DNA from: Fibrobacterota bacterium
GTDB lineage: Bacteria; Fibrobacterota; Fibrobacteria; UBA11236
Assembly: GCA_028287505.1 (NCBI GenBank)
Contig: JAQBPN010000070.1
Location: 3,671-67,670, forward strand
Direction: 5' to 3'
Length of the DNA stretch: 64,000 bases
The translations under genes were made by a program, and so were the position numbers. Positions 1-64,000 of the stretch are shown here, one piece after another; positions within the stretch are counted from its first letter, which is position 1; each line of letters begins with the position of its first letter. The notes below the pieces were generated by a model. That model had not been told where the DNA came from. It saw nothing but the letters and a program-made list of their open reading frames with translations, and did not search any database.

Positions 1-493
1 ACTCGTAGCTCCCTCCGCCGTCCGTCAGGGTGGTATCCACGATGGTGGAGCCGCCTCGTCCGTTGGGCCGGGAAAGTATGACGGTAGCGCCCTTGAGCAC
101 TTCCTTGGTGGCGTCATCCTTCACGTTGCCGATGATGTGGCCGCTCCCCGTTCCGCCGCCGGTGGTGGGAGTCAGGATGATGTTGGCGGCATAGATTCCG
201 TTGGCCTGGACCACGGAAACGTTGGCCGTGTTGGCCTGATAGCCGGTCCTGGATGCGGCCAGGGAATGGAATCCCGTGGCAACGCCGTCGAAGGAATAGG
301 CTCCGCTTGCATCCGTGGTGGTGGTGTCGGCGGAACCGGCTCCGCCGCCTAATCCGGCGATGATCACCCGCACGCCTTCGATGGGAAGGGCTAAAGTCCG
401 GTTGGTGATGACGCCGGTTACCTTGGCCGCATGCAGCGCAACGGCCGGAAGCAGGATTGCGGAAAGGAATAGCGAACGTATGCTTTTGAACAT
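1..493 (-). CDS. Secreted protein with tandem carboxypeptidase-regulatory-like (CarboxypepD_reg) domains, partial; C-terminus lies off the window. Possibly the N-terminus of a SusC-like or TonB-dependent receptor.
   Basis: Hand translation of the minus strand from ATG at 493 gives MFKSIRSLFLSAILLPAVALHAAKVTGVITNRTLALPIEGVRVIIAGL...GHIIGNVKDDATKEVLKGATVILS with no stop to position 1. There is a signal peptide followed by two GxIxD/N...G.TV motifs typical of CarboxypepD_reg folds. The ORF track lists only an Arg/His-rich alternative frame (114..539), which I rejected. Confidence 0.5.
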   Translation of the reverse strand, partial: MFKSIRSLFLSAILLPAVALHAAKVTGVITNRTLALPIEGVRVIIAGLGGGAGSADTTTTDASGAYSFDGVATGFHSLAASRTGYQANTANVSVVQANGIYAANIILTPTTGGGTGSGHIIGNVKDDATKEVLKGATVILSRPNGRGGSTIVDTTLTDGGGSYE

Positions 494-740
494 GGAGGCT
501 CCCCCGAGGGTGTGATGAATGATGACCGCGGCCGGGCACAGGGTTCCGCCGCGTTTTAATCTCGCAGAAAAACTATCCGCGCGAGGCGCCGGAGAAAACC
601 CCGAAGGCAACATGATTGAATGCTTTTTTTGGGGTCATTTTTCCCGGTAGAGCCCGATAGCGTACCAATAGGTACATTATTTGGCTCTGGCGGGTACACC
701 GCAGTGCAAGGAGGATGATTTGGAATATCTGGAAATCCCC

Positions 741-1193
741 ATGTCCAAAAGAAAGAAGATCGCTCTCGTGGCGCACGATCACAAGAAAACGGAGCTGGTG
801 GAATGGGCCAAACGCCATCGGGACGCCTTGGCCACGCATCAGTTGCTGGCTACGGGCACCACGGGCGCGCTGATCGAGAAGGAAACCAGGCTTCCCGTGG
901 AAAAGCTCAGGAGCGGACCCTTGGGCGGAGACCTGGAAATCGGAGCGGCGATCTCGGGAGGCGATATCGACGTGCTGGTTTTCTTCTGGGACCCCCTCGC
1001 CGCGCAACCGCACGACCCCGACGTGCGCGCCCTCTTGCGCATCGCCGTGGTCTGGAACATTCCCGTGGTGAGCAATATGGCCTCGGCCGATTTCCTCTTC
1101 TCATCGCCGTACATGCAAGGCGAGTACAAGCGGCAGGTGCCGGACTATGAGGAACGCAAACGCAAGGAATGGCCCCTGAGGGGCGGTCTTTGA
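741..1193 (+). CDS. mgsA: Methylglyoxal synthase
   Basis: [26 protein letters not shown]...[25 protein letters not shown] matches the MgsA family (conserved H-D-H-K substrate motif; about 150 aa). Start moved to the internal Met at 741 of ORF 681..1193. Confidence 0.9.
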
Positions 1194-1217
1194 AGCCGTC
1201 CCTTGGCGGGATGGCCC

Positions 1218-1934
1218 TCAGGCGAAAGCGCTGAAGCCGGTTCCCGGCCTGGCGGCGGGGCGCGAATAGGCCCGCCGCGGATCGCCGGCGCCCGCGGCAT
1301 TCGATTCCGGGCCGCCGTCCTTGCCTTCGGGACTTTCCGCCATCTCCTTCTGGGCCTGGACCGCCATCTGCGCGGCGGCCGCCGCCACGGCGCGATCGGC
1401 GCCGGAAGGGTTGGAGGGCGCCAAAGCGGCCCGCTGCACGGTCGCCGCCTTCTGGAGAGTAGCGCGTGGGTTACCTTTCACGGGGCTCGCGTCGATGTCC
1501 ACGTGGCCGCCCACGGCGTATTGCTTTCCGTCCGGTCCCGCTTTGTATTCGTAACCGGCTCCGCCCTTGGCGTATCCGCCCGCGCCGGCCAGGTGGGCCG
1601 CTTCGTGGGCCTTGACCTCGCGGTCCCGCTTCTCCAGTTCCCGGACCTGCTTTTGCTCATCTTCGTCGAGAGGCTTGCCGTCCGCCTTCTTGGGATCGCC
1701 GGCGGAATCCTTCTGCGCCGATTTTCCCGCCGATTTTTCCATCCCCTGCCTGGACAGTTCCAACTTGGCCGAGGCCTGGTCGAACTTGGCGGCGAAGCAA
1801 GAACAATCGTTCTTGTGGTCGCAGGGAGCCTCGCTTCCTTTTTTTCCGTAAACGGGAATCCGCTCGGAGCCGGGAAGCAGCACTCCCTGGGAGGAGAAGA
1901 CTTGCGCAATTTGCGAGAACATGGAAGACTGCAC
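1218..1934 (-). CDS. Putative metalloprotease, CJM1_0395 family (HEAAH motif)
   Basis: The 238-aa product contains EKRDREVKAHEAAHLAGAGGYAKGGAGYEYKAGPDGKQYAVGGHVDIDASPVKGNPRATLQKAATVQRAALAPSNPSGADRAVAAAAAQ, which matches my recollection of the 'putative metalloprotease CJM1_0395' family signature. Confidence 0.65.
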   Translation of the reverse strand: MQSSMFSQIAQVFSSQGVLLPGSERIPVYGKKGSEAPCDHKNDCSCFAAKFDQASAKLELSRQGMEKSAGKSAQKDSAGDPKKADGKPLDEDEQKQVRELEKRDREVKAHEAAHLAGAGGYAKGGAGYEYKAGPDGKQYAVGGHVDIDASPVKGNPRATLQKAATVQRAALAPSNPSGADRAVAAAAAQMAVQAQKEMAESPEGKDGGPESNAAGAGDPRRAYSRPAARPGTGFSAFA

Positions 1935-2264
1935 CAGGAAAGAGTGTAGCGGCTGGCGATAGCGGGCATCAAGTGGGCATTTCGTCGGGCCCTAAGAGTC
2001 CTTGCGGGCTTTACCGCGATGTCTCTCGTCGGGAGTACAGGCTGCCCTCCTGAGGCCGATGCTTCGCCCTTCGGAGTCGGGGGTCGGGAGTTAAGAAAAA
2101 GAAAAAAAGGAACCCGGAGTCACCAACTGAGCATGGCCTGCATGCCCTCCTTCTTTTTCTCAACTCCCGACCCCCGACTCCCTACTCCCGACCAAGGACC
2201 CCTGGGAGCAAACCGCGAAGGTCTTTTGAGTCTTGTCCTTTTGGGGTTTTTCTATCTTTCGGCC

Positions 2265-3992
2265 ATGCTCGTATCCCAATATCTGGTGAAAACCCTCAGA
2301 GAATCGCCTTCCGGGGCGGAATTGCCCAGCCACATCTTCCTGCTGCGCGGCGGTTACATAAAACAATTGGCCTCCGGCCTCTATTCCATCCTGCCCCTGG
2401 GCAAGCGCGTCCTGAACAAGATCGAAGCCGTGATCCGGAACGAGATGGACAAAATCAGCGGCCAGGAAGTGGACCTGCCCCTGGTGCAGCCCGCGGAACT
2501 GTGGATGGAATCCGGACGCTACGGCGCCATCGGCGCGGAACTGCTGCGATTCAAGGATCGCGGCGAGCACCACATGGTTCTGGCCATGACCCACGAAGAA
2601 GCCATCACGGATCTGGCCCGCTACATGCTTTCCTCCTACAAGCAATTGCCTTTCATGATCTGGCAGTTCAAATTGAAATTCCGCGATGAGCCCCGCGCCC
2701 GCGGCGGCCTGGTGCGCGTCCGCGAGTTCATCATGAAGGACGCCTATAGCTTCCACCGCGACGACGCGGACCTGGACGCCTACTACCAGCGCGCCTACCA
2801 AGCCTACGAAAACATCTTCGCCCGCGCGGGTATCAAACCCATCGTGGTCAAATCGGACACGGGCATCATGGGCGGGAAAATCGCCCACGAATTCATGCTC
2901 GAGTCCGGCTATGGCGAAGACTATCTCATCATCTCCCAGGACGGATCCTATTCCGCCAACCAGGAAATCGCCGAGTTCCACCGCGAACATGCGAAGGCGG
3001 CTCCCCTGCCCCTGGAAAAGGTGGCCACTCCGGGCAAGAAAACGATCGAGGACGTATCCGCCTTCATGGGCATTACTGCCGCGGAGACCATGAAAGCGGT
3101 GCTGTTCGAGACCGAACAGGACAAGAAGAAATGCCTGGTGCTCGGCCTCATCCGCGGCGATCTCGACATCAGCGAAGTCAAGCTGCGGAACTACCTGAAG
3201 GTGCCCTGGCTTCTGCCCGCCTCCGAGGAATTCATCCGCTCCTTCGGCGTCGTTCCCGGTTTCGCCTCCCCCATCGGCATCCCCGAGCGCAAGGATCTGC
3301 TGGTGCTTACGGATCTTTCCGTGAGCGAAGGCAACAATCTGGTGGGCGGCGCGAACGAGGAAGGCTTCCATTACAAGCACGTCAACTTCCGCCGGGATTT
3401 CCAATCGCCCCATTGCGGAGACTTCGCCAAGGCCCAGGAAGGTTACCTGGCCCCGGACGGCAAGTCGATCCTGCGCGCCGTGCGCGGCATCGAAATCGGC
3501 AACATCTTCAAGCTCGGGACCAAGTTCACCCAGTCCATGGGCTGCAGCTATCTGGATGAAGAAGGCAAACAGCAGACCCCCACCATGGGCTGTTACGGCA
3601 TCGGCGTGGGACGTTTGATGGCCGCCGCCATCGAGAATTCCCATGATGAGTTCGGCCCCATCTGGCCCAAGGAAATCGCGCCATTCCACGTCCACCTCCT
3701 GAACATCGGCCGCGAGCCCGAAGTCATGGAAACCTGCGCCAAGCTGATGGCGGAATGGGAAGGCCTGGGACTGGAAGTGCTTTTCGACGATAGGGACGAA
3801 CGGCCCGGCGTCAAATTCAAGGACGCGGATCTCTGGGGCATCCCGATCCGGATCGCCGTGGGCAAAAAAGGCCTGGCCGAGGGCGGGCCGCAGGGCGGCC
3901 TTGCCGAGTGGAAACCCCGCAAGGACAAGGATTTCACCAAGGTGCCCGTTGGCGAGCTTGGGAAACGATTGCAAGAGTTCTATTCCACCTAG
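2265..3992 (+). CDS. proS: Proline--tRNA ligase (bacterial type with editing domain)
   Basis: MLVSQYLVKTLRESPSGAELPSHIFLLRGGYIKQLASGLYSILPLGKRV... together with class II aaRS motifs and a C-terminal anticodon-binding domain. Start placed at Met83 of ORF 2019..3992, where ProRS-like sequence begins. Confidence 0.93.
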   Translation: MLVSQYLVKTLRESPSGAELPSHIFLLRGGYIKQLASGLYSILPLGKRVLNKIEAVIRNEMDKISGQEVDLPLVQPAELWMESGRYGAIGAELLRFKDRGEHHMVLAMTHEEAITDLARYMLSSYKQLPFMIWQFKLKFRDEPRARGGLVRVREFIMKDAYSFHRDDADLDAYYQRAYQAYENIFARAGIKPIVVKSDTGIMGGKIAHEFMLESGYGEDYLIISQDGSYSANQEIAEFHREHAKAAPLPLEKVATPGKKTIEDVSAFMGITAAETMKAVLFETEQDKKKCLVLGLIRGDLDISEVKLRNYLKVPWLLPASEEFIRSFGVVPGFASPIGIPERKDLLVLTDLSVSEGNNLVGGANEEGFHYKHVNFRRDFQSPHCGDFAKAQEGYLAPDGKSILRAVRGIEIGNIFKLGTKFTQSMGCSYLDEEGKQQTPTMGCYGIGVGRLMAAAIENSHDEFGPIWPKEIAPFHVHLLNIGREPEVMETCAKLMAEWEGLGLEVLFDDRDERPGVKFKDADLWGIPIRIAVGKKGLAEGGPQGGLAEWKPRKDKDFTKVPVGELGKRLQEFYST

Positions 3993-4240
3993 TCCGGGTG
4001 CGCTTGCTCTCCGGCATCGCCTGAGCCCCGTTGTGAACGTGGACTCAGGCCCTGTTCTCAGAATCTGTTCCTTCGAATAAGGAAATTCCCTATGCCCATA
4101 AGGGGTCTTGGGTGGATTTTCCGCCTTTCGATGTGACCGGGCTCACCCCCGGATCCGGAAAAAAAGGCAATAATTGATTGTGGAGATCCGGAAAAATGCG
4201 GTAAAATGGTGCAAATGATAGGCACAAAGGCTTAATAGGA

Positions 4241-5101
4241 ATGCTGCTGAGGTTCTGGGGCGTACGGGGAAGCATACCCACCCCCTCCGAGGAAACCGTT
4301 CGTTTCGGCGGCAATACGTCCTGCCTTTCCGCCGATTTGGGCGGAAATATCGTGATTTTCGATGCGGGTACCGGCATCCGCAATCTCGGCAATACCATCA
4401 TGGAGCGCAAGGATAAGCCGAAATTGGACATGTTCCTGAGCCATGTGCATTGGGACCATATCCAGGGATTCCCTTTTTTCGGACCCGGCTACAAGGACGG
4501 CTATAAAATCGACGTTTATGGCCGGGGCAAGGCGGACAATACCTTGGGAGAAATCCTGGCCGGCCAGATGGAAGGCCCCAACTTTCCCGTTTCCCTCCAT
4601 CAGCTCGGCGCCAAGTTCACCTATTCGGACATCACCCCAGGCCAATCCATCCCCATCAAAAGCGATTCGGGCGATGTTATCGCCAAGGTCACCTGCGCCC
4701 AGGGATGCCATCCCAACGGGGTGCTGGTCTATCGTCTTGACGATTTGCGCAAAGGCACCGCCCTGGTCTATGCCACGGATACCGAGCACTACGCCAACCG
4801 CCTGGATCTCAACATCGGCGATCTGGCCAAGGGCGCGGACCTGCTGATTTACGACGGCATGTACACGCCGGAAGAATACGAGACCAAGTACAAGGGTTGG
4901 GGCCACTCCACCTGGGAAAAAGGCTTCGAGCTGGCCGAATACGCGGGCGTGAAGAAATACGTGGTGTTCCACCACGATCCCAACCACACCGATACTTTCC
5001 TGGAAGGCTATGAAGCCGAGGTCAAAGACCGGTGCCGGGCGAAAAACCCGAAGCTGGACGTGTCCTTCGCCCGTGAAAAGATGGAAATCCCGCTCGGCTG
5101 A
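4241..5101 (+). CDS. MBL-fold metallo-hydrolase
   Basis: The motif HVHWDHIQGFPFF (HxHxDH) and an overall beta-lactamase-like fold pattern; 286 aa. Confidence 0.8.
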   Translation: MLLRFWGVRGSIPTPSEETVRFGGNTSCLSADLGGNIVIFDAGTGIRNLGNTIMERKDKPKLDMFLSHVHWDHIQGFPFFGPGYKDGYKIDVYGRGKADNTLGEILAGQMEGPNFPVSLHQLGAKFTYSDITPGQSIPIKSDSGDVIAKVTCAQGCHPNGVLVYRLDDLRKGTALVYATDTEHYANRLDLNIGDLAKGADLLIYDGMYTPEEYETKYKGWGHSTWEKGFELAEYAGVKKYVVFHHDPNHTDTFLEGYEAEVKDRCRAKNPKLDVSFAREKMEIPLG

Positions 5102-5128
5102 AACCGGGCCCGGAAATCCGCGAGCCGA

Positions 5129-7429
5129 TCAAAACGGCTTCTTGAACTTCTTCCACAACCCATCCAGAAACCCGCCGCCCTTGGGACTGGGGCTTTTCGC
5201 GGAAGGTCCGTTTTGCGCTTCCGCTCCGCCGTTCCCGATGTGACCGGAATGCAATTCCGCCCGGCAGGGAAGCAGGCGCGGGCCTATCCCGGCAACCTTG
5301 AAGTCCTGCGACACCGAATCGCAAAAAGCCTGGGCCAGCTTCCCCGTCAGCTTGCAAATCCTCACATCGGCCACGCCTGGGGGCCTGGGGAAATCCGTTT
5401 CGAACTCTTTGACCTTCATACCCTTGTGCAGACCGCGCATGACGTCCAGCCAGATGGGCATCGCGTCATCGGTGCCCGTGTGGCCGGAACCGAGGGAGGC
5501 ATGGTCGTCCGTGCCCACCCAGATGCCCACGGTGTATCTCTTGGTGAACCCTATGTACCAGGCATCCCGGTAATCGTTGGTAGTGCCGGTCTTGCCGCCG
5601 GACGGATGATAGAAGCCCCCGGCCCAGATGTCCGCCGCCGTCCCGCGGATGTTTACGTCGCGCAGCATACCGCACAGGATCCAGGCGGCCGCCTCTCCCA
5701 TCACTCTCCGGCGCGCCGGCTGGCCCAGGGGAATGGAAGACCCCTTGCGGTCGAGGATGGTTTCCAGAAAGCGCGGCCCCACCCATTCGCCGCCGTCGGG
5801 GAAAACCGAGAATGCCGCCGTCATCTCCAGGGGCGAGGCATCGCAAGCCCCGAGGGCCATGGCCGGTACCGGCCGCAAGGGCCGGGAGATGCCGAAACGG
5901 CGGGCATAGGCGACCACGGAGTCCAGGCCCGCGTCCAAGGCCACCCGGACGGCCGGGATGTTGCGGGACCGGTAGAAGGCCCGGCGCAAGGTCATGGTTC
6001 CTTCGTAATCGTATTCCAGATTGTGGGGCTGCCATTGTTTGGCGGTGTCGTCCGGATCGGGAATGGACAGGGGTTTGTCCGCGACCATGGAACCCGGGCT
6101 GATCCCTTGGTCCACGGCCACGGCGTAGACGATGGGCTTGAAAGCGGAACCCGGCGAGCGGGCCGCCATGGTGGCCCGGTTGTAGTTGGACTCCCGCCAA
6201 TCCAGGCCGCCGGAAAGGGCGCGCACCGCCCCGCCTCCGTTCTCGATGACCACCACGGCCCCCTGGGCCTTATGGTAACGGGCGTGTTCCGGAAACTTGC
6301 GCGCTTCCGGCAGGGTGTCCTTGCGCAGATAGAGGGAATCGAAGCGGGAATAATATTTGTCCCAATGCTTCAGGATCTCCTCCTGCGGTTTCCTGAGCCG
6401 GCCCGGCATGCCCAGATCCAGCATAGTGGCCACGTTCATGCGGCCCTGGATTTCCGCCAGATGCGCCGTCAGGCAGGAATCCGCCAGATCCTGGGCGCGC
6501 CGATCCAGGGTGGTGTAGATCCGCGTTCCCGCGCTGTCCAGGAATCCCTTGCCGAACCGGCCTTCCAGTTCCTTGCGGACGGTCTCCACGAAATATCCAG
6601 CCTCATCCCCGGATAGCTGCGGGAACTCCTTCATGCGCAGCGAGATGGGCTCGGCGAGCGCGGCCTCCATTTGCGGCGCGGTGACGGCATCTATGTTCAA
6701 CATCGATCGCAGGACGATGTTGCGCCTGTGCAGGGCGAGATCCAGATGTCGATCGGGACGCAGGAGTTCCGGCCGCTGCAGCATACCCGCCAGCAAGGCC
6801 TGCTGGGGCAGGGACAGGGAATCCAGAGGGCACGAGAAATACCGTTCCGCCGCGGCCGCGAATCCGTAGGCGCCGGCCCCCAGGTAGACTTCATTCAGGT
6901 AGAACTGGAGGATCTCCCTTTTCGTATAGGTTCCTTCAATCCGCAGCGCTAAGAGGATCTCGCGCAGCTTCCGCGAAATGGATCGCTCGGAACCCAGGAA
7001 CACCAGCTTGGTCAATTGCTGGGTCAGGGTGGATCCTCCCCGCACCCGTTTTCCCGTCATGGCGGGGAGCAGGGAGGCGGGAATGGCCATCAGGTCCACT
7101 CCGCTGTGCCGGAAGAAACCCTGATCCTCTATGGCGAGCACGGCATTGATTTGGCGCTCCGGCACCTTGTCCAACGGAGTCCAGATGCGCCGCTCGGTGT
7201 AGAACTCGCGGATCAGGGTCGAGTCCCTGGCGTACATGCGCGTTATGAGACTGGGAGCCAGGCGCTCCAATTCTTCCAGGGGGGGCAGCGTAAACCAGAA
7301 CCATACCAGGATCAGCGCGAAAAGAAAAACGGGTCCTGCGAAGCAATACCCGAGCACGCGGAACCAATGGCGGAACTCAGGGTCGGCCAATGCCTTCCGA
7401 AGGCGGATACGGGATTCCGTGATGCCCAA
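5129..7429 (-). CDS. mrcA: Class A penicillin-binding protein 1A (glycosyltransferase + transpeptidase), paralog A
   Basis: N-terminal TM helix; GT51 motifs (AVLAIEDQGFFRHSGVD, GGSTLTQQL, RKLREILLALRIE); transpeptidase motifs in the C-terminal half; 766 aa. Confidence 0.9.
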   Translation of the reverse strand: MGITESRIRLRKALADPEFRHWFRVLGYCFAGPVFLFALILVWFWFTLPPLEELERLAPSLITRMYARDSTLIREFYTERRIWTPLDKVPERQINAVLAIEDQGFFRHSGVDLMAIPASLLPAMTGKRVRGGSTLTQQLTKLVFLGSERSISRKLREILLALRIEGTYTKREILQFYLNEVYLGAGAYGFAAAAERYFSCPLDSLSLPQQALLAGMLQRPELLRPDRHLDLALHRRNIVLRSMLNIDAVTAPQMEAALAEPISLRMKEFPQLSGDEAGYFVETVRKELEGRFGKGFLDSAGTRIYTTLDRRAQDLADSCLTAHLAEIQGRMNVATMLDLGMPGRLRKPQEEILKHWDKYYSRFDSLYLRKDTLPEARKFPEHARYHKAQGAVVVIENGGGAVRALSGGLDWRESNYNRATMAARSPGSAFKPIVYAVAVDQGISPGSMVADKPLSIPDPDDTAKQWQPHNLEYDYEGTMTLRRAFYRSRNIPAVRVALDAGLDSVVAYARRFGISRPLRPVPAMALGACDASPLEMTAAFSVFPDGGEWVGPRFLETILDRKGSSIPLGQPARRRVMGEAAAWILCGMLRDVNIRGTAADIWAGGFYHPSGGKTGTTNDYRDAWYIGFTKRYTVGIWVGTDDHASLGSGHTGTDDAMPIWLDVMRGLHKGMKVKEFETDFPRPPGVADVRICKLTGKLAQAFCDSVSQDFKVAGIGPRLLPCRAELHSGHIGNGGAEAQNGPSAKSPSPKGGGFLDGLWKKFKKPF

Positions 7430-7487
7430 GCTCGTTTCTTTCCGGAAAAAAATCGTCCTGGTTAAACATAGCCAAGTGGGGCCGGTT

Positions 7488-9041
7488 TCAGGCCGAACGG
7501 GCGCCCTTGAAGGCCCCCAAAGTATCCCTTCCCATCAGAACGGGGCGGCTTTTGAGGTTGTGCAGGGCATCCGGTTTCACCGGGATATCCCCCAGGAAAA
7601 TGTGGGCCACCTGGTAGCTGAGATCGCTGAACCCGAAATCGATGGAAGAAATGGAGAAAGGGCGCGACCAGTGGTTGTTGTCGAAGGAAAGCAGGGTGAC
7701 GTCGCCGGGCACCTTCAGCCCCATCTCCCGGAACCACAGGTAGTATTGATGGGCGAAGTAATCGTTGGGCGCCAGGATGGCGGTCACGGGTCCTCCCTGG
7801 GACGCGGACTTTTCCTTGTCGAGCATATCCATCAGGGACGGAATCATCTCCCGCAGGGATTTCCGCCGGCCGCCGGAGAGATTCCCGCGATAGAATTCCA
7901 GCCAGGCCGGAAAGTCCTCGGGGCCCAGCCAGGGTTTGGGATGCCAGAACCCTTCATGATGCTCGTTTTCCACGATGGTCAACCCCGGTTGGTACGCCGC
8001 CGCGCGTTCCTTGAGAACCGCGGAACGATGCATGATCCAGGGGAACTCCGGGGAGCGGAAAATCGGGAAGCCGATGCGGGTGTGCCCAAGGCCCGCCAAA
8101 GTGTCCAGGGCCATGGTGACCGCGGCGTCCTCATCCTTGAGGCAGCGGAACAGACGGGATCCTCCGGGGATGGAGCGCATGTCCAAATCCTTCACCAGGC
8201 ATTCCAGGTCCAGCCAGACCACCGGTCGCTTGAAGCGGCCCAACCAGGACAACAACCCGGGCTCCGCATCGCGGGCGATGTACATGGCGCCCTGATACCT
8301 GTCGCCCAGGGATTGGATCAGGGCCTGGATGCGCGGCCTGCCGGAGGCGAAGAACCCGGAATCCGAAGGGGTGACGGTGGCGAGCTGGGTTTCCATGCCC
8401 ATGCGTTCGATTTCCAGATAGAAGTTCTGGACGAATTTCCCCGAATGCTCCTGATGATAGACCTGTTCCCAGAACGGATAGTCCGGCACCAGCAACAGGA
8501 TGGCCGGAGCGTTGCGGGGAGTGCGGTGGGAATGGCCGAGAGCGTTGTGCCTGGAAGCCTCGGCGCCGCCGGCCAGCCAGCTCTTGCCGTGTTTGCGGAT
8601 CAGGGTTTCGCCTTCCAGCAGCTTGAAGGAGGCGCACACCGTATCCGGAGAAACGCCTTCCTGGGAGGAAATGAATCCGACCTTGGGAAGCGCCTGGCCC
8701 ACCCGGTAGGTTCCGTCCAGGATGCGGTCCCGTAACTTCGCGGTTAAGGTATCCAAGGAGTTACCTTGGGAAGGTTGGGATCGGTCTGCGCCTCCGCCCG
8801 TCCAGAAAGTGCCCTTGCCGCGGAAGCTTTCGATCAGGCCGGCTTCCCGGAGGGAATCCAGGGCCTTCTGCATCGTCGCCTTGGACACGCCGGCGTCCCG
8901 CGCCAGCGATTGGATGGAATCCAAACGGCCGTCTGGAAAGGAGTCCTTGCGTTCCCGCAAGCCTTCCGCCAACGCCTCGAACAAACGTTTGCCGCCTCTA
9001 ATCTGGGCCATGATTGCGTCCTCTTCCCCCCACGCCATCAT
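7488..9041 (-). CDS. Transcriptional regulator with a GntR-type winged HTH and a LacI/periplasmic-binding-like ligand domain
   Basis: N-terminal SIQSLARDAGVSKATMQKALDSLREAGLIESFRGKGTFW (GntR HTH). C-terminal ILAPNDYFA...VPGDVTLLSFDN (LacI-family sugar-binding fold). Alternative start at 9011 (MAQIRGG). Confidence 0.8.
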   Translation of the reverse strand: MMAWGEEDAIMAQIRGGKRLFEALAEGLRERKDSFPDGRLDSIQSLARDAGVSKATMQKALDSLREAGLIESFRGKGTFWTGGGADRSQPSQGNSLDTLTAKLRDRILDGTYRVGQALPKVGFISSQEGVSPDTVCASFKLLEGETLIRKHGKSWLAGGAEASRHNALGHSHRTPRNAPAILLLVPDYPFWEQVYHQEHSGKFVQNFYLEIERMGMETQLATVTPSDSGFFASGRPRIQALIQSLGDRYQGAMYIARDAEPGLLSWLGRFKRPVVWLDLECLVKDLDMRSIPGGSRLFRCLKDEDAAVTMALDTLAGLGHTRIGFPIFRSPEFPWIMHRSAVLKERAAAYQPGLTIVENEHHEGFWHPKPWLGPEDFPAWLEFYRGNLSGGRRKSLREMIPSLMDMLDKEKSASQGGPVTAILAPNDYFAHQYYLWFREMGLKVPGDVTLLSFDNNHWSRPFSISSIDFGFSDLSYQVAHIFLGDIPVKPDALHNLKSRPVLMGRDTLGAFKGARSA

Positions 9042-9562
9042 GTTCGAATATACCTGGGATAATATAAGAACGGAAACCCGTCATCGAAGGGGGATTCCTC
9101 CTTATCTTGGATAAGGAAGGAGCGCGATTCCTCGCAAAGAATTTCCAGTTGAGTTACTTGGGGCGCGGCGGGCCGGATCAGGCCGGCTCGCCGCGGCCCC
9201 GACATGAAGGACTCCCGGAGGCGGCATTTCTCCCCCACCACCCACGCCGACGGGAATTCCCTCCAATCCCATCGGCGGTGTACCCCTCCTTAGCCGCCGA
9301 TGGGTTGGAGCTTTTGCTCCGCCGCGCATGGACTGGATAACTGCCCGCCAACGTCATCATGTGGTTCACAACCGCTCACAAGCTTGCTCGCTCCCGGCTC
9401 ACATGCCTTTGGGGCATGTTCGCTGCCCTCGTCGCAGAACACGCGGGTCCGCCAAGGCGAACCCGGTACAGCTCCTCGGGCGGTTTAGTTGGCGGGGACG
9501 CATCGCTGTTACCGGCTCTCTGCCAGTTCTCCAGTCCATGCGCGACGGAGCAACCTTCTTTT

Positions 9563-11929
9563 TTAGAAGGTTTTGCGGACGCGGGTGTCGGGTTTTTTTT
9601 CTTTTTCTTTTGCTTTTTCTTTGTCTTTGTCGCTTACTTTGGCGTCGCCGTCGGTGACGGCTACGGCGCGGCGGTCTTTGTGCTGGTTGGCGGTGAACAT
9701 GTCTTCGCCGGAGTTGCTCTTGTTGTGCATTTCCTGGGTGCAGGGCTCGGTGGGCTGATGGCCGGCGATGTAATAGTCGGTCGTCGTCAATTTGCAGAAG
9801 CTTTGCGCCAACAGGCCGGAAATCTGGCACACGGTGGCTTCCACGACGCCATCGGGTTGCGGGAAAGGCAGCGCCTTCTTGCCCTTCTCGGCCTTGGTCA
9901 TCACCGTGATCCATGTAGGCACGGCATCGTCGGCGCCGGTATGGCCCGGACCCATTGAGGCATGGTCGTCCGCGCCCACCCAGATGCCCATGGTCAGGCG
10001 CTTGGTGAAGCCGATGTACCAGGCATCGTTGTAATCGTTGGTGGTGCCGGTCTTGCCGCCGGACGGATGGTTGAAACCGCTGGCCCAGATGGCGGCGGCG
10101 GTGCCGTGAATGTTCACGTCCCGCAACATGGTGCACATGATCCACGCGGCCTCCTTGCGGAGCACCTCGTTGGTCTGGGGCACGTTCTGGTAGATCGTCT
10201 GGCCGTTCTTGTCCACTATCCTGTCGATGAGATAGGGGGTCGGGCGCACGCCCCCGTCGGGAAAGGCCGTGTAGGCGGAGGTCATCTCCATCAAAGTGGC
10301 TTCGCAGGATCCGATGCCCAGGGAAGGAACCGGCAGCACGCTGTGGGTCAGGCCGAACTTGCGCGCGTAGGAAACCACCGTCTTGAGGCCGTACTTCATG
10401 GCCACTTCGATGGCGGGAAGATTCTTGGACTTGTACAGCGCCCGGCGCATGCTGATCTTGCCGTCGAAGCCGGGATCGTAATTGTGCGGGCGCCAGAACT
10501 TGGTGGAATCGATGGGGTCGGGAATGGTGATGGGCTGATCGTTCAGGATGTCCCCGGGGCTGGCCCCGTTGTCCACCGCGGTGGCGTACACGAACGGCTT
10601 GAAGGATGAACCCGGCGAGCGGACCGCCTGGAGGGATCGATTGTACTTGGACTTCTCGAAGCTTTCGCCGCCCACCATGGCCCGCACCGCGCCCGTCTCA
10701 TTGTCCAGGATCAGCAGCGCGGCCTGCGCATGCACGTAGCGCATGGAATCCGGAAAGCGCTTCTGGTATGCGAGGGTGGTGTCGTGATCGTGGAGGAAAA
10801 GCGAATCGAACCTGGGGTAGGTTTCATCCCAATGGTGCACGATGGTGTCCATGGGCTGTTTCATCAGGCCGGCCATGTTGAAGGCCCGGGCCGTGCGATA
10901 GCGCAGGCGCACGCGCGTCTTGTGCAGGTTGGCCACCAGGGTGGACTCGGCGAAATTCTGGAGGTTGGAGTCCAAGGTGGTATATACCGTGACGCCCTGG
11001 TTGTAGACCAGATCCTCGTTCCATTTCTTTTCCATGAACTGGCGCACCGTTTCCACGAAGTAGCCCGCGAACTCCGTAGGCGGCTGCCACATCTTCACGT
11101 CCAGTCCGGACTTCAGGGTTTCCTTGAATTGCGTGCGGGTGATATAGCCCATCGATTTCATGGCTCCCAGCACGGTATTGCGGCGATCGCGAGCGGCCTC
11201 CGGATTCACGTCCGGGCGGTAGGCCTCCGGCCTTTGCAACAGGCCGGCCAGCAGGGCGTACTGGTTGATGGCCAGGGAATCCAGGGGCTTGGAAAAGTAG
11301 CGTTGCGACGCCGCCGCGAATCCGTATGCGCCCGAACCCAGGTAAACCTGGTTGAAATAGAATTCCAGGATCTCGTTCTTGGTATAAGTCTGCTCGATCT
11401 TCACCGCCATCAGCACTTCCTTCAGCTTGCGGATGATGGAGCGCTCGGGGGTGAGGAAAAGATTCTTGGCCAGCTGCTGGGTCAGGGTGGAGGCGCCACG
11501 CGCCCGTTTGCCCATCAATGCCGGAAGCAGGGCGGAGGGATAGGCGGCCAGATCCACGCCCCAATGCTCGTAGAATTTCTGGTCCTCGATGGCGAATACC
11601 GCCAGTTTCTGGGCCTTGGGGATCTGGTCGGCGGGGGTCCAGATGCGCCGTTGGGTGAAGAACTCGTGCACCAGGGCGGTGTCCTTGTCGTACACCTTGG
11701 TGATGAGATTGGGTTCGATCCGCTCGAGCGTTTCCAGGGAAGGCAGCGATCGGGAGTAGAAAAGGACCACGGCCGCCATGAACAAAGTGCCCACCACGGG
11801 AAAGAACCCCATAACCAGGAACCAGCGGAAAACGCTGCGCCGATAGGCGGGTTTCCCCATATCCCGGCGCACCAGGCGGAACCAATCGGAGAAAAGGGAC
11901 AGGATTCCCCGCATCAGTTTACTGAACAT
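9563..11929 (-). CDS. Class A penicillin-binding protein 1A, paralog B, with a Lys/Glu-rich C-terminal tail
   Basis: FAIEDQKFYEHWGVD, ASTLTQQLAKNLFL, RKLKEVLMAVKIE (GT51) plus a transpeptidase domain; C-terminus ...DKDKEKAKEKEKKPDTRVRKTF; 788 aa. Confidence 0.9.
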   Translation of the reverse strand: MFSKLMRGILSLFSDWFRLVRRDMGKPAYRRSVFRWFLVMGFFPVVGTLFMAAVVLFYSRSLPSLETLERIEPNLITKVYDKDTALVHEFFTQRRIWTPADQIPKAQKLAVFAIEDQKFYEHWGVDLAAYPSALLPALMGKRARGASTLTQQLAKNLFLTPERSIIRKLKEVLMAVKIEQTYTKNEILEFYFNQVYLGSGAYGFAAASQRYFSKPLDSLAINQYALLAGLLQRPEAYRPDVNPEAARDRRNTVLGAMKSMGYITRTQFKETLKSGLDVKMWQPPTEFAGYFVETVRQFMEKKWNEDLVYNQGVTVYTTLDSNLQNFAESTLVANLHKTRVRLRYRTARAFNMAGLMKQPMDTIVHHWDETYPRFDSLFLHDHDTTLAYQKRFPDSMRYVHAQAALLILDNETGAVRAMVGGESFEKSKYNRSLQAVRSPGSSFKPFVYATAVDNGASPGDILNDQPITIPDPIDSTKFWRPHNYDPGFDGKISMRRALYKSKNLPAIEVAMKYGLKTVVSYARKFGLTHSVLPVPSLGIGSCEATLMEMTSAYTAFPDGGVRPTPYLIDRIVDKNGQTIYQNVPQTNEVLRKEAAWIMCTMLRDVNIHGTAAAIWASGFNHPSGGKTGTTNDYNDAWYIGFTKRLTMGIWVGADDHASMGPGHTGADDAVPTWITVMTKAEKGKKALPFPQPDGVVEATVCQISGLLAQSFCKLTTTDYYIAGHQPTEPCTQEMHNKSNSGEDMFTANQHKDRRAVAVTDGDAKVSDKDKEKAKEKEKKPDTRVRKTF

Positions 11930-12055
11930 GCTTGCATAAGGTAAAAATTTTGCTCCCGGTTTTTTTTATCTTGCTGGCTTGTATCCGCCAGGCCTCCCGC
12001 GCCCGCGCGTCCATCGACGCCTGGAGCTCCGGGCGCCAAAGCAAGGAGTGGTCGA

Positions 12056-12958
12056 ATGCTTTCATGGAAATCTAGTGCTTGGATCGGCGCCGCCTTACTG
12101 CTGGGTGGAATGGTAGTTTCCCTGTCGGGCTGCAGTCCGCAGGAAGAGTCCGACAGCACCCCACCGGATCCTATAATAAAGCTGGAAAAGTCGCAAGGGA
12201 AATACCGGTTCGGCGTGACCGACACCATCGCCATCGACTTCAGCGAGCCCATCGATACGTCCAGCCTGGCCATCGCCATCGCCCCGGACCAGGGCGTGGG
12301 CCGGAAATTCCAGGGAAGAACCCATCTCCTGATTTTCGGCACCAATAAGACTTCGGGAGCCTCCCATTTCACCATCAAGTCGCCCTTCTCCCTCACCCTG
12401 GCGGGACTCAAGGACGATGCAGGCAATGGCCAGAGCGAGATTTCCGAGGCTTTTCAGCCCTATCCCTGGGTGGATCGGGATTTCGTGGACTCTTCTTTTA
12501 CCGGCTTCGATTCCCTGTTCACGGTCGATTCCACTTGGGTTGACGGCAGCGCCATGACGGACACCGTGGTCACGGAAGGCCGGCTGGATTTCAACAGCAA
12601 TTTCGGCAAAGAGGATCGGCAGGATATCAAAGTCATCAGACTGGTTCCTCCGGATACCCTGTTGCTGGCGCTGACCTGCTCCAAATCATTGAACATGAAA
12701 ATCCAGATTGCCGGCCCTTTCGCTGAAAACGGGCTCGATACCGCCTTGTTGCACTACAATTTCGCCACGTCATTCCACTCCGATTCCACCAAATCCAAAG
12801 GAATCGTGGCATATAAGTTCGACGCCGATTTCGCGAAACATTTCGATGCTCTCGGATCCCCTGCCGCGCCCGGAATCTACGCCATCCGGCTCAGCATCCC
12901 GGTGGATGCGGAAGGGTTCTATCGTTTGGGAATGCGCTTGATTAAACGCAAAAAATAG
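12056..12958 (+). CDS. Hypothetical lipoprotein
   Basis: Signal peptide with lipobox (MVVSLSGC SPQ); 300 aa; no recognisable catalytic motifs. Confidence 0.55.
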   Translation: MLSWKSSAWIGAALLLGGMVVSLSGCSPQEESDSTPPDPIIKLEKSQGKYRFGVTDTIAIDFSEPIDTSSLAIAIAPDQGVGRKFQGRTHLLIFGTNKTSGASHFTIKSPFSLTLAGLKDDAGNGQSEISEAFQPYPWVDRDFVDSSFTGFDSLFTVDSTWVDGSAMTDTVVTEGRLDFNSNFGKEDRQDIKVIRLVPPDTLLLALTCSKSLNMKIQIAGPFAENGLDTALLHYNFATSFHSDSTKSKGIVAYKFDADFAKHFDALGSPAAPGIYAIRLSIPVDAEGFYRLGMRLIKRKK

Positions 12959-13046
12959 GCGGGAATAGGGCTTCGGCGCCGAAAAAAGCCGCCGAAGGGC
13001 TGACAAACGGGCCCCGGTTGTATATCTTTCCCCTTCCCCAATTTAT

Positions 13047-13120
13047 GCGGGTGTGGCCAAACTGGATAAGGCATCTGACTACGAATCAGAAGACTCCTGG
13101 TTCGACTCCAGGCACTCGCA
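13047..13120 (+). tRNA. tRNA-Arg (anticodon ACG)
   Basis: Manual cloverleaf fold of GCGGGTGTGGCCAAACTGGATAAGGCATCTGACTACGAATCAGAAGACTCCTGGTTCGACTCCAGGCACTCGCA. The 7-bp acceptor stem includes one G-U pair; the T-arm is CCTGG/TTCGACT/CCAGG; the anticodon stem is TCTGA/TCAGA with loop CTACGAA, giving ACG. No encoded CCA. Coordinates are accurate to about ±1. Confidence 0.85.
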
Positions 13121-13202
13121 CTTTTCTCCCCCCTAAGTCGACTTGAAATGGACCCGGACGGGTCCAGATGAAAACGGATCCCGCAGGATCCACTAGAACT
13201 CT

Positions 13203-13385
13203 AAAATGGCCGGAGTGTTGTGTTTGCGTTCGGCAAACTCCGGAAAGAGCAGCCTAAGTCCAGAAATTGCAAGGAGCATTGAGTTTGCCCCAGGCAAACT
13301 CAATGGCGACGCGCCGGCAACCTTAAAATGCGACGAGCGTGGAGTTTGCCGCAGGCAAACTCCAAAGCAAGGAGCCTAGATCTCG
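13203..13385. repeat. Three tandem ~61-bp repeat units, each carrying an internal near-perfect palindrome (GAGTTTGCC-N3-GGCAAACTC)
   Basis: Units begin at about 13203, 13264 and 13325 (aaaatggcc.../aaattgcaagg.../aaaatgcgacg...). The palindromes are gtttgcgttcggcaaac, tgagtttgccccaggcaaactca and ggagtttgccgcaggcaaactcc. The array lies about 80 bp 3' of tRNA-Arg. Confidence 0.6.
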
Positions 13386-13645
13386 GCCATAGTGTGACGC
13401 AAAGTGGCCTCTTTCATGGCGACCAAAGCCTCCATGATATATTCGCACTTCTTGATGAACTGCAGGCGGGTTTCCTGTTCGCTGGCCCAATCCCGCTCTA
13501 CGAAAACGCGGGCCGAATCCCGGATTACCGCTTCCATCTGTTGGGCGGAAAGGAATTCGGAATAGTGATCGAGCAATTCCAGAAGGGTGTGGAACCGGTA
13601 GATATTATTGCGGCGTTCGGAATTGGGATCGTTTCGGGCCAGCAT
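13376..13645 (-). CDS. Small hypothetical protein (about 90 aa; start uncertain between 13645 and 13741)
   Basis: ORF 13376..13741(-). The C-terminal about 80 aa (NNIYRFHTLLELLDHYSEFLSAQQMEAVIRDSARVFVERDW...) look like globular helical protein. Its 3' end overlaps the palindromic repeat array. There is no family match. Confidence 0.35.
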   Translation of the reverse strand: MLARNDPNSERRNNIYRFHTLLELLDHYSEFLSAQQMEAVIRDSARVFVERDWASEQETRLQFIKKCEYIMEALVAMKEATLRHTMAEI

Positions 13646-13760
13646 GGGTACCCCCGGGTTGGACTGCCTGCCCAATTTTATGATGCGGAAGGGGCGAGGA
13701 ACCACCCCAAACGTCCCTCGGCCGGGCTCCAACTCCAACAATAGGGCCGATTTCCCCGTT

Positions 13761-14429
13761 TCAATGCGCCTGGAAGGCGTTGCCCGACCTTACCAGAGAG
13801 CTCCAATGCGGTGTGTGCAGCAGAACGCCCAGGTTGAGGCGCACGTCGCGGCTGCGCCAATTCTCGACGTCCCCCTTGGCCCCATCGAGCATGTCGGTGA
13901 ATCCGTGGGAATACCTGGCATCGGCCGTGACGTCGATGAAAGGAGCCACCCCCATGGCGACTCCGGCGCCTATCTGTCCGGCCAGTCCCATGGGCGACAT
14001 GTCCGTATGCCGCAAATCATTCTCGCTGGAAACATTGCCGTGGGCGTCCGTGTTCAATACCAAATCCGGTCCCAGAAAGCCGTATACGCCCAGGCTCCCC
14101 AGATTCAGCCGCGCATTCAATAGCACCGGGAGTTCCAGGTTCACGAATTTGCCGCGCCCGGGGACCGCGTTCCCGTTGGCATCGAAATCGGCCCCGTTCT
14201 GGACGAGCATGGGATCGAACATCAGGCCCAGGATGGGATTCATGCCCATTTCCAGGCGGGCGCCGAAGGCCCATCCCGTAATGGAATGGCTGTCATGGCC
14301 ATCCACGTCCGCATTGGCCAGATTGGCTCCCCCCAGCGGACCCACTCCCCACAGGGCCTCGGCCCGGCGGACGGCCAGAGCGCAAATGACAATACCGAAT
14401 AAAAGCGTCGCTTTTTTTAACGCATGCAT
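13761..14429 (-). CDS. Outer-membrane beta-barrel protein (OmpW/OmpA-like barrel family)
   Basis: Start set at MHALKKATLLFGIVICALAVRRAEA (signal peptide), which is Met52 of ORF 13761..14582. Alternating hydrophobic beta-strand pattern, Gly/Asn-rich loops, aromatic C-terminal region; about 222 aa. Confidence 0.6.
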   Translation of the reverse strand: MHALKKATLLFGIVICALAVRRAEALWGVGPLGGANLANADVDGHDSHSITGWAFGARLEMGMNPILGLMFDPMLVQNGADFDANGNAVPGRGKFVNLELPVLLNARLNLGSLGVYGFLGPDLVLNTDAHGNVSSENDLRHTDMSPMGLAGQIGAGVAMGVAPFIDVTADARYSHGFTDMLDGAKGDVENWRSRDVRLNLGVLLHTPHWSSLVRSGNAFQAH

Positions 14430-14644
14430 GTTCCGCTCCTTGTGCGCTGTCCCGGCAGGTTCCCTGATCGCGAACCGCTCGTACCGTGAAAGAAGATTTT
14501 TCGGGAAGGGAATGATAGTGCCCGCGGTCCGCTCTTTCGTGGAAATCCATCCCGGGCGGGATCGTTTCCCGACGTTTTCCATTGTGCGGGACGCAAGGAC
14601 ATTTTTTATTAGCGGAATCCTTTTCCTTTTTCCGGAGTCCTCCC

Positions 14645-16186
14645 ATGCATGGTTTCCGATTCGCGCCCCTGATCTTCTGCCTGTTCTTCAGCTTCGGCCT
14701 GATCGAATGCAAATCGCAAACCAAAGGACAGGCCGCCCAGGCGGGCCAGCCGGCAACCGCGGAAGCGCCCGCCCAATCCCAGCCCGTGCAGTCCACGGGG
14801 TCACAGGCAAGGTACGGGGCCTTCCAGACCGTTTTCACCGACGTCGCGAAAAAGGTGGTTCCCTCCGTGGTCAGCGTCTCCATGGAGCGGACCGTGACCG
14901 CGCCCCAGAACCCCTTCGAATTCTTTTTCGGTCCGGATCCGTTCGGATCCGGCGAGGACGGGAGGCCGCAAAGCCGCGCGCCCCGCAGGAAGCAGAAGGA
15001 GAGCGGCCTGGGATCGGGATTCATCACCGATGTGAAAGGATATATCCTCACCAACAACCACGTGGTGGAAGGCGCCCAGAAGATCACGGTGCAACTTTCC
15101 GACGAACGCGAGTTCGACGCGGAAGTGGTCGGAACCGACAAGCCCAGCGATCTGGCGGTCATCAGGATCAAGGGCAAGATTCCCGCCGGCCTCGTTCCGC
15201 TCAAGTTCGGGGATTCGGACAAGCTGGAGATCGGCGAATGGGTCATCGCCGTGGGAGCGCCCTTCGGGCTGTATGAAACCGTGACCACGGGCATCATCTC
15301 CGCCAAGGGCCGCCAGAACACGGGCATCAGCACGTATGGAAACTTCCTGCAGACGGATGCGGCCATCAATCCCGGCAATTCCGGCGGCCCCCTGGTCAAC
15401 CTGAACGGCGAAGCCGTGGGCATCAATACCGCCATCTATTCCCAGAGCGGCGGCTATCAAGGGATCGGCTTCGCCATTCCCGTGAACCTCGCCAAGAACA
15501 TCATGGAGAGTCTGATCAAAAGCGGCAAGGTGACGCGCGGCTGGCTGGGCGTCTCCATCCAGCCGGTGTCCCCGGACATTGCCGACGCCTTGGGCCTCAA
15601 GGATCGCCGCGGAGCCCTGGTCGGGGACGTGGTTGCGGGCGGTCCGGCGGACAAAGCCGGCCTGAAACGCGGCGACGTGGTCCTCAAGCTGCAGGGCCAG
15701 GACGTACGCGATGCCAATGACCTCATGAACCGGATCGCCCTGATCCCGCCCGGCTCCACCGTCGATCTGACGGTGTTCCGGGACGGGAAGCAACAGAACC
15801 TCAAAGCCAAAATCGCCAAGCGGGACGAAGAAAAAGTGGCTCAGGAGGAAAGCGGCGGGGGCGGAGGCGGCGCGGTCGAAGGCGGGGACATTTCCAGTCT
15901 GGGGATGGAGGCCACCGACCTTACCGATGAGGTGCGCCGCCAATTCCAGATAGGCGGGAACATTAAAACGGGAGTGGTGGTGACACGGGTGGATCCGGAC
16001 GGAAGCGCCGCCGAAGCCGGGCTTCAGGAAGGCGATATCATCGTGGAGGCGAACCGGAAAAAGGTCGACTCCGCCAAGGATCTCCGGGATATCGTCGCCA
16101 AGGCGGGCAAGGGGAAGAAAATCCTTTTTCTGGTGAACCGGAAGGGGACCACCTTCTTTTCCATGGCTACGCCCAAGGCCAAATAA
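14645..16186 (+). CDS. degP: Periplasmic serine endoprotease DegP/HtrA (Do family, two PDZ domains)
   Basis: Catalytic-triad context (HVVEGA, D, GNSGGPL), two PDZ domains, signal peptide from MHGFRFAPLIFCLFFSF. Start is Met22 of ORF 14582..16186. Confidence 0.9.
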   Translation: MHGFRFAPLIFCLFFSFGLIECKSQTKGQAAQAGQPATAEAPAQSQPVQSTGSQARYGAFQTVFTDVAKKVVPSVVSVSMERTVTAPQNPFEFFFGPDPFGSGEDGRPQSRAPRRKQKESGLGSGFITDVKGYILTNNHVVEGAQKITVQLSDEREFDAEVVGTDKPSDLAVIRIKGKIPAGLVPLKFGDSDKLEIGEWVIAVGAPFGLYETVTTGIISAKGRQNTGISTYGNFLQTDAAINPGNSGGPLVNLNGEAVGINTAIYSQSGGYQGIGFAIPVNLAKNIMESLIKSGKVTRGWLGVSIQPVSPDIADALGLKDRRGALVGDVVAGGPADKAGLKRGDVVLKLQGQDVRDANDLMNRIALIPPGSTVDLTVFRDGKQQNLKAKIAKRDEEKVAQEESGGGGGGAVEGGDISSLGMEATDLTDEVRRQFQIGGNIKTGVVVTRVDPDGSAAEAGLQEGDIIVEANRKKVDSAKDLRDIVAKAGKGKKILFLVNRKGTTFFSMATPKAK

Positions 16187-16263
16187 CCCGGTCCATTCAT
16201 TCCGGAAACGCTCCGGCCGGAATGAGTGTTCCCGGGGCGATTCGAATTACATATATTTCGGGC

Positions 16264-16590
16264 ATGAGTATCGATAACCTCGCTTCCGTCATACTCGAGA
16301 AGCTGCGCGGAATCGCCCAGACGGACACCGTGATCGGCAAGCCGATCGTCGTGGACAACACCACCCTGATTCCCGTTTCCAAGGTTTCCGTGGGATTCGG
16401 GTTGGGGTCCAACACCGGGAAATCCGAATCGACCGGCTCCGGCGGCGGTTTGAGCGTGGAACCCATCGCCTTTATCGTGGTGAGCGACGGCAATGCCCGC
16501 CTCATGAGCCTCACGCGCGAGAAGGACGTTTTCGGGAAGGCCATAGACATGGTGCCCGAAATCCTGTCCTTGCTGAAGAAAGACAAATGA
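16264..16590 (+). CDS. YtfJ/GerW-family protein (sporulation protein YtfJ-like)
   Basis: TVIGKPIVVDNTTLIPVSKVSVGFGLGSNTGKSESTGSGGGLSVEPIAFIVVSDGNARLMSL matches the GerW/YtfJ family core. Alternative start at 16222. Confidence 0.65.
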   Translation: MSIDNLASVILEKLRGIAQTDTVIGKPIVVDNTTLIPVSKVSVGFGLGSNTGKSESTGSGGGLSVEPIAFIVVSDGNARLMSLTREKDVFGKAIDMVPEILSLLKKDK

Positions 16591-16643
16591 AGATCGCAAG
16601 ACCTTCGCGGTCGGCTCCATGTGGTCTCTCGTCGGGTGCCGGG

Positions 16644-16714
16644 CGTCGGGCGTAAAGAAAAAAAACGGAAGATTTCTCGTTTTTCCCAGGCCCGGCTTTT
16701 TCTTTACGCCCGAC
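16644..16714. terminator. Long perfect inverted repeat between convergent genes: 19-bp stem (cgtcgggcgtaaagaaaaa / tttttctttacgcccgacg) with a ~33-nt loop. Possible bidirectional transcription stop or RNA-processing hairpin.
   Basis: Seen directly in the sequence between the ytfJ-like (+) stop and the thrC (-) stop. There is no canonical U-tract, so Rho-independent function is uncertain. Confidence 0.45.
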
Positions 16715-16759
16715 GAAACGTTTCCCGAACCCACCCATCAGTCCGGCGAAGCCGCTCCC

Positions 16760-18139
<1,380 letters not shown>

Positions 18140-18240
18140 TTATATTTTTACGCGGTTCTCCCTCACGGAGGGACCGACTGGATGGGTGAATTTCCCCTCC
18201 ATTTGCAAAGCCTGGATTTGCAGAAAGCCTGATTCCCCCT

Positions 18241-20088
18241 ATGGGTGCCAAGCCTTTTATTTCCCTTCCGATTTCACGCCGTTCCGCCGGGCTCTGCCTG
18301 ACAGGCGCTTTCGCATTGGCGATTTCCTCCTGCATCTCCGATGGTGCAAACCGGACCGGGGGGGAGTACCTCTCCCAACATGGAGTGCTCCTCCAAGATC
18401 CCCTCTACCACGTCACCCTCAAAGGGATCCCCGTGGACAGCTTCTGGACCACGGATGCGGAACCCAGCCATCTGGCGGATACCATCCTTCTGGTTGGGAG
18501 CGATTCGGATTTCAGCGCCGAGGCCAGGTTGGCCTTCCAGTTGGACGATATCAATTCCCTCTTCAGATTGGACAGCCTGGATGCAACCTCTCTGAAACTC
18601 TCCCTGGGCTTCCCTGTGCCCCCTATCGGAGGCGATGAATTGGATTCAGCAGCGAAAGCCAGTTCCGCCGATACCGTGGATTTGGAGGTCGTGTCGTGGA
18701 GCACCACCGACAGCGGACTTACCGATGCCCAGTGGACCGATACGCTGAATACCTGGAACAACCGTTTTCTGATCCGGAACGATACCGTTGCCGCGCTCGA
18801 ACGATTCCATCCAATCCGGGACACCATCCATATAGCCTTCAAGACCGCGTACACGACCGGTTCCATCCAGGCGCAGCCCCTTCCCAACCTCCATGCCGGA
18901 TTGGTCAAGATTCGGGGACATAAAAACCTGATTGAATGCCGCATCAGGCGCATCCCCGGAAAATCCACGGGCCCGGCCATGTTGCACCTGGGCGGGGAAT
19001 TGCCCGACGATCCCGAGTACGTCTACGAGCCCATCCTGATTTTCGGCCCATATGGGACCATAGCCGGGACACCATCTTCGAACTTCATGCAGACCATGTT
19101 CGTTGGGGGCCGGCGAGGCGTCAATTACTCCCTGATGTATTCCGGCCCCAAGGAAAACATCCTGACTGGCAAAGTGCGCGGGCTGCATGTTGTTCTCGAT
19201 CGCAAGACCCTGCTGGACAGCATCGATGCGGATTTGCAGCGGCAGAATCTCCCTCTTCAGCCGCGCACGACCTCCGGTGATTTCGACTTGTCCTATTTCG
19301 TCCCCTTCGCGAAAATGACCCTGCCCCTGGACCTGGCGAAGACCAAGCTGGAATCGGGTTTTCCTCTGCAAATCAACATGGTCACCAGCATCGACAGCCT
19401 TCTGGGCGATACCATCTCCGGCGGCATCCGCGTGGATACGGTTCAGCAAGGGGTTCCGAGGATTCTTTGGCATACCTATGATCCGGGAAATCCCGGAACC
19501 ATCCTGGACGATGTCAGCATCACCTATGACCCGGTTCTGAATTCGGGCGACGCCCGGCTCCGCAAAGTCATCCTGAAATTTTCCCGGGATTCCGTGTTCA
19601 ACGATACCTCCTACATCCATGTCGGCGAATCCAAGCAGCGGACTACGACCTTGCAGGGTTACGGCAAAAGCTTTTTATCCCTGACCCTGGATGCGGATTC
19701 CCTCGTCTTGGCCGTCCACAGCTACCTGACGGTCCGGCCGGAGGCGGAAAACAACGAGTACCGGGATTCGGTCACGGGGGAAACGATAACCGATTTGGAA
19801 AGGCGGATGCAAAAGTTCCTCCATTCCGGGGATTCGGAATTGTCCTTGCGGGCCATCCACGGATTCCAGCGTTTGTTGAACCGGACGCGCTCCAATGCGA
19901 ACGTGCTGCAAGACTTCCAATTCCAACCGTCCGTGTTCTCCGCCGTGGATACCTCGTTCATCGTCGGAGGCGACACTACTTCCGCAGTAGTGGACTACCC
20001 GGTGCTCTCCGTGGTCGCTCCCAAGCTCGAGGGCAAAAGCCTGAAGGTCGACGTGGAACTTTACCTCTTTCCTCTGAAGGCGCGCTGA
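18241..20088 (+). CDS. Large hypothetical lipoprotein (615 aa)
   Basis: Lipobox signal peptide (LTGAFALAISSC). No recognisable enzymatic motif. Immediately followed (2-nt gap) by an OMP gene. Confidence 0.55.
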   Translation: MGAKPFISLPISRRSAGLCLTGAFALAISSCISDGANRTGGEYLSQHGVLLQDPLYHVTLKGIPVDSFWTTDAEPSHLADTILLVGSDSDFSAEARLAFQLDDINSLFRLDSLDATSLKLSLGFPVPPIGGDELDSAAKASSADTVDLEVVSWSTTDSGLTDAQWTDTLNTWNNRFLIRNDTVAALERFHPIRDTIHIAFKTAYTTGSIQAQPLPNLHAGLVKIRGHKNLIECRIRRIPGKSTGPAMLHLGGELPDDPEYVYEPILIFGPYGTIAGTPSSNFMQTMFVGGRRGVNYSLMYSGPKENILTGKVRGLHVVLDRKTLLDSIDADLQRQNLPLQPRTTSGDFDLSYFVPFAKMTLPLDLAKTKLESGFPLQINMVTSIDSLLGDTISGGIRVDTVQQGVPRILWHTYDPGNPGTILDDVSITYDPVLNSGDARLRKVILKFSRDSVFNDTSYIHVGESKQRTTTLQGYGKSFLSLTLDADSLVLAVHSYLTVRPEAENNEYRDSVTGETITDLERRMQKFLHSGDSELSLRAIHGFQRLLNRTRSNANVLQDFQFQPSVFSAVDTSFIVGGDTTSAVVDYPVLSVVAPKLEGKSLKVDVELYLFPLKAR

Positions 20089-20089
20089 C

Positions 20090-21310
20090 ATGGGCTTTAT
20101 TTCATTCCGAACTTTGCGTCTTTTGCCCGCAGTCGCGGCCGTGAATCTTTTGGTTTCCTTCGTCCATTCGGAAACCTCGCCCTTGAGCGCTGTGCAGGAC
20201 GGCTTCGGCCTGGAAGTGAGCGGCTACAATTCCCGGGAAAAGGGCATGGGCGAAGCCGGTTTGGCGACCATAAACCGCGTCGGACCTTCCATTCCCAATC
20301 CTTCGAAAACGGCGTTCAACGAGAAGACCTCGTTTTCGGCGACCTTCGATACCGACCTGGATTGGCTTCGCGATAGCGATGTCTCCAATCGCACTACTAC
20401 TTTCATCATTCCCGACATCGCCTTGAACTTTCAGACCCGATGGCCCGTGAACGTGGGTCTCTATTACCGGCAGCGTTTCCATCGGAATTTCAGCTTCACT
20501 CCCGCCGCCCAGGCGAATCAGAATGTGCTTGAGTCCTTTACGACGGAAGGGGGGATCTACGAACTGGCCAGCACCGTGGCCTATGCGCCCAAACCCTTCC
20601 TGGCCCTGGCCTTGGGATATCATTTTCTGATAGGCCGGGAGCGGACCATCGAAAGCGCCGGCTTCACGCAAAACCCCATCAACGATACGTTGCGAAATGG
20701 GGAGGATTTGAAAGGGGATACCGTTTCCGTCCGCAGCAACGGCAATTACCCTTCGGCCTCCCTGACTTTCCGCCAGAAAACCTTCAGCCTGGCCGTCACC
20801 GGAACCATGGCCACCACCTTGGACCGGACCCTCAATCGGACCGTCACCAACCTTTCATCCGACGAAAAAAGCAAGGAAAGCCGGGATTTGCCCTGGACTG
20901 TCCAGGTTGGCGCGGCCTTCAAACCCAAACAGAACCAGTCCGTGGCCGTGGATTTCAGTTATGAATCGTGGGAGGACGTGGCTTCAGGATTGCTGAATCC
21001 GGCTTTCCATGCGGGTGCCGGGTATGAATACCAGGGCGTAGGGAACCCATACGAACCCTATTTCCGCAAGGTTGCGTATCGCGGAGGCTTAGGGATGGAA
21101 AGGTTATATTTGGATGAGACCAATCTCTACTTTCTGACCTTAGGCACCGGATTGCCCCTAGGCAGAAGAGGGAACCTTCTCGATGTTGCATTAAAGTATG
21201 GACATCGCGATAGCCGAGAAAATAATTTATGGTCTGAAGATTTTCTGAAGCTTTCCGTGACCTTGACCGGTGTAAGCGTGTGGGGACAGCCAGTCCGCAA
21301 ACGGCATTAA
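20090..21310 (+). CDS. Outer-membrane beta-barrel protein, uncharacterised
   Basis: Signal peptide (LLPAVAAVNLLVSFVHS), amphipathic beta-strand periodicity throughout; 406 aa. Confidence 0.5.
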   Translation: MGFISFRTLRLLPAVAAVNLLVSFVHSETSPLSAVQDGFGLEVSGYNSREKGMGEAGLATINRVGPSIPNPSKTAFNEKTSFSATFDTDLDWLRDSDVSNRTTTFIIPDIALNFQTRWPVNVGLYYRQRFHRNFSFTPAAQANQNVLESFTTEGGIYELASTVAYAPKPFLALALGYHFLIGRERTIESAGFTQNPINDTLRNGEDLKGDTVSVRSNGNYPSASLTFRQKTFSLAVTGTMATTLDRTLNRTVTNLSSDEKSKESRDLPWTVQVGAAFKPKQNQSVAVDFSYESWEDVASGLLNPAFHAGAGYEYQGVGNPYEPYFRKVAYRGGLGMERLYLDETNLYFLTLGTGLPLGRRGNLLDVALKYGHRDSRENNLWSEDFLKLSVTLTGVSVWGQPVRKRH

Positions 21311-21337
21311 CCGGTCCGACTACCTGGAGGTTCGACC

Positions 21338-22624
21338 ATGAAAAACAAACTGGACAAGAATTCAAAACTCCCTTCCGGCAAATCCAAGGAAGCCTCCTCC
21401 TCGGATGCCAAGTCGAAAGGCAAGCCGGCCAAACCGGTCCCTAAAAGTCCACCTCCCGCTTCAGCGAAAAAATCCAAACCCATAGGGGATTCGAAGCCGT
21501 CCAAGGCCTCGCCCGAATCCAAGTCTCCTGCCCAGCCGGCCAAGGCCGGAAAGGCCGAGAGCGGGTCCATAAGCGGCAAATCCGCCAAGTCCCCGTCCCA
21601 GGCCAACCGGGAAACAGCGGCCCCCGTTTCCAAGCGTCCCGCTGCCGGAAAGACCACCGCGCGCGCGCGGGGCAAGGCGGGCTCCGCCGATTCCGCCGAA
21701 GAATTGAGCCTGGAAGAGTTCGCCATTTCCCTCATCAAACCCGGGGAAACCAAGGAACGCATCTGGCGCACCAAGAGCTTCCAACAGCATCCCGCCCAAC
21801 GGGAGTTCGGCTTTCCCGATGTCGCTCCCGAGTTGCCGGGCCAGTACAGCCAGCCCAAATTGGTGCTGATGCCCAAGGATCCGGAATACATGTTCTGCTA
21901 CTGGGAATTGACTCCAACCTTGATAGAGGAAAAGGAACGGGAGAAGCTGGCTACCGGAAACTACCGGGAAACCCTCAAGATCAATTGGGAATCCAAGTCG
22001 CTTTTCGAACCCAACTTCACCTTCATCCCCGTTTTCTTCTGGGCCCGTAAATGGTATTTCGGCGTTCCCCAGGTGGGCCAGCGGTATCAGGTGGAACTGG
22101 GATGGCTTTCGGACAGCGGGCATTTCATTTCCATCATCCGGTCCAACCTCTCGGAATTGCCGGAAAGCTGGGCGGCCACCCAAAAACGCCTCGCCGAACA
22201 GGGCGAAGTGCTGGCCTACTCTTCCAGCCATACCAAGACCCTGGGCAGCTCCGAGCACTTGGTGGTCGAGGACATCCGCTCCTTCGTTCCGGAATGGAAC
22301 CTCAGTTCGGAAAGCATGAGCTCCTCTTCCTGGTCCCGCGGGGTATCCGGGGAAACAGCCCAGGCTTCTCCCCAACAGTCCGCCCCGGCTCCCAAGGCCT
22401 CCAAGCCTCGGCCGGCGTCACCGAAAGCCCGCCTGGAAGTCTCCGGCAAGGTCCTGCCCGGCACCCAGGTCTTCGTCAGCGGCAATGCGGTATCCACCAA
22501 CGCCCAAGGCTATTTCAAGACGGAATTCCCATATAACAAGGACACCCTGAACCTGGAGCTCACGTCCCGTTCGGGCGCGAGCCGCTCCTTTACCTACGAT
22601 CTCAAGGAGTTGGTTCTGAACTGA
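21338..22624 (+). CDS. DUF4912 domain protein with a Lys/Pro/Ser/Ala-rich N-terminal low-complexity region
   Basis: The core MFCYWELTP...WYFGVPQVGQRYQVELGW is characteristic of DUF4912, a family usually encoded next to GH57 enzymes. The first about 120 aa are K/P/S/A-rich. The stop overlaps the GH57 start (TGATG). Confidence 0.7.
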   Translation: MKNKLDKNSKLPSGKSKEASSSDAKSKGKPAKPVPKSPPPASAKKSKPIGDSKPSKASPESKSPAQPAKAGKAESGSISGKSAKSPSQANRETAAPVSKRPAAGKTTARARGKAGSADSAEELSLEEFAISLIKPGETKERIWRTKSFQQHPAQREFGFPDVAPELPGQYSQPKLVLMPKDPEYMFCYWELTPTLIEEKEREKLATGNYRETLKINWESKSLFEPNFTFIPVFFWARKWYFGVPQVGQRYQVELGWLSDSGHFISIIRSNLSELPESWAATQKRLAEQGEVLAYSSSHTKTLGSSEHLVVEDIRSFVPEWNLSSESMSSSSWSRGVSGETAQASPQQSAPAPKASKPRPASPKARLEVSGKVLPGTQVFVSGNAVSTNAQGYFKTEFPYNKDTLNLELTSRSGASRSFTYDLKELVLN

Positions 22625-24195
22625 TGGGTTACCTGAACTTCGTTCTGCACGCCCATCTGCCTTACGTCCGACATCCCGAACACGCCCGCTTCCTCGAAGA
22701 AGATTGGTTCTTCGAGGCCATAACGGAAACCTACATCCCGCTCCTCCAGGAGTTCGAGGCCCTGGCCAAGGATCGGCTTCCCTTCAAGATCACCATGAGC
22801 CTCACGCCGCCCTTGTGCGAGATGCTCGCGGATGAGCTGCTGCAAACGCGCTACATCAACCACATCAACCGGTTGCGCGAATTGGCGGAGAAGGAATGCA
22901 CCCGCACCAAGAACGATCCCGCCTTCTGCTACCTGGCGGCCATGTACCGCAATCTTTTCGAGAAGTGCCACAAGATCTTCAACGGATATGATCGCAACCT
23001 GCTGAACGGTTTCCGGAAATTCCAGAAATCGGGCAACCTGGAAATCATCACCTGCGGCGCGACCCATGGATTCCTTCCCAATCTCAGGATTTCCCCCCGC
23101 ACGGTGGAAGCGCAATTGGCCGTGGCGGTTGGCAATTATTGGAAGCATTTCGGCCAGGAGCCCTGGGGCATCTGGCTGGGCGAGTGCGGGTACTATCGCG
23201 GCCTGGACAAACTCATCAAGGAGTCCGGTCTCCGGTATTTCTTCGTGGATACCCACGGCATCCTGCAAGGGGATCCTCCTTCGCCAAAGGGAAACTACGC
23301 CCCCATCGAAACGCCCAACGGCGCGTTCGCGTTCGCGCGCGATCAGGAATCCTCGAAAGCCGTCTGGTCCGCCGAGGAAGGCTATCCCGGGGACTTCCGC
23401 TACCGCGAATTCTACCGGGATATCGGATTCGATCTGGACATGAAATACATCGGCCCCTACATCCATCCCATGGGGCTGCGCATCAACACCGGAATCAAAT
23501 ACTTCCGCATCACCGGCAAGGGCAACTACAAGGAACCCTACGTGGAGGATTGGGCCAAGCAGGCCACCGGGGAGCATGCGGAAAATTTCATCTTCAACCG
23601 CGACAAGCAGGACGAATGGCTTTCGGGCCGCCTTGATACGCCGGCCTGCATCGTTTGCCCCTATGACGCCGAATTGTTCGGCCACTGGTGGTATGAAGGC
23701 CCCATGTTCCTGGGCAAGGTGATGCGCAAGGTGCTCACGGAAAACAACCACCGCGTGCAGTTGTCCACCCCGCGCGATTACCTGATGATGCACAAGGATG
23801 CGCCCCGATCGGATCCGGCCTTTTCCTCCTGGGGAGCCGGCGGCTATGCCGACGTGTGGTTGAACGGCAGCAATGATTGGATCTACCCCCATCTCCACAA
23901 GATCGGGGACCTGATGCACGAAGTGGCGGGACTCCCGGCCGGCGGAGATCAGGACCGCCGGGCCCGCAATCAGATGGCCCGGGAACTGCTGCTGGCGCAA
24001 TCGTCGGATTGGGCCTTCATCATGAAAACCGGGACCATGGTCGATTACGCCGTCAAACGGACCAAGGTCCACGTGCACAACTGCCTGGAACTGTACCGCC
24101 AAATCCGCACAGGCTCCATTTACGAACCCTTCCTCCAGAACCTGGAGTCGACGGACAACATCTTCCCTGAAATCGATTACAAGGTCTACGCGTAG
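22624..24195 (+). CDS. Glycoside hydrolase family 57 (1,4-alpha-glucan branching enzyme-like)
   Basis: N-terminal GYLNFVLHAHLPYVRHPE (GH57 signature); 523 aa; translationally coupled to the upstream DUF4912 gene. Confidence 0.88.
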   Translation: MGYLNFVLHAHLPYVRHPEHARFLEEDWFFEAITETYIPLLQEFEALAKDRLPFKITMSLTPPLCEMLADELLQTRYINHINRLRELAEKECTRTKNDPAFCYLAAMYRNLFEKCHKIFNGYDRNLLNGFRKFQKSGNLEIITCGATHGFLPNLRISPRTVEAQLAVAVGNYWKHFGQEPWGIWLGECGYYRGLDKLIKESGLRYFFVDTHGILQGDPPSPKGNYAPIETPNGAFAFARDQESSKAVWSAEEGYPGDFRYREFYRDIGFDLDMKYIGPYIHPMGLRINTGIKYFRITGKGNYKEPYVEDWAKQATGEHAENFIFNRDKQDEWLSGRLDTPACIVCPYDAELFGHWWYEGPMFLGKVMRKVLTENNHRVQLSTPRDYLMMHKDAPRSDPAFSSWGAGGYADVWLNGSNDWIYPHLHKIGDLMHEVAGLPAGGDQDRRARNQMARELLLAQSSDWAFIMKTGTMVDYAVKRTKVHVHNCLELYRQIRTGSIYEPFLQNLESTDNIFPEIDYKVYA

Positions 24196-24622
24196 AGTAG
24201 ACCCGTTTATGCGTAAGCATAAACCCGTCTACGCGTAGCCTCTCCGCACCTATTCGGAAATGTGATTTTTGTCCCGATTTATGTTGGCTTCCAACAGGCC
24301 GGATCCAGGCGGAATCTTTATAGATTTTGATTGCCGTTCCGATTGGGCGGACAACCGCCGGTGCGGAAAAAGTTTCGGGCACGGGACTGAAATACCGCCG
24401 TAACCACCGCGAAATGCGGTGAAACCGGTGTCCCGCGGTTCCGTGCGCGGGACGGATGCGTTGGGGTTTCCTAACGCATTTCCGATTTCCTGCCGTTGGA
24501 TTTTTTTCCCGATTTTGGCTTTATCGGGGTGTTTGGCCGGAAAAAAACAAGACGAATCCCCAAGCCACAGGTTCAGGCCGGAATTATTATAAGCCTGTAC
24601 CGGGGGAGATGGAGGCGATTCC

Positions 24623-24928
24623 GTGGGGAATATCAGCGCAATGCTGCTCATCTTGGTCTTCCTCGTCATCGGGGTGACCCTGGCGATTCTTTTCCTGGCC
24701 GTGCTCCGGGAAACCCTGTTCTGGTATTGGCGCTCCAAAGGCGTGATGCAGGAACCGGAAGATATTCTCAACCGTCCCCACGAAACCGCCCTCATCATCC
24801 GCAAGAGCATCGCAGGTATGAAGTCCGGATTGGCCCCGGGGGCGAATACCAGGACCCCGACGGCGAAATCAATCGCGGCGGAAAATGCCGCGGCGCCGCA
24901 TCCGGGTTTCAGCGACCAAAACCCGTAA
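24623..24928 (+). CDS. Small hypothetical membrane protein
   Basis: One strong TM helix (ISAMLLILVFLVIGVTLAILFLAVL); 101 aa; no homology recognised. Confidence 0.3.
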   Translation: MGNISAMLLILVFLVIGVTLAILFLAVLRETLFWYWRSKGVMQEPEDILNRPHETALIIRKSIAGMKSGLAPGANTRTPTAKSIAAENAAAPHPGFSDQNP

Positions 24929-24942
24929 ACCTTCCCCGACCG

Positions 24943-26526
24943 CTATTTCCGCAAAAGATTGTGGACCCGGGTCATAAGATCATAGGGAGAAAAAGGCGTG
25001 ACCAGGTAATCGTCCGCGCCCAACTGGAATCCCCGCGCCAAGGCCTGATCGGCACCCAATGACGTAATCATCAGCACGGGCACCCGGTTCCCCCGCCAGC
25101 TGGAGCGCAGATCCGTGAGCAGGCTCCGTCCCTGGGACGCCTCCTGTTTCAGGTCCAGGATCCAAAGGGCGCAAGGCGTGGCCAGGGCCGCACGCAAGGC
25201 CGAAGCGCCATCGCGGCAATGCACCACCTCGAAACCTTCCCGGTCCAGACTGTTGGAAACGATTGAGGCGACCTGATCGTCGTCCTCGGCCAAAAGGATT
25301 TTCTGCGTCTCCACCTTGGTCTGATCGGCTTCGGAAACCAAACGCGCGCGGCCGCCGGTCTTGGCCAGGTAGAGGTAGCGATCCGCCTCGGCCATGGCCT
25401 TCTCCACGGTGGAATCATGGAGCACGGAAACCAGGCCCGCGGAAAATGTCAGGGGAACCGGGCGGCCGTCCTGGGTGCGGAAAGGGATGGAAGCCAGGGT
25501 GGAGAACATTTTTTCCACGGCGAAGCGCGCGCCCGGCAGATTGGTGTTGGGAAGCAGCAGGGAGAATTCGTCCCCTCCCCATCGGGCCAGGAAATCGGAA
25601 CGCCGCAGGGCGTCCGCGAAAGCCCGGGCGGCATGGCGCAAAGCGGCATCGCCGGCCACATGGCCCAGGTGATCGTTGATGCGCTTGAGCATGTCGAAAT
25701 CCAGCAAGGCCAGGGAGGTGGGTTCCTTTTTCCGCGCGGCCAGGGCCACCGCGCGGTGGAAGCCTTCGCAAAAGGCCGCGCGATTGGGCAATCCCGTGAG
25801 CGCGTCCTGCCGCGCCTCGCGGCGATGCTCGATGGACCGGTGCAGGCGCGCGGAGACGGCGGCCTTGAGGACTTCCGGGGCCAGGGGTTTCTCGAAATAG
25901 GCATCGGCGCCAAGCGCGAAACATTCCGTCTTGGGCTGAGGTCCGCCGATTCCGGAAAGCACTATCACCGGGACCCCCGACGTGGCCGATCGTTCGCGCA
26001 GGAGCATCAGGAAGTTCCGGCCATCCGTGTCCGGCAGGGAAAGGTCCAGGATGATGAGCGAGAACTGCCTGTCCTCCAGCACCGCCAAGGCTTCGCCCGC
26101 GCTGCCCAGGGCCGTAATCTCCCGATCGGAACCGGAGAGGATTGTCTCCAGCAACCGGCACATCTGCGCGTCGTGTTCGATGATGAGGATGCCGGGAAGA
26201 TCCCCCGGACCCAGCGCCGCGCTGACCTTGATCAATTCCGAGAGCAGGCGGTCCAGGCAATAAGCCAGCTCTTCCGGACGGGACTGCTCCACGGCGCGGG
26301 CGGATTCCCCCAAGGAATGGAATCCGTAGCTGTTGGCCGAACCGCGCAGGCTGTGCGCGATGCGCCGGACGGAATCCGTGCCGTCCGGGGATTTCGCGAG
26401 ACCCTTCCTCGCGGTCTTGAGCGCGTCTATGCTGGCCGGGAGACTCCCGCGATACCACTTCCTTAAATCTTCCATAACTCTCCATGCCCATTGACCGTGC
26501 TCATTCGCCTTCTCCCTCCGCGCCAT
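24943..26526 (-). CDS. Hpt-REC-GGDEF-REC multidomain protein (phosphorelay-regulated diguanylate cyclase)
   Basis: Hpt motif RIAHSLRGSANSYGFHSLGE; first receiver (LIILDLSLPD); GGDEF domain with intact RWGGDEFSLLLP; second receiver at the C-terminus (ILDLKQE...LGADDYLVTPF). Confidence 0.85.
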   Translation of the reverse strand: MARREKANEHGQWAWRVMEDLRKWYRGSLPASIDALKTARKGLAKSPDGTDSVRRIAHSLRGSANSYGFHSLGESARAVEQSRPEELAYCLDRLLSELIKVSAALGPGDLPGILIIEHDAQMCRLLETILSGSDREITALGSAGEALAVLEDRQFSLIILDLSLPDTDGRNFLMLLRERSATSGVPVIVLSGIGGPQPKTECFALGADAYFEKPLAPEVLKAAVSARLHRSIEHRREARQDALTGLPNRAAFCEGFHRAVALAARKKEPTSLALLDFDMLKRINDHLGHVAGDAALRHAARAFADALRRSDFLARWGGDEFSLLLPNTNLPGARFAVEKMFSTLASIPFRTQDGRPVPLTFSAGLVSVLHDSTVEKAMAEADRYLYLAKTGGRARLVSEADQTKVETQKILLAEDDDQVASIVSNSLDREGFEVVHCRDGASALRAALATPCALWILDLKQEASQGRSLLTDLRSSWRGNRVPVLMITSLGADQALARGFQLGADDYLVTPFSPYDLMTRVHNLLRK

Positions 26527-27661
26527 CGTCGATGTCCTGGAAGCCCAGGTGGCGGAAAGCGAATTCGCCGCGGATCCCGAAGCCGGTATAGGTCTGGTTG
26601 TCGACTTGTCCGTATAGCATCGTCCCGGCCACGCGTATGCGATGGTATTCCCAGATCCTGAGGCCCATAGTCAGCCCCGCTTCCGTTTCATGCCCCACCG
26701 CGGTTCCGTTCCAGCTGAAAATCGCCCTGGGCGCCACGTGCAGGCGCCAGAGAATGTCCGGATCAGGGGCCCAGGCCACGGACATTTCCAGGTAGGCCCT
26801 TTGCAGGTTGTCGTCCGTGTCCGGGGCCTCCAGATCGGATTTGAGCTTGAGGCGCCGGTTGGCGTCCGGCAACTTTATCGCCGCGCCTAATCCCGTTTGC
26901 CAGGCCACCCGGCGGAGCGATTTGAGATATTCGTAACGAAACTGATAAAGATCCCCTTCGTTGTGGGCGGGGATGCGGATATCATTGCCCTCATCGCCAT
27001 AAATGGAGGCCTTGGCGTCCCAGCGGTGGCGCGCCGCCCGCGCCTGGTATATGGCCCGTCCGGAGAAATCGAAATAGGATGCCGGAAAGAAGGCTTTGTC
27101 CTTGATCAGCCGGAAAAGCGCGGGACGGGAATATCCGAATCCTCCTATCAAGGTCCAATTGGTCCAGGCGTAACGGCCGAAAACCGCCGCTTGCAAAGCC
27201 CGCGGGGACAGGAAGGAGGAAAAGGGCATGGGACTGTACCCGTTCATGGCCTGGTACAGCGCCAGGGAATCCGCCAAGGCGATGGTGTCGCCGAAGATGG
27301 GGATGTTGCCGCCGAAGGAGACGAAGAGATAATCCCGCAGCACTTCGGCGCTGGCCTGCAGCTTCAGGGCCAAGGGCTCCCGATAGGGCTGGGAGAATCC
27401 GGGGGCCTGGGTCTCCCGGGAACGCAGCCCGATATGGAACCAGGCGAAGGTGAGCGATTGGATGGTGAATCCCTGGTAGAGGCTCGCCTGATAGGGATAA
27501 GGCTGGCCGGTCACGGCAGGCGAGTTGAGATAGAACACGTCGATGGAACTGTGGGCGATCCACGGGAACCCGTGTTCCTGGCTGATCTCGGCGGTATCGG
27601 TCTTTTGCGCCAGCGCGGAGACGGCGGACAGCAGGACCGGGATCAGGAAACGCAGCGTCAT
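26501..27661 (-). CDS. Outer-membrane beta-barrel protein, uncharacterised
   Basis: Start at MTLRFLIPVLLSAVSALAQ (signal peptide), which is Met28 of ORF 26501..27742. Beta-strand periodicity rich in Y/W/F. Overlaps the upstream repeat-protein gene by 4 nt and the downstream GGDEF gene by 26 nt. Confidence 0.5.
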   Translation of the reverse strand: MTLRFLIPVLLSAVSALAQKTDTAEISQEHGFPWIAHSSIDVFYLNSPAVTGQPYPYQASLYQGFTIQSLTFAWFHIGLRSRETQAPGFSQPYREPLALKLQASAEVLRDYLFVSFGGNIPIFGDTIALADSLALYQAMNGYSPMPFSSFLSPRALQAAVFGRYAWTNWTLIGGFGYSRPALFRLIKDKAFFPASYFDFSGRAIYQARAARHRWDAKASIYGDEGNDIRIPAHNEGDLYQFRYEYLKSLRRVAWQTGLGAAIKLPDANRRLKLKSDLEAPDTDDNLQRAYLEMSVAWAPDPDILWRLHVAPRAIFSWNGTAVGHETEAGLTMGLRIWEYHRIRVAGTMLYGQVDNQTYTGFGIRGEFAFRHLGFQDIDDGAEGEGE

Positions 27662-29364
27662 GGGCCGAGACGGTCCGGGCTGCAGAGGTAACATCCGGAT
27701 TCCTGGGCGCCGGAACGGAACGTGCCGCCGAACTCGCCCCAACCCTCCTTCTCCGAAGAAAGCACGTCCATCTCCATGTCCATTTCCCTGGATTCGGAGA
27801 CGATGAAAGACTGCATGGATTTGTCCGCCGTGCGCAACGCCGAGCCGGCTCCGAAAAACTTGCCGGGAAGGAACATGGCGAAGGGCCGCGTGCCCCGGTT
27901 GGGATCCACGGTTTCGAATTCACGCAGGATGCGATCGCCACGCAATGGATTGAGCCTTTCCTGCTTGAGCGAGTAGCCGCGCGTCCGCACCGTGCGCATG
28001 GCTCCGACCGCCACGGCTTCCTGGGAACTCAAGAGCGGTTGCGCGGACATGCTTCCTTTGACCACCTCCATGGTGGAAATGCTGCCTTCGTGGCGGAACA
28101 ACACGGCTTGCGGCTGACCGCGCGCGATAAAGGAGGGAGTGAGCACCACGCTGTTGTCCTGGAAGGCGAGCAGGCCTATTTTGCGCCAGATGCTGTTGCT
28201 GTCCAGCGAGGCTATTTCCCCCAATTTGCGCCAGATGAGATTGTTGCTGTCCAGGGAAGAAACCTGGCCCAGGCCTTTCCAGACCAGGTTGGAACTGTCC
28301 AGCGCGGCCACCTGCGTCAATGTGCGCAACAGCAGATTGCTGCTGTCCAATGCCGTCACTTTGCCGAAGGTCTTGAACAGCAGATTGTTCGAGTCCATCG
28401 ACGTGACCTTCTGCAGGTTTTTGAGGATGAGGTTCTGGCTGTCGAGCGAGGTAACCTTGCCGAGACCCTTCCAGAGCAGGTTGCTGGTATCCAGGGCCGC
28501 CACCTTGGTCAGGGTCTTCCAGATCAGATTGCTTTGGTTCAAGGTGGTGGCCTGTCTCAGGCGCCCCTCCACCGAAGAGGAATCCACGCCCTTGATGATC
28601 CCCAGGGTCCCCTGGTTGAGCTGCACCACCTTGGGGAGCAGATAGGTGTAGGAAGAATGCGGGTACAGAACGTAGTGGATATTCTCCATGCTGATGACGA
28701 TGAGCCGCGGCGCGTCCCCGATCACCAGGGTGGTCCCCAAGGGCACTTCCGAGATGGATCCCTTGTGGATGATGGCGAGTCCGCGGATGAGCATGGCGGG
28801 GTTGGCCGGAACCTTCAGCTTCAGGACTCCCAGCGATGGAGGGTCCGCTTTTTTGGCCAGGAAGGAGGCCTCGAAAGGGCGCGCCACGGCCTGGGCGAAC
28901 AGCTTGCGCTTCTCCCCCGCTTCCAGCAAAACATGCAATGTATCGAGAACGCGGTTTTTCGCGGAGAACATGTCCACCGCTTCCGGCCGGCAGCGGTATT
29001 CTTCCTTCAATTCCGCGCACTCGACGATCAGGCCCCACTTCACCTGGTTTCCGTTCATGGGCGCGAGCAGGGCCGGGTCGGCGATCTTGCCTTTGGCATG
29101 CGCCGAATCCAGGGCGTTGCCGTTCTTCTTGCGGAGATCGAAGACCAGCAAGGCGGTGTCATCCGCCAAGGCCTGGCCCATATCGCGCGAAAGCCCTTCG
29201 TTATAAGCGGAGTCGCGGCCTTCCACGTAGGCGCCCAATACGCTGACGGCGACCTTGCCCCACGCGGAACCCAGGAAGACGGATAGGATGAGGCAAACGT
29301 TCCGCAAGGCGGAACGACGGTTTCGCGTTGCGGGACACGACGGCCCGGCCGGGGAAGCATTCAC
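27658..29364 (-). CDS. Secreted protein with 7-8 tandem 16-residue repeats (consensus NLxWKxLGKVTSLDSx); LRR-like but shorter than canonical LRR units
   Basis: N-terminal hydrophobic signal (NVCLILSVFLGSAWG). Residues about 279-406 are exact 16-aa periodic repeats, mirrored by a 48-bp DNA periodicity. The alternative-frame ORF 28139..28645 is also periodic. Confidence 0.6.
   Translation of the reverse strand: MNASPAGPSCPATRNRRSALRNVCLILSVFLGSAWGKVAVSVLGAYVEGRDSAYNEGLSRDMGQALADDTALLVFDLRKKNGNALDSAHAKGKIADPALLAPMNGNQVKWGLIVECAELKEEYRCRPEAVDMFSAKNRVLDTLHVLLEAGEKRKLFAQAVARPFEASFLAKKADPPSLGVLKLKVPANPAMLIRGLAIIHKGSISEVPLGTTLVIGDAPRLIVISMENIHYVLYPHSSYTYLLPKVVQLNQGTLGIIKGVDSSSVEGRLRQATTLNQSNLIWKTLTKVAALDTSNLLWKGLGKVTSLDSQNLILKNLQKVTSMDSNNLLFKTFGKVTALDSSNLLLRTLTQVAALDSSNLVWKGLGQVSSLDSNNLIWRKLGEIASLDSNSIWRKIGLLAFQDNSVVLTPSFIARGQPQAVLFRHEGSISTMEVVKGSMSAQPLLSSQEAVAVGAMRTVRTRGYSLKQERLNPLRGDRILREFETVDPNRGTRPFAMFLPGKFFGAGSALRTADKSMQSFIVSESREMDMEMDVLSSEKEGWGEFGGTFRSGAQESGCYLCSPDRLGP
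28147..28530. repeat. 48-bp tandem DNA repeats (about 8 copies) inside the repeat-protein CDS
   Basis: Periodicity is visible in both the real frame and the alternative-frame translations (…SSEAISPNLRQMRLLLSREETWPRP…). Confidence 0.65.
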
Positions 29365-29581
29365 CCCGTTATTATACCCTTTCCCAAGGGCTGGAACGCA
29401 ACCGGAGAGTTATTCGGCGATACAGTCCGTCGTAAGGTTATCCGGATCCCGATGGCCCCGGAATGCGGCGCGCCGGATCGCGCCATGAAATTGTTTCGGG
29501 GCATGGCCCCATTAGATAGATTCTATCCGTTCCGGATATCACAGAAATGTTCCGCGAGCAACGGTCCCCCGGAGAATTTCC

Positions 29582-31657
29582 ATGGCCGGTTCAAAAACGC
29601 CCGGTTCCAGATTGGCTCTGCCGCTTTCCCTGCTGGCATTCTGCGCCATCCACCGGGAAGCCGGGGCCGGAACCGAAGGGGATCCGCAAGGTCCGATTTT
29701 CCGGAAGCCGAGTTTCTCCCAAATGGAACGCGTCGTCGTGGTCTCCAAAAAACCGGAAAGCATCCTGGAAGCGCCCGGTACGGTTTACGTCATCACGGAT
29801 GAGGATATCGAAAGGTTCGGCTGGCGGGACATGCGGGAGATCCTATGGTCCATCCCGAACATGGATCAGGTATGGCAATTATACTGGGCGAACGGAGGAC
29901 AAAGGGGATTCACGGGGAATTCCGCGGGCACGTTGCTTCTCATCGACGGCAGGGAGGTCCAGAACCTGCTGGCCGACGAGGCCATGATGCAGAACTTTCC
30001 CGCGCACCGGATCAAACGCGTCGAAGTGCTGCAGGGGCCGGGTTCGGCTCTTTACGGAAGCAACGCGAGCGAAGGCGTGATCAACATCGTGACCAAGCTG
30101 GCCGATCCGCTTCAAGAAGACGCCTCCCAGGTGAGCTTCCTTGCCGGGGAAACGGACTCCCGGGGAGCCTACGCCTTCAGCAGGAAAAACGGCGCAAACA
30201 CGTCCTTGGGCGTGAGCGGGTCCTATTTCACCAGCCTGCAGAATTGGGGTCCCCTGCGTGATTTCATCGCCGATGACGGCCGCTTCTCCCGCCGTCCCTC
30301 CGTGGACTCCGTCCGCGACAAGGAATCCGATAAAGTGGTATTCCCGGTCGAAAGCGAAACCTTCGATTTCTTCGCTTCCAGCCCCCACGTCTATGCCGGA
30401 GCGAACTATTTCCGCGAAGAGAATACCGAAGGTATGGAAATGGTCCGCGTCCGGTTGGGGGAACGCACCGGTTACCGCCTGGCCTTCCACGGATTCGCCG
30501 GCGCCAAATATGAGCGCGAAGCACTCCAGGGCTTCGCCGAATACCGGTATAGCCGGGAACGGGACAATTTCCTCGGAGCGGACCAGACGGTGATACCGTT
30601 GCCCAATCGGGTCTTCCGGCCGGAACGCCATCGGCTGAAAGCGCAGGGAACCTACCGTTTCCCGAACCAGACCATTGTGTTCGGTTACGACGGGATAATT
30701 CATGAGACCGGGTTCTACGAGGACACCTCGCTGGTGGGAGGGCTGACCTATCCCTCCATTCCCTCCAGGATTTTCCGTACCTATCTGAATTCCGTTTTCG
30801 CCGAGAATACGATATTCCTCCTCGATGGGCGGTTGAAAATCAACGCGGGCCTGCGGGTTGAAAAGCAGAAAGGCATGGATCCGCAGGTGATTCCCCGCTT
30901 GGGTATGGTGCTCCAGGCTTGGCGGGGAGCGGCCGTCAAACTTCTCTATGGGCACGGTGTCCGGGCTCCCGGTCCGTTCGAGCTCAACAATGCAAGGAGC
31001 GCCGGGATTGCCGCATCGGAAGTACCCTCCCGCAAGACCGACGATTTCGAAGTGAATTGGGTCCAGGAATCCGGTTGGGGCGACTGGCGATTCGTAAACA
31101 GCATGTCGGGATACCACATGGTGGCAAACGAAAATTTCCAGCAAGTCCTCGTCCAGGATACCTTCCGGTTGGTCCTGGACGAGGACAAGACGGTGGATGG
31201 GGTCGAAGACCTGCTCCGCATTACCTGGCGCGAAAAGCATGGCGGTTTTCTGGGCGGCCGATGGATCGATCCATCCCGGACGGAAGTGGCCGGGGAGAAA
31301 ATAGTGGCTGACGTGCCCATCGTCCGCGGAAAGGCCGGATTGTATTCGCGATTGCTTCCCTGGATTCTCATCGGCGTGTTCATCGACGCATCGGGAGAGG
31401 TCAAAACGGATGCCAATTCCCCGGATGGAAATTCCGTCGAAGTCCTGACCATTCCCGGTTGGGTGAACACGAATCTCAACCTGCGCCTGGGTGACTTCGA
31501 TCTGGGAAAGCCGGGAGGAGCGAGGCTGGGTTTTTCCACCTTCATCGAGAATGTTTTCGATGAAACCTATTACCACCCCAACCATCGGGGAACGTCTCCC
31601 ATCCAATACATGCAGGCTCCGCGGAACATGCGATTCACCGCGGATATGAAATTCTAA
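29582..31657 (+). CDS. TonB-dependent outer-membrane receptor
   Basis: Signal peptide; plug domain (VVVSKKPESILEAPGTVYVITDEDIERFGWRDMREIL...LQGPGSALYGSNASEGVINIVTK); 22-strand barrel pattern; C-terminal ...RFTADMKF. Confidence 0.85.
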   Translation: MAGSKTPGSRLALPLSLLAFCAIHREAGAGTEGDPQGPIFRKPSFSQMERVVVVSKKPESILEAPGTVYVITDEDIERFGWRDMREILWSIPNMDQVWQLYWANGGQRGFTGNSAGTLLLIDGREVQNLLADEAMMQNFPAHRIKRVEVLQGPGSALYGSNASEGVINIVTKLADPLQEDASQVSFLAGETDSRGAYAFSRKNGANTSLGVSGSYFTSLQNWGPLRDFIADDGRFSRRPSVDSVRDKESDKVVFPVESETFDFFASSPHVYAGANYFREENTEGMEMVRVRLGERTGYRLAFHGFAGAKYEREALQGFAEYRYSRERDNFLGADQTVIPLPNRVFRPERHRLKAQGTYRFPNQTIVFGYDGIIHETGFYEDTSLVGGLTYPSIPSRIFRTYLNSVFAENTIFLLDGRLKINAGLRVEKQKGMDPQVIPRLGMVLQAWRGAAVKLLYGHGVRAPGPFELNNARSAGIAASEVPSRKTDDFEVNWVQESGWGDWRFVNSMSGYHMVANENFQQVLVQDTFRLVLDEDKTVDGVEDLLRITWREKHGGFLGGRWIDPSRTEVAGEKIVADVPIVRGKAGLYSRLLPWILIGVFIDASGEVKTDANSPDGNSVEVLTIPGWVNTNLNLRLGDFDLGKPGGARLGFSTFIENVFDETYYHPNHRGTSPIQYMQAPRNMRFTADMKF

Positions 31658-31674
31658 GGAAGGGATTCCGGCCC

Positions 31675-32253
31675 ATGCTGTCATTTGCCTCCAAAGCCGC
31701 GGTCGCCATGTCCATGCTGATCGCCGGCAGCGGCGCGGCGGTCGCGGAGTCGGCGATTTCGGCCCCGGAATACAATGTCAAGGCCGGGTATCTGTTGCTT
31801 TTCATCCGCTATGTGACATGGCCCGACACCACGTTCGCATCGCCGCAATCCTTCATCATCGTCGGGGTTTTGGGAAGGGATCCATTCGGAAAAGTGCTGG
31901 AAGAAACGTTCGCGGATGCGGCCGGCATGACAGGACGGAAAACGGAAATCCGCCGGGTTTCCGATGTTGCGGGCGCGATGGGATGCCATGTGGTCTTCAT
32001 CAGCGATTTCGAATCCGGCCATACCGCGGAATGGCTGGCGGCATTGCGGGACAAGCCGATTCTTACCGTCACCGAAACCGAAGAAGGTGCGGATGCCGGT
32101 TCGATAATCAATTTCATCAAGGAAGGGAACCGGGTCCGGTTCGAAGTCAACCTGATGGCCGCGCACCGTGTCGGCCTGAAAATCGCATCGCCTGTGCTGG
32201 TGTCCGCGCGGAATGTCGGAAAGCAGGGCGGCAAAGAAGAGGGAAATCCTTGA
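31675..32253 (+). CDS. YfiR-family (DUF4154) periplasmic protein
   Basis: Signal peptide followed by VKAGYLLLFIRYVTWP...HVVFIS...ILTVTETEEGADAGSIINFIKEGNRVRFEVNLMAAHRVGLKIASPVL, typical of YfiR/DUF4154. The stop overlaps the start of the downstream kinase (TGATG). Confidence 0.75.
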   Translation: MLSFASKAAVAMSMLIAGSGAAVAESAISAPEYNVKAGYLLLFIRYVTWPDTTFASPQSFIIVGVLGRDPFGKVLEETFADAAGMTGRKTEIRRVSDVAGAMGCHVVFISDFESGHTAEWLAALRDKPILTVTETEEGADAGSIINFIKEGNRVRFEVNLMAAHRVGLKIASPVLVSARNVGKQGGKEEGNP

Positions 32254-34535
32254 TGGTCTCGATAATGGAAGATCCCGAAGAAGGATGGGGGCGGTTCAGG
32301 AACCTGCCCATCCAGCGGAAACTTTTTTTCACAATCGCTTTGACCCTTGGATTCGCGATCCTGGTGGCCTCGTCCGCTTTGCTCATCTATGAAGCCCGTT
32401 CTTTCCGGCCGCGCACCCTGGAAAAAGCGGAATCCCGGGCCGAAATGCTGGCCGAAATCCTGGTGCCTCCCATGGAATTCGACGACTCCGCCACTTGCGC
32501 CGCCTACCTCCGCACCCTGAGGCATACGCCCGATATATCCAGCGCGGTCCTGTGCGATACCGGAAGGAACGCTATCGCGTCCTATAGCAGGACGGCCGGT
32601 GACCCGTTTCCGCATCGGGTACGGACACTGCCGACGGGGCCGACTTTCGGCCCGCACGAACTCATGTATCTGCTCCCGGTATCCGATCATGGCCATCTGC
32701 TCGGATACCTGGCGCTCAGGGAGGAATTGCCCTCCTTTCTGGAACGCCTGCCCCAATACGGCATCATGCTTTCGGTGATCGCCCTCTCCCTGCTGGCCCT
32801 GGCGGCAATGCTCGCCCTTGTCCTCAAACACACGGTTACCGCCCCCATCGTCGCATTGGCCGGTATCGCCAAAGCGGTCGCGGAAGACAAGGACTACGGG
32901 CAACGAGTCAAGTCGGGAGGGAAGGACGAAGTGGGATCGATGACGGCCGCCTTCAACATGATGCTGGATGCCCTGGAACAACGGGAACATTCGCTGCTCG
33001 AAAGCCGCGCATTGCTCCAATCCGTCATCGACAATTCCATGTCGATTATCTTCGTGAAGGATCCGGAGGGGCGCTACATATTGATCAACCGGCGGTTCGA
33101 GGACATTTTCCACGTTTCCCTCCAATCGGTACGGGGCAGAACCGATCGCGATATTTTTCCCGAAGAATCCGCGGAAGCGTACCGGGCGGGCGATCTGCGC
33201 GCCCTGGCCGGCGGCAGACCCGTTGAGATGGAGGAACAGATTCCGCAGGACGACGGCCGGCATACCTACATCACGGTCAAATATCCCTTGCGCGACGCCG
33301 CCGGAAAGGTCTATGCGGTTTGCGGTATCGCAACGGACATCACCCAGATAAAGAATTATGAGGAACAACTCCGCCAAAGCCAGAAAATGGAGGCGATCGG
33401 CCGCTTGGCGGGCGGCATCTCCCATGACTTCAACAATCTCCTCACGGCCATCAACGGTTACAGCATGATGGCCTTGCAGAGCGTGGAAGCCGCCAATTCC
33501 ATCCATGGATTCCTGGAAGAGATCCTGAAGGCCGGCGAACGGGCCGCCGGCCTTACCCGCCAACTGTTGGCCTACAGCCGTAAGCAGATACTCGAGCCCA
33601 GGATCTGGAACCTCAATGAAATCGTGATGGACATCGAAAAAATGCTCCGACGGCTCATCGGGGAGGATGTCCGGCTGACCACCCGCCTGGCGCCGGATCT
33701 GAAGATGGTAAAGGTCGATCGCGGCCAGTTGGAGCAGATCATCCTGAACCTAGCGCTCAATGCCCGCGATGCGATGACCGGAGGGGGGGAATTGATCGTG
33801 AAAACCGGAAACGCGTTCCTGGATGGGGCCTATGCCGCGACCCACCCTGAAGTGGCCGCGGGTCCATACGTCCAGCTCGAGGTGAGCGATACCGGTTCCG
33901 GCATGAACCGGCAGGTCATGTCGCATCTGTTCGAACCGTTTTTCACCACCAAGGAACCCGGCAAAGGCACGGGGCTCGGGCTGTCCGTGGTGTATGGAAT
34001 CGTACAACAGAGCGGAGGATCCATTTCCGTATCCAGCGAACCCGGGAAGGGGACTACCTTCAGCATCTATCTGCCGACGACGCCCGTCTCCGGGACTTCG
34101 CAACCTGAAGGCGGCAAGCTTCCCGAGGGAGGCGCATTCCGGGGAAAGGAAACCGTGCTTCTGGTGGAAGACGAAGAAGTGGTCCGCAGGTTCACCCGGC
34201 ATATCCTGGAGGCCCAGGGGTACGCCGTTCTGGAAGCCGTCGATGGGGTCAAAGCGCTCGAAGCCATCGCCGGCCACGCCGGCCCGGTGGATTTGATCCT
34301 GTCCGATGTGGTGATGCCCCACATGGGCGGGCCTGAATTGGCCGAACGGTTGCGCAAGGAATCCCGGGACATTCCCATGCTTTTCATTTCGGGCTATGCC
34401 GATGGGGGTGCGGCCAGCTTGGGCCCATTCGCCGACGGAAACGATTTCCTGCAAAAACCGTTTTCCCCCTATAATCTGGCGAAAAAGGTGCGGGAAATCC
34501 TCGACCGGGTCCGAACCAGCGAACCCGAATCATGA
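32253..34535 (+). CDS. Hybrid sensor histidine kinase (TM-periplasmic-TM-HAMP-PAS-HisKA-HATPase-REC)
   Basis: Two TM helices bracket a periplasmic domain of about 150 aa. HAMP; PAS ([25 protein letters not shown]); H-box ([11 protein letters not shown]); N/G boxes; C-terminal receiver ([10 protein letters not shown]...[12 protein letters not shown]). Start is Met146 of ORF 31818..34535. Confidence 0.9.
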
Positions 34536-34557
34536 TTCCGCCGCGCCGGGAGCCCGA

Positions 34558-35946
34558 TCAGGGATGCGCTTCCCAGGCATTCCCCATGGCTACGCGCGCG
34601 CCCAGCCGCTGAAAAGTCCGGTACAGACCGTAGCGCGCCCGATCCAGGAATACGAAGTCCGGGGAGAATTCTATTCCTTTCACGGTCCGGAACAGGCGCC
34701 ATGCCTGGGCCCGGCACTCCTCGAAGTAATCCCCCGCCGCGCCGAAATCGAATGTCGCGACCTGGTACGGGCGGAGCACCCATTCCCCCATGGATCGCAA
34801 ATGCTTTTCCAGATCCGCGAAGTCCTCCCTGCGATCGGTGATGCGCAGGATGCCCAAGGCATCGTACTCCTCCACCAGGGAGTTGGCCGTCCCGGTTCCC
34901 CGGTATCCCTTGGCGTGCATGGCGAAAAGCCGCCGGAGATTGCCACTGAAGCCGGCAGGGAAGGATTTCACGCAGCCGAAATCGAGCATAGCGACGGCGC
35001 CGTCCGCCCGCGCCTTGCCCGGCCCTATCCCGTCCGACCGGGCTGCCCGGAAAAATTCCGGCCGGATGAGGAAATTCCCAGGGTTGGGATCGGCGTTCAA
35101 AGCATGGAGTTCATATACGGATTTCAGATAAACGCTCCAGAGAATGGCCGCCAAAGCGTCCCGCTCCGTCTGTCCCGGCGAACCGGCCAGCCACTCCTGC
35201 AGATGCACGCCATCCATGAAGTCCGTGGCGAGGACGGTCTCGCTGCTGAAGGACCGGTGCACGCGGGGTACGGCCACTTCCGGGATACCCAGGCTTTCCC
35301 GGAACCAATCCGTCCAGCGCGCCTCGTGCCCGTAGGAAAGCTCTTCCACCATGCGTTCCGCGACCTCGGACCAGACCCCCTGCACTTCCTTGAGCCAGGG
35401 CAGATGAGAAGCGAATCCCGCTACCATCGCCAAATCATTCTTGACCGTACGGGCGATGCCCGGATATTGGATCTTGATCGCCAGCCTACGGTCTTCATGG
35501 GTGACGGCAAGGTGCACCTGCCCCAGGCTGGCGGCCGCGAAAGGCGTCTCTGAAAATTCCCTGAAAAGCATTTCCGGCGGCGCGCCCAGGTTGGCGATAA
35601 GGGTCCGGCGCACCAATGCGCGATTCATGGGAGGGGATTGATAGCAGGATTTTGAAAGTTCTTTGCGGAATTCCTCCGGCAGCAGTTCCTCTTCCTGGCT
35701 CAGCATCTGGGCGAGCTTGAGGGGAAGGCCTTTCAGGCGCGCGCAGGCGGCGAAGAATGCTTCCCCGCGCTCCTTCCAGACCTCCTCGGGAGTCCCTTTC
35801 CCCCGGCGCATCGACCGTAGCGCCGAAGTGACTGCCAAGCGCCCGGCCACGCCGGCCCGCGCCAGTTTGGAGAGAGGCATCGCCTTGACTGTCGGCTCCT
35901 TGCCGGGTTTTGCCATGCGGTCCGCATCCTTCGAGGCGCGATCCAT
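34558..35946 (-). CDS. ABC1/UbiB-family atypical protein kinase
   Basis: SLGQVHLAVTHEDRRLAIKIQYPGIARTVKNDLAMV and a downstream HADPNPGNF motif, characteristic of the ABC1/ADCK family. Confidence 0.85.
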   Translation of the reverse strand: MDRASKDADRMAKPGKEPTVKAMPLSKLARAGVAGRLAVTSALRSMRRGKGTPEEVWKERGEAFFAACARLKGLPLKLAQMLSQEEELLPEEFRKELSKSCYQSPPMNRALVRRTLIANLGAPPEMLFREFSETPFAAASLGQVHLAVTHEDRRLAIKIQYPGIARTVKNDLAMVAGFASHLPWLKEVQGVWSEVAERMVEELSYGHEARWTDWFRESLGIPEVAVPRVHRSFSSETVLATDFMDGVHLQEWLAGSPGQTERDALAAILWSVYLKSVYELHALNADPNPGNFLIRPEFFRAARSDGIGPGKARADGAVAMLDFGCVKSFPAGFSGNLRRLFAMHAKGYRGTGTANSLVEEYDALGILRITDRREDFADLEKHLRSMGEWVLRPYQVATFDFGAAGDYFEECRAQAWRLFRTVKGIEFSPDFVFLDRARYGLYRTFQRLGARVAMGNAWEAHP

Positions 35947-36749
35947 CAGGCCTTCCCGCGTTTGGGGACTTTGTCCTTGGGGGAAGCGGATGCGCTGGCC
36001 CGCTTGGACCCTGCGGCGTTTCCCTTTCCCATCCCGCCCAGATTCATGAGCAGGGGCATCAGATGGCGATTGACCAGGAACCCCACCAACTCATCCGCCT
36101 GCCGCAGCAAGGGACCGCCCACCACCGCCGCGAAAAGATTGAGGGTGCGATCGATGAACTGGCTGGTGTCCTCGTGATGCTCGGAATCGTCCTTGAGCCA
36201 ATACATCATCACCCCTATATAATGGCACCAGAGGATTTCTTCGACAATGCCCACCCAGCTTATTTCCGGGACCTCGCCCTTCGCCTGCGCCTCTTTCAGG
36301 AAGGACCCCGCGGTTTCCAGGTAGGCTTTGCGCATGGCGGCCACTTCCGACCACATCAAGCTGGCGGCCACGAAGGTGGGATGGAAAGTCTTTTCCAGGA
36401 AATCCTTTTCGCCTTCATATTGGCCGATTTGGAATTCCAGCAGCGCCTGGAGTTTTTCGACCAGGGAATAGGAGGATTTTTTGGCCAGGCCTTCGCCTTC
36501 CCGGCGCAGGCGCTCCATCTTCTGGACGTAATAGGCCAGCAGGATCTTTTCCTTGGACGCGAAGTATTTGTAAATGGCGCCGTCGCTGAGTCCCGCCGCG
36601 CGGGCCACGTCGCGGAGTGTCACCTCGGAGTAGCCTTTGGCGCGTACAAGCTTCACGAATGCATCGATGAAGCGTTGATGATGTTCTTGTTTTTTTTCCC
36701 GGGAGACTTTCACGTTCGGCCCCTTTTCCCTGGCTATAAATCTTGGCAT
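35946..36749 (-). CDS. TetR/AcrR-family transcriptional regulator
   Basis: N-terminal HTH (VTLRDVARAAGLSDGAIYKYFASKEKIL). Overlaps the ABC1 kinase gene start/stop, so the two genes look like an operon. Confidence 0.85.
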   Translation of the reverse strand: MPRFIAREKGPNVKVSREKKQEHHQRFIDAFVKLVRAKGYSEVTLRDVARAAGLSDGAIYKYFASKEKILLAYYVQKMERLRREGEGLAKKSSYSLVEKLQALLEFQIGQYEGEKDFLEKTFHPTFVAASLMWSEVAAMRKAYLETAGSFLKEAQAKGEVPEISWVGIVEEILWCHYIGVMMYWLKDDSEHHEDTSQFIDRTLNLFAAVVGGPLLRQADELVGFLVNRHLMPLLMNLGGMGKGNAAGSKRASASASPKDKVPKRGKA

Positions 36750-36762
36750 CCATAAAAAGTCG

Positions 36763-36798
36763 ATTATTGCACTTTAATGGATACTTATTTTCAATAAT
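36763..36798. promoter_or_regulatory. AT-rich inverted repeat (ATTATTG-N22-CAATAAT) just upstream of the TetR start: candidate operator/promoter
   Basis: Seen in sequence; the only AT-rich stretch in this region; sits about 15-50 bp upstream of the tetR start codon. Confidence 0.3.
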
Positions 36799-36802
36799 AA
36801 AC

Positions 36803-36828
36803 AAAAAAAAGCCATCCCAAAGGATGGC
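36803..36828 (-). terminator. Intrinsic terminator for the rho-proC transcript: hairpin gccatcccaaaggatggc followed by U8 on the minus strand
   Basis: Perfect 7-bp GC-rich stem, 4-nt loop, then an A8 run on the plus strand (U8 in the minus-strand RNA), about 190 nt downstream of proC. Confidence 0.6.
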
Positions 36829-37015
36829 CCGGGACAGGTAATCAATCTTCCGGCATCGGCGAAATTCACCGAAGTTTCGAAACATACTTTCGATTCCGAA
36901 GCGGGTCCGTCCGGGAAGCACCATAAAAAATGGTTGGTAAAGGGAGCCGGTGGAAGCCCTACCGGGCGGGCTCGGAGGAAACCGGCGTTTCTCTCGGAGA
37001 GAAACGCGGGTATTT

Positions 37016-37831
37016 CTATTGGCCCGAGAGGGCCTTGGAGCGCGCTACCGCGGCTTCCACCGCGGCGATGAGAATGCCTTTGAAGCCCGCAGTCTCCAGG
37101 ACGTGCAGACCATGAATGGTGGTTCCGCCGGGCGAACTCACCTTCGCCGACCAGGAGGAAGGCGACTCTTTGCCGCTTTCCAGGAGCTTGAGGGCGCCCT
37201 TGGCGGTTTGCAGGACCAGCGAGGTGGCGGTATCCCGCGCCAGGCCGGCTTTGACTCCCGCCAGGATCAGGCCTTCCAGGAATTCGAAAACATAGGCCGG
37301 CCCGCTGCCGGAAAGCCCGGTGACGGCGTCCATCTGATGGCTGGTAACGCGTACGGTACGTCCCGCCGCCTTGAAGATATGCTCGGCCAGCAGCAGCGTG
37401 GCTTCCGAGTTTCCGTCCGTCTCGATGGCGGTGGCGCCCTCCCCCACCGACAAGGGCAGGTTGGGCATAACGCGCACAATCTGATAGTCTTCGGGGAAAT
37501 GCGAGCGGATGTTCTCGCTGGTGACGCCCGCCATCACGCTCAGGACCACGCGCTCCTTGGGACCACTCCGGGGCTTCAGCCCGGGGGCGATATGATGGAA
37601 AATCTGGGGCTTCACGGCCAGGATCAGGACATCGCATCGATCGGGAAGGTCATGGGCCTGGACCATGGTCTGCACCCCCAGCTCGCGCTTGAGGGCCTCC
37701 ATGGTCGGGGCCAGGGTATCGTAGACGTAGACGTCTTTCGCCGCCGCCGTCCCCGAAGAAACCAGGGCGCGCACCAGGGCCGCGCCCATGTTGCCGCATC
37801 CGAGGACGCCGATGTTCTGGAAATCAACCAT
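37016..37831 (-). CDS. proC: Pyrroline-5-carboxylate reductase
   Basis: N-terminal Rossmann [12 protein letters not shown]; C-terminal P5CR dimerisation motifs ([14 protein letters not shown]); 271 aa. Confidence 0.9.
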
Positions 37832-39245
37832 TCATCGAGTCCAGGAACTCTTTGTTGGTCTTGGCGCCCTTCAACTTGTCCACCAGGAACTCCATGATTT
37901 CCACCGGGGACAGATCCTGCAGGTAGCGGCGCAGGATCCACACGCGGCGCAGGTCGTCCGGGGTCATCAACAGCTCTTCCTTGCGGGTGCCGGACTTGAA
38001 CACGTCGATGGCGGGCCAGATGCGCTTCTCGGAGATGCGCCGGTCCAGGATCAACTCCATGTTGCCCGTTCCCTTGAACTCTTCGAAAATCACCTCGTCC
38101 ATGCGGCTGCCGGTTTCGATCAGGGCCGTGGCGATGATGGTAAGGCTGCCGCCGCCTTCGATGTTACGGGCCGAACCGAAGAAGCGCTTGGGCTTCTGCA
38201 GGGCCATGGCGTCCACGCCGCCCGAAAGGATTTTGCCCGAATGCGGGATGACCACGTTATGCGCGCGGGCCAGGCGGGTGATGGAATCCAGCAGGATGAC
38301 GACATGCTGATTGTGCTCCACCAGACGGCGGGCCTTCTCGATGACCATGTTGGCCACCTGGATATGGCGCTCCGGGGGCTCGTCGAAAGTGGAGCTGAAC
38401 ACTTCCGCCGGCACGTTGCGGCGCATGTCCGTGACTTCCTCGGGACGTTCGTCGATGAGGAGCACCATCAGCTTCACTTCGGGATGGTTGCGGACGATGG
38501 AGTTGGCGATGTTCTGGAGCAGGATGGTCTTGCCCGCACGGGGCGGGGCCACGATCAGGCCGCGCTGTCCGCGCCCGATGGGCGTGAACAGGTTCATGAT
38601 GCGGGTGCTGATTTCCTTGGAGTCGTATTCGGCGTTGAAGGCGACGTCCGGATGCAACGGCGTCAGGTTGTCGAAGGAGACGCGATCCTTGCATACTTCC
38701 GGATCCTCGCTGTTCACCTTCTGGATGCGCAGCAGGGCGAAGTAGCGTTCGTTGTCCTTGGGCGCGCGGACCATGCCGGAGATGGTATCGCCGGTCTGCA
38801 GGCCGAAGCGCTTGATCTGGGTGGAGGAAACGTATACGTCGTCGGGACCGGCTACGTAGGAATGCTCCGGAGAGCGCAGGAATCCGTATCCCTCGTCCAT
38901 CACTTCCAGCACGCCTTCCGCATAGATGGAAGCGGTGCCGCCGCTCTCCCTCTCCAGGATGGAGAAGACCAGGGCCTGCTTGCGCAAGCTGCGGGGATCG
39001 GCGATGTTCAGGTCGAGCCCCATGTTGATGAGCTCTTTCATTCCCAGTTTCTTGAGTTCCGTCCAACGGTTCTTGGCTTCGGCCAGGGTGCGCGCGTTGT
39101 TGCTTTCCTGGTTCTCCCCGCCGTCCTGGGAATCCTGGTCGTATTCTTCCTGATCCCTACGACGGCCTTCAACGGCGGAGTCCCGGGTGTCGTTCTCCAT
39201 ACCGGAGAATTCTTCCTCCTTGGACTTATCCGACGTTTTTTTCAT
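37824..39245 (-). CDS. rho: Transcription termination factor Rho (with an acidic N-terminal extension of about 60 aa)
   Basis: Near-full-length match to Rho: [18 protein letters not shown], Walker [34 protein letters not shown]- and R-loops. Start set at MKKTSDK (Met41 of ORF 37824..39365). The 3' end overlaps the proC start by 8 nt. Confidence 0.92.
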
Positions 39246-39493
39246 GGCGGCTTTCGGTTTCGTGGCCAAAATGGATCTCCTTAAATGCGGTGAATCCGGG
39301 GAGGGAAGGGTTTGGTGGAAATGATGGGATGTGTAACATCCGGAAAGATATAAAAAGGCTTCCAAAGGGAAGTACCCGTGGCGACGGGCTACCTAATTAT
39401 TATAACAATTTTACCGGGAAATGGCTCCGGTATCCGGCGGAAATCCCCATTTTCCGGGAGCCGGACACCCTTATTTGTATATTTCCGCACCGC

Positions 39494-40672
39494 ATGGCAC
39501 GCCCCGAAACTCTCGTTCTTCTGGCCCTTGGCAGCAACCTGAATGATCGCGAGGGGTATATCCAAAAAGCCCTGGACGCCATCCGGACAATCGCAACCGC
39601 GCCCATCCAAAAATCCAAAGTCTACGAGACTTCGCCGGTGGGCCCGGGTCCCCAAGGCAAGTACCTGAACATGGTGGTCCGCTTTTCCACGCGCCTGGAA
39701 GCGCGGGCCCTGCTCAACTTCTGCCTGGAAACCGAATCCCGTCTCGGGCGCAAGTCCCGGGGCCGCTGGGCCGCGCGGGAAATCGATCTGGACATCCTCG
39801 CCTATGGCCGGGAAATCATCCACGAGGACGGCCTCGCCGTCCCCCATCCTTCCATTCTCGATCGCCAATTCGTGCTGGTGCCCATGACGGATCTGGATCC
39901 GGATTTCATCCTTCCGGGTTTCAAGGAAACGGTGGGCAGGCAATTGCAGCGCTGCATCGAAGTGCAGGGCCCCCAGGACGTGGAGGAGTATCGGCCCATG
40001 CCCGCATCGCAAGTGTCCTTGCCGGAACGCATCCGTTACGTGGCCGTGGAAGGCGTCATCGGCGTGGGCAAATCGACCCTGGTCAAGGCCCTCTGCGATC
40101 GCATGGGATGCATGCCCCTGTTCGAGGAATTCGAGAACAATCCGTTCCTGTCCGATTTCTACAAGGACAAATCCCGCTACGCCTTCCAGACCCAGGTGTT
40201 CTTCTTCCTGTCCCGGTACCGGCAGATCCAGGAGGTCTTTCCGCAGCAGGATCTGTTCCGCCCGCAGATCCTCAGCGATTACATGTTCGCCAAGGACAAG
40301 ATTTTCGCCACGCTCAACCTGGACGAGAACGAAGTGAACCTGTACTACAAGTTCGCGGATATCCTCGAGCGGAACCTGATCAAACCGGATTACGCCATCT
40401 ACCTTCAGGCGGATACCAAGACCCTGATGAACCGCATCAAGCTGCGGGACAGACCCTACGAGCGGACCATGGACGAAGCCTACATCGAGGCCCTGAACCG
40501 GGCCTACAACCACTTCTTCCATTATTATTCCGGCTCGCCCCTGATGATCATCAACACCAACAACATCGATTTCGTCCGCAATCCGGAGGATCTGAACCTG
40601 TTGATGGAGACGATTGCGAAGGCGCCGGAGGGGGTTACTTACTTTTCGCCCACCTCCATGGGTAAGAAATAA
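39494..40672 (+). CDS. folK: Bifunctional fusion: 6-hydroxymethyl-7,8-dihydropterin pyrophosphokinase (HPPK/FolK) fused to a deoxynucleoside kinase
   Basis: N-terminal LVLLALGSNL...VYETSPVGPGPQ...REIDLDILAYG...AVPHPSILDRQFVLVPM is HPPK. C-terminal YVAVEGVIGVGKSTLVKAL plus the dNK/dCK-family ERF/DRY-like core. Start is Met69 of ORF 39290..40672. Confidence 0.8.
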   Translation: MARPETLVLLALGSNLNDREGYIQKALDAIRTIATAPIQKSKVYETSPVGPGPQGKYLNMVVRFSTRLEARALLNFCLETESRLGRKSRGRWAAREIDLDILAYGREIIHEDGLAVPHPSILDRQFVLVPMTDLDPDFILPGFKETVGRQLQRCIEVQGPQDVEEYRPMPASQVSLPERIRYVAVEGVIGVGKSTLVKALCDRMGCMPLFEEFENNPFLSDFYKDKSRYAFQTQVFFFLSRYRQIQEVFPQQDLFRPQILSDYMFAKDKIFATLNLDENEVNLYYKFADILERNLIKPDYAIYLQADTKTLMNRIKLRDRPYERTMDEAYIEALNRAYNHFFHYYSGSPLMIINTNNIDFVRNPEDLNLLMETIAKAPEGVTYFSPTSMGKK

Positions 40673-40762
40673 GTAACCTCATACTTCTCGCCCACTTTCA
40701 TGGGGAAGAAGCAGTTTCAGGCTTTCCGCGGCGGCGCGGGCAACGGCTACGCGGGGTATGCG

Positions 40763-41602
40763 ATGGAAATTATCAAGACAGTCGGGGACTACCGCGTCTG
40801 GCGCAAGGACCTGGGACCGGACCTGACCGTGGGCTTTGTGCCGACCATGGGCGCCTTGCATGCGGGCCACATGAAACTGGTGGAGACCAGCGGCAGGGCG
40901 AACGACATCACGGTGGTTTCCATCTTCGTCAACCCCCTGCAATTCGGACCGGCTGAGGATTTCTCCCGTTACCCCCGTCCCTTCGAAGCGGACAGCCTTC
41001 TCTGCCGCGAGGCGGGTGTCGCCGCCATTTTCGCTCCGGAAGCGCCGACCTTCTATCCGCCGGATTTCTCCGCTTATTGCGAGGTGCCGGGACCGGACAG
41101 GTTCCTGGACGGAGCCTCGCGGCCGGGACACTTCCGCGGCGTTTGCACCGTAGTGCTCAAGCTGTTCAACATCGTGAATCCGGACAGGGCCTATTTCGGC
41201 CAGAAGGACATCCAGCAGGCCTTGATCCTCCGGAAGCTGGTACGCGACTTCTCCCTGGATCTGGAATTGGAAATCGTGGAAACGGTCCGCGAGGCGACGG
41301 GCCTGGCCCTGAGCTCCCGTAACGTCTACCTTACCCCGGACGAAAAGTCCCGCGCCACGGCACTGTCCAGGGGATTGTTCCGCGCGAAGGAAGCCTGGAC
41401 CCGGGGCGAGAAATCGGCGGAGACCCTCAAGGCGATGATGCGGTCGGAGATCGAAGCCTCCTCCCCCACCCGCATCGACTATATCGAAGCGGTGTCCCAG
41501 GCCGATTTGGCGCCGGCGGAGACCCTGTCCAAACCTTCTGTATTGGCGGTAGCGGTCTTCTACGGCAAGACGCGCCTAATCGACAACGTGCTCTTGGACT
41601 GA
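40763..41602 (+). CDS. panC: Pantoate--beta-alanine ligase
   Basis: GFVPTMGALHAGHMKLV (HIGH-like), FVNPLQFGP and YFGQKDIQQ motifs; 279 aa from Met22 of ORF 40700..41602. Confidence 0.9.
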   Translation: MEIIKTVGDYRVWRKDLGPDLTVGFVPTMGALHAGHMKLVETSGRANDITVVSIFVNPLQFGPAEDFSRYPRPFEADSLLCREAGVAAIFAPEAPTFYPPDFSAYCEVPGPDRFLDGASRPGHFRGVCTVVLKLFNIVNPDRAYFGQKDIQQALILRKLVRDFSLDLELEIVETVREATGLALSSRNVYLTPDEKSRATALSRGLFRAKEAWTRGEKSAETLKAMMRSEIEASSPTRIDYIEAVSQADLAPAETLSKPSVLAVAVFYGKTRLIDNVLLD

Positions 41603-41606
41603 AAGG

Positions 41607-43034
41607 TCACAACCTGATCTGGAATCCCGCCCGTCCCTGGGCGGCCGCGCCCAGATAAACGTTTCCCGGCACCCAGCCGGCGGTCTTCGCATCCGCCTCC
41701 GCATACAGTTCGAAGTATGACCGCAAGGGAAGCGCCGCTTCCACCCGCGCGGATCCGCCGGGAAGCACGGAGGTGGTGCGGTAGAGCTGGTCTTCCGGTT
41801 GCAACCAGGCGGAGGCGCCGCAGGTGAGGTACAGTTGCCTGCGTCCCGCCAGGAGGGGGTAACGGAAAAGTTCCCCTCCCAATCCCGGCAAGGCCATTTC
41901 CCCGTTCACGAATCCCTGCGCGGAAAAGGCCCAGGACCATTTTCCCCGCCGCACCAGGATGTCCCCTCCCACGTCGTATCCGAACGGCGTCAGATGATGC
42001 GCCAGGCCGAAGTTCCAGAGGATGCCCCCGCCGTCCCAGGGGCTTGCGCCGGGGAGCCAATCGCGTCCGATCATCTGGGGCGAAACCAGGTTGAGCAGGG
42101 ACAGGCCCGCCTGCAGCCTGAGATAGCCGCGCTCGTCCGCGGTCAGATCGGAATACAACAGGTAACGATCGAACCCCTGCCCGGACGGATGGACGCGGCC
42201 CCGCGGGCCGGCGGCATAGGCCTCATCGGGATGCCGCATATCGTACACCCAGGCGCGGAAATCCAGACCGGTGAAATCCCGCTGGCTTTCCGCCGTTTCG
42301 TTGCGGTTGGCCTTTTCCAGATCCGCATCGAAATCCTTGCCGGAGCAGATGTAGATATACAGGGTTCCGTTCAAGCCCGTCGCCCACCAATTGACGGCGT
42401 CGTAATCGGACCGGCGGCCCAGGAAGAAGTTGTTGCGCCGCATCAACCGCACCGACTCCGTCTCTCCTTCGAGGCCCGCTTCCATCAGCCGGGTGAAATC
42501 GGCGGGATGCCTGTCTTTCAACTCCGCCAGATCCCGGTCGGCCACGTGATCGACGGAAACCGTTTCCGTGCCGATGTTCCAATGGTAAATGCCGTTGTAG
42601 CTGGAGATGCCGTATTGCGTCATCACCGCGCGATGCCATTCCTCGTGCATCCAGCCGTCGCCCAGCGGCAGGTAGACGGAGAGAATATTGAAAACCCCCA
42701 GGGAAGCGTAAGTGCCGACTGCGCGCCATCCCGCCGGCCTCACCCCTTCCCACAACCAGCCGATGGTCTGATCCGCCCATTGGGTGGCGCCCGCGTTCCA
42801 AAGCAGGGTTTGGCGCATGGAGGGCGATTCGAATCCGCCGCGCAATCCATAGGGCAGATCGGTCAAGGGAACGGGAATGAGCAGGGGTGCGCCGGGATAC
42901 AACGGACGCAAGGTGGAATCCCGGACCGAGGGCGGAATGGGAATGCCCGCCGGTTGGCCCTCCGCCGGTAGGACGGAGAGCCAACAGCAGGCTATGAGAC
43001 TGGAAATGCCCGGGATGGAAACCCGTTCAAGCAT
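41607..43034 (-). CDS. Hypothetical secreted or outer-membrane protein (475 aa)
   Basis: N-terminal hydrophobic signal ([17 protein letters not shown], possible lipobox). Trp/Tyr/Gly-rich. No family recognised. Confidence 0.45.
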
Positions 43035-44100
43035 TTTTCTTGGCGAAATCCCTCATCACCGAGACCAGGGCGTCGATGCTTTCCAGTTCCAGCGCATTGT
43101 AGATGGAAGCGCGGAAGCCGCCCACCGAGCGGTGGCCGGGAAGGCCGGAAAGGCCCGCGGCCAGGGCTTCCTTGCCGAACGCCTCTTCCAACTCGGGCTT
43201 CTCCATCACGAAGGTGACGTTCATGCGCGAACGATCTTCCTTGGCCGTGGTTCCCTTGAAGAGCGGGTTCTCGTCGATCTCCTTGTAGAGGCGCTGGGCC
43301 TTTTCCTCGGCGCGCTTCTGCATGGCGGAGACGCCGCCCATCTGCTTGACCCACTTCAGGGTTTCCATGGCCATGTAGACGGCGAACACCGGGGGCGTGT
43401 TGTACATGGAGCCTTCCGCGATGTGGATCTTGTAGTCCAGCATGGAGGGAATCTTGCGTTTCACCTTGCCCAGCAGGTCGTCCCGCACGATGACCAGGGT
43501 GGTTCCCGCGATGCCCATGTTCTTCTGGGCGCCGGCGTAGATGAGGCCGAACTTGGAAACGTCCACGGGACGGCTGAAAATGTCGCTGGACATGTCCGCC
43601 ACCACGGGAACGGGCGATTCCGGGAAATGCTGCATCTGCGTCCCGAAAATGGTGTTGTTGCTGGTCACGTGGAAATACTTCGCGTCCTTGGGGATTTCGT
43701 ATCCCTTGGGAATGAAATTGTAGTTCGCATCCTTGGACGAGGCGACCACCTTCACGTTTCCGAAAATCTTGGCTTCCTTGATGGCCTTGTTGGCCCACGT
43801 GCCCGTGTCCAGATAGGCGGCGGATTCGCCTTCATCCAGAAGATTGTACGGGACCATGGCGAACTGCAGGCTGGCTCCGCCCTGGAGGTAAACGACGGAG
43901 TAGCCGGCGGGAACGCCGAGCAGTTCCTTGACCAGAGAGACGGCCTGATCCATCACGGCGATGAAATCCTTGCCGCGATGCGACATCTCGAGAAGCGAGA
44001 GGCCCTTCCCATTGAACTCGAGGCAGGCTTTCGCGCCCGCCTCCATGGCCTGGCGGGGCAGGATTCCCGGGCCGGCGCTGAAATTATGAATCTTCGGCAT
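43027..44100 (-). CDS. serC: Phosphoserine aminotransferase
   Basis: [15 protein letters not shown]...; PLP-lysine region ([18 protein letters not shown]); 357 aa. Confidence 0.9.
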
Positions 44101-44324
44101 TTTGCTTTCCCTTCGTGTCGGAATCCAAAAGTTAAACTTTTCGGGAACCTTTGTCGCGCCCGACCCTTGGCCTTTATGGCACTATGGGAATTTTCTCCGG
44201 GAGCGGATTTTGGGGCTGTACAGGCATATCCGGCCGGAAACGGGGAGACGCGGTTACCCGATCGGGGCGGCCGCCGATCCAATCGGCCACCGATCCTATC
44301 GGCCGGCAGGGGGCCGGCCCCGGT

Positions 44325-44714
44325 CTAAAAGCCGAAGCGGGCGACCGCCGTGGTCTGGATGCCGCCCCGGGCGTTGAAGACCCCCTTCACTTCCATGCGC
44401 TTGGGGGCGCTGGCCTTGACGCAGTCCCCCAGGACCCGGTTCACCACGTGTTCGTGGAAGATGCCGATTTCCCGATAGTTGAGAACATATTCCTTGAGGC
44501 TTTTCAGCTCCAGGCAAAGCTTGTCCGGAGTGTACGAGATCTGCAGGGTGGCGAAATCCGGCAGCCCGGTCTTGGGACAGATGCAGGTGAACTCCGGAAT
44601 ACTCACTTCAATGACGGTATCCGTGCCGGGATACTGGAATTCCCAGGATTCGATGACGGGCATTTCCATGCCGGGAATATGGGATTGGCGGCCTTCATAG
44701 GATGATTCTTGCAT
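44325..44714 (-). CDS. queF: NADPH-dependent 7-cyano-7-deazaguanine reductase
   Basis: EFTCICPKTGLPDFATLQISY (QueF catalytic Cys and preQ0-binding motif); 129 aa; YkvM-type. Confidence 0.85.
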   Translation of the reverse strand: MQESSYEGRQSHIPGMEMPVIESWEFQYPGTDTVIEVSIPEFTCICPKTGLPDFATLQISYTPDKLCLELKSLKEYVLNYREIGIFHEHVVNRVLGDCVKASAPKRMEVKGVFNARGGIQTTAVARFGF

Positions 44715-44739
44715 GGATGACTCTCTTTGCTTCGACGCT

Positions 44740-46110
44740 TTACAGGTCTTCGAACGCGGAAACGCTTTGTTCCCCGGTTTTGAGATCCTTCACTTCATAC
44801 CGTCCCTCGGTCCCTTTGTCGGAGCCGAAGAAAAGCACCCGGCCCGCGCCCTGATCGTTGGCCTGGGACATTTGCTTCTTGACCTTTTCCCCCGAGAGCG
44901 AATACCCCACGCGCCGTCCCTCGGCTCTCAGCTTCTGGGCCAGGAGCATCAATTGCGGGTTGGGCAGCTTGGAATCGTTGGGAGACACGTCGACCAGGAA
45001 ATAGTCGAGCGGCTCGCGGCCGGAGGGCAGCAGGTTTTTTTCGCGCAGCAGGTCCGCCAGGACCACGTCCCCCATGCCGAACCCCACTCCGGTCAGGGAG
45101 TTTCCGCCCAGACTGGCCAACAGGTTGTCATACCGGCCTCCCCCGGCCACGGCCCGCATGCCGATGCCTTTGTCGTAGACCTCGAAGACTATCCCGGTGT
45201 AATAGGCCAGGCCGCGCACCACGGATAGGTCCAGGTTCAGGTAGTCTCCATAACCGAGGGCGTGCATATACTCGAAAAGCTTTTCCAATTCCCACAAACC
45301 GCTTTTCGCGACCTTGGGCGCGGGCGCGCCGGGAACCGATGCGGAGGCGGTATCGGGCGCGGCAGCCTCTTCAGAAGCCGCGGACGCGGGAAAATAGGCC
45401 TTCAATTCCTCCAGGCCCTTGCACTTGAAAAAAGCCTCGATGGCGTCGATGCTGGCGGGGGTCAAACCCTCCTTGGCCAACAGGTTCCGGAACTCGGTCT
45501 CGCCCAGCTTGGCGCGTTTGTCCAGGGCGGCATAGACGGGCGCCTTCTTGTCCGCGGCCACGCCCTGCCTGTCCAGGAACTCGGAAAGCAGCCGGCGGCT
45601 CGAGACCTGGATGGAAAAGTCCTTGGAATCCAGGCCGAATGCCTTGAGCATCCCGATGATGGCGGATAACAGATCCACTTCGGCCGCGATGCTCTCGCAA
45701 CCGATGATGTCCATGTTGAGCTGGAAGAATTCGCGCAGACGGCCGCGCTGGGACTTTTCGTACCTGAACAGGCGCGGGATCGAGAACCAGCGCAGGGGCA
45801 GCTTGAGGCTGTTGCCCTTCTGGTTGACCATGCGGGCCAGGGTCGGAGTCATTTCAGGACGCAGGGCGATGTCCCGGTCGCCCTTGTCCTTGAAGTTGTA
45901 TAACTGGGTGACGATTTCCTGGCCGGATTTTTCCGTGAACAGTTCCAGGTTCTCGAAAGTGGGGCCCTCGTATTCTTCGAAGCCGAAATCCAGGCAGGCC
46001 CGGCGCCACACGTCGAAAAGATGGTTCTGGACGCGCATGTCCTCCGGGTAGAAGTCCCGGGTGCCCTTGGGAGCTTGCAGAGGGGCTTGCGATTGCGATG
46101 GAGAGTTCAT
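44740..46110 (-). CDS. hisS: Histidine--tRNA ligase
   Basis: PKGTRDFYPEDM...ALRPEMT (class II motifs), HisA/HisB boxes, C-terminal anticodon-binding domain. Start at MNSPSQ (Met71 of ORF 44740..46320). Confidence 0.9.
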   Translation of the reverse strand: MNSPSQSQAPLQAPKGTRDFYPEDMRVQNHLFDVWRRACLDFGFEEYEGPTFENLELFTEKSGQEIVTQLYNFKDKGDRDIALRPEMTPTLARMVNQKGNSLKLPLRWFSIPRLFRYEKSQRGRLREFFQLNMDIIGCESIAAEVDLLSAIIGMLKAFGLDSKDFSIQVSSRRLLSEFLDRQGVAADKKAPVYAALDKRAKLGETEFRNLLAKEGLTPASIDAIEAFFKCKGLEELKAYFPASAASEEAAAPDTASASVPGAPAPKVAKSGLWELEKLFEYMHALGYGDYLNLDLSVVRGLAYYTGIVFEVYDKGIGMRAVAGGGRYDNLLASLGGNSLTGVGFGMGDVVLADLLREKNLLPSGREPLDYFLVDVSPNDSKLPNPQLMLLAQKLRAEGRRVGYSLSGEKVKKQMSQANDQGAGRVLFFGSDKGTEGRYEVKDLKTGEQSVSAFEDL

Positions 46111-46334
46111 GCGTCGGGGACCTGGTTGATGATGGTGTCGGACAGCCAATTTAGCTAATGTGCCGCGCCCGATAAACCGCATTAAGGGGGGCATTTTCAG
46201 GGGTCCGGAAAGGCTGCGTTTTCGACACGGATAGCTTGGAAAACACCCTCGAATTTCATACATTTTCAGGGCTGTGAGGACACCATTTCCGACTCGATTT
46301 TGAGGCCGCGAAAACCGCATTTTCAGCGTACGGA
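46111..46334. promoter_or_regulatory. Divergent hisS/surE promoter region containing a repeated GCATTTTCAG motif (3 exact copies) plus a degenerate AACCGCATTAAGG copy
   Basis: Seen in sequence: ...aaccgcattaagggg...gcattttcagggg...acattttcagggc...ccgcattttcagcg... Possible regulator-binding direct repeats. Confidence 0.25.
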
Positions 46335-47108
46335 ATGAAGATTCTAATCACCAACGATGATGGTATCCTGAGCCCGGTCCTGACCGTTCTCGCGGATGCC
46401 CTCAGCCGGGAGCACCAAGTGCTCGTGGTCGCTCCGACCCACGACCAGAGCGGCATGTCCCAGGCGTTCACGCATGGCCTGGATAAGCGTCTCTCGTTCC
46501 GGGCCGAAGCCGGCTCCCCCTATCCCAAATACCAGGTCATGGGCACCCCTTGCGATTGCGTCAAGTTCGCCATAGCCCATTTGTTCAAGGATCGACCGGT
46601 CGATTTGGTCCTTTCCGGCATCAACCTGGGCGAGAATGCCGGGATGAGCGCCGTCTATTCCGGCACGGTCGCCGCGGCCCGGGAAGGCGCCATGTGGGGC
46701 ATCCCCTCCGTGGCCGTATCCGTCTGGAAGAACGCAGCCGACCACCTGGACTACGCCGTGGCCTGGATCCTGAAACTTTTGCGCGAACCCGCCGTTCTGC
46801 CCATCCGGCCGGGCGGCTTGTGGAACGTCAATTTCCCCCCTTGCGATCCCGAAGCAATCGAAGGGACCGAAATCACCGCCATGAGCACGGTGATGTTCAA
46901 GGACACTTACGAAGCCGTCCGGACCGAACACGGGATCACCGAGTTCCGCCTGGTAGGCTATAAGCCCCTGGAGCAGTTCCAGGCCGGCACCGACGACTAC
47001 GCTCTCGCCCGAAACCGTATTTCCATAACTCCTTTGCAAGTCAGCCAATCGGATTCCGGGGAAACCCGGCGCCTGGCGGGTCTGCAATCGCATTGGGACT
47101 CGCTGTAA
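46335..47108 (+). CDS. surE: 5'/3'-nucleotidase SurE
   Basis: MKILITNDDGILSP...SGINLGEN... matches the SurE family; 257 aa. Confidence 0.9.
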   Translation: MKILITNDDGILSPVLTVLADALSREHQVLVVAPTHDQSGMSQAFTHGLDKRLSFRAEAGSPYPKYQVMGTPCDCVKFAIAHLFKDRPVDLVLSGINLGENAGMSAVYSGTVAAAREGAMWGIPSVAVSVWKNAADHLDYAVAWILKLLREPAVLPIRPGGLWNVNFPPCDPEAIEGTEITAMSTVMFKDTYEAVRTEHGITEFRLVGYKPLEQFQAGTDDYALARNRISITPLQVSQSDSGETRRLAGLQSHWDSL

Positions 47109-47136
47109 CGGATTGAAGAACGCCCTAGGAGACTGA

Positions 47137-49746
47137 ATGGCCATACCGATACGCACCGCACCTGACAACGGCAAAATCGTGAATACCTTCATCGAAGAGG
47201 AAATGAAAACCTCTTACCTGAAGTATTCCATGTCCGTCATCGTGGCGCGCGCGCTGCCGGATGTCCGGGACGGGCTGAAGCCCGTGCATCGGCGCATCCT
47301 CTACGGCATGGAAAACCTCAGCCTCGCTCCCGAGCGTCCATACAAGAAATCGGCGACCATCGTCGGCGAAGTCATGGGCAAGTACCATCCCCACGGCGAT
47401 TCGGCCATCTACGAGTCCATCGTGCGCATGGCGCAGGACTTCTCCATGCGCTACCCGCTGGTGGACGGCCAGGGCAATTTCGGCTCCATCGACGGGGATC
47501 CTCCCGCGGCCATGCGTTATACCGAAGCCCGCATGAAGCGGTTCGCGGAAATGATGCTTCAGGACCTGGAGAAGAATACCGTCAACTTCACGCCCAACTA
47601 CGATTCCTCCCTGACCGAACCCTCGGTGCTTCCTTCCGCCTTCCCCAATCTGCTCGTCAACGGCAGCACCGGCATCGCCGTGGGCATGGCCACGAACATG
47701 GCTCCGCATAACCTGCGCGAAATCATCGGCGCCTGCATCGCCATGATCCACAATCCGGAAATCGCCATCGAGGAGCTCGTCAACTACGTCAGCGGTCCGG
47801 ACTTCCCCACCGGGGCCACCATCTACGGACGCAATGGGATCCGGGCGGCCTACCTCACCGGCCGCGGCAAGCTGCTGGTGCGCTCCAAGACCCACGTGGA
47901 AGTGGTCAACAACCGCAACCGCATCGTGGTCACGGAAATCCCCTACCAGGTCAACAAGACCAATCTGCTGGAAAAGATGGCCTCCCTGGTCCGGGACAAG
48001 ATCATCGAAGGCATCTCCGATCTGCGCGACGAGTCCGACAAGGACGGCATGAGCATCATCATCGAGCTCAAGAAGGACGCCTTCCCGGACATCATCCTCA
48101 ACCAGCTGTACAAGCATACCCAGCTCCAGGAAACCTTTTCCATCCACAACCTGGCCCTGGTGGAGAACCGTCCCCGCACCCTGAATCTGCGGGAAATCAT
48201 CTTCTACTTCCTGGAGCATCGCCACGAAGTGGTGCAACGCCGCACCCAGTTCGACCTGAACAAGGCCGAAGAGCGGGCCCACATCCTGGAAGGCCTGCGC
48301 ATCGCCCTGGATCATATCGACGAGATCATCAAGCTGATCCGCGCTTCCGATGACGGCGCGGCCGCCAAGGTCGGACTCATGTCGCAGTTCGGCCTCTCCG
48401 ATCGCCAGGCCGACGCCATCCTGGAAATGCGCCTGCAAAGGCTCACCGGCCTGGAGCGGGACAAGATCGAAGCCGAATACAAGGAACTGACGATCACGAT
48501 CGCGGACCTCAAGGACATCCTGGCCGACAAGGCGCGGCGCATGGCCATCATCGAGAACGAACTCAAGGAAATCGTGGAAAAATACGGCGACGAACGCCGC
48601 ACCATGATCGAAGACGCCGCCGACGACATCACCTACCTGGATCTGATCGCCAACGAGCCCATGATCGTGACCGTGTCGCACACGGGGTACATCAAGCGCA
48701 TCGGCACGGACGCGTACAAGACCCAGGGCCGCGGCGGCAAAGGCATTTCCGCCACAGGCCTCAAGGAAGAGGATTTCGTCGAGCATCTCTTCATCGCCTG
48801 GGCCCACAGTTACATCCTGGTCTTCACCAACAAGGGCCGCTGCCATTGGCTCAAGGTGTACGAGCTCCCGGAGGCGGCGCGCGCCTCCAAGGGCAAGGCC
48901 CTGGTCAACTTCATCAATCTGCTGGAGGGCGAGCATGTCAGCGCCTTCGTTCCCGTCAAGGACTTCGAGGATGCGCGCAGCGTGGTCCTCGTTACCGAGC
49001 ACGGTATCATCAATAAGATGTCCCTGGAGTCGTTCTCGCGGCCCCGCACCAACGGCATCAACGCTCTGACCCTGGACGATGGCGATACCCTCACCCAGGT
49101 AGTATTGGCCTCGGAAGCGGACGACGTGATGATCGGCACCAAGCTGGGCCAGGCCATCCGCTTCGCCATGTCCAAGTTCCGGCAGACCGGACGGGGAACG
49201 CGCGGCGTCAAGGGCATCACCCTCGATGAAGGCGATGCCGTCATCGGCATGATCATCGTCGAAAAGGGCTGCTCGGTCCTGACCATCACGGACAAGGGAT
49301 ACGGCAAGCGTACGGAACCGGACGAATACCGCATCACGGACCGAGGCGGCAAAGGCGTGCGCAACATCAAGGTGACCGACAAGAACGGTCCGGCGGTCTG
49401 CATCGAGATCGTCCGGGAAGGCCAGGAGATCCTGGTCATCACCAAGGAAGGCAACGTCATCCGCATGGGAGTGGCGGATATCAGCATCATCGGCCGCGAC
49501 ACGCAAGGCGTGCGGGTCATCCGCCTCAACGATACCGATCTGGTGACGGACGTGGCGGTGGTGGAAAGCGAAGACGTGGATCCGGCCATGCTGGAGTCCA
49601 CGGAGAACCAGAAGGTGGTCACGGCCCCGCCGGTGAACGGCGCGGTCCCTTCGGACGACGCCTCCGACGAAGCCTCCCTTTCCGAGGACGCTCCGGCTTC
49701 CGAAACGGATGAGGACGGTTCCGCACCCGAAGAAGAGGCGACCTAG
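47137..49746 (+). CDS. gyrA: DNA gyrase subunit A
   Basis: Active-site Tyr region, GyrA-box pinwheel repeats, acidic C-terminal tail; 869 aa. Confidence 0.95.
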
Positions 49747-49750
49747 TCCC

Positions 49751-50863
49751 ATGATTCCGAAAGCGCCGGGCTCCCCTAAAGCACCGGCGCTTATTCGTTT
49801 CCCGATTTTCAATTTGCAATTTTCAATTTGCAAAATCGTCTTTTTCCTTCCCTTCCTGCTGCCCCTCTCCTCCCACGCCGTGCACTTCCCGGATACCGCG
49901 GATCTGAAAAAAGACTATCGCGTTTCCGCCCGCAAGGACGGCCGCCCGGCGGATTTCTTCCGCAAGGTGGACGGCGATTCCGCCACTCTGCACATCGAGT
50001 GGACCGGCCGGAGCATCACCGCCGCGCGCATCGAACAAGGCGGTGAATTCGATCCGGACAGCTTCAGCGTGGTGACCACGGAATTCGGGAACGGGGCCGC
50101 CTGGCACGAGTCCATGAGTTCCAAGGACGCCCAGGCCTTGAAGCTTTACCCCGGCCTGCAACAGGAATGGATCCTGAAAGGCTACGGCGGGGAAAAAGGC
50201 TGGCTCGGCTCGGGGGTGAACAAGGGACGTTACTTTCTCGTCTTCCGGGAAACGCCGCCCACCGCCGTCGCGACGGTTGCCGGACCCCTGCGCCTGAACC
50301 GCGGCGTATTCGCTTTCCTGGATTCCTCCTCGCAATGGCTGCACGTCCCCTGCCGGAATGAAAAAGACGCCGCCCTTCCGGACGGCAAGGCCAAAGGCAA
50401 AACCGCCCCCGTGTGCTTCAGCCCGGGCGATGATTCCCGTTTCATCGTCCGCATCGATCGGAAAAAACCCCTGGCCCTGCAGGCCTGGATGGAAGAAGGC
50501 GAGTCCGGGGCCTTGAAGGACATCAAAAGCGCGCTCAAGACCGTGCCGGATGCGGCCCAGGCGGAATATGCCCAGGATCTATCCCAGATGCTGTTGGGAG
50601 AAGCCCAGATGTTCCTGGTGAAACTTTCCCAGCGTCTGCCGGAAACCTTCAACTGGCCCTCCTGGCAAATCCAGGATTTCAAAGGGGGCAGAATCCCGGC
50701 CGCGGACTTCCTGCCCATCGTGCGCCGGCAGGAGAATCCCGGAGACTCCCTTCCGGCCTTCCGATTCGAAGATTCGGGGCTGAAGCTTTCGGTGAATCTA
50801 TATTACCAGGGAAGGTTCCACCTGTCGGCCGAGGAAAACGAAAAGGCGCGGAAAGCGCCTTGA
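49751..50863 (+). CDS. Hypothetical secreted protein
   Basis: Start at MIPKAPGSPK... (Met15 of ORF 49709..50863), followed by a hydrophobic h-region (IVFFLPFLLPLSSHA). No family recognised. Contains a tandem ttcaatttgcaa ×2 near its 5' end. Confidence 0.45.
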   Translation: MIPKAPGSPKAPALIRFPIFNLQFSICKIVFFLPFLLPLSSHAVHFPDTADLKKDYRVSARKDGRPADFFRKVDGDSATLHIEWTGRSITAARIEQGGEFDPDSFSVVTTEFGNGAAWHESMSSKDAQALKLYPGLQQEWILKGYGGEKGWLGSGVNKGRYFLVFRETPPTAVATVAGPLRLNRGVFAFLDSSSQWLHVPCRNEKDAALPDGKAKGKTAPVCFSPGDDSRFIVRIDRKKPLALQAWMEEGESGALKDIKSALKTVPDAAQAEYAQDLSQMLLGEAQMFLVKLSQRLPETFNWPSWQIQDFKGGRIPAADFLPIVRRQENPGDSLPAFRFEDSGLKLSVNLYYQGRFHLSAEENEKARKAP

Positions 50864-50908
50864 GTCCCTCCTGGTCCGGCGCCCTGGACCGGAACCCTGG
50901 AGAGTTCA

Positions 50909-51154
50909 ATGAGTTTGAAATCCGTCTATAGCGCACCTTCCCAGACCCAAGCCACCATTATCCGCAATCTCCTGCAGAATGCCGGAATCGAAGCCGCCCT
51001 CCGGACCGACGATGCCAACGGGAATATCCCGTCCCTTGATGTTTCCGAAGGCGTGGACGTACTTGTGGATGAAAGCATGGCGGGCGAAGCCCTGGCCGTG
51101 CTGGAGGAATACAGGAACGGCGAAACCGCCATCGACGAAAACCACGCCGATTAA
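50909..51154 (+). CDS. DUF2007-domain protein (putative signal-transducing protein)
   Basis: MSLKSVYSAPSQTQATIIRNLLQNAGIEAAL...VLVDESMAGEALAVLEEY, typical of the DUF2007 family; 81 aa. Confidence 0.6.
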   Translation: MSLKSVYSAPSQTQATIIRNLLQNAGIEAALRTDDANGNIPSLDVSEGVDVLVDESMAGEALAVLEEYRNGETAIDENHAD

Positions 51155-51200
51155 CGCCCGTACCCTCAAACCGATTTTCCTCTCCTGGCTTCCCGCTCTG

Positions 51201-51608
51201 ATGGGCATGGGAGTGCTTTTTTATACCTCGAGCCTGCCCGGGGACCGCATCCATCTTCCGCCATTTCCATACAGCGACAAAGCCGTGCATTTCGCCGCCT
51301 ATGCCGCGCTGGGATTCCTGATCTCCTTGCGGAAACCCTTGAGGCGACGCCTTATCGCCAAGGGAATACCCCTCACCGGCCGTTCTGGCTCCGGGGACGC
51401 CCCCGGCGGAGGTCTTGATTTCGCGGGGCTGGCGACCGGGATGCTCTACGGGGTCTCGGACGAGATCCATCAGATCTTCGTGCCCATGAGAATGTACGAC
51501 TACGGAGACATGGCCGCGGATGCGCTGGGTGTCGTATTGGGATGTTGGATTTTCGCCAGGATTTTCCGGCCTGCGCCGGAAGCCGCGGCAAGCGGAACAG
51601 CGGCCTAG
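51201..51608 (+). CDS. VanZ-family membrane protein (start uncertain; may begin upstream at a non-ATG codon)
   Basis: Multi-TM pattern with AVHFAAYAALGFLISL...SDEIHQIFVPMRMYDYGDMAADALGVVLGCWIF (VanZ-like). Lies in the frame of ORF 50979..51608. Confidence 0.55.
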   Translation: MGMGVLFYTSSLPGDRIHLPPFPYSDKAVHFAAYAALGFLISLRKPLRRRLIAKGIPLTGRSGSGDAPGGGLDFAGLATGMLYGVSDEIHQIFVPMRMYDYGDMAADALGVVLGCWIFARIFRPAPEAAASGTAA

Positions 51609-53020
51609 CGGACGCTCATCGGGACTTTGTTCACGTCTCCGCCTTTGCGGATATACGTCGAAAAATAGGAGCGCGCTTCTTCCGGCTTGCTCAGGTTGAG
51701 CAAGGTGCTGCCCAGGATGAAATAGGGTTCCACCGCCTCGTAGCAATAGACGGTGGCGTTGCGCCCGTATGGCAGCAGCTCCTTATCGTTCTTCTGCCGG
51801 AAGTGGAATTCCATCGCCAGGGTATTGCCTTCGCAGGACAAGGGATCCCGGTCCAGCAGCACCTTCAAGTTGTCGGAAATGGTCTGATAATCCTCGTTGC
51901 CCATCAAATCCTCCCAGAGGGCGGTCAAGGCCGCGGCGTTTCCCGGCTTGCGTCGCAAAACCACCCGGTAGAAATACTTGGACTGTTTTTCGTAGTTGCG
52001 CAACTGCAACTGGCGCGCCATGAACTCCTGGAGGTCCGGATCCTGTTCCTGATATTCCTCTTTGAGGGTTTCCCAAATCTGATCGGACTTGAATTTGTTG
52101 CCGGTGCTGGCATAGAGCCGGTACAGGTCGGCATTGACGAGCACTCGCAGCCTATCCCAGGAGGTTTCCAGGGCCTTCTGATACGCCGCGGCCGCCTCGT
52201 CGTTGCGGTCTTCCGCCGCGGCATCCATGGCTTTCACAAGATTGTAGTAGTCCCGGTAGGAAGGCGAGTTGGCTTCCCGCTTGAGGAAGTCCCGCACCTC
52301 CCGCCACTTGCCCTGCTGGGCGTAGTTCATGTTCACCAGGTAGGCCATTTCCCCTTGCGGAAACCGTTTCAGCAAGGACGCGGGAATCTTGGGATCCAGA
52401 TTACCGTTGAGAAAGAAGTTGACCAGCAGCAGGTTGCGGGCGCTTTCATAATCGAGCTGATCCGCGAAGCGGGCGAGCGTGGACTGGCAAAGCGCGTAAT
52501 CCCCCTGGCGGAAGGCGAGCACGGCGGTCTTGCGGTTTACGGGCAGGTAGGACTGCGTGCGGGACCCCAGGTTCCTCAACACAAGCAGTTGCGCGGAGTA
52601 CAGGCGTTCCTTTTCCAACCCGTTCTGCAATTGATCGAGACGAGCCGGATCCAGATGGGCCAGGTTGGGCATCATGTAGGGAAGGCTGGTCTTGATGCGG
52701 CCCTGGGACAGCCATACATCGCCGACCTCCAGGATGGTCTTGCCTTGGTTGCCGGAAAGCTTGATGGCCTCGTCGAAATATCCCTTTGCCAAATCGACCT
52801 GGGCGTTCTTCGCCGCCAAGGTCCCCAGCTTCATCCAATGGATGGGATTGTCCGGTTCCCGCGAAACCATCGCTTGCAGGGAATCTTCGCTGAGCTCGGG
52901 ATTCTTGTTCCGCGAGGAAAAGGCCGCGCCGCACATCAGGCAACCCATCAGCATCGTCCGGATGAGGACAACGCCCGGGCGCTTGCTTCGGAAAGAAGGA
53001 ACGTGCTTTTTAAGTGTCAT
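51605..53020 (-). CDS. Tetratricopeptide-repeat lipoprotein
   Basis: Lipobox (LMGCLMCGAAFS); multiple TPR-like helical repeats (AAAYQKALE, YYNLVKAM, etc.); 471 aa. Confidence 0.65.
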   Translation of the reverse strand: MTLKKHVPSFRSKRPGVVLIRTMLMGCLMCGAAFSSRNKNPELSEDSLQAMVSREPDNPIHWMKLGTLAAKNAQVDLAKGYFDEAIKLSGNQGKTILEVGDVWLSQGRIKTSLPYMMPNLAHLDPARLDQLQNGLEKERLYSAQLLVLRNLGSRTQSYLPVNRKTAVLAFRQGDYALCQSTLARFADQLDYESARNLLLVNFFLNGNLDPKIPASLLKRFPQGEMAYLVNMNYAQQGKWREVRDFLKREANSPSYRDYYNLVKAMDAAAEDRNDEAAAAYQKALETSWDRLRVLVNADLYRLYASTGNKFKSDQIWETLKEEYQEQDPDLQEFMARQLQLRNYEKQSKYFYRVVLRRKPGNAAALTALWEDLMGNEDYQTISDNLKVLLDRDPLSCEGNTLAMEFHFRQKNDKELLPYGRNATVYCYEAVEPYFILGSTLLNLSKPEEARSYFSTYIRKGGDVNKVPMSVR

Positions 53021-53187
53021 CTACACCTGTGGTAACGGGCTCCCCCGGGCGACCGATCGGTCTGGGGGGCCGTCTTGGCCAATACCTGTCAAAATATATA
53101 AAAAAGCCCTGGAGCCCCCCGCGCCGCCGGGCTCGGAATCCCACACCCGGGGACCCGGGTCGGGAGGGGAAATCCGGAGGGGTAAAA

Positions 53188-55407
53188 ATGTATACTTTCC
53201 CAGACCGGGACCGGAGGCAAGGAGCCTCCCGAGACAAGGACCCGCGAGAGGAAATGATGGCCGCGAACCCGCAGTATGCCGAAGGCGAAGTGATCGCGAA
53301 CAAGTACGTGGTGGAAGGCCTGCTGGGGGAATCCCCGGCCGCCCGGACATTTCTCGCCAATGGCAGCGCGGGAAAGCTGGCCGTGAAGATTTACCGGCCG
53401 GAAGTCTCCTCCCGGCTGCTGGCCGCCCCGGACTTTTTCCTGAAGGCCGGCGTGATGACGGAAATCGAACATGACAACCTTTGCGCGTGCATGGACGTGC
53501 AGGAGGAAATGGGCCTGGTTTTCGTGGCCCGCGCCTATTCGGACGGACAATGCTTCGAGGAATGGGTCCGCAAGCACCGCGGGGACGGCAACTATTTCTC
53601 CCGAGGTCTGGAACTCTTGTGGCAGACATCCCAAGGACTTGCGACCCTTCACGAACGCACCCGCCATCTGGACATCCATCCCGGCAACGTGATCGTGGGT
53701 CCCCTGGTGGCCAGGCTGTGCGATTGGGATCCCCGGGCCTTGGGTAACATGGAGATGACCCCGGATCCCCTTCCGGTCCGGCCCGAATACCAGGGTTACC
53801 GGGCCCCGGAAGCGGCGGGCCGCGGCGGATTCCTCAGCTATCCCAGCACGGATCTCTTCGCGGTGGCGGGCCTGCTCTATCGCCTCGTCAAAGGGGAACA
53901 TCCCTCCGTGAACCCGGCGCAAACCCTTGGGGAAATTCGCGCTTTCGACAAGGACCTGGCGATTTTCCTATCCAAAGCCATGCATCCCAGGCCGGAAGAA
54001 CGCTTTCAGGATGCCGGGGCCTTCTCGGACGCCCTGTGGGAACTGCATGCGGCCATGGGACGGATGCAGGAACGCAACGCCAGGAGCACACCCTCGCAAG
54101 CGGCTCAGAAACCGGCCCCGGAACTGATGGCCCGCACGGCCGAAATGCATTTTCCGGATCCGCCATCCCCTCCCCCTGCCAAGGATCTTTTCGCCGATCT
54201 CCCCGGGGGCAAGGAGCCCACCCTGTTCGGTGCGGCCAAGCCTGCGGCCGGCAATGACACCTTCTTCAATTTCTTCCCCCCCGCCGACGCCGCGCCTCCG
54301 GCTCAGAAGCCGGCGCCGGTCCAAAACGATTTCCAGGCGCCCGTGCCCAAGTCCTCCGGTGACACCCTCTTCGGCGCGCCGTCCCTTCCAAGCCACAGGA
54401 ACGAAGCGCCCGCGCCCGCCAAATCCGGGTTGAGCGATCTGGAAGCGCCCGGCACGATGTTCGGCTCCCAGGCGCCCCTGTTTTCCTCGCCGTCGAAGCC
54501 TGCGCCCCGAAACGATCCTCCCCCTCCTCCCAAGCCCATCGCCGTCAGCCTTTCCTCCCTGGAAAAGGATCCCCTGGAAATGGCCGGCAACGGAGAGCCC
54601 GGCGGATTCACCGCCTATGGTTTCAAAGGCGCGGGAGACAATCGCACCGGAATCTATACCCCCGAGGCCAAAGCCGCGGCGACGAAAACCAAGCTTATGA
54701 TCCTGCTCGGCACCGTGGGGGCGCTCATCCTGCTTTTCGGCCTGGGAGGCCTGTTCCTGTATTTGCGCAGCAATGCGGCCCACAAAGAAGAGCCGGTCGC
54801 GGAAACCAACATGGTTGCTCCGGCACCGGAACCGCAACCGATAGCGGAAACTCCCGCTCCCGAGCCGGCTCCGAAAGTCGCCGCGGATCCCGTTCCCGCG
54901 CCCAAGCCCGTGCCAGCCGCACCGCGGCCGGATCCGGCCCCGACCGCGACCCAGGCCGAAGGTTATTCGGAGCCGCCCATGCCGGTGGAACCGCCGCGAC
55001 CGGGCGCGGGCGCAGGCACGCAACCCCGCCCAACGGTTCCGGTCGAAGCCGCCAAGCCGCCCAAACCCGCCGTCTACAAGGGCAACAGCCATGTTACCCC
55101 CGAGCGGGAAGCCGCGCTGATGGGAATGGTACAGACCCGGACCTGGCCCAATTCCGCCTCGGAGTGCATCAAGGCCGCCGATGAGTTGAACGATCTGGGA
55201 AAGACGGCGGAAGCCAATGTCGCCTACTCCAAGGCCCTGGTCGCCTCAAGCGTAAACGACAAACAGAAAATCCTGGCCTTCGGCGGTTTGGCCGTGACCT
55301 TCCAGACCATGGGCATGCGCGATCAGGCCCGCGACGCGGTCCAGCAGATCCTGGCCATCAATCCCAAGAATGGTTTCGCGTTGAAGCTGAAAGAAAAGCT
55401 TAAATAG
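53188..55407 (+). CDS. Membrane-anchored Ser/Thr protein kinase-like protein: atypical kinase domain, long Pro-rich linker, one TM helix, C-terminal TPR-like domain
   Basis: Kinase subdomains present but divergent: LGESPAARTF (G-loop), LAVKIY (VAIK), HLDIHPGNVIV (HRD-loop with R to L and K to H), LCDWD (DFG-like), YRAPEAA (APE). TM helix LMILLGTVGALILLFGLGGLFLYL. C-terminal TPR-like helices. RBS GGAGGGG lies upstream of Met59 of ORF 53014..55407. Confidence 0.7.
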   Translation: MYTFPDRDRRQGASRDKDPREEMMAANPQYAEGEVIANKYVVEGLLGESPAARTFLANGSAGKLAVKIYRPEVSSRLLAAPDFFLKAGVMTEIEHDNLCACMDVQEEMGLVFVARAYSDGQCFEEWVRKHRGDGNYFSRGLELLWQTSQGLATLHERTRHLDIHPGNVIVGPLVARLCDWDPRALGNMEMTPDPLPVRPEYQGYRAPEAAGRGGFLSYPSTDLFAVAGLLYRLVKGEHPSVNPAQTLGEIRAFDKDLAIFLSKAMHPRPEERFQDAGAFSDALWELHAAMGRMQERNARSTPSQAAQKPAPELMARTAEMHFPDPPSPPPAKDLFADLPGGKEPTLFGAAKPAAGNDTFFNFFPPADAAPPAQKPAPVQNDFQAPVPKSSGDTLFGAPSLPSHRNEAPAPAKSGLSDLEAPGTMFGSQAPLFSSPSKPAPRNDPPPPPKPIAVSLSSLEKDPLEMAGNGEPGGFTAYGFKGAGDNRTGIYTPEAKAAATKTKLMILLGTVGALILLFGLGGLFLYLRSNAAHKEEPVAETNMVAPAPEPQPIAETPAPEPAPKVAADPVPAPKPVPAAPRPDPAPTATQAEGYSEPPMPVEPPRPGAGAGTQPRPTVPVEAAKPPKPAVYKGNSHVTPEREAALMGMVQTRTWPNSASECIKAADELNDLGKTAEANVAYSKALVASSVNDKQKILAFGGLAVTFQTMGMRDQARDAVQQILAINPKNGFALKLKEKLK

Positions 55408-55846
55408 CGGGGTAGGTCTTTGGCGAGTCTTCCGGCATCCAGACCATTTCGCCGGGACCGGGAACCAATTGCCCTGACTTGACCGTCACGGAAATCCGGG
55501 AAAGGGAACGCAACATTCCCGGACCGCCGCCGAACCGGCCCAAGGCTTCCACGGCCACGCGCAGGTTGGGATCGATGCCTCCGGAAAAAAACACGTTCGG
55601 AAATCCCAGCCAGCAGGCGAGCAGGTTATCACCGTCGCTGCGCCACTCATAACGCCAGCGCTCACCCCGGTACGGTCTCGGTAGGCCCGGTTCGCCCATT
55701 TCGATGAAAGATTGCAGGCAATGGCCGGAGCTTTTGGCCTGGGAGACCAGGATGCCTGCCAGCACCGGCAGGCGGGCCGGGGTTTCCAGACGCGTCCGCA
55801 AGGGCAGGATTACCCGGGTGCTGTTGGCCAGAACGATGAAACTCAT
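55400..55846 (-). CDS. Hypothetical protein (148 aa)
   Basis: ORF only; codon usage consistent with neighbours; no motifs recognised. Confidence 0.35.
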   Translation of the reverse strand: MSFIVLANSTRVILPLRTRLETPARLPVLAGILVSQAKSSGHCLQSFIEMGEPGLPRPYRGERWRYEWRSDGDNLLACWLGFPNVFFSGGIDPNLRVAVEALGRFGGGPGMLRSLSRISVTVKSGQLVPGPGEMVWMPEDSPKTYPAI

Positions 55847-55858
55847 GAGCGGGGGCGA

Positions 55859-57274
55859 TCAGGCAGGCGTATGCGCATCCGCGGCCTTCCCCGCCAGGTA
55901 ATCGCTCACCATTTCGCGCATGGGATTGCCGACGGAATCCCAGGCCGAATACCCATAGGTCTCGTCGAAGACGGATTCCAGGGACCGGAGAATCTCCCCA
56001 TGGGAACGGTAGAGGTCGCGGATATCCGACTCGAGGCCGGCCTGGAAATGGGAAGGAGGATCCGCCGGAGGCGAACGGCCTTCCAGGGCCATCATGGCCG
56101 CGCTCGCCGAATTCAGCCGCTCGGACCAGTCCGCGTGGGAAGGCTCGGCGAGAGCGCTTTGCAGGACATCCTGGTGGGCGATCAAAGTCCGGGCGACTTG
56201 CGCCAGGGCCGCCACGGCTTCTCCCGCGGGAAGTTCCGCGATGGAGGCTTTCGGGCGGGCGGAGAGGGAATCTCCGCCATGACGGAGCAGGCGGTGCATC
56301 ATGGGATGGCGGATGGCGATGCGGCGCCCGGCCGTCGCGGCCGGATCCTTCAGCAGTTGGGCCACGTCCGCGGCGTTGCCTTGGGGTTCCAGCCAAAAGA
56401 CCCAGGCGCCGTTGCCGCTTTGGCCCATACCGCGGATCTTTTCCGTGGCGGCCTGGCGGAATCCGGCTTCTTCCAGGCCTATGTCCCGGCCGAACCAATG
56501 GGTAATCTTGCGGTTACGTCCGTAGAAACAGCCGCCCTTGATGGCGTAGTAGCCCGCATCCTTGCCGTCCGCCTGGGACGAAGGCGCCAGGTTTTCCACC
56601 ACCGCCTGGATCCAGTTCTTGGGATCCCAATGCTTTTCCAGGCTGACGGGGACGCGATCGGCAGGGTCCATCTGGAGCGCGGCCATGAGCACGGGCTGCG
56701 TTTTGCCTCCGAACTCGAAGACGTCCAGGACGTGGCGTTCGATGAAATTGTGCGGCAGCAAGGCGGGAAAGAAGCGCTCGCCCAGGTTGAGGAAGCCGGG
56801 TATGAGCGGCGGAGACATCTGGGCCTGCAAGGTGACGTCCAAGCCGCCGGAAAAATCCTCGCGTCCCGTCAGAGGCGAAGTGCCCACCACTTCCACGGAA
56901 AGCGAGCGGGGCGATTTGCCTTCCGCATCGGCCGTGAAAAAACGGTCCGGGATACCCAGATAATAGGCATAAAGATCGCCCGCGGCTTTCTGCACCCACA
57001 ACTCCCAATCCCCGCCGGCATAGCCGCGCATGGCATCCTGACAGATGCGCAAAGGAATGAACTCCTGGGTGAAGGCGCCGCCGGCGGAAACCTGGATCAC
57101 CATGGCGGTGGCCGTGTCCAGCTTGGACAAGGCGCCGTTCATCCGTTCCCCGTTGCGATCTTCCAACGAGAGCGGGACCAGAACGTTTCTGGAGTTGAGT
57201 GTGACCTGGTAGGACATCGATATTTTCCCCGTAGAGGATGTGAGAAAAATAGCTTTTTGGGCCGGAACGCCCAT
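55859..57274 (-). CDS. Conserved hypothetical protein (about 450-470 aa)
   Basis: Long ORF with protein-like composition. The alternative start at 57217 (MSYQV) has a better RBS (GGGGAAAA). No family recognised. Confidence 0.45.
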   Translation of the reverse strand: MGVPAQKAIFLTSSTGKISMSYQVTLNSRNVLVPLSLEDRNGERMNGALSKLDTATAMVIQVSAGGAFTQEFIPLRICQDAMRGYAGGDWELWVQKAAGDLYAYYLGIPDRFFTADAEGKSPRSLSVEVVGTSPLTGREDFSGGLDVTLQAQMSPPLIPGFLNLGERFFPALLPHNFIERHVLDVFEFGGKTQPVLMAALQMDPADRVPVSLEKHWDPKNWIQAVVENLAPSSQADGKDAGYYAIKGGCFYGRNRKITHWFGRDIGLEEAGFRQAATEKIRGMGQSGNGAWVFWLEPQGNAADVAQLLKDPAATAGRRIAIRHPMMHRLLRHGGDSLSARPKASIAELPAGEAVAALAQVARTLIAHQDVLQSALAEPSHADWSERLNSASAAMMALEGRSPPADPPSHFQAGLESDIRDLYRSHGEILRSLESVFDETYGYSAWDSVGNPMREMVSDYLAGKAADAHTPA

Positions 57275-57373
57275 GTTCCGGGATCGGAAATCCGCAATCC
57301 TTTGCCTTATAATATGAAATTCCGCAAACTTAAAGTGGCGGAATTTTCCGGATTGAGGGGATGGCCGAAAAGT

Positions 57374-58429
57374 CTAGGCGAGAACGGACTCGAAGGCGAG
57401 CAAGGTGCCCTCCACAGTCGACCCTGCGCCCCGGCCCGGCCCGGAAGCGGACTCCGGGTCCCCGGCCCCGTCGAAATCCTCAGGCAAGGGGAGCCGCCGG
57501 ATCCCGGCGCCCTCCCGCCCCGCCGCCAGGAACGTCTCATCCAGGTTACGGCGGAAGCGCTCCGGCGAGATGCCGCCGAAATTCGTCAGCGAGTAGATCC
57601 TGCCCTGCGGCCGCAACAGGCGTGCGCATTTTTCCAGCAGGCGCCAATAGTCGTTGGCGAAGGAAAACGTGCCGGCCTCCGATCGAGAAAAGCTCGGGGG
57701 ATCGAGGATGATGACATCGTAGGCGAGGGACTTCTTCGCCGCCCAATCGAGATACTTCCCGCTGTCCATGCGCACGAACTTCATCCGCTCCGCCGGCAAG
57801 CCGTTCAGGGCCAGATTTTCCCTGCCCCAGCCGAGATAGCGCGCGGATACGTCCACGTTCACCACCGACGCCCGGTTGCCGTGCGCGGCGGCTATGCCCA
57901 GCGAACAGGAATAGCTGAACAGGTTGAGCACATCGTGATCCGGGCAGGATGCCGTCAGGGTCTCCCGTAACAGCCGCGTATCCAGGAAGAGCCCCACGTT
58001 GCGGGGATGGCGCGGATGGATCCGGAACTTCAAAGGGCCTTCCCGCACGTCCGCGCTTTCGGGAACGGTTCCGTACAGGTCGCGGCCCTCCTCCCTGCCC
58101 TCTTCCCCCTTGGCGCTGCGGTCCTTCAGGGAGATGCCCTTCGCCCCCGTGACCTCGGCGAGCCGGGAAGCGAAATCGCCATATCGTTCCGCGGTATCCT
58201 TATCGTAAGCGTACACCGCCAGGTACCCGGCGAAAACATCGACGATCAAGCCGGGCGTGCCGGAAGCCGCGCCGTTCAGGAGCCTATAGGCGTCGGTGCG
58301 CTTCCGCAAGGCGGAGCGCTTTTGCCAGGCCGATTCCAGCGCTTTCTCAAATCCAGGCAAATCCACCCCGTCGAAACATCGTGATTGTTCGATCCACGGC
58401 GGAAAAATTATAAATTTGAGGGGAACCAA
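57374..58429 (-). CDS. Class I SAM-dependent RNA methyltransferase (RlmI/RlmK-like, PUA-less)
   Basis: SAM-binding motif VLNLFSYSCSLGIAAA; DPPSF motif (IILDPPSFSR), typical of RlmI/YccW-family m5C methyltransferases. Confidence 0.7.
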   Translation of the reverse strand: MVPLKFIIFPPWIEQSRCFDGVDLPGFEKALESAWQKRSALRKRTDAYRLLNGAASGTPGLIVDVFAGYLAVYAYDKDTAERYGDFASRLAEVTGAKGISLKDRSAKGEEGREEGRDLYGTVPESADVREGPLKFRIHPRHPRNVGLFLDTRLLRETLTASCPDHDVLNLFSYSCSLGIAAAHGNRASVVNVDVSARYLGWGRENLALNGLPAERMKFVRMDSGKYLDWAAKKSLAYDVIILDPPSFSRSEAGTFSFANDYWRLLEKCARLLRPQGRIYSLTNFGGISPERFRRNLDETFLAAGREGAGIRRLPLPEDFDGAGDPESASGPGRGAGSTVEGTLLAFESVLA

Positions 58430-58443
58430 CCCGGGATTGTTAG

Positions 58444-60021
<1,578 letters not shown>

Positions 60022-60039
60022 GCCCCGATTTCGATTAAG

Positions 60040-61260
60040 TCAACGGGAAATCATGGAGCGCATCTTCCAAATCAGGGAAGGCGTGCTCCAGAGGGTCGAT
60101 AGGAAGATGCGGCTCATGGTCACCTTCTCGGCGGGGATCCTGGCCAGGCTCCCCGCGGCCTTGTCGAAAGTCTCGTCCTTGATTTCGGAAAAAGGCGCCT
60201 TGGCGCGGTGGATGCGCAGGTTGGCATTGCCGTAGGCGGCATCCCATTTCTCCTTGAAGGCCTTGTAATACGGCTGCTTTTCGGATTCGGCCGACAACTC
60301 GATGACGGCCAGAGCCGCCTCGGCCGCGAGCTTCCCTCCCATCATGGCTTCCAGGATTCCCGCCCGGCTTATCGGGTTTACCATATTGGCGGCGTCCCCC
60401 GCCTTGAATAGGTTGTCCACCGCCAGGGGATCATGGGTATAGCCGCAAGGGATGACTCCGCCATGGACCGTCTCCACGGTAACACCCGGGTAAACCTTGT
60501 TCATGAAGTCCGTCATGGTCTTCCGTGCCGGCGCTTCCTTGGAAAACTTCTTGCCGATCACCAGGCCCACGTTGGCCACGTCCTTGTCGCGCGGAAAAAG
60601 CCAGGCATAGCCTCCGGGCGCATAGCGCTTTCCGAAAAACATCTGGATGTAATTGGTGGGGTATTCCAAACCCCGGACCAGTGCGAACAAGGCCGGCTCC
60701 ACGTCGAAATTGCCCTGGGTAATCTTCTCGCCCTGCCCGAAGCCGAGGCCCGGTCCGCTGGCATCGATCACCACCCTGGCCCTGATTTCGCCCGAGGACT
60801 CGCCTTCGTACTTTACCAGGCGCTTCCCGTTCTCGAACCGGGAAACCGCCACCGCGCGGGTGCGGAAGTTGCAATGCGCGCCAAGCCTTCGGGCCTCTTC
60901 GGCAAGATTCTTGTGCATCAACGCCCGGTCGATCAAAAGACCGCTTCCCGGATGCCGGAACGTCACCCGGGTCCCATTGGGCGAAATGAAAATGACCCCA
61001 TCGATGGGCTCCCGGATCCAGGCCGGCTCGATTTTCGGCACCAAAGCCTCAAGCCCCTTGGCCGAAACCGCTTCCGCGCACGAAACCGGCTCCCGCCAAG
61101 GATCCCGCTTGTCCAACAACGCCACCGAATAGGGCTTCCCCCCGTTACGGCCCCCGGAAGACTTGGCATTCGCCAAACCGATATTCAAAGCCGCCAAAAG
61201 CCCCGCAGGCCCGGCCCCAATCACGACAAAGTCGTATTCCGAAAGTAATGCGTCCTTCAT
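60040..61260 (-). CDS. FAD-dependent geranylgeranyl-reductase-family oxidoreductase
   Basis: YDFVVIGAGPAGLLAA (FAD-binding fingerprint); GDAA motif (KAGDAANMVNPISRAGI); 406 aa. Confidence 0.8.
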   Translation of the reverse strand: MKDALLSEYDFVVIGAGPAGLLAALNIGLANAKSSGGRNGGKPYSVALLDKRDPWREPVSCAEAVSAKGLEALVPKIEPAWIREPIDGVIFISPNGTRVTFRHPGSGLLIDRALMHKNLAEEARRLGAHCNFRTRAVAVSRFENGKRLVKYEGESSGEIRARVVIDASGPGLGFGQGEKITQGNFDVEPALFALVRGLEYPTNYIQMFFGKRYAPGGYAWLFPRDKDVANVGLVIGKKFSKEAPARKTMTDFMNKVYPGVTVETVHGGVIPCGYTHDPLAVDNLFKAGDAANMVNPISRAGILEAMMGGKLAAEAALAVIELSAESEKQPYYKAFKEKWDAAYGNANLRIHRAKAPFSEIKDETFDKAAGSLARIPAEKVTMSRIFLSTLWSTPSLIWKMRSMISR

Positions 61261-61548
61261 AGGAACCCGTAAATGTAGTCAACAACCCCGGACGCCACAT
61301 CGAGACGGCCCCCAGCACACACCCCACCCACCCCACAATCCCATCCAAAATCGCACCCCCAGAGAATGCGCCCCGAATCGCCGCGTAGCGCCCCTCGCGG
61401 CGACTCTTCAATCAACCCCACACCAAACCAAAACCCAGTCGGCCCAACGATGTTCGAATGGATCAATCTTCGCCGCCGCGCCGAAACAAACCCGGTCGCT
61501 CTTCTCCTAACCCCCGGAACAATGCGGTGCCTTGTGCCGGTTTGGCCT

Positions 61549-61766
61549 TCCGCGGGTGGGGGCCGGGCCCAAACTGCATCCTCGCCAAGAAGGAAGCCAA
61601 CCGGCAAAGGCGCGCCCGGCGAGCGTTTGGACCCGTAGAAATGGATATCTCAGGGAAGGATGCGCAAATCAACCCACCGCACCGGCCAGGTTGCTCCTAC
61701 AGACCACTCAACCCAAGCAGCCCATGGCGAGGTCTTAAAGTTTGGGCCCGGCCCCCACCCGCGGAA
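61549..61766. repeat. 28-bp perfect inverted repeat (TTCCGCGGGTGGGGGCCGGGCCCAAACT at about 61549-61576; its reverse complement at about 61739-61766) bracketing about 160 bp inside a G-poor 530-bp intergenic region. MITE-like element or a large structured RNA.
   Basis: Seen directly in the sequence. The flanking region 61261..61793 is strongly C/A-rich on the plus strand. Confidence 0.5.
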
Positions 61767-61793
61767 GCCCGAGCAGACAAAAACACCCCGCGA

Positions 61794-62507
61794 CTAAATC
61801 TGCCAATCTATAGGATCAAGACCCGATTTTTCAAGAATCGCGTTGGCCTTGGAGAAATGGCGGGTCCCGAAGAAACCGCGGTCCGCCGAAAAAGGCGAAG
61901 GATGGGCGGCCTTCAAAACATGATGCCGCGAGGGATCGATGATGGAACCTTTTTCCTGCGCCGGCTTACCCCACAGCAGAAATACGAGTCCCTGCTTCTC
62001 ATCGTTCAAGGTCTGAACCACCGCGTTCGTGAAGGTTTCCCAACCCTTGCCGTGATGGGAGCCCGGTTGCCCGGCGCGGACCGTGAGGCAGGCATTCAGG
62101 AGCAGAACTCCCTGCTCGGCCCATTTTTCCAGATTGCCGTGATTGGGGATGATGAATCCCACATCCTTGTGCAATTCCTTGAAGATGTTCACCAGGCTGG
62201 GCGGAGGCTTGACGCCGGATTGGACGGAAAAGCAGAGACCATGGGCCTGGCCGGGGCCATGATAGGGATCCTGTCCCAGGATGACCACCTTGACCGCATC
62301 GAAGGGCGTCTTGTTGAAGGCGTTGAATATGAGCGGACCGGGGGGATAGATGACCGCGCCGTTCGCCTTCTCCTCTTTCAGGAACCGCTTCAGGTCCGAG
62401 AAATAGGGTTTGCGGAACTCGCCCGCAAGCCGATGCTTCCAGGAGGGTTCCATTTTCGGATCGATGCGCGACTCCGCCGTTTCTGCAGCCAAGGTACTTT
62501 CTTTCAT
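61794..62507 (-). CDS. ung: Uracil-DNA glycosylase (family 1)
   Basis: [18 protein letters not shown] (catalytic water-activating motif) and HPSPFSA (Leu-intercalation loop with the HPSPLS motif). The start could be 62453, 62507 or 62543. Confidence 0.88.
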
Positions 62508-62558
62508 AGGGCTAAAATTAAGTCCTGGCCGGCGGAGCGGCAATCGCCAAGATGGCGA

Positions 62559-64000
62559 TCAAATCAGCCCATGGAGGCTTTTCCCGGAGCCGCCCAGGAT
62601 ATCCACCCTGCGTGCCGTTTCGGGGTCCGGTTCCAGGGCCGGGGCATGATAGGGTTTGATGCGGGCGTCGATAATCAAAGCCCCGCGGCATCCCCAATGC
62701 TTGTCCTCCGTCATGGCCCACAATCCGTGCACGTCCCGGGCGGGATCGGAACGGGTGAACGCCGTCCAGAGGAAATTGTCCAGGGATTTGGCGGCGAAGG
62801 CGGAATCGTCCACCAGGACCACTAGGGGAAAGCCTTTGAGCATGGCGTATCCGGGCGCGTCCGGATTCCCGAAATCCTCCTCCCATTTCCGGATCAACCG
62901 ATTGAGGTCGACCCGGGCCGCGGCCGGATCCCGGAAGGCGGGAGCGGAGATGGCAAGCACGCCCGGCATGACCAAGGCTACGTCGGTGAATCCTGCCGGC
63001 AGGCTTTGTTCCAGGGCGGACGGGACTTCCCGGCCCAACTCCCTGCGCCTGTCCCCCGCCGCGGCGATCACGACCTTGGATCCCGCATTAAGGCCGGTGC
63101 CGCTGTAGTCAAGGGTATCCATGGTGGTACGGGTCTGGAAATGGAGATCCGCCCTCCAGTCGGCGCGCTCCAACACATGCCGGAAAAACGCTTCCACGTC
63201 CCGGATGTCCAGGCGCGGCGCGTCTTCGCTCGCGGCGATGAGCAGGTATTTCGCCAAGGACAGCTGGCCGAAGCCGAGCACCGCATTCGCGATGGTGAGG
63301 AGTTCGCGGGGTTTGCGATCCGCGTAAGGCACGTACCTTTCGCTGCCCAATGCGAGCAGGAGCGGATGCACTCCCGAGGCCTCCACCGCATGCACCGCAT
63401 GCAGCCCGGGGATTTCCGCGGGCAATACCGGACCGGCGAATTCATGGATCAATTCCGCCAGATGCGAATCCTCCTGGGGCGGCCGTCCCACCACCGTGAA
63501 CGGCCAAATGGCGTCGCGGCGATGGTAAACCTTGTCCACCTCCATCACCGGGAAGGGATGGGCCAAACTGTAATACCCGAGATGATCGCCGAAAGGACCT
63601 TCCGGCAATGTGCGCGCGGGATCGATGGTGCCTGTGATGCAGAAATCCGCGTCCGCGGAAAGCAGATGGCCGTTCCTGGACCCATGACCGAAGCGGCGGC
63701 CGGCCAGCATGCCGGCGAAAAACACTTCGGGCACGCCTTCCGGCAAAGGCATTACCGCGGACAGGGCATGGGCCGGCGGTCCGCCCACGAACACGCTGAC
63801 GCGCAGCTTTTCCCCGCGGCGGATGGCCGCATGGTGATGCACGCCGATCCCGCGATGGATCTGGTAATGAAAGCCCAATTCGCGGCCGGGACTGAACTCT
63901 CCGCCGGAAAGCTGGATGCGGTACATCCCCAGGTTGGAAAAGCGCAGGCCGGGTTTGTCGGGATGTTCGGTGTAGACCTGGGGCAAGGTGATATAGGCCC
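62559..64000 (-). CDS. UbiD-family (prenylated-FMN-dependent) decarboxylase, partial; N-terminus lies beyond the window end
   Basis: GMYRIQLSGGEFSPGRELGFHYQIHRGIGVHH...ISAPAFRDPAAARVD is UbiD-like. The first in-window Met (63986) falls inside the conserved domain, so the true start lies outside the window. Confidence 0.8.
   Translation of the reverse strand, partial: AYITLPQVYTEHPDKPGLRFSNLGMYRIQLSGGEFSPGRELGFHYQIHRGIGVHHHAAIRRGEKLRVSVFVGGPPAHALSAVMPLPEGVPEVFFAGMLAGRRFGHGSRNGHLLSADADFCITGTIDPARTLPEGPFGDHLGYYSLAHPFPVMEVDKVYHRRDAIWPFTVVGRPPQEDSHLAELIHEFAGPVLPAEIPGLHAVHAVEASGVHPLLLALGSERYVPYADRKPRELLTIANAVLGFGQLSLAKYLLIAASEDAPRLDIRDVEAFFRHVLERADWRADLHFQTRTTMDTLDYSGTGLNAGSKVVIAAAGDRRRELGREVPSALEQSLPAGFTDVALVMPGVLAISAPAFRDPAAARVDLNRLIRKWEEDFGNPDAPGYAMLKGFPLVVLVDDSAFAAKSLDNFLWTAFTRSDPARDVHGLWAMTEDKHWGCRGALIIDARIKPYHAPALEPDPETARRVDILGGSGKSLHGLI

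Follow-up and report, generated by a model that had tools for sequence, protein, structure and literature searches.

A cassette of TonB-dependent receptor, YfiR-like protein and hybrid kinase inserted beside an Hpt-REC-GGDEF-REC cyclase operon in a Fibrobacterota genome

The YfiBNR (TpbB) system of P. aeruginosa and E. coli combines a periplasmic protein of the YfiR family with an inner-membrane sensor of the CHASE8-HAMP type and an outer-membrane partner encoded beside them, the presumed logic being that a transmembrane signalling protein is gated from the periplasm by a repressor or adaptor. The periplasmic domain of YfiN has been classed as CHASE8 (PMC8085984), the output of this protein is a GGDEF domain, and its outer-membrane partner, YfiB, is an OmpA/Pal-like lipoprotein. 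Three plus-strand genes in the stretch of DNA analysed here (64 kb in length, and hereafter the window) share this arrangement and presumably its logic. They differ from YfiBNR in the output of the sensor, which is PAS-HisKA-HATPase-REC, and in the presence of a TonB-dependent receptor (TBDR) in the position of YfiB; moreover, the solved YfiR has a pair of cysteines, whereas the YfiR-like protein of the window has only one.

The same composition and gene order have been curated in NCBIfam as the families NF053590 (TOL_0244 TBDR), NF053591 (TOL_0243 YfiR-like) and NF053592 (YfiR-like protein-associated histidine kinase). The YfiR-like protein of the window passes NF053591 (142 bits, cutoff 125); the kinase stays below the cutoff of NF053592 (150 vs 194 bits), with an E-value of 7e-44 for residues 20-243 of its N-terminus, and the TBDR stays below that of NF053590 (92 vs 645 bits), matching over the plug only. 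Judging from these scores, the window trio appears to be a divergent relative of the TOL_0243/TOL_0244 trio and no equivalog. For TOL_0244 itself, an increase on n-C28 alkane has been observed by proteomics (PMC6304351). The first-pass annotation had noted no description of the six genes as a unit, which stands in so far as no paper was found on the gene set, nor any experimental paper on the TBDR/YfiR-like/CHASE8-sensor cassette as a system, but not for the plus-strand trio, already curated.

On the side of c-di-GMP synthesis, CfcA/CfcR of Pseudomonas putida as well as PleD and WspR are likewise cases of a receiver-controlled GGDEF domain downstream of a (hybrid) histidine kinase, with GGDEF motif and I-site intact as in the cyclase of the window. 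The domain order of PleD is REC-REC-GGDEF, whereas that of the window protein is Hpt-REC-GGDEF-REC (200 bits for the NCBIfam PleD model NF007135, cutoff 474), and no paper describing an Hpt-REC-GGDEF architecture was found in the literature searched. In the FecA/FecR/FecI system a TBDR is also encoded with an envelope-spanning signalling partner, but the window contains neither an anti-sigma nor an ECF sigma factor, the go-between being the YfiR-like protein and the output the kinase. The possibility that the TBDR is a signalling receptor of the FecA type was considered and rejected, since Pfam finds plug and barrel only and no N-terminal signalling (STN) domain. Finally, the outer-membrane protein (OMP) of the minus operon may resemble the exopolysaccharide export barrels PgaA, BcsC and PelB; porins of this synthase-dependent type join periplasmic TPR repeats to a barrel of 16 strands, and the synthase is encoded alongside.

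Gene and domain content of the locus

The locus consists of two divergent operons (Table 1, in which the starts of cyclase, OMP, repeat protein and kinase are corrected ones). The domain calls made for its six genes in the first-pass annotation are confirmed by Pfam as far as Pfam reaches, among them the Hpt domain at the N-terminus of the cyclase and the receiver domain in which the hybrid kinase ends; the repeat protein and the OMP have no match in Pfam or NCBIfam, and these two labels also proved right. The junctions, which had been described as overlapping or tightly spaced, are indeed so: the genes overlap by 4 bp between repeat protein and OMP and between YfiR-like protein and kinase, and are separated by gaps of 25 bp between OMP and cyclase and of 17 bp between TBDR and YfiR-like protein.

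Table 1. Features of the locus, with positions counted from the first letter of the window
Feature	Position	Strand	Description	Basis
Hpt-REC-GGDEF-REC diguanylate cyclase	24943..26475	-	510 aa; ORF reaches 26526	Pfam
Cyclase REC2	about 24952-25299	-	Response_reg	Pfam
Cyclase GGDEF	25345-25812	-	E 3e-37	Pfam
Cyclase REC1	25855-26190	-	Response_reg	Pfam
Cyclase Hpt	26224-26466	-	E 5e-8, 33.4 bits vs cutoff 24.6	Pfam
Outer-membrane beta-barrel protein (OMP)	26501..27661	-	386 aa, signal peptide	
Secreted repeat protein (REP)	27658..29307	-	~549 aa, start near 29307; ORF reaches 29364	
Upstream element of minus operon	29365..29445	-	TTGCGT ... TATAAT	junction alignment A1, blastn collinearity
Lineage-specific insertion	29406..34568	.	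~5.2 kb, exactly the TBDR, YfiR-like and kinase genes	blastn
TonB-dependent receptor (TBDR)	29582..31657	+	691 aa, Plug (residues 62-166) and TonB barrel	Pfam
YfiR-like periplasmic protein	31675..32253	+	192 aa, signal peptide, single Cys	Pfam DUF4154/YfiR, E 1e-37
Hybrid histidine kinase	32250..34535	+	761 aa, TM-CHASE8-TM-HAMP-PAS-HisKA-HATPase-REC	Pfam
Kinase CHASE8	32412-32717	+	38 bits vs cutoff 27	Pfam
Kinase HAMP	32823-32981	+	36 bits	Pfam
Kinase PAS	33030-33347	+		Pfam
Kinase HisKA	33399-33587	+		Pfam
Kinase HATPase (HATPase_c)	33717-34082	+		Pfam
Kinase REC	34155-34493	+		Pfam
ABC1 kinase-like gene and TetR gene	34558..36749	-	ancestral flank genes	relatives' gene tables (and L001), blastn collinearity

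The minus operon (REP, OMP, cyclase) is ancestral and confined to Fibrobacterota. Its repeat protein contains a 16-aa motif (LDSSNLxWKxLGxVxS) nine times over, and GCYLCSPDRLGP is conserved at its C-terminus; it shows 79% column identity across 7 lineages (alignment A7) and is matched by only 35 representative clusters out of 1.84 billion. A profile of this protein had no match among PDB sequences, its distant large matches are kelch/Rax2 propeller repeat proteins and uninformative, and its single-sequence AF2 model (pLDDT 30) was unusable. The OMP, which belongs to a family specific to Fibrobacterota, was modelled by AF2 as a beta-barrel with a pLDDT of 85. The element upstream of the operon is also present in relatives without the cassette, and scans for sigma-70 promoters and terminators gave no signal exceeding that of shuffled sequences.

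The start of the cyclase is most likely that given in Table 1, a length of 510 aa being shared by ~100 homologs. In the homolog alignment (A3), His41 of the Hpt domain is near-invariant and both Asp144 and Lys196 of REC1 are invariant; in REC2 the conserved Lys is replaced by Thr and the loop is non-canonical. The GGDEF domain had been called intact, in agreement with its RWGGDEF motif and an RRSD I-site five residues upstream, whose RxxD is invariant in the same alignment; an active-site GG(D/E)EF and an RxxD I-site, which define a product-inhibited GGDEF cyclase, are thus both present. When metagenome contigs were scanned with the cyclase alignment, L095 and L096 were the useful matches listed, the rest being mostly unrelated receiver proteins. 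L096 holds a distant relative of the cyclase in a single operon of the order REC, HK, Hpt-REC-GGDEF-REC and REC, which shows that the cyclase family apparently receives its input from a receiver in trans. The Hpt histidine would take the phosphoryl group from such a receiver, transfer to the Asp of REC1 would activate the I-site-regulated GGDEF domain in a manner similar to PleD or WspR, and the degenerate REC2 would serve as an adaptor.

As regards the plus-strand trio, the YfiR-like protein aligns over its full length with the P. aeruginosa YfiR structures (PDB 4zhy, E 3.6e-6). The hybrid kinase has an intact H-box histidine (GGISHDFNN) and intact Asp and Lys in its receiver (LILSDVVMP), lacks an Hpt domain by Pfam, and reaches 449 bits against the CckA equivalog (cutoff 1000), being CckA-like in the kinase core only. 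By analogy with YfiBNR, the periplasmic YfiR-like protein would control the CHASE8-HAMP sensor, and the TBDR would fill the outer-membrane role of YfiB, either sequestering the YfiR-like protein or bringing a ligand to it. The CckA-like kinase would phosphorylate its own receiver, the cassette encoding no further acceptor.

Distribution of the cassette and origin of the arrangement

The cassette was surveyed in the best 80 YfiR-like matches in GTDB species representatives, which cover many phyla. It is widespread, with examples in Gemmatimonadota, Acidobacteriota, Verrucomicrobiota, Planctomycetota, Myxococcota, Spirochaetota and several Pseudomonadota. In 53 of the 68 loci with enough upstream DNA, the gene immediately before that of the YfiR-like protein encodes a TBDR, and in 71 of 74 the gene immediately after it encodes a CHASE8/HAMP sensor; the order receptor, YfiR-like protein and sensor, found in most of the 80 loci, recurs in L014, L015 and L017. 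As for the outputs of these 71 sensors, 62 are kinases, 56 carry a receiver, 24 carry a fused Hpt and 8 are MCPs, and GGDEF occurs in none (0/71). The plus-strand trio is a self-contained, widely spread cassette.

In Rhodocyclaceae/Zoogloea (loci L031-L088), the same TBDR, YfiR-like protein and CHASE8-HAMP-REC kinase are followed co-directionally by a REC-PAS-GGDEF-EAL regulator, the path to the c-di-GMP enzyme running through Hpt and REC. In those loci the Hpt is a fused part of the kinase (HK-REC-Hpt), whereas in the window it belongs to the cyclase, whose ancestral operon is divergent and unrelated. With a c-di-GMP enzyme wired firmly, through Hpt, to the Rhodocyclaceae cassette, a link between cassettes of this type and c-di-GMP is a recurrent theme.

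The suggestion that the six genes travel together did not hold. The trio segment is missing from all six related lineages (L002, L005, L008, L010, L175 and L177), and an Hpt-REC-GGDEF-REC gene stands beside none of the 84 other cassette copies. In these six lineages REP, OMP and cyclase are found in identical synteny, with cyclase orthologs 65-86% identical, a shared downstream region (small ORF, GH57, DUF4912, two unknowns and PALP), and rho, proC and (TetR, ABC1) upstream of the minus operon; in close relatives the ABC1 kinase-like and TetR genes directly adjoin the repeat-protein gene. By blastn, window positions 34569 and 29405 correspond to positions 6978 and 7036 of L008, which lie 58 bp apart; where L008 has these 58 bp, the window holds a clean extra segment of 5,164 bp. 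At the edges of this insertion no direct or inverted repeats and no integrase, transposase or mobile-element genes were detected, and its GC3 contrasts weakly with that of the flanks (0.69-0.73 vs 0.73-0.84). The gene content between proC and the repeat-protein gene differs in every relative, and this gap is therefore an accessory-gene hotspot.

The reading preferred here, to which a probability of about 0.8 is assigned, is that a recent lineage-specific insertion put two evolutionarily independent signalling modules back to back. If instead all six genes were ancestral as a unit, each relative would have lost the half containing TBDR, YfiR-like protein and kinase; in favour of this, deletions occur often and the stretch from proC to the repeat-protein gene does vary, but a neighbour-joining tree of six flanking proteins places the window as sister to L175, and the tree demands at least four independent and precise losses. 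One gain is preferred over such losses because the window nests among cassette-less lineages. Furthermore, in a set of 5.8 billion proteins the closest non-self full-length homolog of the kinase reaches 62% identity, against 83-96% for the flanking proteins and their orthologs, and no Fibrobacterota locus occurs in the best 80 YfiR-like matches in GTDB species representatives, the top match being 46% identical, all of which makes an ancestral unit very improbable. The adjacency might also be an assembly chimera of two organisms, given that the source is a metagenome-assembled genome, but this is still less credible: an independent Logan assembly (SRR13312974, L001) runs collinear with the window over 12,025 bp including both junctions, at 99.8% identity, with 24 mismatches, 0 gaps and identical gene order, and the insert does not leave the range of its flanks in either GC or GC3.

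Kinase and cyclase as possible partners

The first-pass annotation had read the locus as a complete phosphorelay unit from an envelope sensor to c-di-GMP synthesis. The anatomy of this proposal is right, all four phospho-acceptors (kinase His, receiver Asp, Hpt His and receiver Asp) being present in the sequence, which makes a relay chemically possible; the unit itself is disfavoured by the lack of co-inheritance and by the insertion of the trio. What looked like a complete phosphorelay is a chance neighbourhood, in which kinase and cyclase might be connected or might not, yet the relay logic is real biology, seen in the Rhodocyclaceae cassette and in the L096 operon.

Insertion does not preclude a later connection, and it is conceivable, if rather unlikely, that in this strain the kinase receiver has come to donate to the cyclase Hpt in a four-step relay over two divergent operons. 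In that case, and with the same low probability, the synthesis of c-di-GMP would respond to a signal from the outer membrane or periplasm, which would drive it. Besides the complete set of phospho-sites, such a relay is favoured by a kinase that terminates in a receiver without Hpt and by the cyclase Hpt being, as had been claimed, the sole one found by profiles in the 64-kb window; the profiles of this search included C-terminal Hpt domains, since cyclase-family sequences by themselves did not detect the Zoogloea Hpt, and their sensitivity is limited for very divergent Hpt proteins. Precedents also exist, namely the Rhodocyclaceae cassettes, which encode the same relay in cis, the receiver input in trans of L096, and CfcA/CfcR, in which a hybrid kinase controls a GGDEF regulator (PMC6849547). 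Against it stands the lack of co-inheritance already described, and therefore this kinase is not needed for the cyclase family to function, nor this cyclase for the cassette to do so; in the relatives, the donor of the cyclase must be some other kinase. Moreover, a close relative has at least one more canonical Hpt, in a paralogous Hpt-REC-GGDEF-REC cyclase flanked by two small Hpt-like proteins on P0007's MAG contig (one above the Pfam cutoff and one below), the insertion fell on a variable spot of a generic kind, and the adjacency was chosen post hoc by a reader seeking such patterns. On balance, phosphotransfer from the window kinase to the neighbouring cyclase is plausible on sequence grounds but doubtful. 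Nevertheless, the arrival of an Hpt-less kinase beside one of few Hpt-bearing genes of the genome could reflect selected co-localisation instead of chance.

Under the preferred reading of a recent insertion, the neat domain complementarity of adjacent operons is no evidence of a unit, and it is synteny that reveals a recent lineage-specific juxtaposition. The cassette carries the principle of YfiBNR over to TonB-dependent receptors and to non-GGDEF outputs, and these outputs are interchangeable, being a kinase, a kinase with Hpt and c-di-GMP regulator, or a chemoreceptor. The Fibrobacteria, for their part, keep a small operon in which an unusual Hpt-REC-GGDEF-REC cyclase is coupled to two envelope proteins with no assigned function. 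Tentatively, the imported, Hpt-less kinase, gated by TonB receptor and YfiR-like protein, may now use the Hpt of the resident cyclase in a new split four-step phosphorelay; if so, an ancestral envelope or exopolysaccharide-like operon of Fibrobacteria would answer to an imported outer-membrane sensor, a natural case of plug-and-play rewiring via a promiscuous Hpt.

Gene content and assembly support

The six genes of the two divergent groups, together with their domains and tight junctions, are as the first-pass annotation had described them, ORF listing and Pfam being in agreement. Within both operons the genes are joined by a 4-bp overlap or by gaps of 17-25 bp. The phospho-sites of the kinase and the cyclase, as well as the GGDEF and RxxD motifs, are all intact. 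In the C-terminal receiver of the cyclase, Thr replaces the conserved Lys and the loop is atypical; from its sequence, this domain is probably an adaptor, not a phospho-acceptor. Profiles for Hpt, kinase, receiver and GGDEF domains detected no further two-component gene within the 64-kb window, whose sole RNA gene is a tRNA-Arg (ACG, 13047-13121; ARAGORN, and Rfam at gathering thresholds).

Genes of the two divergent operons
Feature	Position	Strand	Basis
Hpt-REC-GGDEF-REC cyclase, 510 aa	24943-26475	-	ORF listing, Pfam
OMP, 386 aa, signal peptide	26501-27661	-	ORF listing
Secreted repeat protein, ~549 aa, nine 16-residue repeats	27658-29307	-	ORF listing
TonB-dependent receptor	29582-31657	+	ORF listing, Pfam
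DUF4154/YfiR-like protein	31675-32253	+	ORF listing, Pfam
Kinase, 761 aa: TM, CHASE8, TM, HAMP, PAS, HisKA, HATPase, REC	32250-34535	+	ORF listing, Pfam

Proteins of a Fibrobacteres MAG match the cyclase and the OMP exactly. Moreover, a 12-kb alignment between the window and a collinear locus from an independent Logan assembly (L001) runs without gaps and contains 24 mismatches; since it covers both junctions of the plus-strand trio, the arrangement is not an assembly artefact.

The plus-strand trio as a widespread cassette

Dedicated NCBIfam models exist for the three proteins, and curators thus already recognise the trio as a unit. The window YfiR-like protein scores 142 bits against NF053591 ('TOL_0243 family YfiR-like periplasmic protein', cutoff 125), the kinase 150 bits against NF053592 ('sensor histidine kinase, YfiR-like protein-associated', cutoff 194, E 7e-44), and the receptor, through its plug only, 92 bits against NF053590 ('TOL_0244 family TonB-dependent receptor', cutoff 645); these scores point to a divergent relative of the curated trio. 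The sole experimental record found on the receptor family is the sevenfold increase of TOL_0244 on n-C28 alkane (PMC6304351).

The same partners accompany four homologs of the kinase (42-62% identity), in unrelated contexts. A scan of GTDB with the YfiR-like alignment gave 80 best-matching loci, from Steroidobacteraceae, Opitutaceae, Pirellulales, Gemmatimonadales, several Acidobacteriota, Sphingomonadales, Rhodocyclaceae, Spirochaetaceae, Myxococcota, Elusimicrobiota and Geobacter. Among these, the receptor lies directly upstream of the YfiR-like gene in 53 of the 68 loci with enough upstream DNA, and a CHASE8/HAMP sensor directly downstream in 71 of 74. The output of the cassette is modular: the 71 sensors include 62 kinases (56 with a receiver, 24 with a C-terminal Hpt) and 8 chemoreceptors, and none has a GGDEF output. 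In the chemoreceptors (L048, L066, L072, L073, L087, L091, L094 and others) an MCP signalling domain replaces the kinase; by the locus list they are apparently mainly from Spirochaetaceae and Myxococcota, and the receptor gene is often absent.

The partners of the cassette also vary. In Gemmatimonadales the receptor gene is preceded by one for a single-domain receiver; one cassette (L030) is partnered with a free Hpt together with a further hybrid kinase and two single receivers, and another (L016) with a REC-LytTR regulator; for most kinases ending in REC, the type present in the window, a profile search found no Hpt within 10 kb.

Insertion beside a conserved cyclase operon

Six cyclase orthologs, 65-86% identical and from different MAGs and metagenomes, were compared (L002, L005, L008, L010, L175, L177). 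In all six loci the repeat protein, OMP and cyclase are kept, as is the downstream synteny (small ORF, GH57, DUF4912, two unknown genes, PALP), and the element upstream of the minus operon is conserved between the window and the relatives. Upstream, the relatives carry rho and proC, in some cases along with TetR, ABC1 and a cyclase-like gene, co-directional with the repeat-protein gene and directly abutting its start side; by tblastn and blastn these flank genes are located at 34558-39269 of the window. The first-pass annotation had taken both operons for one co-functional unit and had named co-occurrence in related genomes as the test. That test fails, for receptor, YfiR-like gene and kinase are absent from all six loci. 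The counterparts of window positions 34569 and 29405 lie 58 bp apart in L008; the window is therefore longer by 5,164 bases, and this segment contains the three plus-strand genes and no others.

In a neighbour-joining tree built on a 2,799-column concatenation of six flanking proteins, the window is sister to L175 within a clade of cassette-less lineages, a pattern that a single gain explains where losses would have to number four or more, each of them precise. In a set of 5.8 billion proteins, the best non-self full-length homolog of the kinase reaches 62% identity, and the flanking proteins have orthologs at 83-96% identity. Further, of the 80 loci in GTDB species representatives that best match the YfiR-like protein, none is from Fibrobacterota, and the top match reaches 46%. 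The GC3 shift of the insert is weak, and neither flanking repeats nor mobile-element genes were found at the insertion. The interval that separates proC from the repeat-protein gene (window 34558-37016) is a general accessory-gene hotspot, because its contents differ from relative to relative: it may be empty, hold TetR-ABC1 with or without a cyclase-like gene, or, in L175, hold fragmented TetR/ABC1. The neighbourhood of the two operons is therefore less of a coincidence.

As regards the minus operon, the Hpt-REC-GGDEF-REC family has many members in Fibrobacterota and extends, at 44-50% identity, to Planctomycetota, Fidelibacterota and Gemmatimonadota. The active site is degenerate (DADKF, GEDEF, GGGEF) in some of the cyclase orthologs at 52-60% identity in the homologue alignment (P0045, P0047, P0053, P0056), P0017 (74% identity) has GGDEL in place of GGDEF, Lys replaces the Hpt His in P0047, and the HxxKGS motif varies at its GS across the Fibrobacteria orthologs; enzymatic and relay functions are thus not conserved throughout. 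Conservation of the repeat protein is high and exceeds that of its operon partners, with an N-terminal part opening with a VSVLGAYVEGRDS motif and an invariant C-terminal end (GCYLCSPDRLGP). No known domain was detected in it, and its family is tiny, with 35 representative relatives or clusters among 1.84 billion proteins. Convergent to the cyclase, a block conserved in all relatives (16763-24928) encodes a PALP enzyme, unknown proteins of 615 and 406 aa, DUF4912, a GH57 branching-enzyme-like protein and a conserved ORF of 101 aa; the cyclase operon may have a link to alpha-glucan metabolism.

Signalling from the two modules

A single phosphorelay from the window kinase to the neighbouring cyclase, as the first-pass annotation had proposed, is chemically possible and has a precedent in cis elsewhere. 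In about 25 Zoogloea/Rhodocyclaceae-type loci (within L031-L088), which form one clade and so count as roughly one evolutionary event, the kinase is CHASE8-HAMP-HisKA-HATPase-REC-Hpt and the next co-directional gene encodes REC-PAS-GGDEF-EAL; receptor, YfiR-like gene, kinase and this gene make up one co-directional block (e.g. L052 7918-15396; L042 7825-15413), a complete relay in cis from envelope sensor to c-di-GMP enzyme. About 2 kb upstream of the block, a HAMP-PAS-GGDEF-EAL gene lies on the opposite strand. Two loci, of Zoogloea ramigera NBRC 15342 and of a Zoogloea MAG (L034 9827-13238; L025 9128-13173), lack the kinase; an Hpt-containing piece alone remains between the YfiR-like and REC-PAS-GGDEF-EAL genes, which looks like an internal deletion of the kinase.

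Against such a relay in the window stands the comparison with the relatives, by which the two operons are independent modules that a recent insertion has brought together. Nor is the Hpt of the cyclase the sole candidate genome-wide, since a second Hpt-REC-GGDEF-REC paralog of Fibrobacteria (P0058; L178 9473-12081, GCA_028287465.1), 51% identical and sharing a contig with the ortholog P0007, is flanked by two small Hpt-like proteins. The first of these two has, by eye, Gln at the expected phospho-His position. In favour of the relay, a 40%-identical relative of the cyclase is encoded in an operon of single REC, PAS-PAS-HisKA-HATPase, Hpt-REC-GGDEF-REC and single REC (L096 3404-8197), whose kinase is non-hybrid and has no receiver; it resembles a relay in which a free receiver is the donor to the Hpt, and this layout indicates that the cyclase family receives its input from a receiver in trans. 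That the window kinase feeds the neighbouring cyclase is plausible but, on balance, rather unlikely.

For the trio itself, the best reading is a YfiBNR-like mechanism. The solved structure of P. aeruginosa YfiR aligns full-length with the window YfiR-like protein, the fold of YfiR is periplasmic-binding-protein-like (PMC4655355), and the periplasmic domain of YfiN is now classed as CHASE8 (PMC8085984). The periplasmic YfiR-type protein would gate the CHASE8-HAMP sensor, with the TonB-dependent receptor standing in for YfiB; in a variant, the receptor would import a ligand that the YfiR-like protein binds. The trio is a divergent copy of a curated cassette family, on which no experimental study was found in the literature, and in this bacterium it adjoins an uncharacterised Fibrobacteria cyclase operon.

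Follow-up and report, generated by a model that had tools for sequence, protein, structure and literature searches.

Three co-oriented genes on the minus strand of the window (the whole stretch of 64,000 nucleotides that was analysed) form a Fibrobacterota-specific module in which the first two genes overlap by 4 bases. The first gene (27658..29364) has a GTG start and encodes a 568-aa protein with a 16-residue tandem repeat, hereafter the repeat protein. The second (26501..27661) encodes a 386-aa protein with a signal peptide and an outer-membrane beta-barrel that was recognised by AlphaFold2 and Foldseek, and the third (24943..26526) encodes a diguanylate cyclase with the Pfam arrangement Hpt-REC-GGDEF-REC (Hpt 5e-8; Response_reg 8e-37, in two stretches; GGDEF 3e-37). 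The stop of the repeat-protein gene and the start of the barrel gene share an ATGA (27658..27661, minus strand), and 16/19 loci, the window counted, have an NTGA overlap with a signal-peptide-like start after it. The initial annotation had described the ORF, its signal peptide and its 16-residue periodicity, which were borne out by the ORF list, the sequence and the unit table, as were the ATGA coupling to an outer-membrane barrel gene and the presence of an Hpt-GGDEF gene downstream.

Pairs of a barrel gene and a repeat-protein gene, which the initial annotation had proposed to look for in related genomes, do occur elsewhere. The two genes adjoin each other in 19/19 other loci, and the cyclase gene follows the barrel gene immediately in 17/19, with the order repeat protein, 16-strand barrel and REC-GGDEF-REC protein kept in these 17 loci, all of them from Fibrobacterota MAGs. 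Both families are tiny and co-distributed, with 40 matches in an exhaustive profile search that covered 1.84 billion representatives; a second profile search with the barrel as query returned no further annotated relatives. All 50 homologues of the repeat protein came from Fibrobacterota MAGs or metagenome contigs, and both families were present together at 17 genome loci, all in Fibrobacterota-type MAGs. A Fibrobacteres MAG encodes a protein, MDB5049535.1, that is 100% identical to the barrel protein, and an exact-sequence look-up of the repeat protein returned no identical entry, its start probably having been called differently in the source record. A literature search on the module in Fibrobacterota found nothing relevant.

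Other conserved neighbours of the module are GH57, DUF4912 and housekeeping genes. A nearby TonB-dependent receptor (Plug from aa 62, no signalling domain) is not conserved with the module. The window also encodes a CHASE8 hybrid kinase (32253..34535). Counts from a promoter and terminator scan (24100..29700) were no higher than those in shuffled sequence; the sole plausible feature in that scan was a GC-rich hairpin right past the cyclase stop (24892..24874).

Domain architecture of the repeat protein and its barrel

The repeat protein starts with a signal peptide (aa 1–36; 29257..29364, minus strand) that is predicted to be cleaved between A-W-G and K37, and this signal peptidase I type position (AxG or AxA before the K) is kept across the homologues (alignment A1). 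No lipobox cysteine is conserved in the sequence or in the same alignment. Signal peptidase I type export would deliver the protein into the periplasm, and the repeat protein is most likely periplasmic, with the export step alone read from the predicted signal peptide. Its earlier description as secreted holds as far as signal-peptide export but not beyond it.

The mature protein begins with an alpha/beta domain (aa 37–170; 28855..29256, minus strand) whose AlphaFold2 model has a TolB-N / PelC / LpoB / GNA1162 / CT253-like fold, as identified using Foldseek against the PDB (E 1.6e-4 to 1.7e-2 overall). This domain was modelled at a pLDDT of mostly 84–92 (66–72 at its N-terminal edge), and its Cys116/Cys125 pair is invariant in the homologue alignment. 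Matches to PelC, GNA1162 and LpoB had TM-scores, normalised to the target, of 0.45–0.57, with the PelC entries 5t11, 5t0z and 9h80_A at E 1e-3 to 1e-2 and a target-normalised TM of ~0.5. A FecR-like beta domain follows in two halves. The first (aa 180–262; 28579..28827, minus strand) was assigned from confident AlphaFold2 strands and Foldseek, and its last hairpin, QLNQGTLGIIKGVDSS, is already unit-like in sequence; the second (aa 405–470; 27955..28152, minus strand) was modelled at a pLDDT of 74–93. By Foldseek, this domain resembles a putative anti-sigma factor (4m0n/4m0h; E 9e-4, rmsd 2.4 over 73 columns) and the C-terminal signalling domain of PupR (6ovk, chain R; E 5e-3). No sequence match to Pfam FecR was found for the single protein or for 23 members of its alignment.

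The protein ends in a conserved tail (aa 471–568; 27661..27954, minus strand), mostly of low model confidence, whose last residues form the hallmark GCYLCSPDRLGP (aa 557–568; 27661..27696, minus strand), which contains a CxxC. Here the alignment columns G557, C558, Y559, L560, C561, P563, R565 and G567 are invariant, and every full-length family member, repeat-less ones included, carries the terminal motif GCYLCxPxRxGP. The AlphaFold2 models of both proteins are monomers, and pLDDT is <50 in the repeat block and the tail of the repeat protein.

The barrel was modelled with about 16 strands (mean pLDDT 85, pTM 0.77) and one loop helix (aa 129–140) between strands 5 and 6. Searches of Pfam, NCBIfam and PDB sequences gave nothing for it. 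Foldseek showed a resemblance to porins and AlgE (TM 0.40–0.47), FadL and the PelB barrel (9h80_M), the last of which gave the top TM-score (0.52), a modest lead among many unrelated 16–18-strand barrels that match at similar E-values. The PelC match of the N-terminal domain and the PelB match of the barrel come from the same PDB entry, 9h80. A two-partner arrangement, as raised by the initial annotation, is not supported: Pfam identified neither POTRA nor Omp85 in the barrel and no TPS domain in the repeat protein, whose N-terminal domain has the PelC/TolB-N fold instead, and the first barrel strand begins at residue 34, so close to the signal peptide that no room is left for POTRA domains.

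Relation to known outer-membrane systems

The PelC and PelB matches raise the possibility of PelBC-type polymer export, in which the barrel would be an exopolysaccharide porin with a PelC-like ring or funnel below it, and the cyclase would supply the c-di-GMP that activates a synthase encoded elsewhere. The PelB barrel has 16 strands and a helix that points inward, and PelC forms a ring on its periplasmic side (PMC12141448). Common to both systems are the PelC fold, a barrel of ~16 strands with a loop helix (PelB being its top TM match) and a link to c-di-GMP, here through the cyclase in the operon. Nevertheless, we consider polymer export of this type unlikely. PelC is an outer-membrane-anchored lipoprotein, whereas the repeat protein has no conserved lipobox and joins its PelC-like domain to a FecR-like domain, repeats and a CxxC tail in one chain. 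Unlike PelB, the barrel lacks a TPR domain, and its helix sits in the loop from strand 5 to strand 6 rather than in that from 7 to 8. Pel-type biosynthesis genes are absent from the surroundings, the conserved neighbourhood of the module holds no glycosyltransferase, deacetylase or synthase gene, and the pair has no detectable sequence similarity to PelC/PelB. In addition, the same N-domain fold is found in TolB (its N-terminal domain), LpoB, GNA1162 and CT253, which have their tasks at the outer membrane as periplasmic proteins and do not export polymers. Of these, TolB adds a beta-propeller and LpoB a lipid anchor and a long linker, and none has the repeat or the tail found here.

FecR/PupR systems likewise combine a periplasmic protein with an outer-membrane barrel, and the beta domain resembles BDI_1681, the putative anti-sigma factor, and the PupR C-terminal signalling domain by fold. 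However, the repeat protein has no cytoplasmic anti-sigma domain or transmembrane helix, an ECF sigma gene is missing, and the partner is a plain barrel rather than a TonB-dependent transducer with a signalling domain. The beta domain here also differs in being split by the repeat insert, and the protein as a whole starts with a cleavable signal peptide.

A quite different role for the repeat protein would be that of a secreted substrate (a fibre, an adhesin or an amyloid-like subunit) exported via the barrel to which it is coupled, as in FapC/FapF or curli. The translational coupling of the barrel gene, the low model confidence of the tandem repeats and the conserved C-terminal CxxC speak in favour of such a pair. 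FapC is likewise an imperfect-repeat protein with a conserved CxxC (PMC6173800) that is encoded with an outer-membrane barrel. We regard this role as doubtful at best, considering that two confident globular periplasmic-type domains flank the repeats and that repeat-less orthologues occur in the same operon, which places the core function outside the repeats. Apart from its three long imperfect repeats, FapC is for the most part unstructured, whereas here two globular domains precede a CxxC that lies at the very C-terminal end, and the units are amphipathic with Lys/Arg, not Gln/Asn/Gly-rich. FapF is a trimeric 12-strand barrel (PMC6173800) with a periplasmic coiled coil, whereas the barrel here has ~16 strands and no N-terminal coiled coil. 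The absence of TPS and POTRA domains by Pfam also argues against this role. For the same two reasons, the well-folded periplasmic-type domains of the model and the repeat-less orthologues, surface display of the repeat protein, which the initial annotation had suggested, is disfavoured.

Anatomy, class and history of the repeat block

The repeat block (28150..28530, minus strand) was delimited using the unit table and a profile, and consists of seven units of 16 aa (aa 279–390) and one of 15 aa (aa 391–405), preceded by one or two degenerate leading units (aa 247–278; 28531..28626, minus strand; unit table and alignment A1). The eight consecutive units first reported are hence seven full units and a shortened eighth, with the degenerate ones besides. 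The unit consensus is N-L-(I/L/V)-(W/L/F)-(K/R)-x-L-(G/x)-(K/Q)-V-(A/T/S)-(A/S)-L-D-S-(S/N). In a profile of 126 units (7 units from each of 18 genomes), N1 and D14 are invariant, L2, I/L/V3, W/L/F4, K/R5, L7, V10, L13 and S15 are strongly conserved, and positions 11 and 12 are Ala/Ser/Thr. These units are not the exact repeats that had been described: the window's seven full units are 38–75% identical to one another in protein and 48–77% in DNA (pairwise), the mean between-unit protein identity is ~52% (18 genomes), and the longest exact word common to units is 13 nt. The 48-bp period of the DNA is real (54% base matches at lag 48 vs 21–34% at the tested non-multiple lags) but weak, and Tandem Repeats Finder (27000..30000, minimum score as low as 30) reported an unrelated 6-bp run and no 48-bp array.

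Sequence searches support placing the repeat outside the catalogued repeat families, in agreement with the initial annotation. The repeat protein had no Pfam or NCBIfam match (in Pfam, for the single protein and for 23 members at E up to 10), and a PDB sequence profile search gave nothing on the repeat block and marginal, chance-level matches elsewhere in the protein. The one recurrent Pfam match, T6SS_Tse3_N, was treated as noise (E 0.03 or worse). Profile-search matches confined to the repeat region (E 3e-10 to 8e-4) were rejected as unrelated repeats with other periods, including 39-residue WDISNNVWRQLG-type repeats and low-complexity SANVTA repeats.

An ordinary LRR or another catalogued solenoid that sequence models overlooked might be suspected from the leucine-rich pattern and the invariant Asn, but we consider this very improbable. 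If the invariant Asn is set at position 9 of the LRR core LxxLxLxxNxL, the leucine positions 1, 4 and 6 are occupied by Lys/Gln, Ala/Ser and Asp; the 16-residue units fall short of the 20–30 residues of an LRR; and the hydrophobic periodicity is helical, not beta. The repeat-family and PDB searches argue the same way, with weak profile matches falling on repeats of other periods. Ice-nucleation protein repeats also have 16-residue units (AGYGSTxTAxxxSxLx) and form surface-displayed beta-solenoids of dozens of units. The block here has the same unit length but another consensus, eight units and helical hydrophobic periodicity.

For the fold of the unit, helix-turn is favoured over beta. The hydrophobic moment is greatest at 100 degrees and smallest at 150 degrees, the Ala/Ser/Thr at positions 11 and 12 point the same way, and the AlphaFold2 model has one 9–12-residue helix per unit by DSSP, a weak indication at pLDDT <50. 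Counting against a helix, position 8, which would be mid-helix, is most often glycine, and the unit-like flanking segment is modelled as a beta hairpin, with which a beta-solenoid continuing the FecR-like domain would agree about equally well. Chou-Fasman-type propensities, calculated by hand, did not separate helix from strand; periodicity alone does.

The block is a derived insertion that splits the FecR-like domain in one clade only. Two deep orthologues (P0131 and P0139) have zero repeats, with the second FecR-like half directly after the first, and keep the gene order, both domains and the CYLC tail. P0048 has 6 units and the L020 protein has degenerate alanine-rich units, such that unit number across very distant family members is 0, about 1–3, 6 or 7+1. 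Every relative of at least 60% identity (spanning 60–85%) has 7+1 units, and an independent assembly is identical across 3,219 nt. Across genomes, units of the same index are 75% identical and those of different index 52%, so that units have undergone neither homogenisation nor turnover. The repeats are old, diverged and fixed in number.

The initial annotation had seen a contingency-like locus prone to copy-number variation. In such a locus the 48-bp periodicity would drive frequent gain and loss of units, with phase or length variation as the outcome. Lag-48 matches are twice background and very distant family members do differ in unit number, but the proposed comparison among relatives gave no variation at ≥60% identity, and the units differ too much in DNA sequence to permit slippage or recombination, which refutes the idea and leaves it next to no probability.

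A proposed role at the outer membrane and its significance

Our preferred reading, in which we place about as much confidence as doubt, is that of an envelope module in which a periplasmic protein docks on its own barrel and the repeats provide a fixed-length extension. The first product, with its TolB-N/PelC/LpoB-fold domain, FecR-like domain and CxxC tail, and repeats inserted in one clade, would dock beneath its dedicated 16-strand barrel or partly within it; we infer docking because PelC, LpoB and TolB use the same fold in outer-membrane-associated complexes. Repeat protein and barrel would then make up a unit anchored in the outer membrane, with a functional tie to c-di-GMP signalling through the third product, a response-regulator diguanylate cyclase. 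No transmembrane component joining the cytoplasmic cyclase to the envelope pair was identified. The repeat block is an old, now frozen expansion. It arose from a hairpin-like ancestral stretch within the FecR-like domain, and a later duplication of four units forms part of it. The repeats would most likely act as a spacer, a rigid extension of fixed length that is probably built of stacked short amphipathic helix-turn units.

A further possibility, which we put forward as a speculation that is probably wrong, is that the 16-residue unit is a new structural repeat class within a periplasmic ruler of fixed length linking the dedicated barrel to c-di-GMP signalling in Fibrobacterota, with the invariant C-terminal CxxC peptide engaging the barrel. 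In such a ruler, the units would either stack with one helix each or form two-strand coils by which the FecR-like fold is lengthened.

These results remove a false lead, as the repeat-protein gene is not a hypervariable surface gene. They also bring to light an unannotated, phylum-restricted pair of protein families with tight gene coupling, usually accompanied by a diguanylate cyclase. Immediate impact is limited because the host organisms are uncultured soil and sediment Fibrobacterota. The repeat motif, with its invariant Asn and Asp, lies outside current family models and is a candidate for a new Pfam entry and a target for structure determination, and because the same operon occurs naturally with 0, 6 or 8 units, the role of the repeats can be tested directly.

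A coupled gene pair and its neighbourhood

The ORF at 27658..29364 (minus strand, 568 aa, GTG start), put forward in the initial annotation as a repeat-protein gene, is genuine, as is the claimed ATGA (27658..27661, minus) in which its stop overlaps the ATG of the downstream barrel gene (26501..27661, minus; 386 aa). The repeat protein begins with a signal peptide, predicted to be cleaved between A-W-G and K37; the AxG/AxA position ahead of this lysine is kept across the aligned homologues, and no lipobox cysteine is conserved among them. The barrel protein, identical in sequence (100%) to MDB5049535.1 of a Fibrobacteres MAG, had no family match in Pfam, NCBIfam, or PDB sequence and profile searches. 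It was modelled as a ~16-strand barrel with one helix in a loop (pLDDT 85), for which Foldseek gave generic matches to porins, AlgE and FadL and a top TM-score of 0.52, to PelB, the barrel of the PelBC complex.

Such pairs, which the initial annotation had suggested seeking in related genomes, do recur: the barrel gene lies directly after the repeat-protein gene in 19/19 other loci examined, and in 16/19 loci (window included) the overlap reads NTGA and leads into a signal-peptide-like start. Directly after the coupled pair, and co-oriented with it, comes a response-regulator diguanylate cyclase gene (24943..26526, minus), whose REC-GGDEF-REC product also has the Hpt domain described earlier; a REC-GGDEF-REC gene is next in 17 of the 19 other loci. 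The repeat-protein and barrel families are equally rare and co-distributed (40 matches among 1.84 billion representatives; 17 loci among 185,579 species genomes). In locus L005, from a close relative (84% identity), the barrel gene and GH57 are only about 850 bp apart (8792..9643), no GGDEF match was found, and the locus seems to have lost its cyclase gene.

Convergent with this three-gene module is a block (18241..24195, plus) in which genes for a GH57 branching enzyme and a DUF4912 protein accompany two ORFs that hit no family. In most loci the module has GH57 as a neighbour; where gene calls existed, the entire block adjoins it, repeat-less loci included. The divergent trio at 29582..34535 (plus) was not beside the module in any other locus. 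It encodes a TonB-dependent-receptor-like protein (Plug from aa 62, without a signalling domain), a DUF4154/YfiR-like protein and a CHASE8-HAMP-PAS-HisKA-HATPase-REC hybrid kinase; as the kinase lacks an Hpt domain and the cyclase has one, a phosphorelay between them is possible. One contig, CAYNXV010000019.1 (loci L004 and L021), is titled 'uncultured Bifidobacteriales bacterium', yet carries a fully syntenic Fibrobacterota-type locus (Rho, P5CR, repeat-protein homologue, barrel, REC-GGDEF, GH57, DUF4912), and this label is probably wrong.

Domains and repeat unit

No Pfam or NCBIfam model matches the repeat protein, and a PDB sequence search gave only marginal matches, all outside the repeat block, in keeping with the earlier remark that the repeat could not be assigned to a known family. 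An AlphaFold2 model built with a 23-sequence alignment contains a confident alpha/beta domain (aa 37-170) and one confident beta domain formed by aa 180-258 and aa 405-470, with pLDDT <50 for the repeat block (aa 263-401) and the C-terminal tail. Using Foldseek against the PDB, the first domain was assigned to the TolB-N/CT253/PelC/GNA1162/LpoB fold, while the second matches FecR-like structures (BDI_1681, 4m0n; the PupR C-terminal signalling domain, 6ovk). The family hallmark is an invariant extreme C-terminus, GC(Y/F)LCxPxRxGP, with or without repeats. A second invariant cysteine pair, C116/C125 of the N-domain (EC....ELKEEYRC, window 28990..29019, minus), is probably a disulfide, and both pairs fit a periplasmic, oxidising location.

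The repeat block (28150..28530, minus) comprises seven 16-residue units from aa 279 and an eighth that is one residue short (aa 391-405), with one or two degenerate units ahead of it (aa 247-278). A profile of 126 units (seven units from each of 18 genomes) gives the consensus N-L-(I/L/V)-(W/L/F)-(K/R)-x-L-(G)-(K/Q)-V-(A/T/S)-(A/S)-L-D-S-(S/N), with Asn1 and Asp14 invariant. The repeats had been described as exact, but the window's seven full units are only 38-75% identical in protein and 48-77% in DNA, and no exact DNA word common to two units is longer than 13 nt. The 48-bp DNA periodicity is present but weak (54% base matches at lag 48 versus 21-34% at the non-multiple lags tested), and Tandem Repeats Finder, even at the most permissive score setting, reported no 48-bp array.

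We favour a short amphipathic helix followed by a four-residue turn (D-S-S-N) as the fold of the unit, since the profile has its maximum hydrophobic moment at 100 degrees and its minimum at 150 degrees, positions 11 and 12 are Ala/Ser/Thr, the degenerate units of the L020 homologue are alanine-rich, and AlphaFold2 draws one helix per unit, although model confidence there carries little weight. Against a helix, position 8 is most often glycine, and the model gives a beta hairpin to the flank that resembles a unit, which makes possible a two-strand coil that would lengthen the FecR-like domain. Membership of the ordinary LRR class is effectively excluded, as setting the Asn at LRR position 9 places the core leucine positions on Lys, Ala/Ser and Asp. 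The main weak matches to the repeat region, P0150-P0152, are very long proteins of ~39-residue repeats (WDISNNVWRQLGNTTYNGTN...) that look unrelated; they have an LDSSNxL-like segment in common with the units.

Age and origin of the array

Fifty homologues were found, and all those with an organism name are Fibrobacteria or Fibrobacterota MAGs. All relatives at 60-85% identity share seven full units plus one 15-residue unit, at identical positions. Units of the same index are 75% identical between genomes, versus 52% for units of different index, within as well as between genomes. The array is therefore older than this clade and has since been neither homogenised nor reshuffled. An independent Logan assembly is identical to the window along 3,219 nt that take in the complete repeat block. 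The copy-number variation proposed initially is thus refuted, and contingency behaviour is effectively excluded.

Differences in unit number are confined to deep branches: six units in P0048 (39% identity), degenerate ones in the L020 protein, and none in several family members of 400-470 aa. Gene order is unchanged around two repeat-less proteins, P0131 and P0139 (P5CR, repeat-protein homologue, barrel, REC-GGDEF, with GH57 convergent), so the repeats are a derived insertion and not the family core. In repeat-less orthologues one half of the beta domain runs straight on into the other, and the unit pattern is already visible right before the insert, in QLNQGTLGIIKGVDSS, from which the array probably grew. 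Units 1/5 (65%) and 2/6 (72%) are the most alike (units 1-7, 28195..28530, minus), which points to an old event that duplicated four units (64 residues) as a block. One subclade (P0033, P0036, P0038 and P0042) has a 5-residue insertion within unit 3 (alignment columns about 356-365), so this unit tolerates a departure from the 16-residue register.

Possible role of the module

The repeat protein is a periplasmic two-domain protein, and coupling of its gene to a dedicated barrel is consistent with fixed stoichiometry. PelC sits on the periplasmic side of PelB (PMC12141448), and we give an even chance to a similar arrangement, in which the repeat protein would dock on the periplasmic side of its own barrel, as other proteins of the PelC/TolB-N fold do at the outer membrane. 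In this reading the repeats would form a rigid extension of fixed length, and the conserved C-terminal CxxC tail would be a candidate contact or redox/metal site. A narrower form of this docking, a PelBC-like polymer exporter, would fit the similarity of the barrel to PelB and the N-domain fold shared with PelC, but is unlikely because the lipid anchor, the TPR domain and biosynthesis genes are absent. We rate lower still the idea that the repeat protein itself is a substrate, secreted as a fibre or adhesin.

Of the initial interpretation, the ORF, the periodicity and the gene overlap stand; the exact units do not, nor does its most exciting part, the variable array, and the remainder is modestly interesting. 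What is left is an uncharacterised, lineage-restricted envelope module, assembled from known folds, with a repeat motif that lies outside all current family models.

Follow-up and report, generated by a model that had tools for sequence, protein, structure and literature searches.

The locus described here raises the question of whether a TonB-dependent receptor (TBDR), a YfiR-like periplasmic protein and a hybrid sensor histidine kinase, encoded one after the other, form a single sensory cassette, and how a signal would then pass between them. The genes lie in the window, the whole 64 kb stretch of a Fibrobacteres MAG that was analysed, and the ORF map places all three exactly at the positions given for them in an earlier sequence-only reading. 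The features on which the argument draws are as follows.

29582..31657, plus strand: TBDR gene, 691 aa (Pfam and ORF map)
31675..32253, plus strand: YfiR-like periplasmic protein gene (DUF4154), 192 aa, with signal peptide
32253..34535, plus strand: hybrid sensor histidine kinase gene, 760 aa (Pfam domains)
32251..32255, plus strand: TGATG stop/start overlap of the YfiR-like and kinase genes (direct sequence reading)
29726..29746, plus strand: TonB-box-like segment E49-S55 (ERVVVVS) of the TBDR (alignment with related-locus TBDRs)
32131..32211, plus strand: C-terminal strand-helix face of the YfiR-like protein, aa 153-179, RVRFEVNLMAAHRVGLKIASPVLVSAR (ungapped YfiR alignment)
32412..32717, plus strand: CHASE8 periplasmic sensor domain of the kinase, aa 54-155 (Pfam CHASE8, 1.5e-9)
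32478-32480, plus strand: codon of kinase F76, the counterpart of YfiN F70 (BLASTP against E. coli DgcN)
24943..26526, minus strand: gene for a Hpt-REC-GGDEF-REC protein, 527 aa (Pfam Hpt, two REC, GGDEF)
29365..29581, no strand: divergent intergenic region, 217 nt, between the TBDR operon and a minus-strand operon (ORF map)

The kinase ATG at 32253 shares its first base with the end of the YfiR-like TGA stop (ccTTGATGgtc), and this overlap, reported earlier and found as described, points to translational coupling of the kinase gene to the YfiR-like gene. A promoter is assumed to lie within 29365..29581, a region in which neither a sigma-70 consensus match nor an Rfam riboswitch was found. The minus-strand operon on its other side holds genes at 27658-29364, 26501-27742 and 24943-26526.

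The YfiR-family identity of the middle gene product, proposed from the sequence alone, was borne out by a match to Pfam DUF4154 'YfiR/HmsC-like' (1e-37), by a PDB sequence search (4zhy, E=3.6e-6) and by an AF2 model (pLDDT 83.8) whose top 15 Foldseek matches are all YfiR, with a best TM of 0.73. The protein carries a signal peptide ending AVA/ES and scores 142 bits against NCBIfam NF053591 (TOL_0243 family YfiR-like periplasmic protein, cutoff 125) and 42 bits, below the cutoff of 85, against the NCBIfam YfiR model. Residues 153-179 align without gaps to residues 159-185 of P. aeruginosa YfiR and, on this alignment, correspond to the surface where YfiR binds YfiN and YfiB and to its hydrophobic pocket, the residues of which have described roles (PMC3375315, PMC4655355, PMC4887326). 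The pairs along this face are F156=F162, E157=E163, N159=N165, L160=L166, I170=V176 and L175=L181, and the YfiR residues kept are F162, E163, N165, L166, V180, L181 and A184, so the surface on which the earlier proposal depended is in place. Among 81 family members, positions 156, 157, 159, 160 and 175 are 58-97% conserved (91% for F156), whereas the commonest residue at position 170, leucine, reaches merely 45%. The pocket stays hydrophobic, with L160/A163/I170/S172/L175 in place of YfiR L166/I169/V176/P178/L181. Both YfiR cysteine pairs are, on the same alignment, missing from the protein; we counted this against the cassette model, and since these pairs serve YfiR stability and redox response, regulation of the YfiR-like protein itself must differ.

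The kinase comprises CHASE8 (54-155), HAMP (191-243), PAS (254-365), HisKA (383-445), HATPase_c (489-610) and REC (635-747) domains by Pfam, with no Hpt domain, and retains H391, the N, G1 and G2 boxes, D685 and K735. The HisKA-HATPase-REC output assigned to it earlier thus stands, although that layout had missed the PAS domain. Its N-terminus had also been likened to that of YfiN, and this likeness holds: hydrophobic spans at about aa 24-46 and 166-190 (TM1 and TM2) flank CHASE8 ahead of HAMP, E. coli DgcN/YfiN likewise contains Pfam CHASE8 (1.3e-33), and the two N-termini match by BLASTP with E=3e-6. In that alignment F76 falls on F70 of the 'AAVVF' YfiR-binding motif of DgcN, and the position is invariant in 82/82 related kinases. 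The interface between YfiR and YfiN has been mapped genetically (PMC3375315), and by alignment both of its halves are retained, as F156 (YfiR F162) and F76 (YfiN F70). Against NCBIfam NF053592 ('sensor histidine kinase, YfiR-like protein-associated') the kinase scores 150 bits over aa 19-242, under the cutoff of 194.

We propose that the face formed by F156, E157, N159, L160, I170 and L175 would dock on the kinase CHASE8 domain around F76 and hold the kinase in one signalling state, which by analogy with the action of YfiR on YfiN is probably the inhibited one. This regulatory sign is transferred from YfiR-YfiN across about 22% identity, a point that we counted against the cassette model. It is also conceivable, if improbable, that the YfiR-like protein binds a ligand and, once loaded, switches the kinase on as a co-receptor, much as in TorT-TorS and LuxP-LuxQ, and is no removable repressor. 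Its fold amounts to one half of that of a type I periplasmic binding protein, the next PDB matches after YfiR are Rhodothermus marinus 'substrate-binding protein' entries and the L-Trp-bound 3lft, and a family-specific invariant motif, G67-x-D69-P70-F71-G72, which is not present in P. aeruginosa or E. coli YfiR, occupies a strand-to-helix loop that could be a ligand site. The pocket of P. aeruginosa YfiR does bind vitamin B6 and L-Trp, but weakly, with affinities in the tens of millimolar (PMC4887326); moreover, the sole characterised homologues, YfiR and HmsC, are inhibitors, and conservation falls on the residues of the repressor-sensor interface.

The arrangement of the three genes recurs widely. 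A TBDR gene lies directly upstream of the YfiR-like gene in 68/77 related loci with enough upstream sequence, which span at least six phyla, and a CHASE8-HAMP gene lies directly downstream in 81/83 with enough downstream sequence; a GGDEF domain fused to the sensor was seen in none of the related loci surveyed. Taking all 86 related loci, 70 have a TBDR in the slot that immediately precedes the YfiR-like gene, while the other flanking DNA (~750 kb) contains only 5 TBDR genes, or ~1.5% per gene slot, so that the adjacency is far above chance. The cassette is found in Acidobacteriota, Verrucomicrobiota, Planctomycetota, Gamma- and Deltaproteobacteria, Deferribacteres and this Fibrobacteres MAG. 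In one locus (L096) the whole trio is present together with the TGATG overlap, its proteins being 53-59% identical to those of the window, and 4-nt ATGA-type overlaps occur in four others (L002, L007, L008 and L009). A phmmer search with E. coli YfiB returned no YfiB/OmpA-like ORF in the window or in 89 related loci. The earlier observation that a TBDR takes the place of YfiB therefore holds well beyond the window; the description of the locus as rewired, a local derivative of YfiBNR, does not, because the trio is an old cassette spread across many phyla and because non-GGDEF yfiNR outputs lacking yfiB (PMC3375315) and NCBIfam models for the trio already exist.

The TBDR of the window contains Plug (6.5e-16) and TonB_dep_Rec_b-barrel (8.4e-12) Pfam domains, a 22-strand type barrel, a signal peptide, a TonB-box-like 'ERVVVVSKK' (aa 49-57) and a C-terminal Phe; it has no N-terminal signalling (STN) extension, the plug beginning ~30 residues past the signal peptide. 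Membership of the TOL_0244 family, which accounts for 62/69 slot TBDRs of the related loci, was considered and rejected: against NCBIfam NF053590, which 8/10 sampled slot TBDRs match over their full length at 555-854 bits, it scores 92 bits over the plug region only (cutoff 645), and it is a singleton when clustered with the 62 TOL_0244-type receptors. It comes from another TBDR family recruited into the same slot, which houses at least four unrelated TBDR lineages. This score and that of the kinase N-terminus make the window cassette atypical, and we counted them against the model. Among its relatives with genomic context the closest, that of L096 (59% identity), again belongs to this cassette; those that are 55%, 38% and 37% identical have no adjoining YfiR-like gene, which was likewise counted against the model. 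Similarity to characterised receptors is confined to the plug and no riboswitch precedes the gene, hence no ligand can be named, a further count against the cassette model.

That the TBDR is cargo, a co-expressed target transcribed together with the pair because the pathway concerns uptake of its substrate, while the YfiR-like protein and kinase sense another periplasmic cue such as envelope or redox state, seems to us distinctly improbable. Regulators often neighbour the genes of transporters that they control, the occurrence of the TBDR family without YfiR-like neighbours suits such a role, and the TBDR, as first gene, would be expressed regardless of downstream events. Against this, 62/69 slot TBDRs belong to one family, an NCBIfam equivalog paired with the YfiR-like family, and a dedicated partner fits this better than assorted cargo. 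In addition, the neighbours of the cassette in the related loci include no conserved inner-membrane transporter, ABC system or DNA-binding regulator, and the only recurrent extra genes encode single-domain REC (49 loci) and REC-GGDEF(-EAL) proteins (17 loci), which argues that the TBDR serves signalling and not nutrition; downstream uptake genes are not conserved, and with no conserved DNA-binding response regulator the neighbourhood encodes no transcriptional loop onto the TBDR.

A part for the TBDR in signalling could be played in two ways. In the version that we prefer, the co-transcribed TBDR supplies the input by importing a ligand into the periplasm with TonB energy, and the ligand would act on the YfiR-like protein or on its complex with CHASE8, altering their association. 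Alternatively, the ligand-loaded TBDR may play the part of YfiB and, by exposing an unfolded TonB box or plug face, capture the YfiR-like protein at the outer membrane and free the kinase, with no import; we consider this possible yet unlikely. The TBDR does stand in the position of the outer-membrane partner, where YfiB never occurs, and the lack of conserved inner-membrane uptake genes suits a receptor that need not import. TonB boxes are bound by strand augmentation, as in the BtuB-TonB and FhuA-TonB complexes. YfiR likewise binds YfiB by beta-strand augmentation, together with a Phe inserted into its hydrophobic pocket, and uses the same surface for YfiN (PMC4655355, PMC4887326). In an alignment of 69 TBDRs of related loci ERVVVVS matches a conserved 'EVTSVSK' before the plug, and this TonB-box region, the sole periplasmic element common to all slot lineages, would explain how non-orthologous TBDRs substitute for one another. 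However, contact between TBDR and YfiR-like protein is purely putative, the STN extension used by known surface-signalling receptors is absent, and competition with TonB for the TonB box would disturb transport; the several slot lineages, together with members of the window lineage outside YfiR contexts, make a dedicated barrel-specific docking site unlikely. Release of a YfiR-like inhibitor by substrate arriving at the TBDR, as suggested in the sequence-only reading, is compatible with the data, the evidence that bears on it being synteny, and the data equally allow ligand import followed by periplasmic sensing.

Under the preferred import mechanism the kinase would autophosphorylate at H391 and pass the phosphate to its own REC domain at D685. 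Because the kinase lacks an Hpt domain, the relay would most likely continue via H58 of the Hpt-REC-GGDEF-REC protein, whose gene lies on the opposite strand 3 kb upstream. No further ORF in the window besides this candidate partner and the kinase contains a REC, Hpt or GGDEF domain. The candidate retains H58, D161, the GGDEF motif (317-321) and an RxxD I-site (308-311), and the final output would then still be c-di-GMP, reached by phosphorelay and not by a fused cyclase. Its gene is the last of the divergent operon; the position on the other strand, two genes away from the cassette, was counted against the model. Precedents for such an output are suggested by the domain content of two related loci, one in which the kinase ends REC-REC-Hpt and is followed by REC-GGDEF (L025), and one with the order kinase-REC, REC, REC-PAS-GGDEF-EAL (L012). 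Taken together, an envelope-spanning three-component sensory cassette, with the YfiR-like protein as gate, the TBDR as input and a phosphorelay to the Hpt-REC-GGDEF-REC cyclase, is a reading to which we give an even chance.

The TBDR/YfiR-like/CHASE8-kinase trio is real, multi-phylum and already in annotation databases, where NF053590, NF053591 and NF053592 cover just such a trio as annotation-level families named after an arbitrary locus tag. A literature search returned no publication or experiment behind these models, and no paper or experiments connecting a TBDR to YfiR or YfiN. Malone et al. 2012 described distant yfiNR pairs without yfiB whose outputs are of kinase, hybrid-kinase or Hpt type, and argued that YfiB is a later addition (PMC3375315); a TonB-dependent receptor goes unmentioned in their main text and in the supplements consulted, and the TBDR link is the part that lies beyond their coverage.

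In comparison with YfiBNR/TpbB (P. aeruginosa; DgcN in E. coli) and HmsCDE of Yersinia pestis, the cassette shares a DUF4154 gene that directly precedes, with translational coupling, the gene of an inner-membrane sensor built of TM, CHASE8, TM and HAMP, and its operon too includes a third, outer-membrane component; the fold of YfiR is preserved, as are YfiR F162, E163, L166 and L181 and YfiN F70. It differs from YfiBNR in its PAS-HisKA-HATPase-REC output instead of GGDEF, in an upstream 22-strand-type TBDR instead of the downstream small OmpA/Pal-like lipoprotein YfiB, in the loss of both disulfide pairs and in that c-di-GMP would be reached only indirectly, via phosphorelay. Also comparable are the distant YfiNR pairs recognised in silico (PMC3375315, section 12, Table S4), which combine a YfiR homologue and a YfiN-type sensor with conserved interface hydrophobics, no YfiB, and histidine-kinase, hybrid-kinase, Hpt or BarA-like outputs, with examples in Opitutus, Acidobacteria, Dechloromonas ('operon contains cdG genes'), Desulfobacterium and Thauera. 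The NCBIfam trio is identical in three-gene architecture and order, and the YfiR-like protein passes its cutoff, whereas the TBDR falls outside the TOL_0244 family and the kinase N-terminus below the threshold. In CpxP-CpxA, ExoR-ExoS, TorT-TorS and LuxP-LuxQ the activity of a kinase is governed by a soluble periplasmic protein bound to its sensor domain; these resemble the cassette in logic only, their folds and families being unrelated, and to our knowledge none has a co-operonic TBDR. Transducers of the FecA-FecR-FecI type also pair an outer-membrane TBDR genetically with a signalling protein of the inner membrane, with a periplasmic link between the two, but there the cassette departs from them, with no STN domain and no anti-sigma/ECF sigma pair: its link is a soluble DUF4154 protein and its transducer a histidine kinase.

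Three head-to-tail open reading frames (ORFs) lie on the plus strand of the window at 29582-34535, encoding a TonB-dependent receptor (TBDR), a YfiR-like protein and a hybrid kinase. The sequence-only reading, made without database searches, had described their ORFs, the TGATG overlap and the domains accurately, and only the PAS domain of the kinase had been left out.

29582-31657, plus strand: TBDR, 691 aa; Pfam Plug and barrel
31675-32253, plus strand: YfiR-like protein, 192 aa; Pfam DUF4154 'YfiR/HmsC-like' (1e-37)
32253-34535, plus strand: hybrid kinase, 760 aa; Pfam CHASE8, HAMP, PAS, HisKA, HATPase_c and REC

The gap between the TBDR gene and the DUF4154 gene is 17 nt, and the ATG of the kinase overlaps the TGA before it by a single base (TGATG, 32251-32255). 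A search for sigma-70 promoters around the operon gave zero matches, and terminator-like sites bounding it were fewer than in shuffled sequence and hence uninformative. The CHASE8 domain of the kinase lies between two hydrophobic spans (about aa 24-46 and 166-190) and is thus predicted to be periplasmic. As read from the sequence, the catalytic motifs are complete (H391, the N-box at 502-507, and DTGSGM at 546-551 and GTGLGL at 572-577 as G1/G2 boxes) and the receiver carries the D640/E641 acidic pocket, the phospho-Asp D685 and K735. By these motifs the third gene is predicted to encode a hybrid histidine kinase of the phosphorelay type, and Pfam detects no Hpt domain in it.

NCBIfam (release 20) includes three models built for this trio, against which the window proteins were scored.

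NF053590: TOL_0244 family TBDR
NF053591: TOL_0243 family YfiR-like protein
NF053592: 'sensor histidine kinase, YfiR-like protein-associated', a model of the N-terminal domain

The YfiR-like protein, which is 100% identical to a GenBank hypothetical protein of 'Fibrobacteres bacterium' (locus tag JWO30_2609), scores 129.9 bits against Pfam PF13689 (DUF4154; gathering score 24.9) and 142 bits against NF053591 (cutoff 125), aligning to profile positions 1-149 of 150. A sequence search of the PDB matched P. aeruginosa YfiR (4zhy, E=3.6e-6) and, when the AF2 model of the protein (pLDDT 83.8) was submitted to Foldseek, the best 15 matches were all YfiR crystal structures (TM 0.73, E about 2e-8 (1.8e-8)). 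The model and these matches place it in the DUF4154/YfiR-HmsC-like superfamily, with a predicted YfiR fold. It lies outside YfiR sensu stricto on three counts: it scores only 42.1 bits against NF053586, 'regulatory sequestration protein YfiR' (cutoff 85); both cysteine pairs (C71-C110 and C145-C152 in P. aeruginosa) are lost, C104 being the counterpart of C110 and the sole cysteine kept, with G, A and N at the positions of C71, C145 and C152, respectively; and the operon of YfiR sensu stricto, with a CHASE8-HAMP-GGDEF YfiN and the OmpA-like lipoprotein YfiB, is unmatched, the sensor in the window having a kinase output. The best Foldseek match after YfiR is a 'substrate-binding protein' of about 155 aa from Rhodothermus marinus (6k1x, 5z6v, 8wgl), a species among those listed with a distant yfiNR pair by Malone et al. 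(PMC3375315), so that the solved structure may belong to a YfiR-like protein that has gone unrecognised.

The YfiN- and YfiB-binding surface of YfiR has been mapped by genetics and crystallography (PMC3375315, PMC4655355, PMC4887326). The C-terminal block aligns ungapped between the two proteins, with F162, E163, N165, L166, R171, V176, V180 and L181 of P. aeruginosa YfiR corresponding to F156, E157, N159, L160, R165, I170, V174 and L175 in the window, and two positions are changed (F151 to I and I169 to A, P. aeruginosa numbering). Within the family F156, E157, L160 and L175 are conserved at 58-97%, position 170 being the exception (its commonest residue is L, at 45%). Loss of the YfiR surface residues, one of two findings by which the sequence-only reading could have been overturned, is not seen, as counterparts are found at F156, E157, N159, L160, I170, V174 and L175, and the hydrophobic surface assigned to sensor binding in YfiR is largely retained. 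A separate feature is the G-R-D-P-F-G motif (aa 67-72; 31873-31890) in a strand-to-helix loop, which is invariant or nearly so in the TBDR-linked YfiR-like family (alignment A1) and which the YfiR proteins of P. aeruginosa and E. coli lack, having GPTEYA and SSSRFS, respectively, in its place; it may be a family-specific functional site, separate from the sensor-binding face.

The second such finding, a sensor unrelated to YfiN, is not seen either. CHASE8 is common to the kinase and E. coli DgcN/YfiN (1.3e-33, Pfam), the kinase N-terminus aligns with DgcN at E=3e-6 (BLASTP), and F70 of DgcN, the Phe of the 'AAVVF' YfiR-binding motif, aligns with F76 of the kinase, whose counterpart is invariant in 82/82 related kinases. 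The kinase thus has the TM-CHASE8-TM-HAMP layout and the 'AAVVF' Phe of a YfiN-type sensor. Its N-terminus scores 150 bits against NF053592, below the cutoff of 194, yet covers profile positions 1-222 of 223, and it is a divergent relative of that family. A word-indexed homologue search with aa 1-250 returned one irrelevant match.

To survey the neighbourhoods of related YfiR-like genes, we scanned one genome for each GTDB species with motifs and retained 80 of the 171 loci that were confirmed; ORFs were called at the loci and searched with the window domains and E. coli YfiBNR. Since two motifs of the window subfamily selected the loci, the counts describe this subfamily and not all DUF4154 proteins. 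A TBDR gene lies directly upstream in 68/77 loci with enough sequence and a CHASE8-HAMP gene directly downstream in 81/83, and TBDR, DUF4154 and CHASE8-HAMP-kinase genes also accompany each other in all seven YfiR-like homologues with usable contigs. The background, from five TBDR genes in about 750 kb of other flanks, is about 1.5% per gene slot. The sensor output is a histidine kinase (HK) in 32 loci, HK-REC in 27 and unrecognised in 12, and is never a fused GGDEF domain, and the search with E. coli YfiB found no homologue, either in the window or at any of 89 related loci. The loci come mostly from Acidobacteriota, and also from Verrucomicrobiota, Planctomycetota, Gamma- and Deltaproteobacteria and Deferribacteres. 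At family scale, the profile of the window YfiR-like subfamily matches 29,623 cluster representatives at E<=1e-3, a number that falls to 11,590 at E<=1e-30. Many DUF4154 representatives are 340-380 aa long, with one of 546 aa, and have two or three matches to the profile (P0154-P0158, P0161, P0187 and others); these are tandem double YfiR-like domains within one protein, and recall the two YfiR homologues per sensor noted in Thauera by Malone et al. (PMC3375315).

The gene order in the window, with the TBDR upstream and the CHASE8-HAMP histidine kinase downstream, matches the TOL_0243-type cassette, of which the window locus is a divergent example; the cassette itself is very widespread. The observation of the sequence-only reading is confirmed and its interpretation is partly supported: the YfiR- and YfiN-like relationships hold, as do the kinase in place of the cyclase and the TBDR in place of YfiB, but the locus is not a one-off rewiring of YfiBNR.

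The receptor is where the window departs from its relatives. It has a signal peptide, a TonB-box-like ERVVVVS, a plug, a beta-barrel and a terminal Phe, as expected of a TBDR; Pfam finds no STN signalling domain ahead of the TonB box, and only about 20 residues separate the predicted signal-peptide cleavage site from that box. Against NF053590 it scores 92.4 bits (cutoff 645), with a match in the plug region alone. When the 69 full-length TBDRs found in the slot, the gene position just upstream of the YfiR-like gene, were clustered (the window TBDR included), 62 fell into one cluster and five into a second, leaving as singletons the window TBDR and that of locus L074; eight of ten sampled TBDRs match NF053590 over the full length of the model at 555-854 bits. 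Full-length relatives of the window TBDR (33-59% identity) occur in Aureabacteria, Elusimicrobia, Pseudoalteromonas, Pleionea and others, and those at 55%, 38% and 37% identity have no DUF4154/CHASE8 neighbour. The relative at 59% identity, at locus L096, stands in a whole cassette, with the YfiR-like protein at 53% and the kinase at 58% identity and the TGATG overlap as well. Because the window TBDR is a singleton with relatives outside such a context, and L096 holds the complete cassette, we conclude that a member of another TBDR family was recruited into the slot in the window lineage and that the three genes of the new combination have been passed on together from then on. What is conserved is the slot, and not the identity of the receptor. 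Coincidental adjacency, considered in view of the cassette-free relatives at 55%, 38% and 37%, was rejected, as L096 is complete and 88% of related loci have a TBDR in the slot.

No Rfam riboswitch, sought as a clue to the ligand, was matched upstream of the TBDR. When metagenomes were scanned with the TBDR protein no relative turned up, and the YfiR-like protein retrieved two short loci that added little. The interface residues of YfiR-like proteins showed no clear difference between loci with either main TBDR type. In some relatives two tandem TBDR genes precede the YfiR-like gene (L001, 3752-7862; L091, 2460-4975), and the proximal TBDR of L001 is broken into three ORFs, by a frameshift or an assembly error.

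A candidate partner for the kinase is found in the operon transcribed away from the presumed TBDR promoter, whose last gene encodes the only other product with REC, Hpt or GGDEF in the 64 kb window.

24943-26526, minus strand: Hpt-REC-GGDEF-REC protein, 527 aa; H58, D161, intact GGDEF and RxxD I-site
26501-27742, minus strand: 413-aa ORF with a signal peptide (MTLRFLIPVLLSAVSALAQ)
27658-29364, minus strand: 568-aa ORF, first gene of the operon

The order Hpt-REC-GGDEF-REC is unusual in a single polypeptide, and the second receiver has VTPF for xKPF, with Thr replacing the conserved Lys, so that it may be a pseudo-receiver. The hybrid kinase would need an Hpt domain, and this nearby protein could supply one. 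Among related loci, L025 has a kinase ending in REC-REC-Hpt followed by a REC-GGDEF gene, and L012 has the order kinase-REC, REC, REC-PAS-GGDEF-EAL; when flanking ORFs were clustered, a single-domain REC recurred at 49 loci and REC-GGDEF or REC-PAS-GGDEF-EAL at 17. From the proximity of the Hpt-REC-GGDEF-REC gene and the precedents of L025 and L012, we infer that c-di-GMP would still be the end point, reached through a phosphorelay. The 568-aa ORF has zero Pfam or NCBIfam matches (E up to 1). Its N-terminus resembles a signal peptide, and it carries a 15-residue repeat, '[AST]LDSSNL[IL]WKxLGKV', in about eight tandem copies, seen in the protein alone (TRF on the DNA was negative). The 413-aa ORF, which sits between the repeat-protein and Hpt-REC-GGDEF-REC genes and overlaps both, matches no family and may encode an outer-membrane or secreted protein. 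A tie between the TBDR and these two divergent genes (27658-29364 and 26501-27742) was rejected, since zero homologues lie near the TBDR relatives at L093-L095. Elsewhere in the window, a 460-aa ORF (39290-40672, plus strand) carries an uncommon fusion of HPPK (folate pathway) and a deoxynucleoside kinase/thymidylate-kinase-like domain.

In light of the retained surfaces, the face of the YfiR-like protein centred on F156 would bind CHASE8 at the F76 site and set kinase activity, and by analogy with YfiR the protein is probably an inhibitor. For the receptor, we favour a role in which the TBDR would import a ligand that is sensed afterwards in the periplasm, because the fold is binding-protein-like, YfiR has a small-molecule pocket and the receptor swap resembles a swap of specificity; small molecules are bound by YfiR in the corresponding pocket (PMC4887326). 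The clustered flanking ORFs contain no recurrent inner-membrane transporter, ABC system or DNA-binding regulator. The absence of uptake genes and the interchangeable TBDRs fit equally well with direct reading of TBDR occupancy, in which the YfiR-like protein would capture the released TonB box or a plug face by strand augmentation, using its edge strand and the pocket used in YfiR-YfiB binding, although we regard such capture as rather unlikely. The TBDR as merely co-expressed cargo is also less likely than import, because no transcriptional regulator is conserved near the cassette and a single dedicated family accounts for most slot TBDRs.

Parts of this arrangement are on record. Malone et al. 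(2012) reported in silico distant yfiNR pairs without yfiB, with histidine-kinase, hybrid-kinase, Hpt and GGDEF-EAL outputs, and put forward an ancient YfiR-YfiN[PAS/HAMP] core module that acquired YfiB only at a later stage (PMC3375315); theirs is the only paper we found that covers the kinase outputs, and it makes no mention of TonB. Our literature search found no paper or experiment tying a TBDR to YfiR or YfiN. Given that paper, the NCBIfam trio and the outcome of the search, the kinase-for-cyclase part is published and the TBDR-for-YfiB part is catalogued and uncharacterised.

Taken together, the loci surveyed indicate that the usual partners of DUF4154 proteins outside the YfiR/HmsC case are a TBDR and a histidine kinase, a partnership that spans Acidobacteriota, Verrucomicrobiota, Planctomycetota, Proteobacteria, Deferribacteres and Fibrobacteres. 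To our knowledge, experiments on DUF4154 proteins are limited to proteobacterial YfiR and HmsC, which regulate a fused diguanylate cyclase and are in turn governed by the lipoprotein YfiB. Solving the role of the receptor would explain what a large set of signalling genes, so far unannotated, does in the bacteria of soils and sediments, and would put to the test the idea that two-component and c-di-GMP networks can receive input from outer-membrane transporters that lack a signalling domain. The window locus offers a natural experiment, as a TBDR of an unrelated family has been swapped in while the YfiR-like protein and the kinase are still orthologous. How an STN-less TBDR feeds a kinase through a YfiR-like protein is a real and testable question, of moderate interest overall, as the arrangement in itself would hold little surprise for specialists. 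If occupancy were read directly, any TBDR in the slot would become a surface sensor for a phosphorelay from histidine kinase to c-di-GMP. Whereas FecA-like TonB-dependent transducers have an N-terminal STN domain, which the window TBDR lacks, such direct reading would constitute a second widespread form of TonB-dependent cell-surface signalling, operating without an STN domain or an anti-sigma factor.
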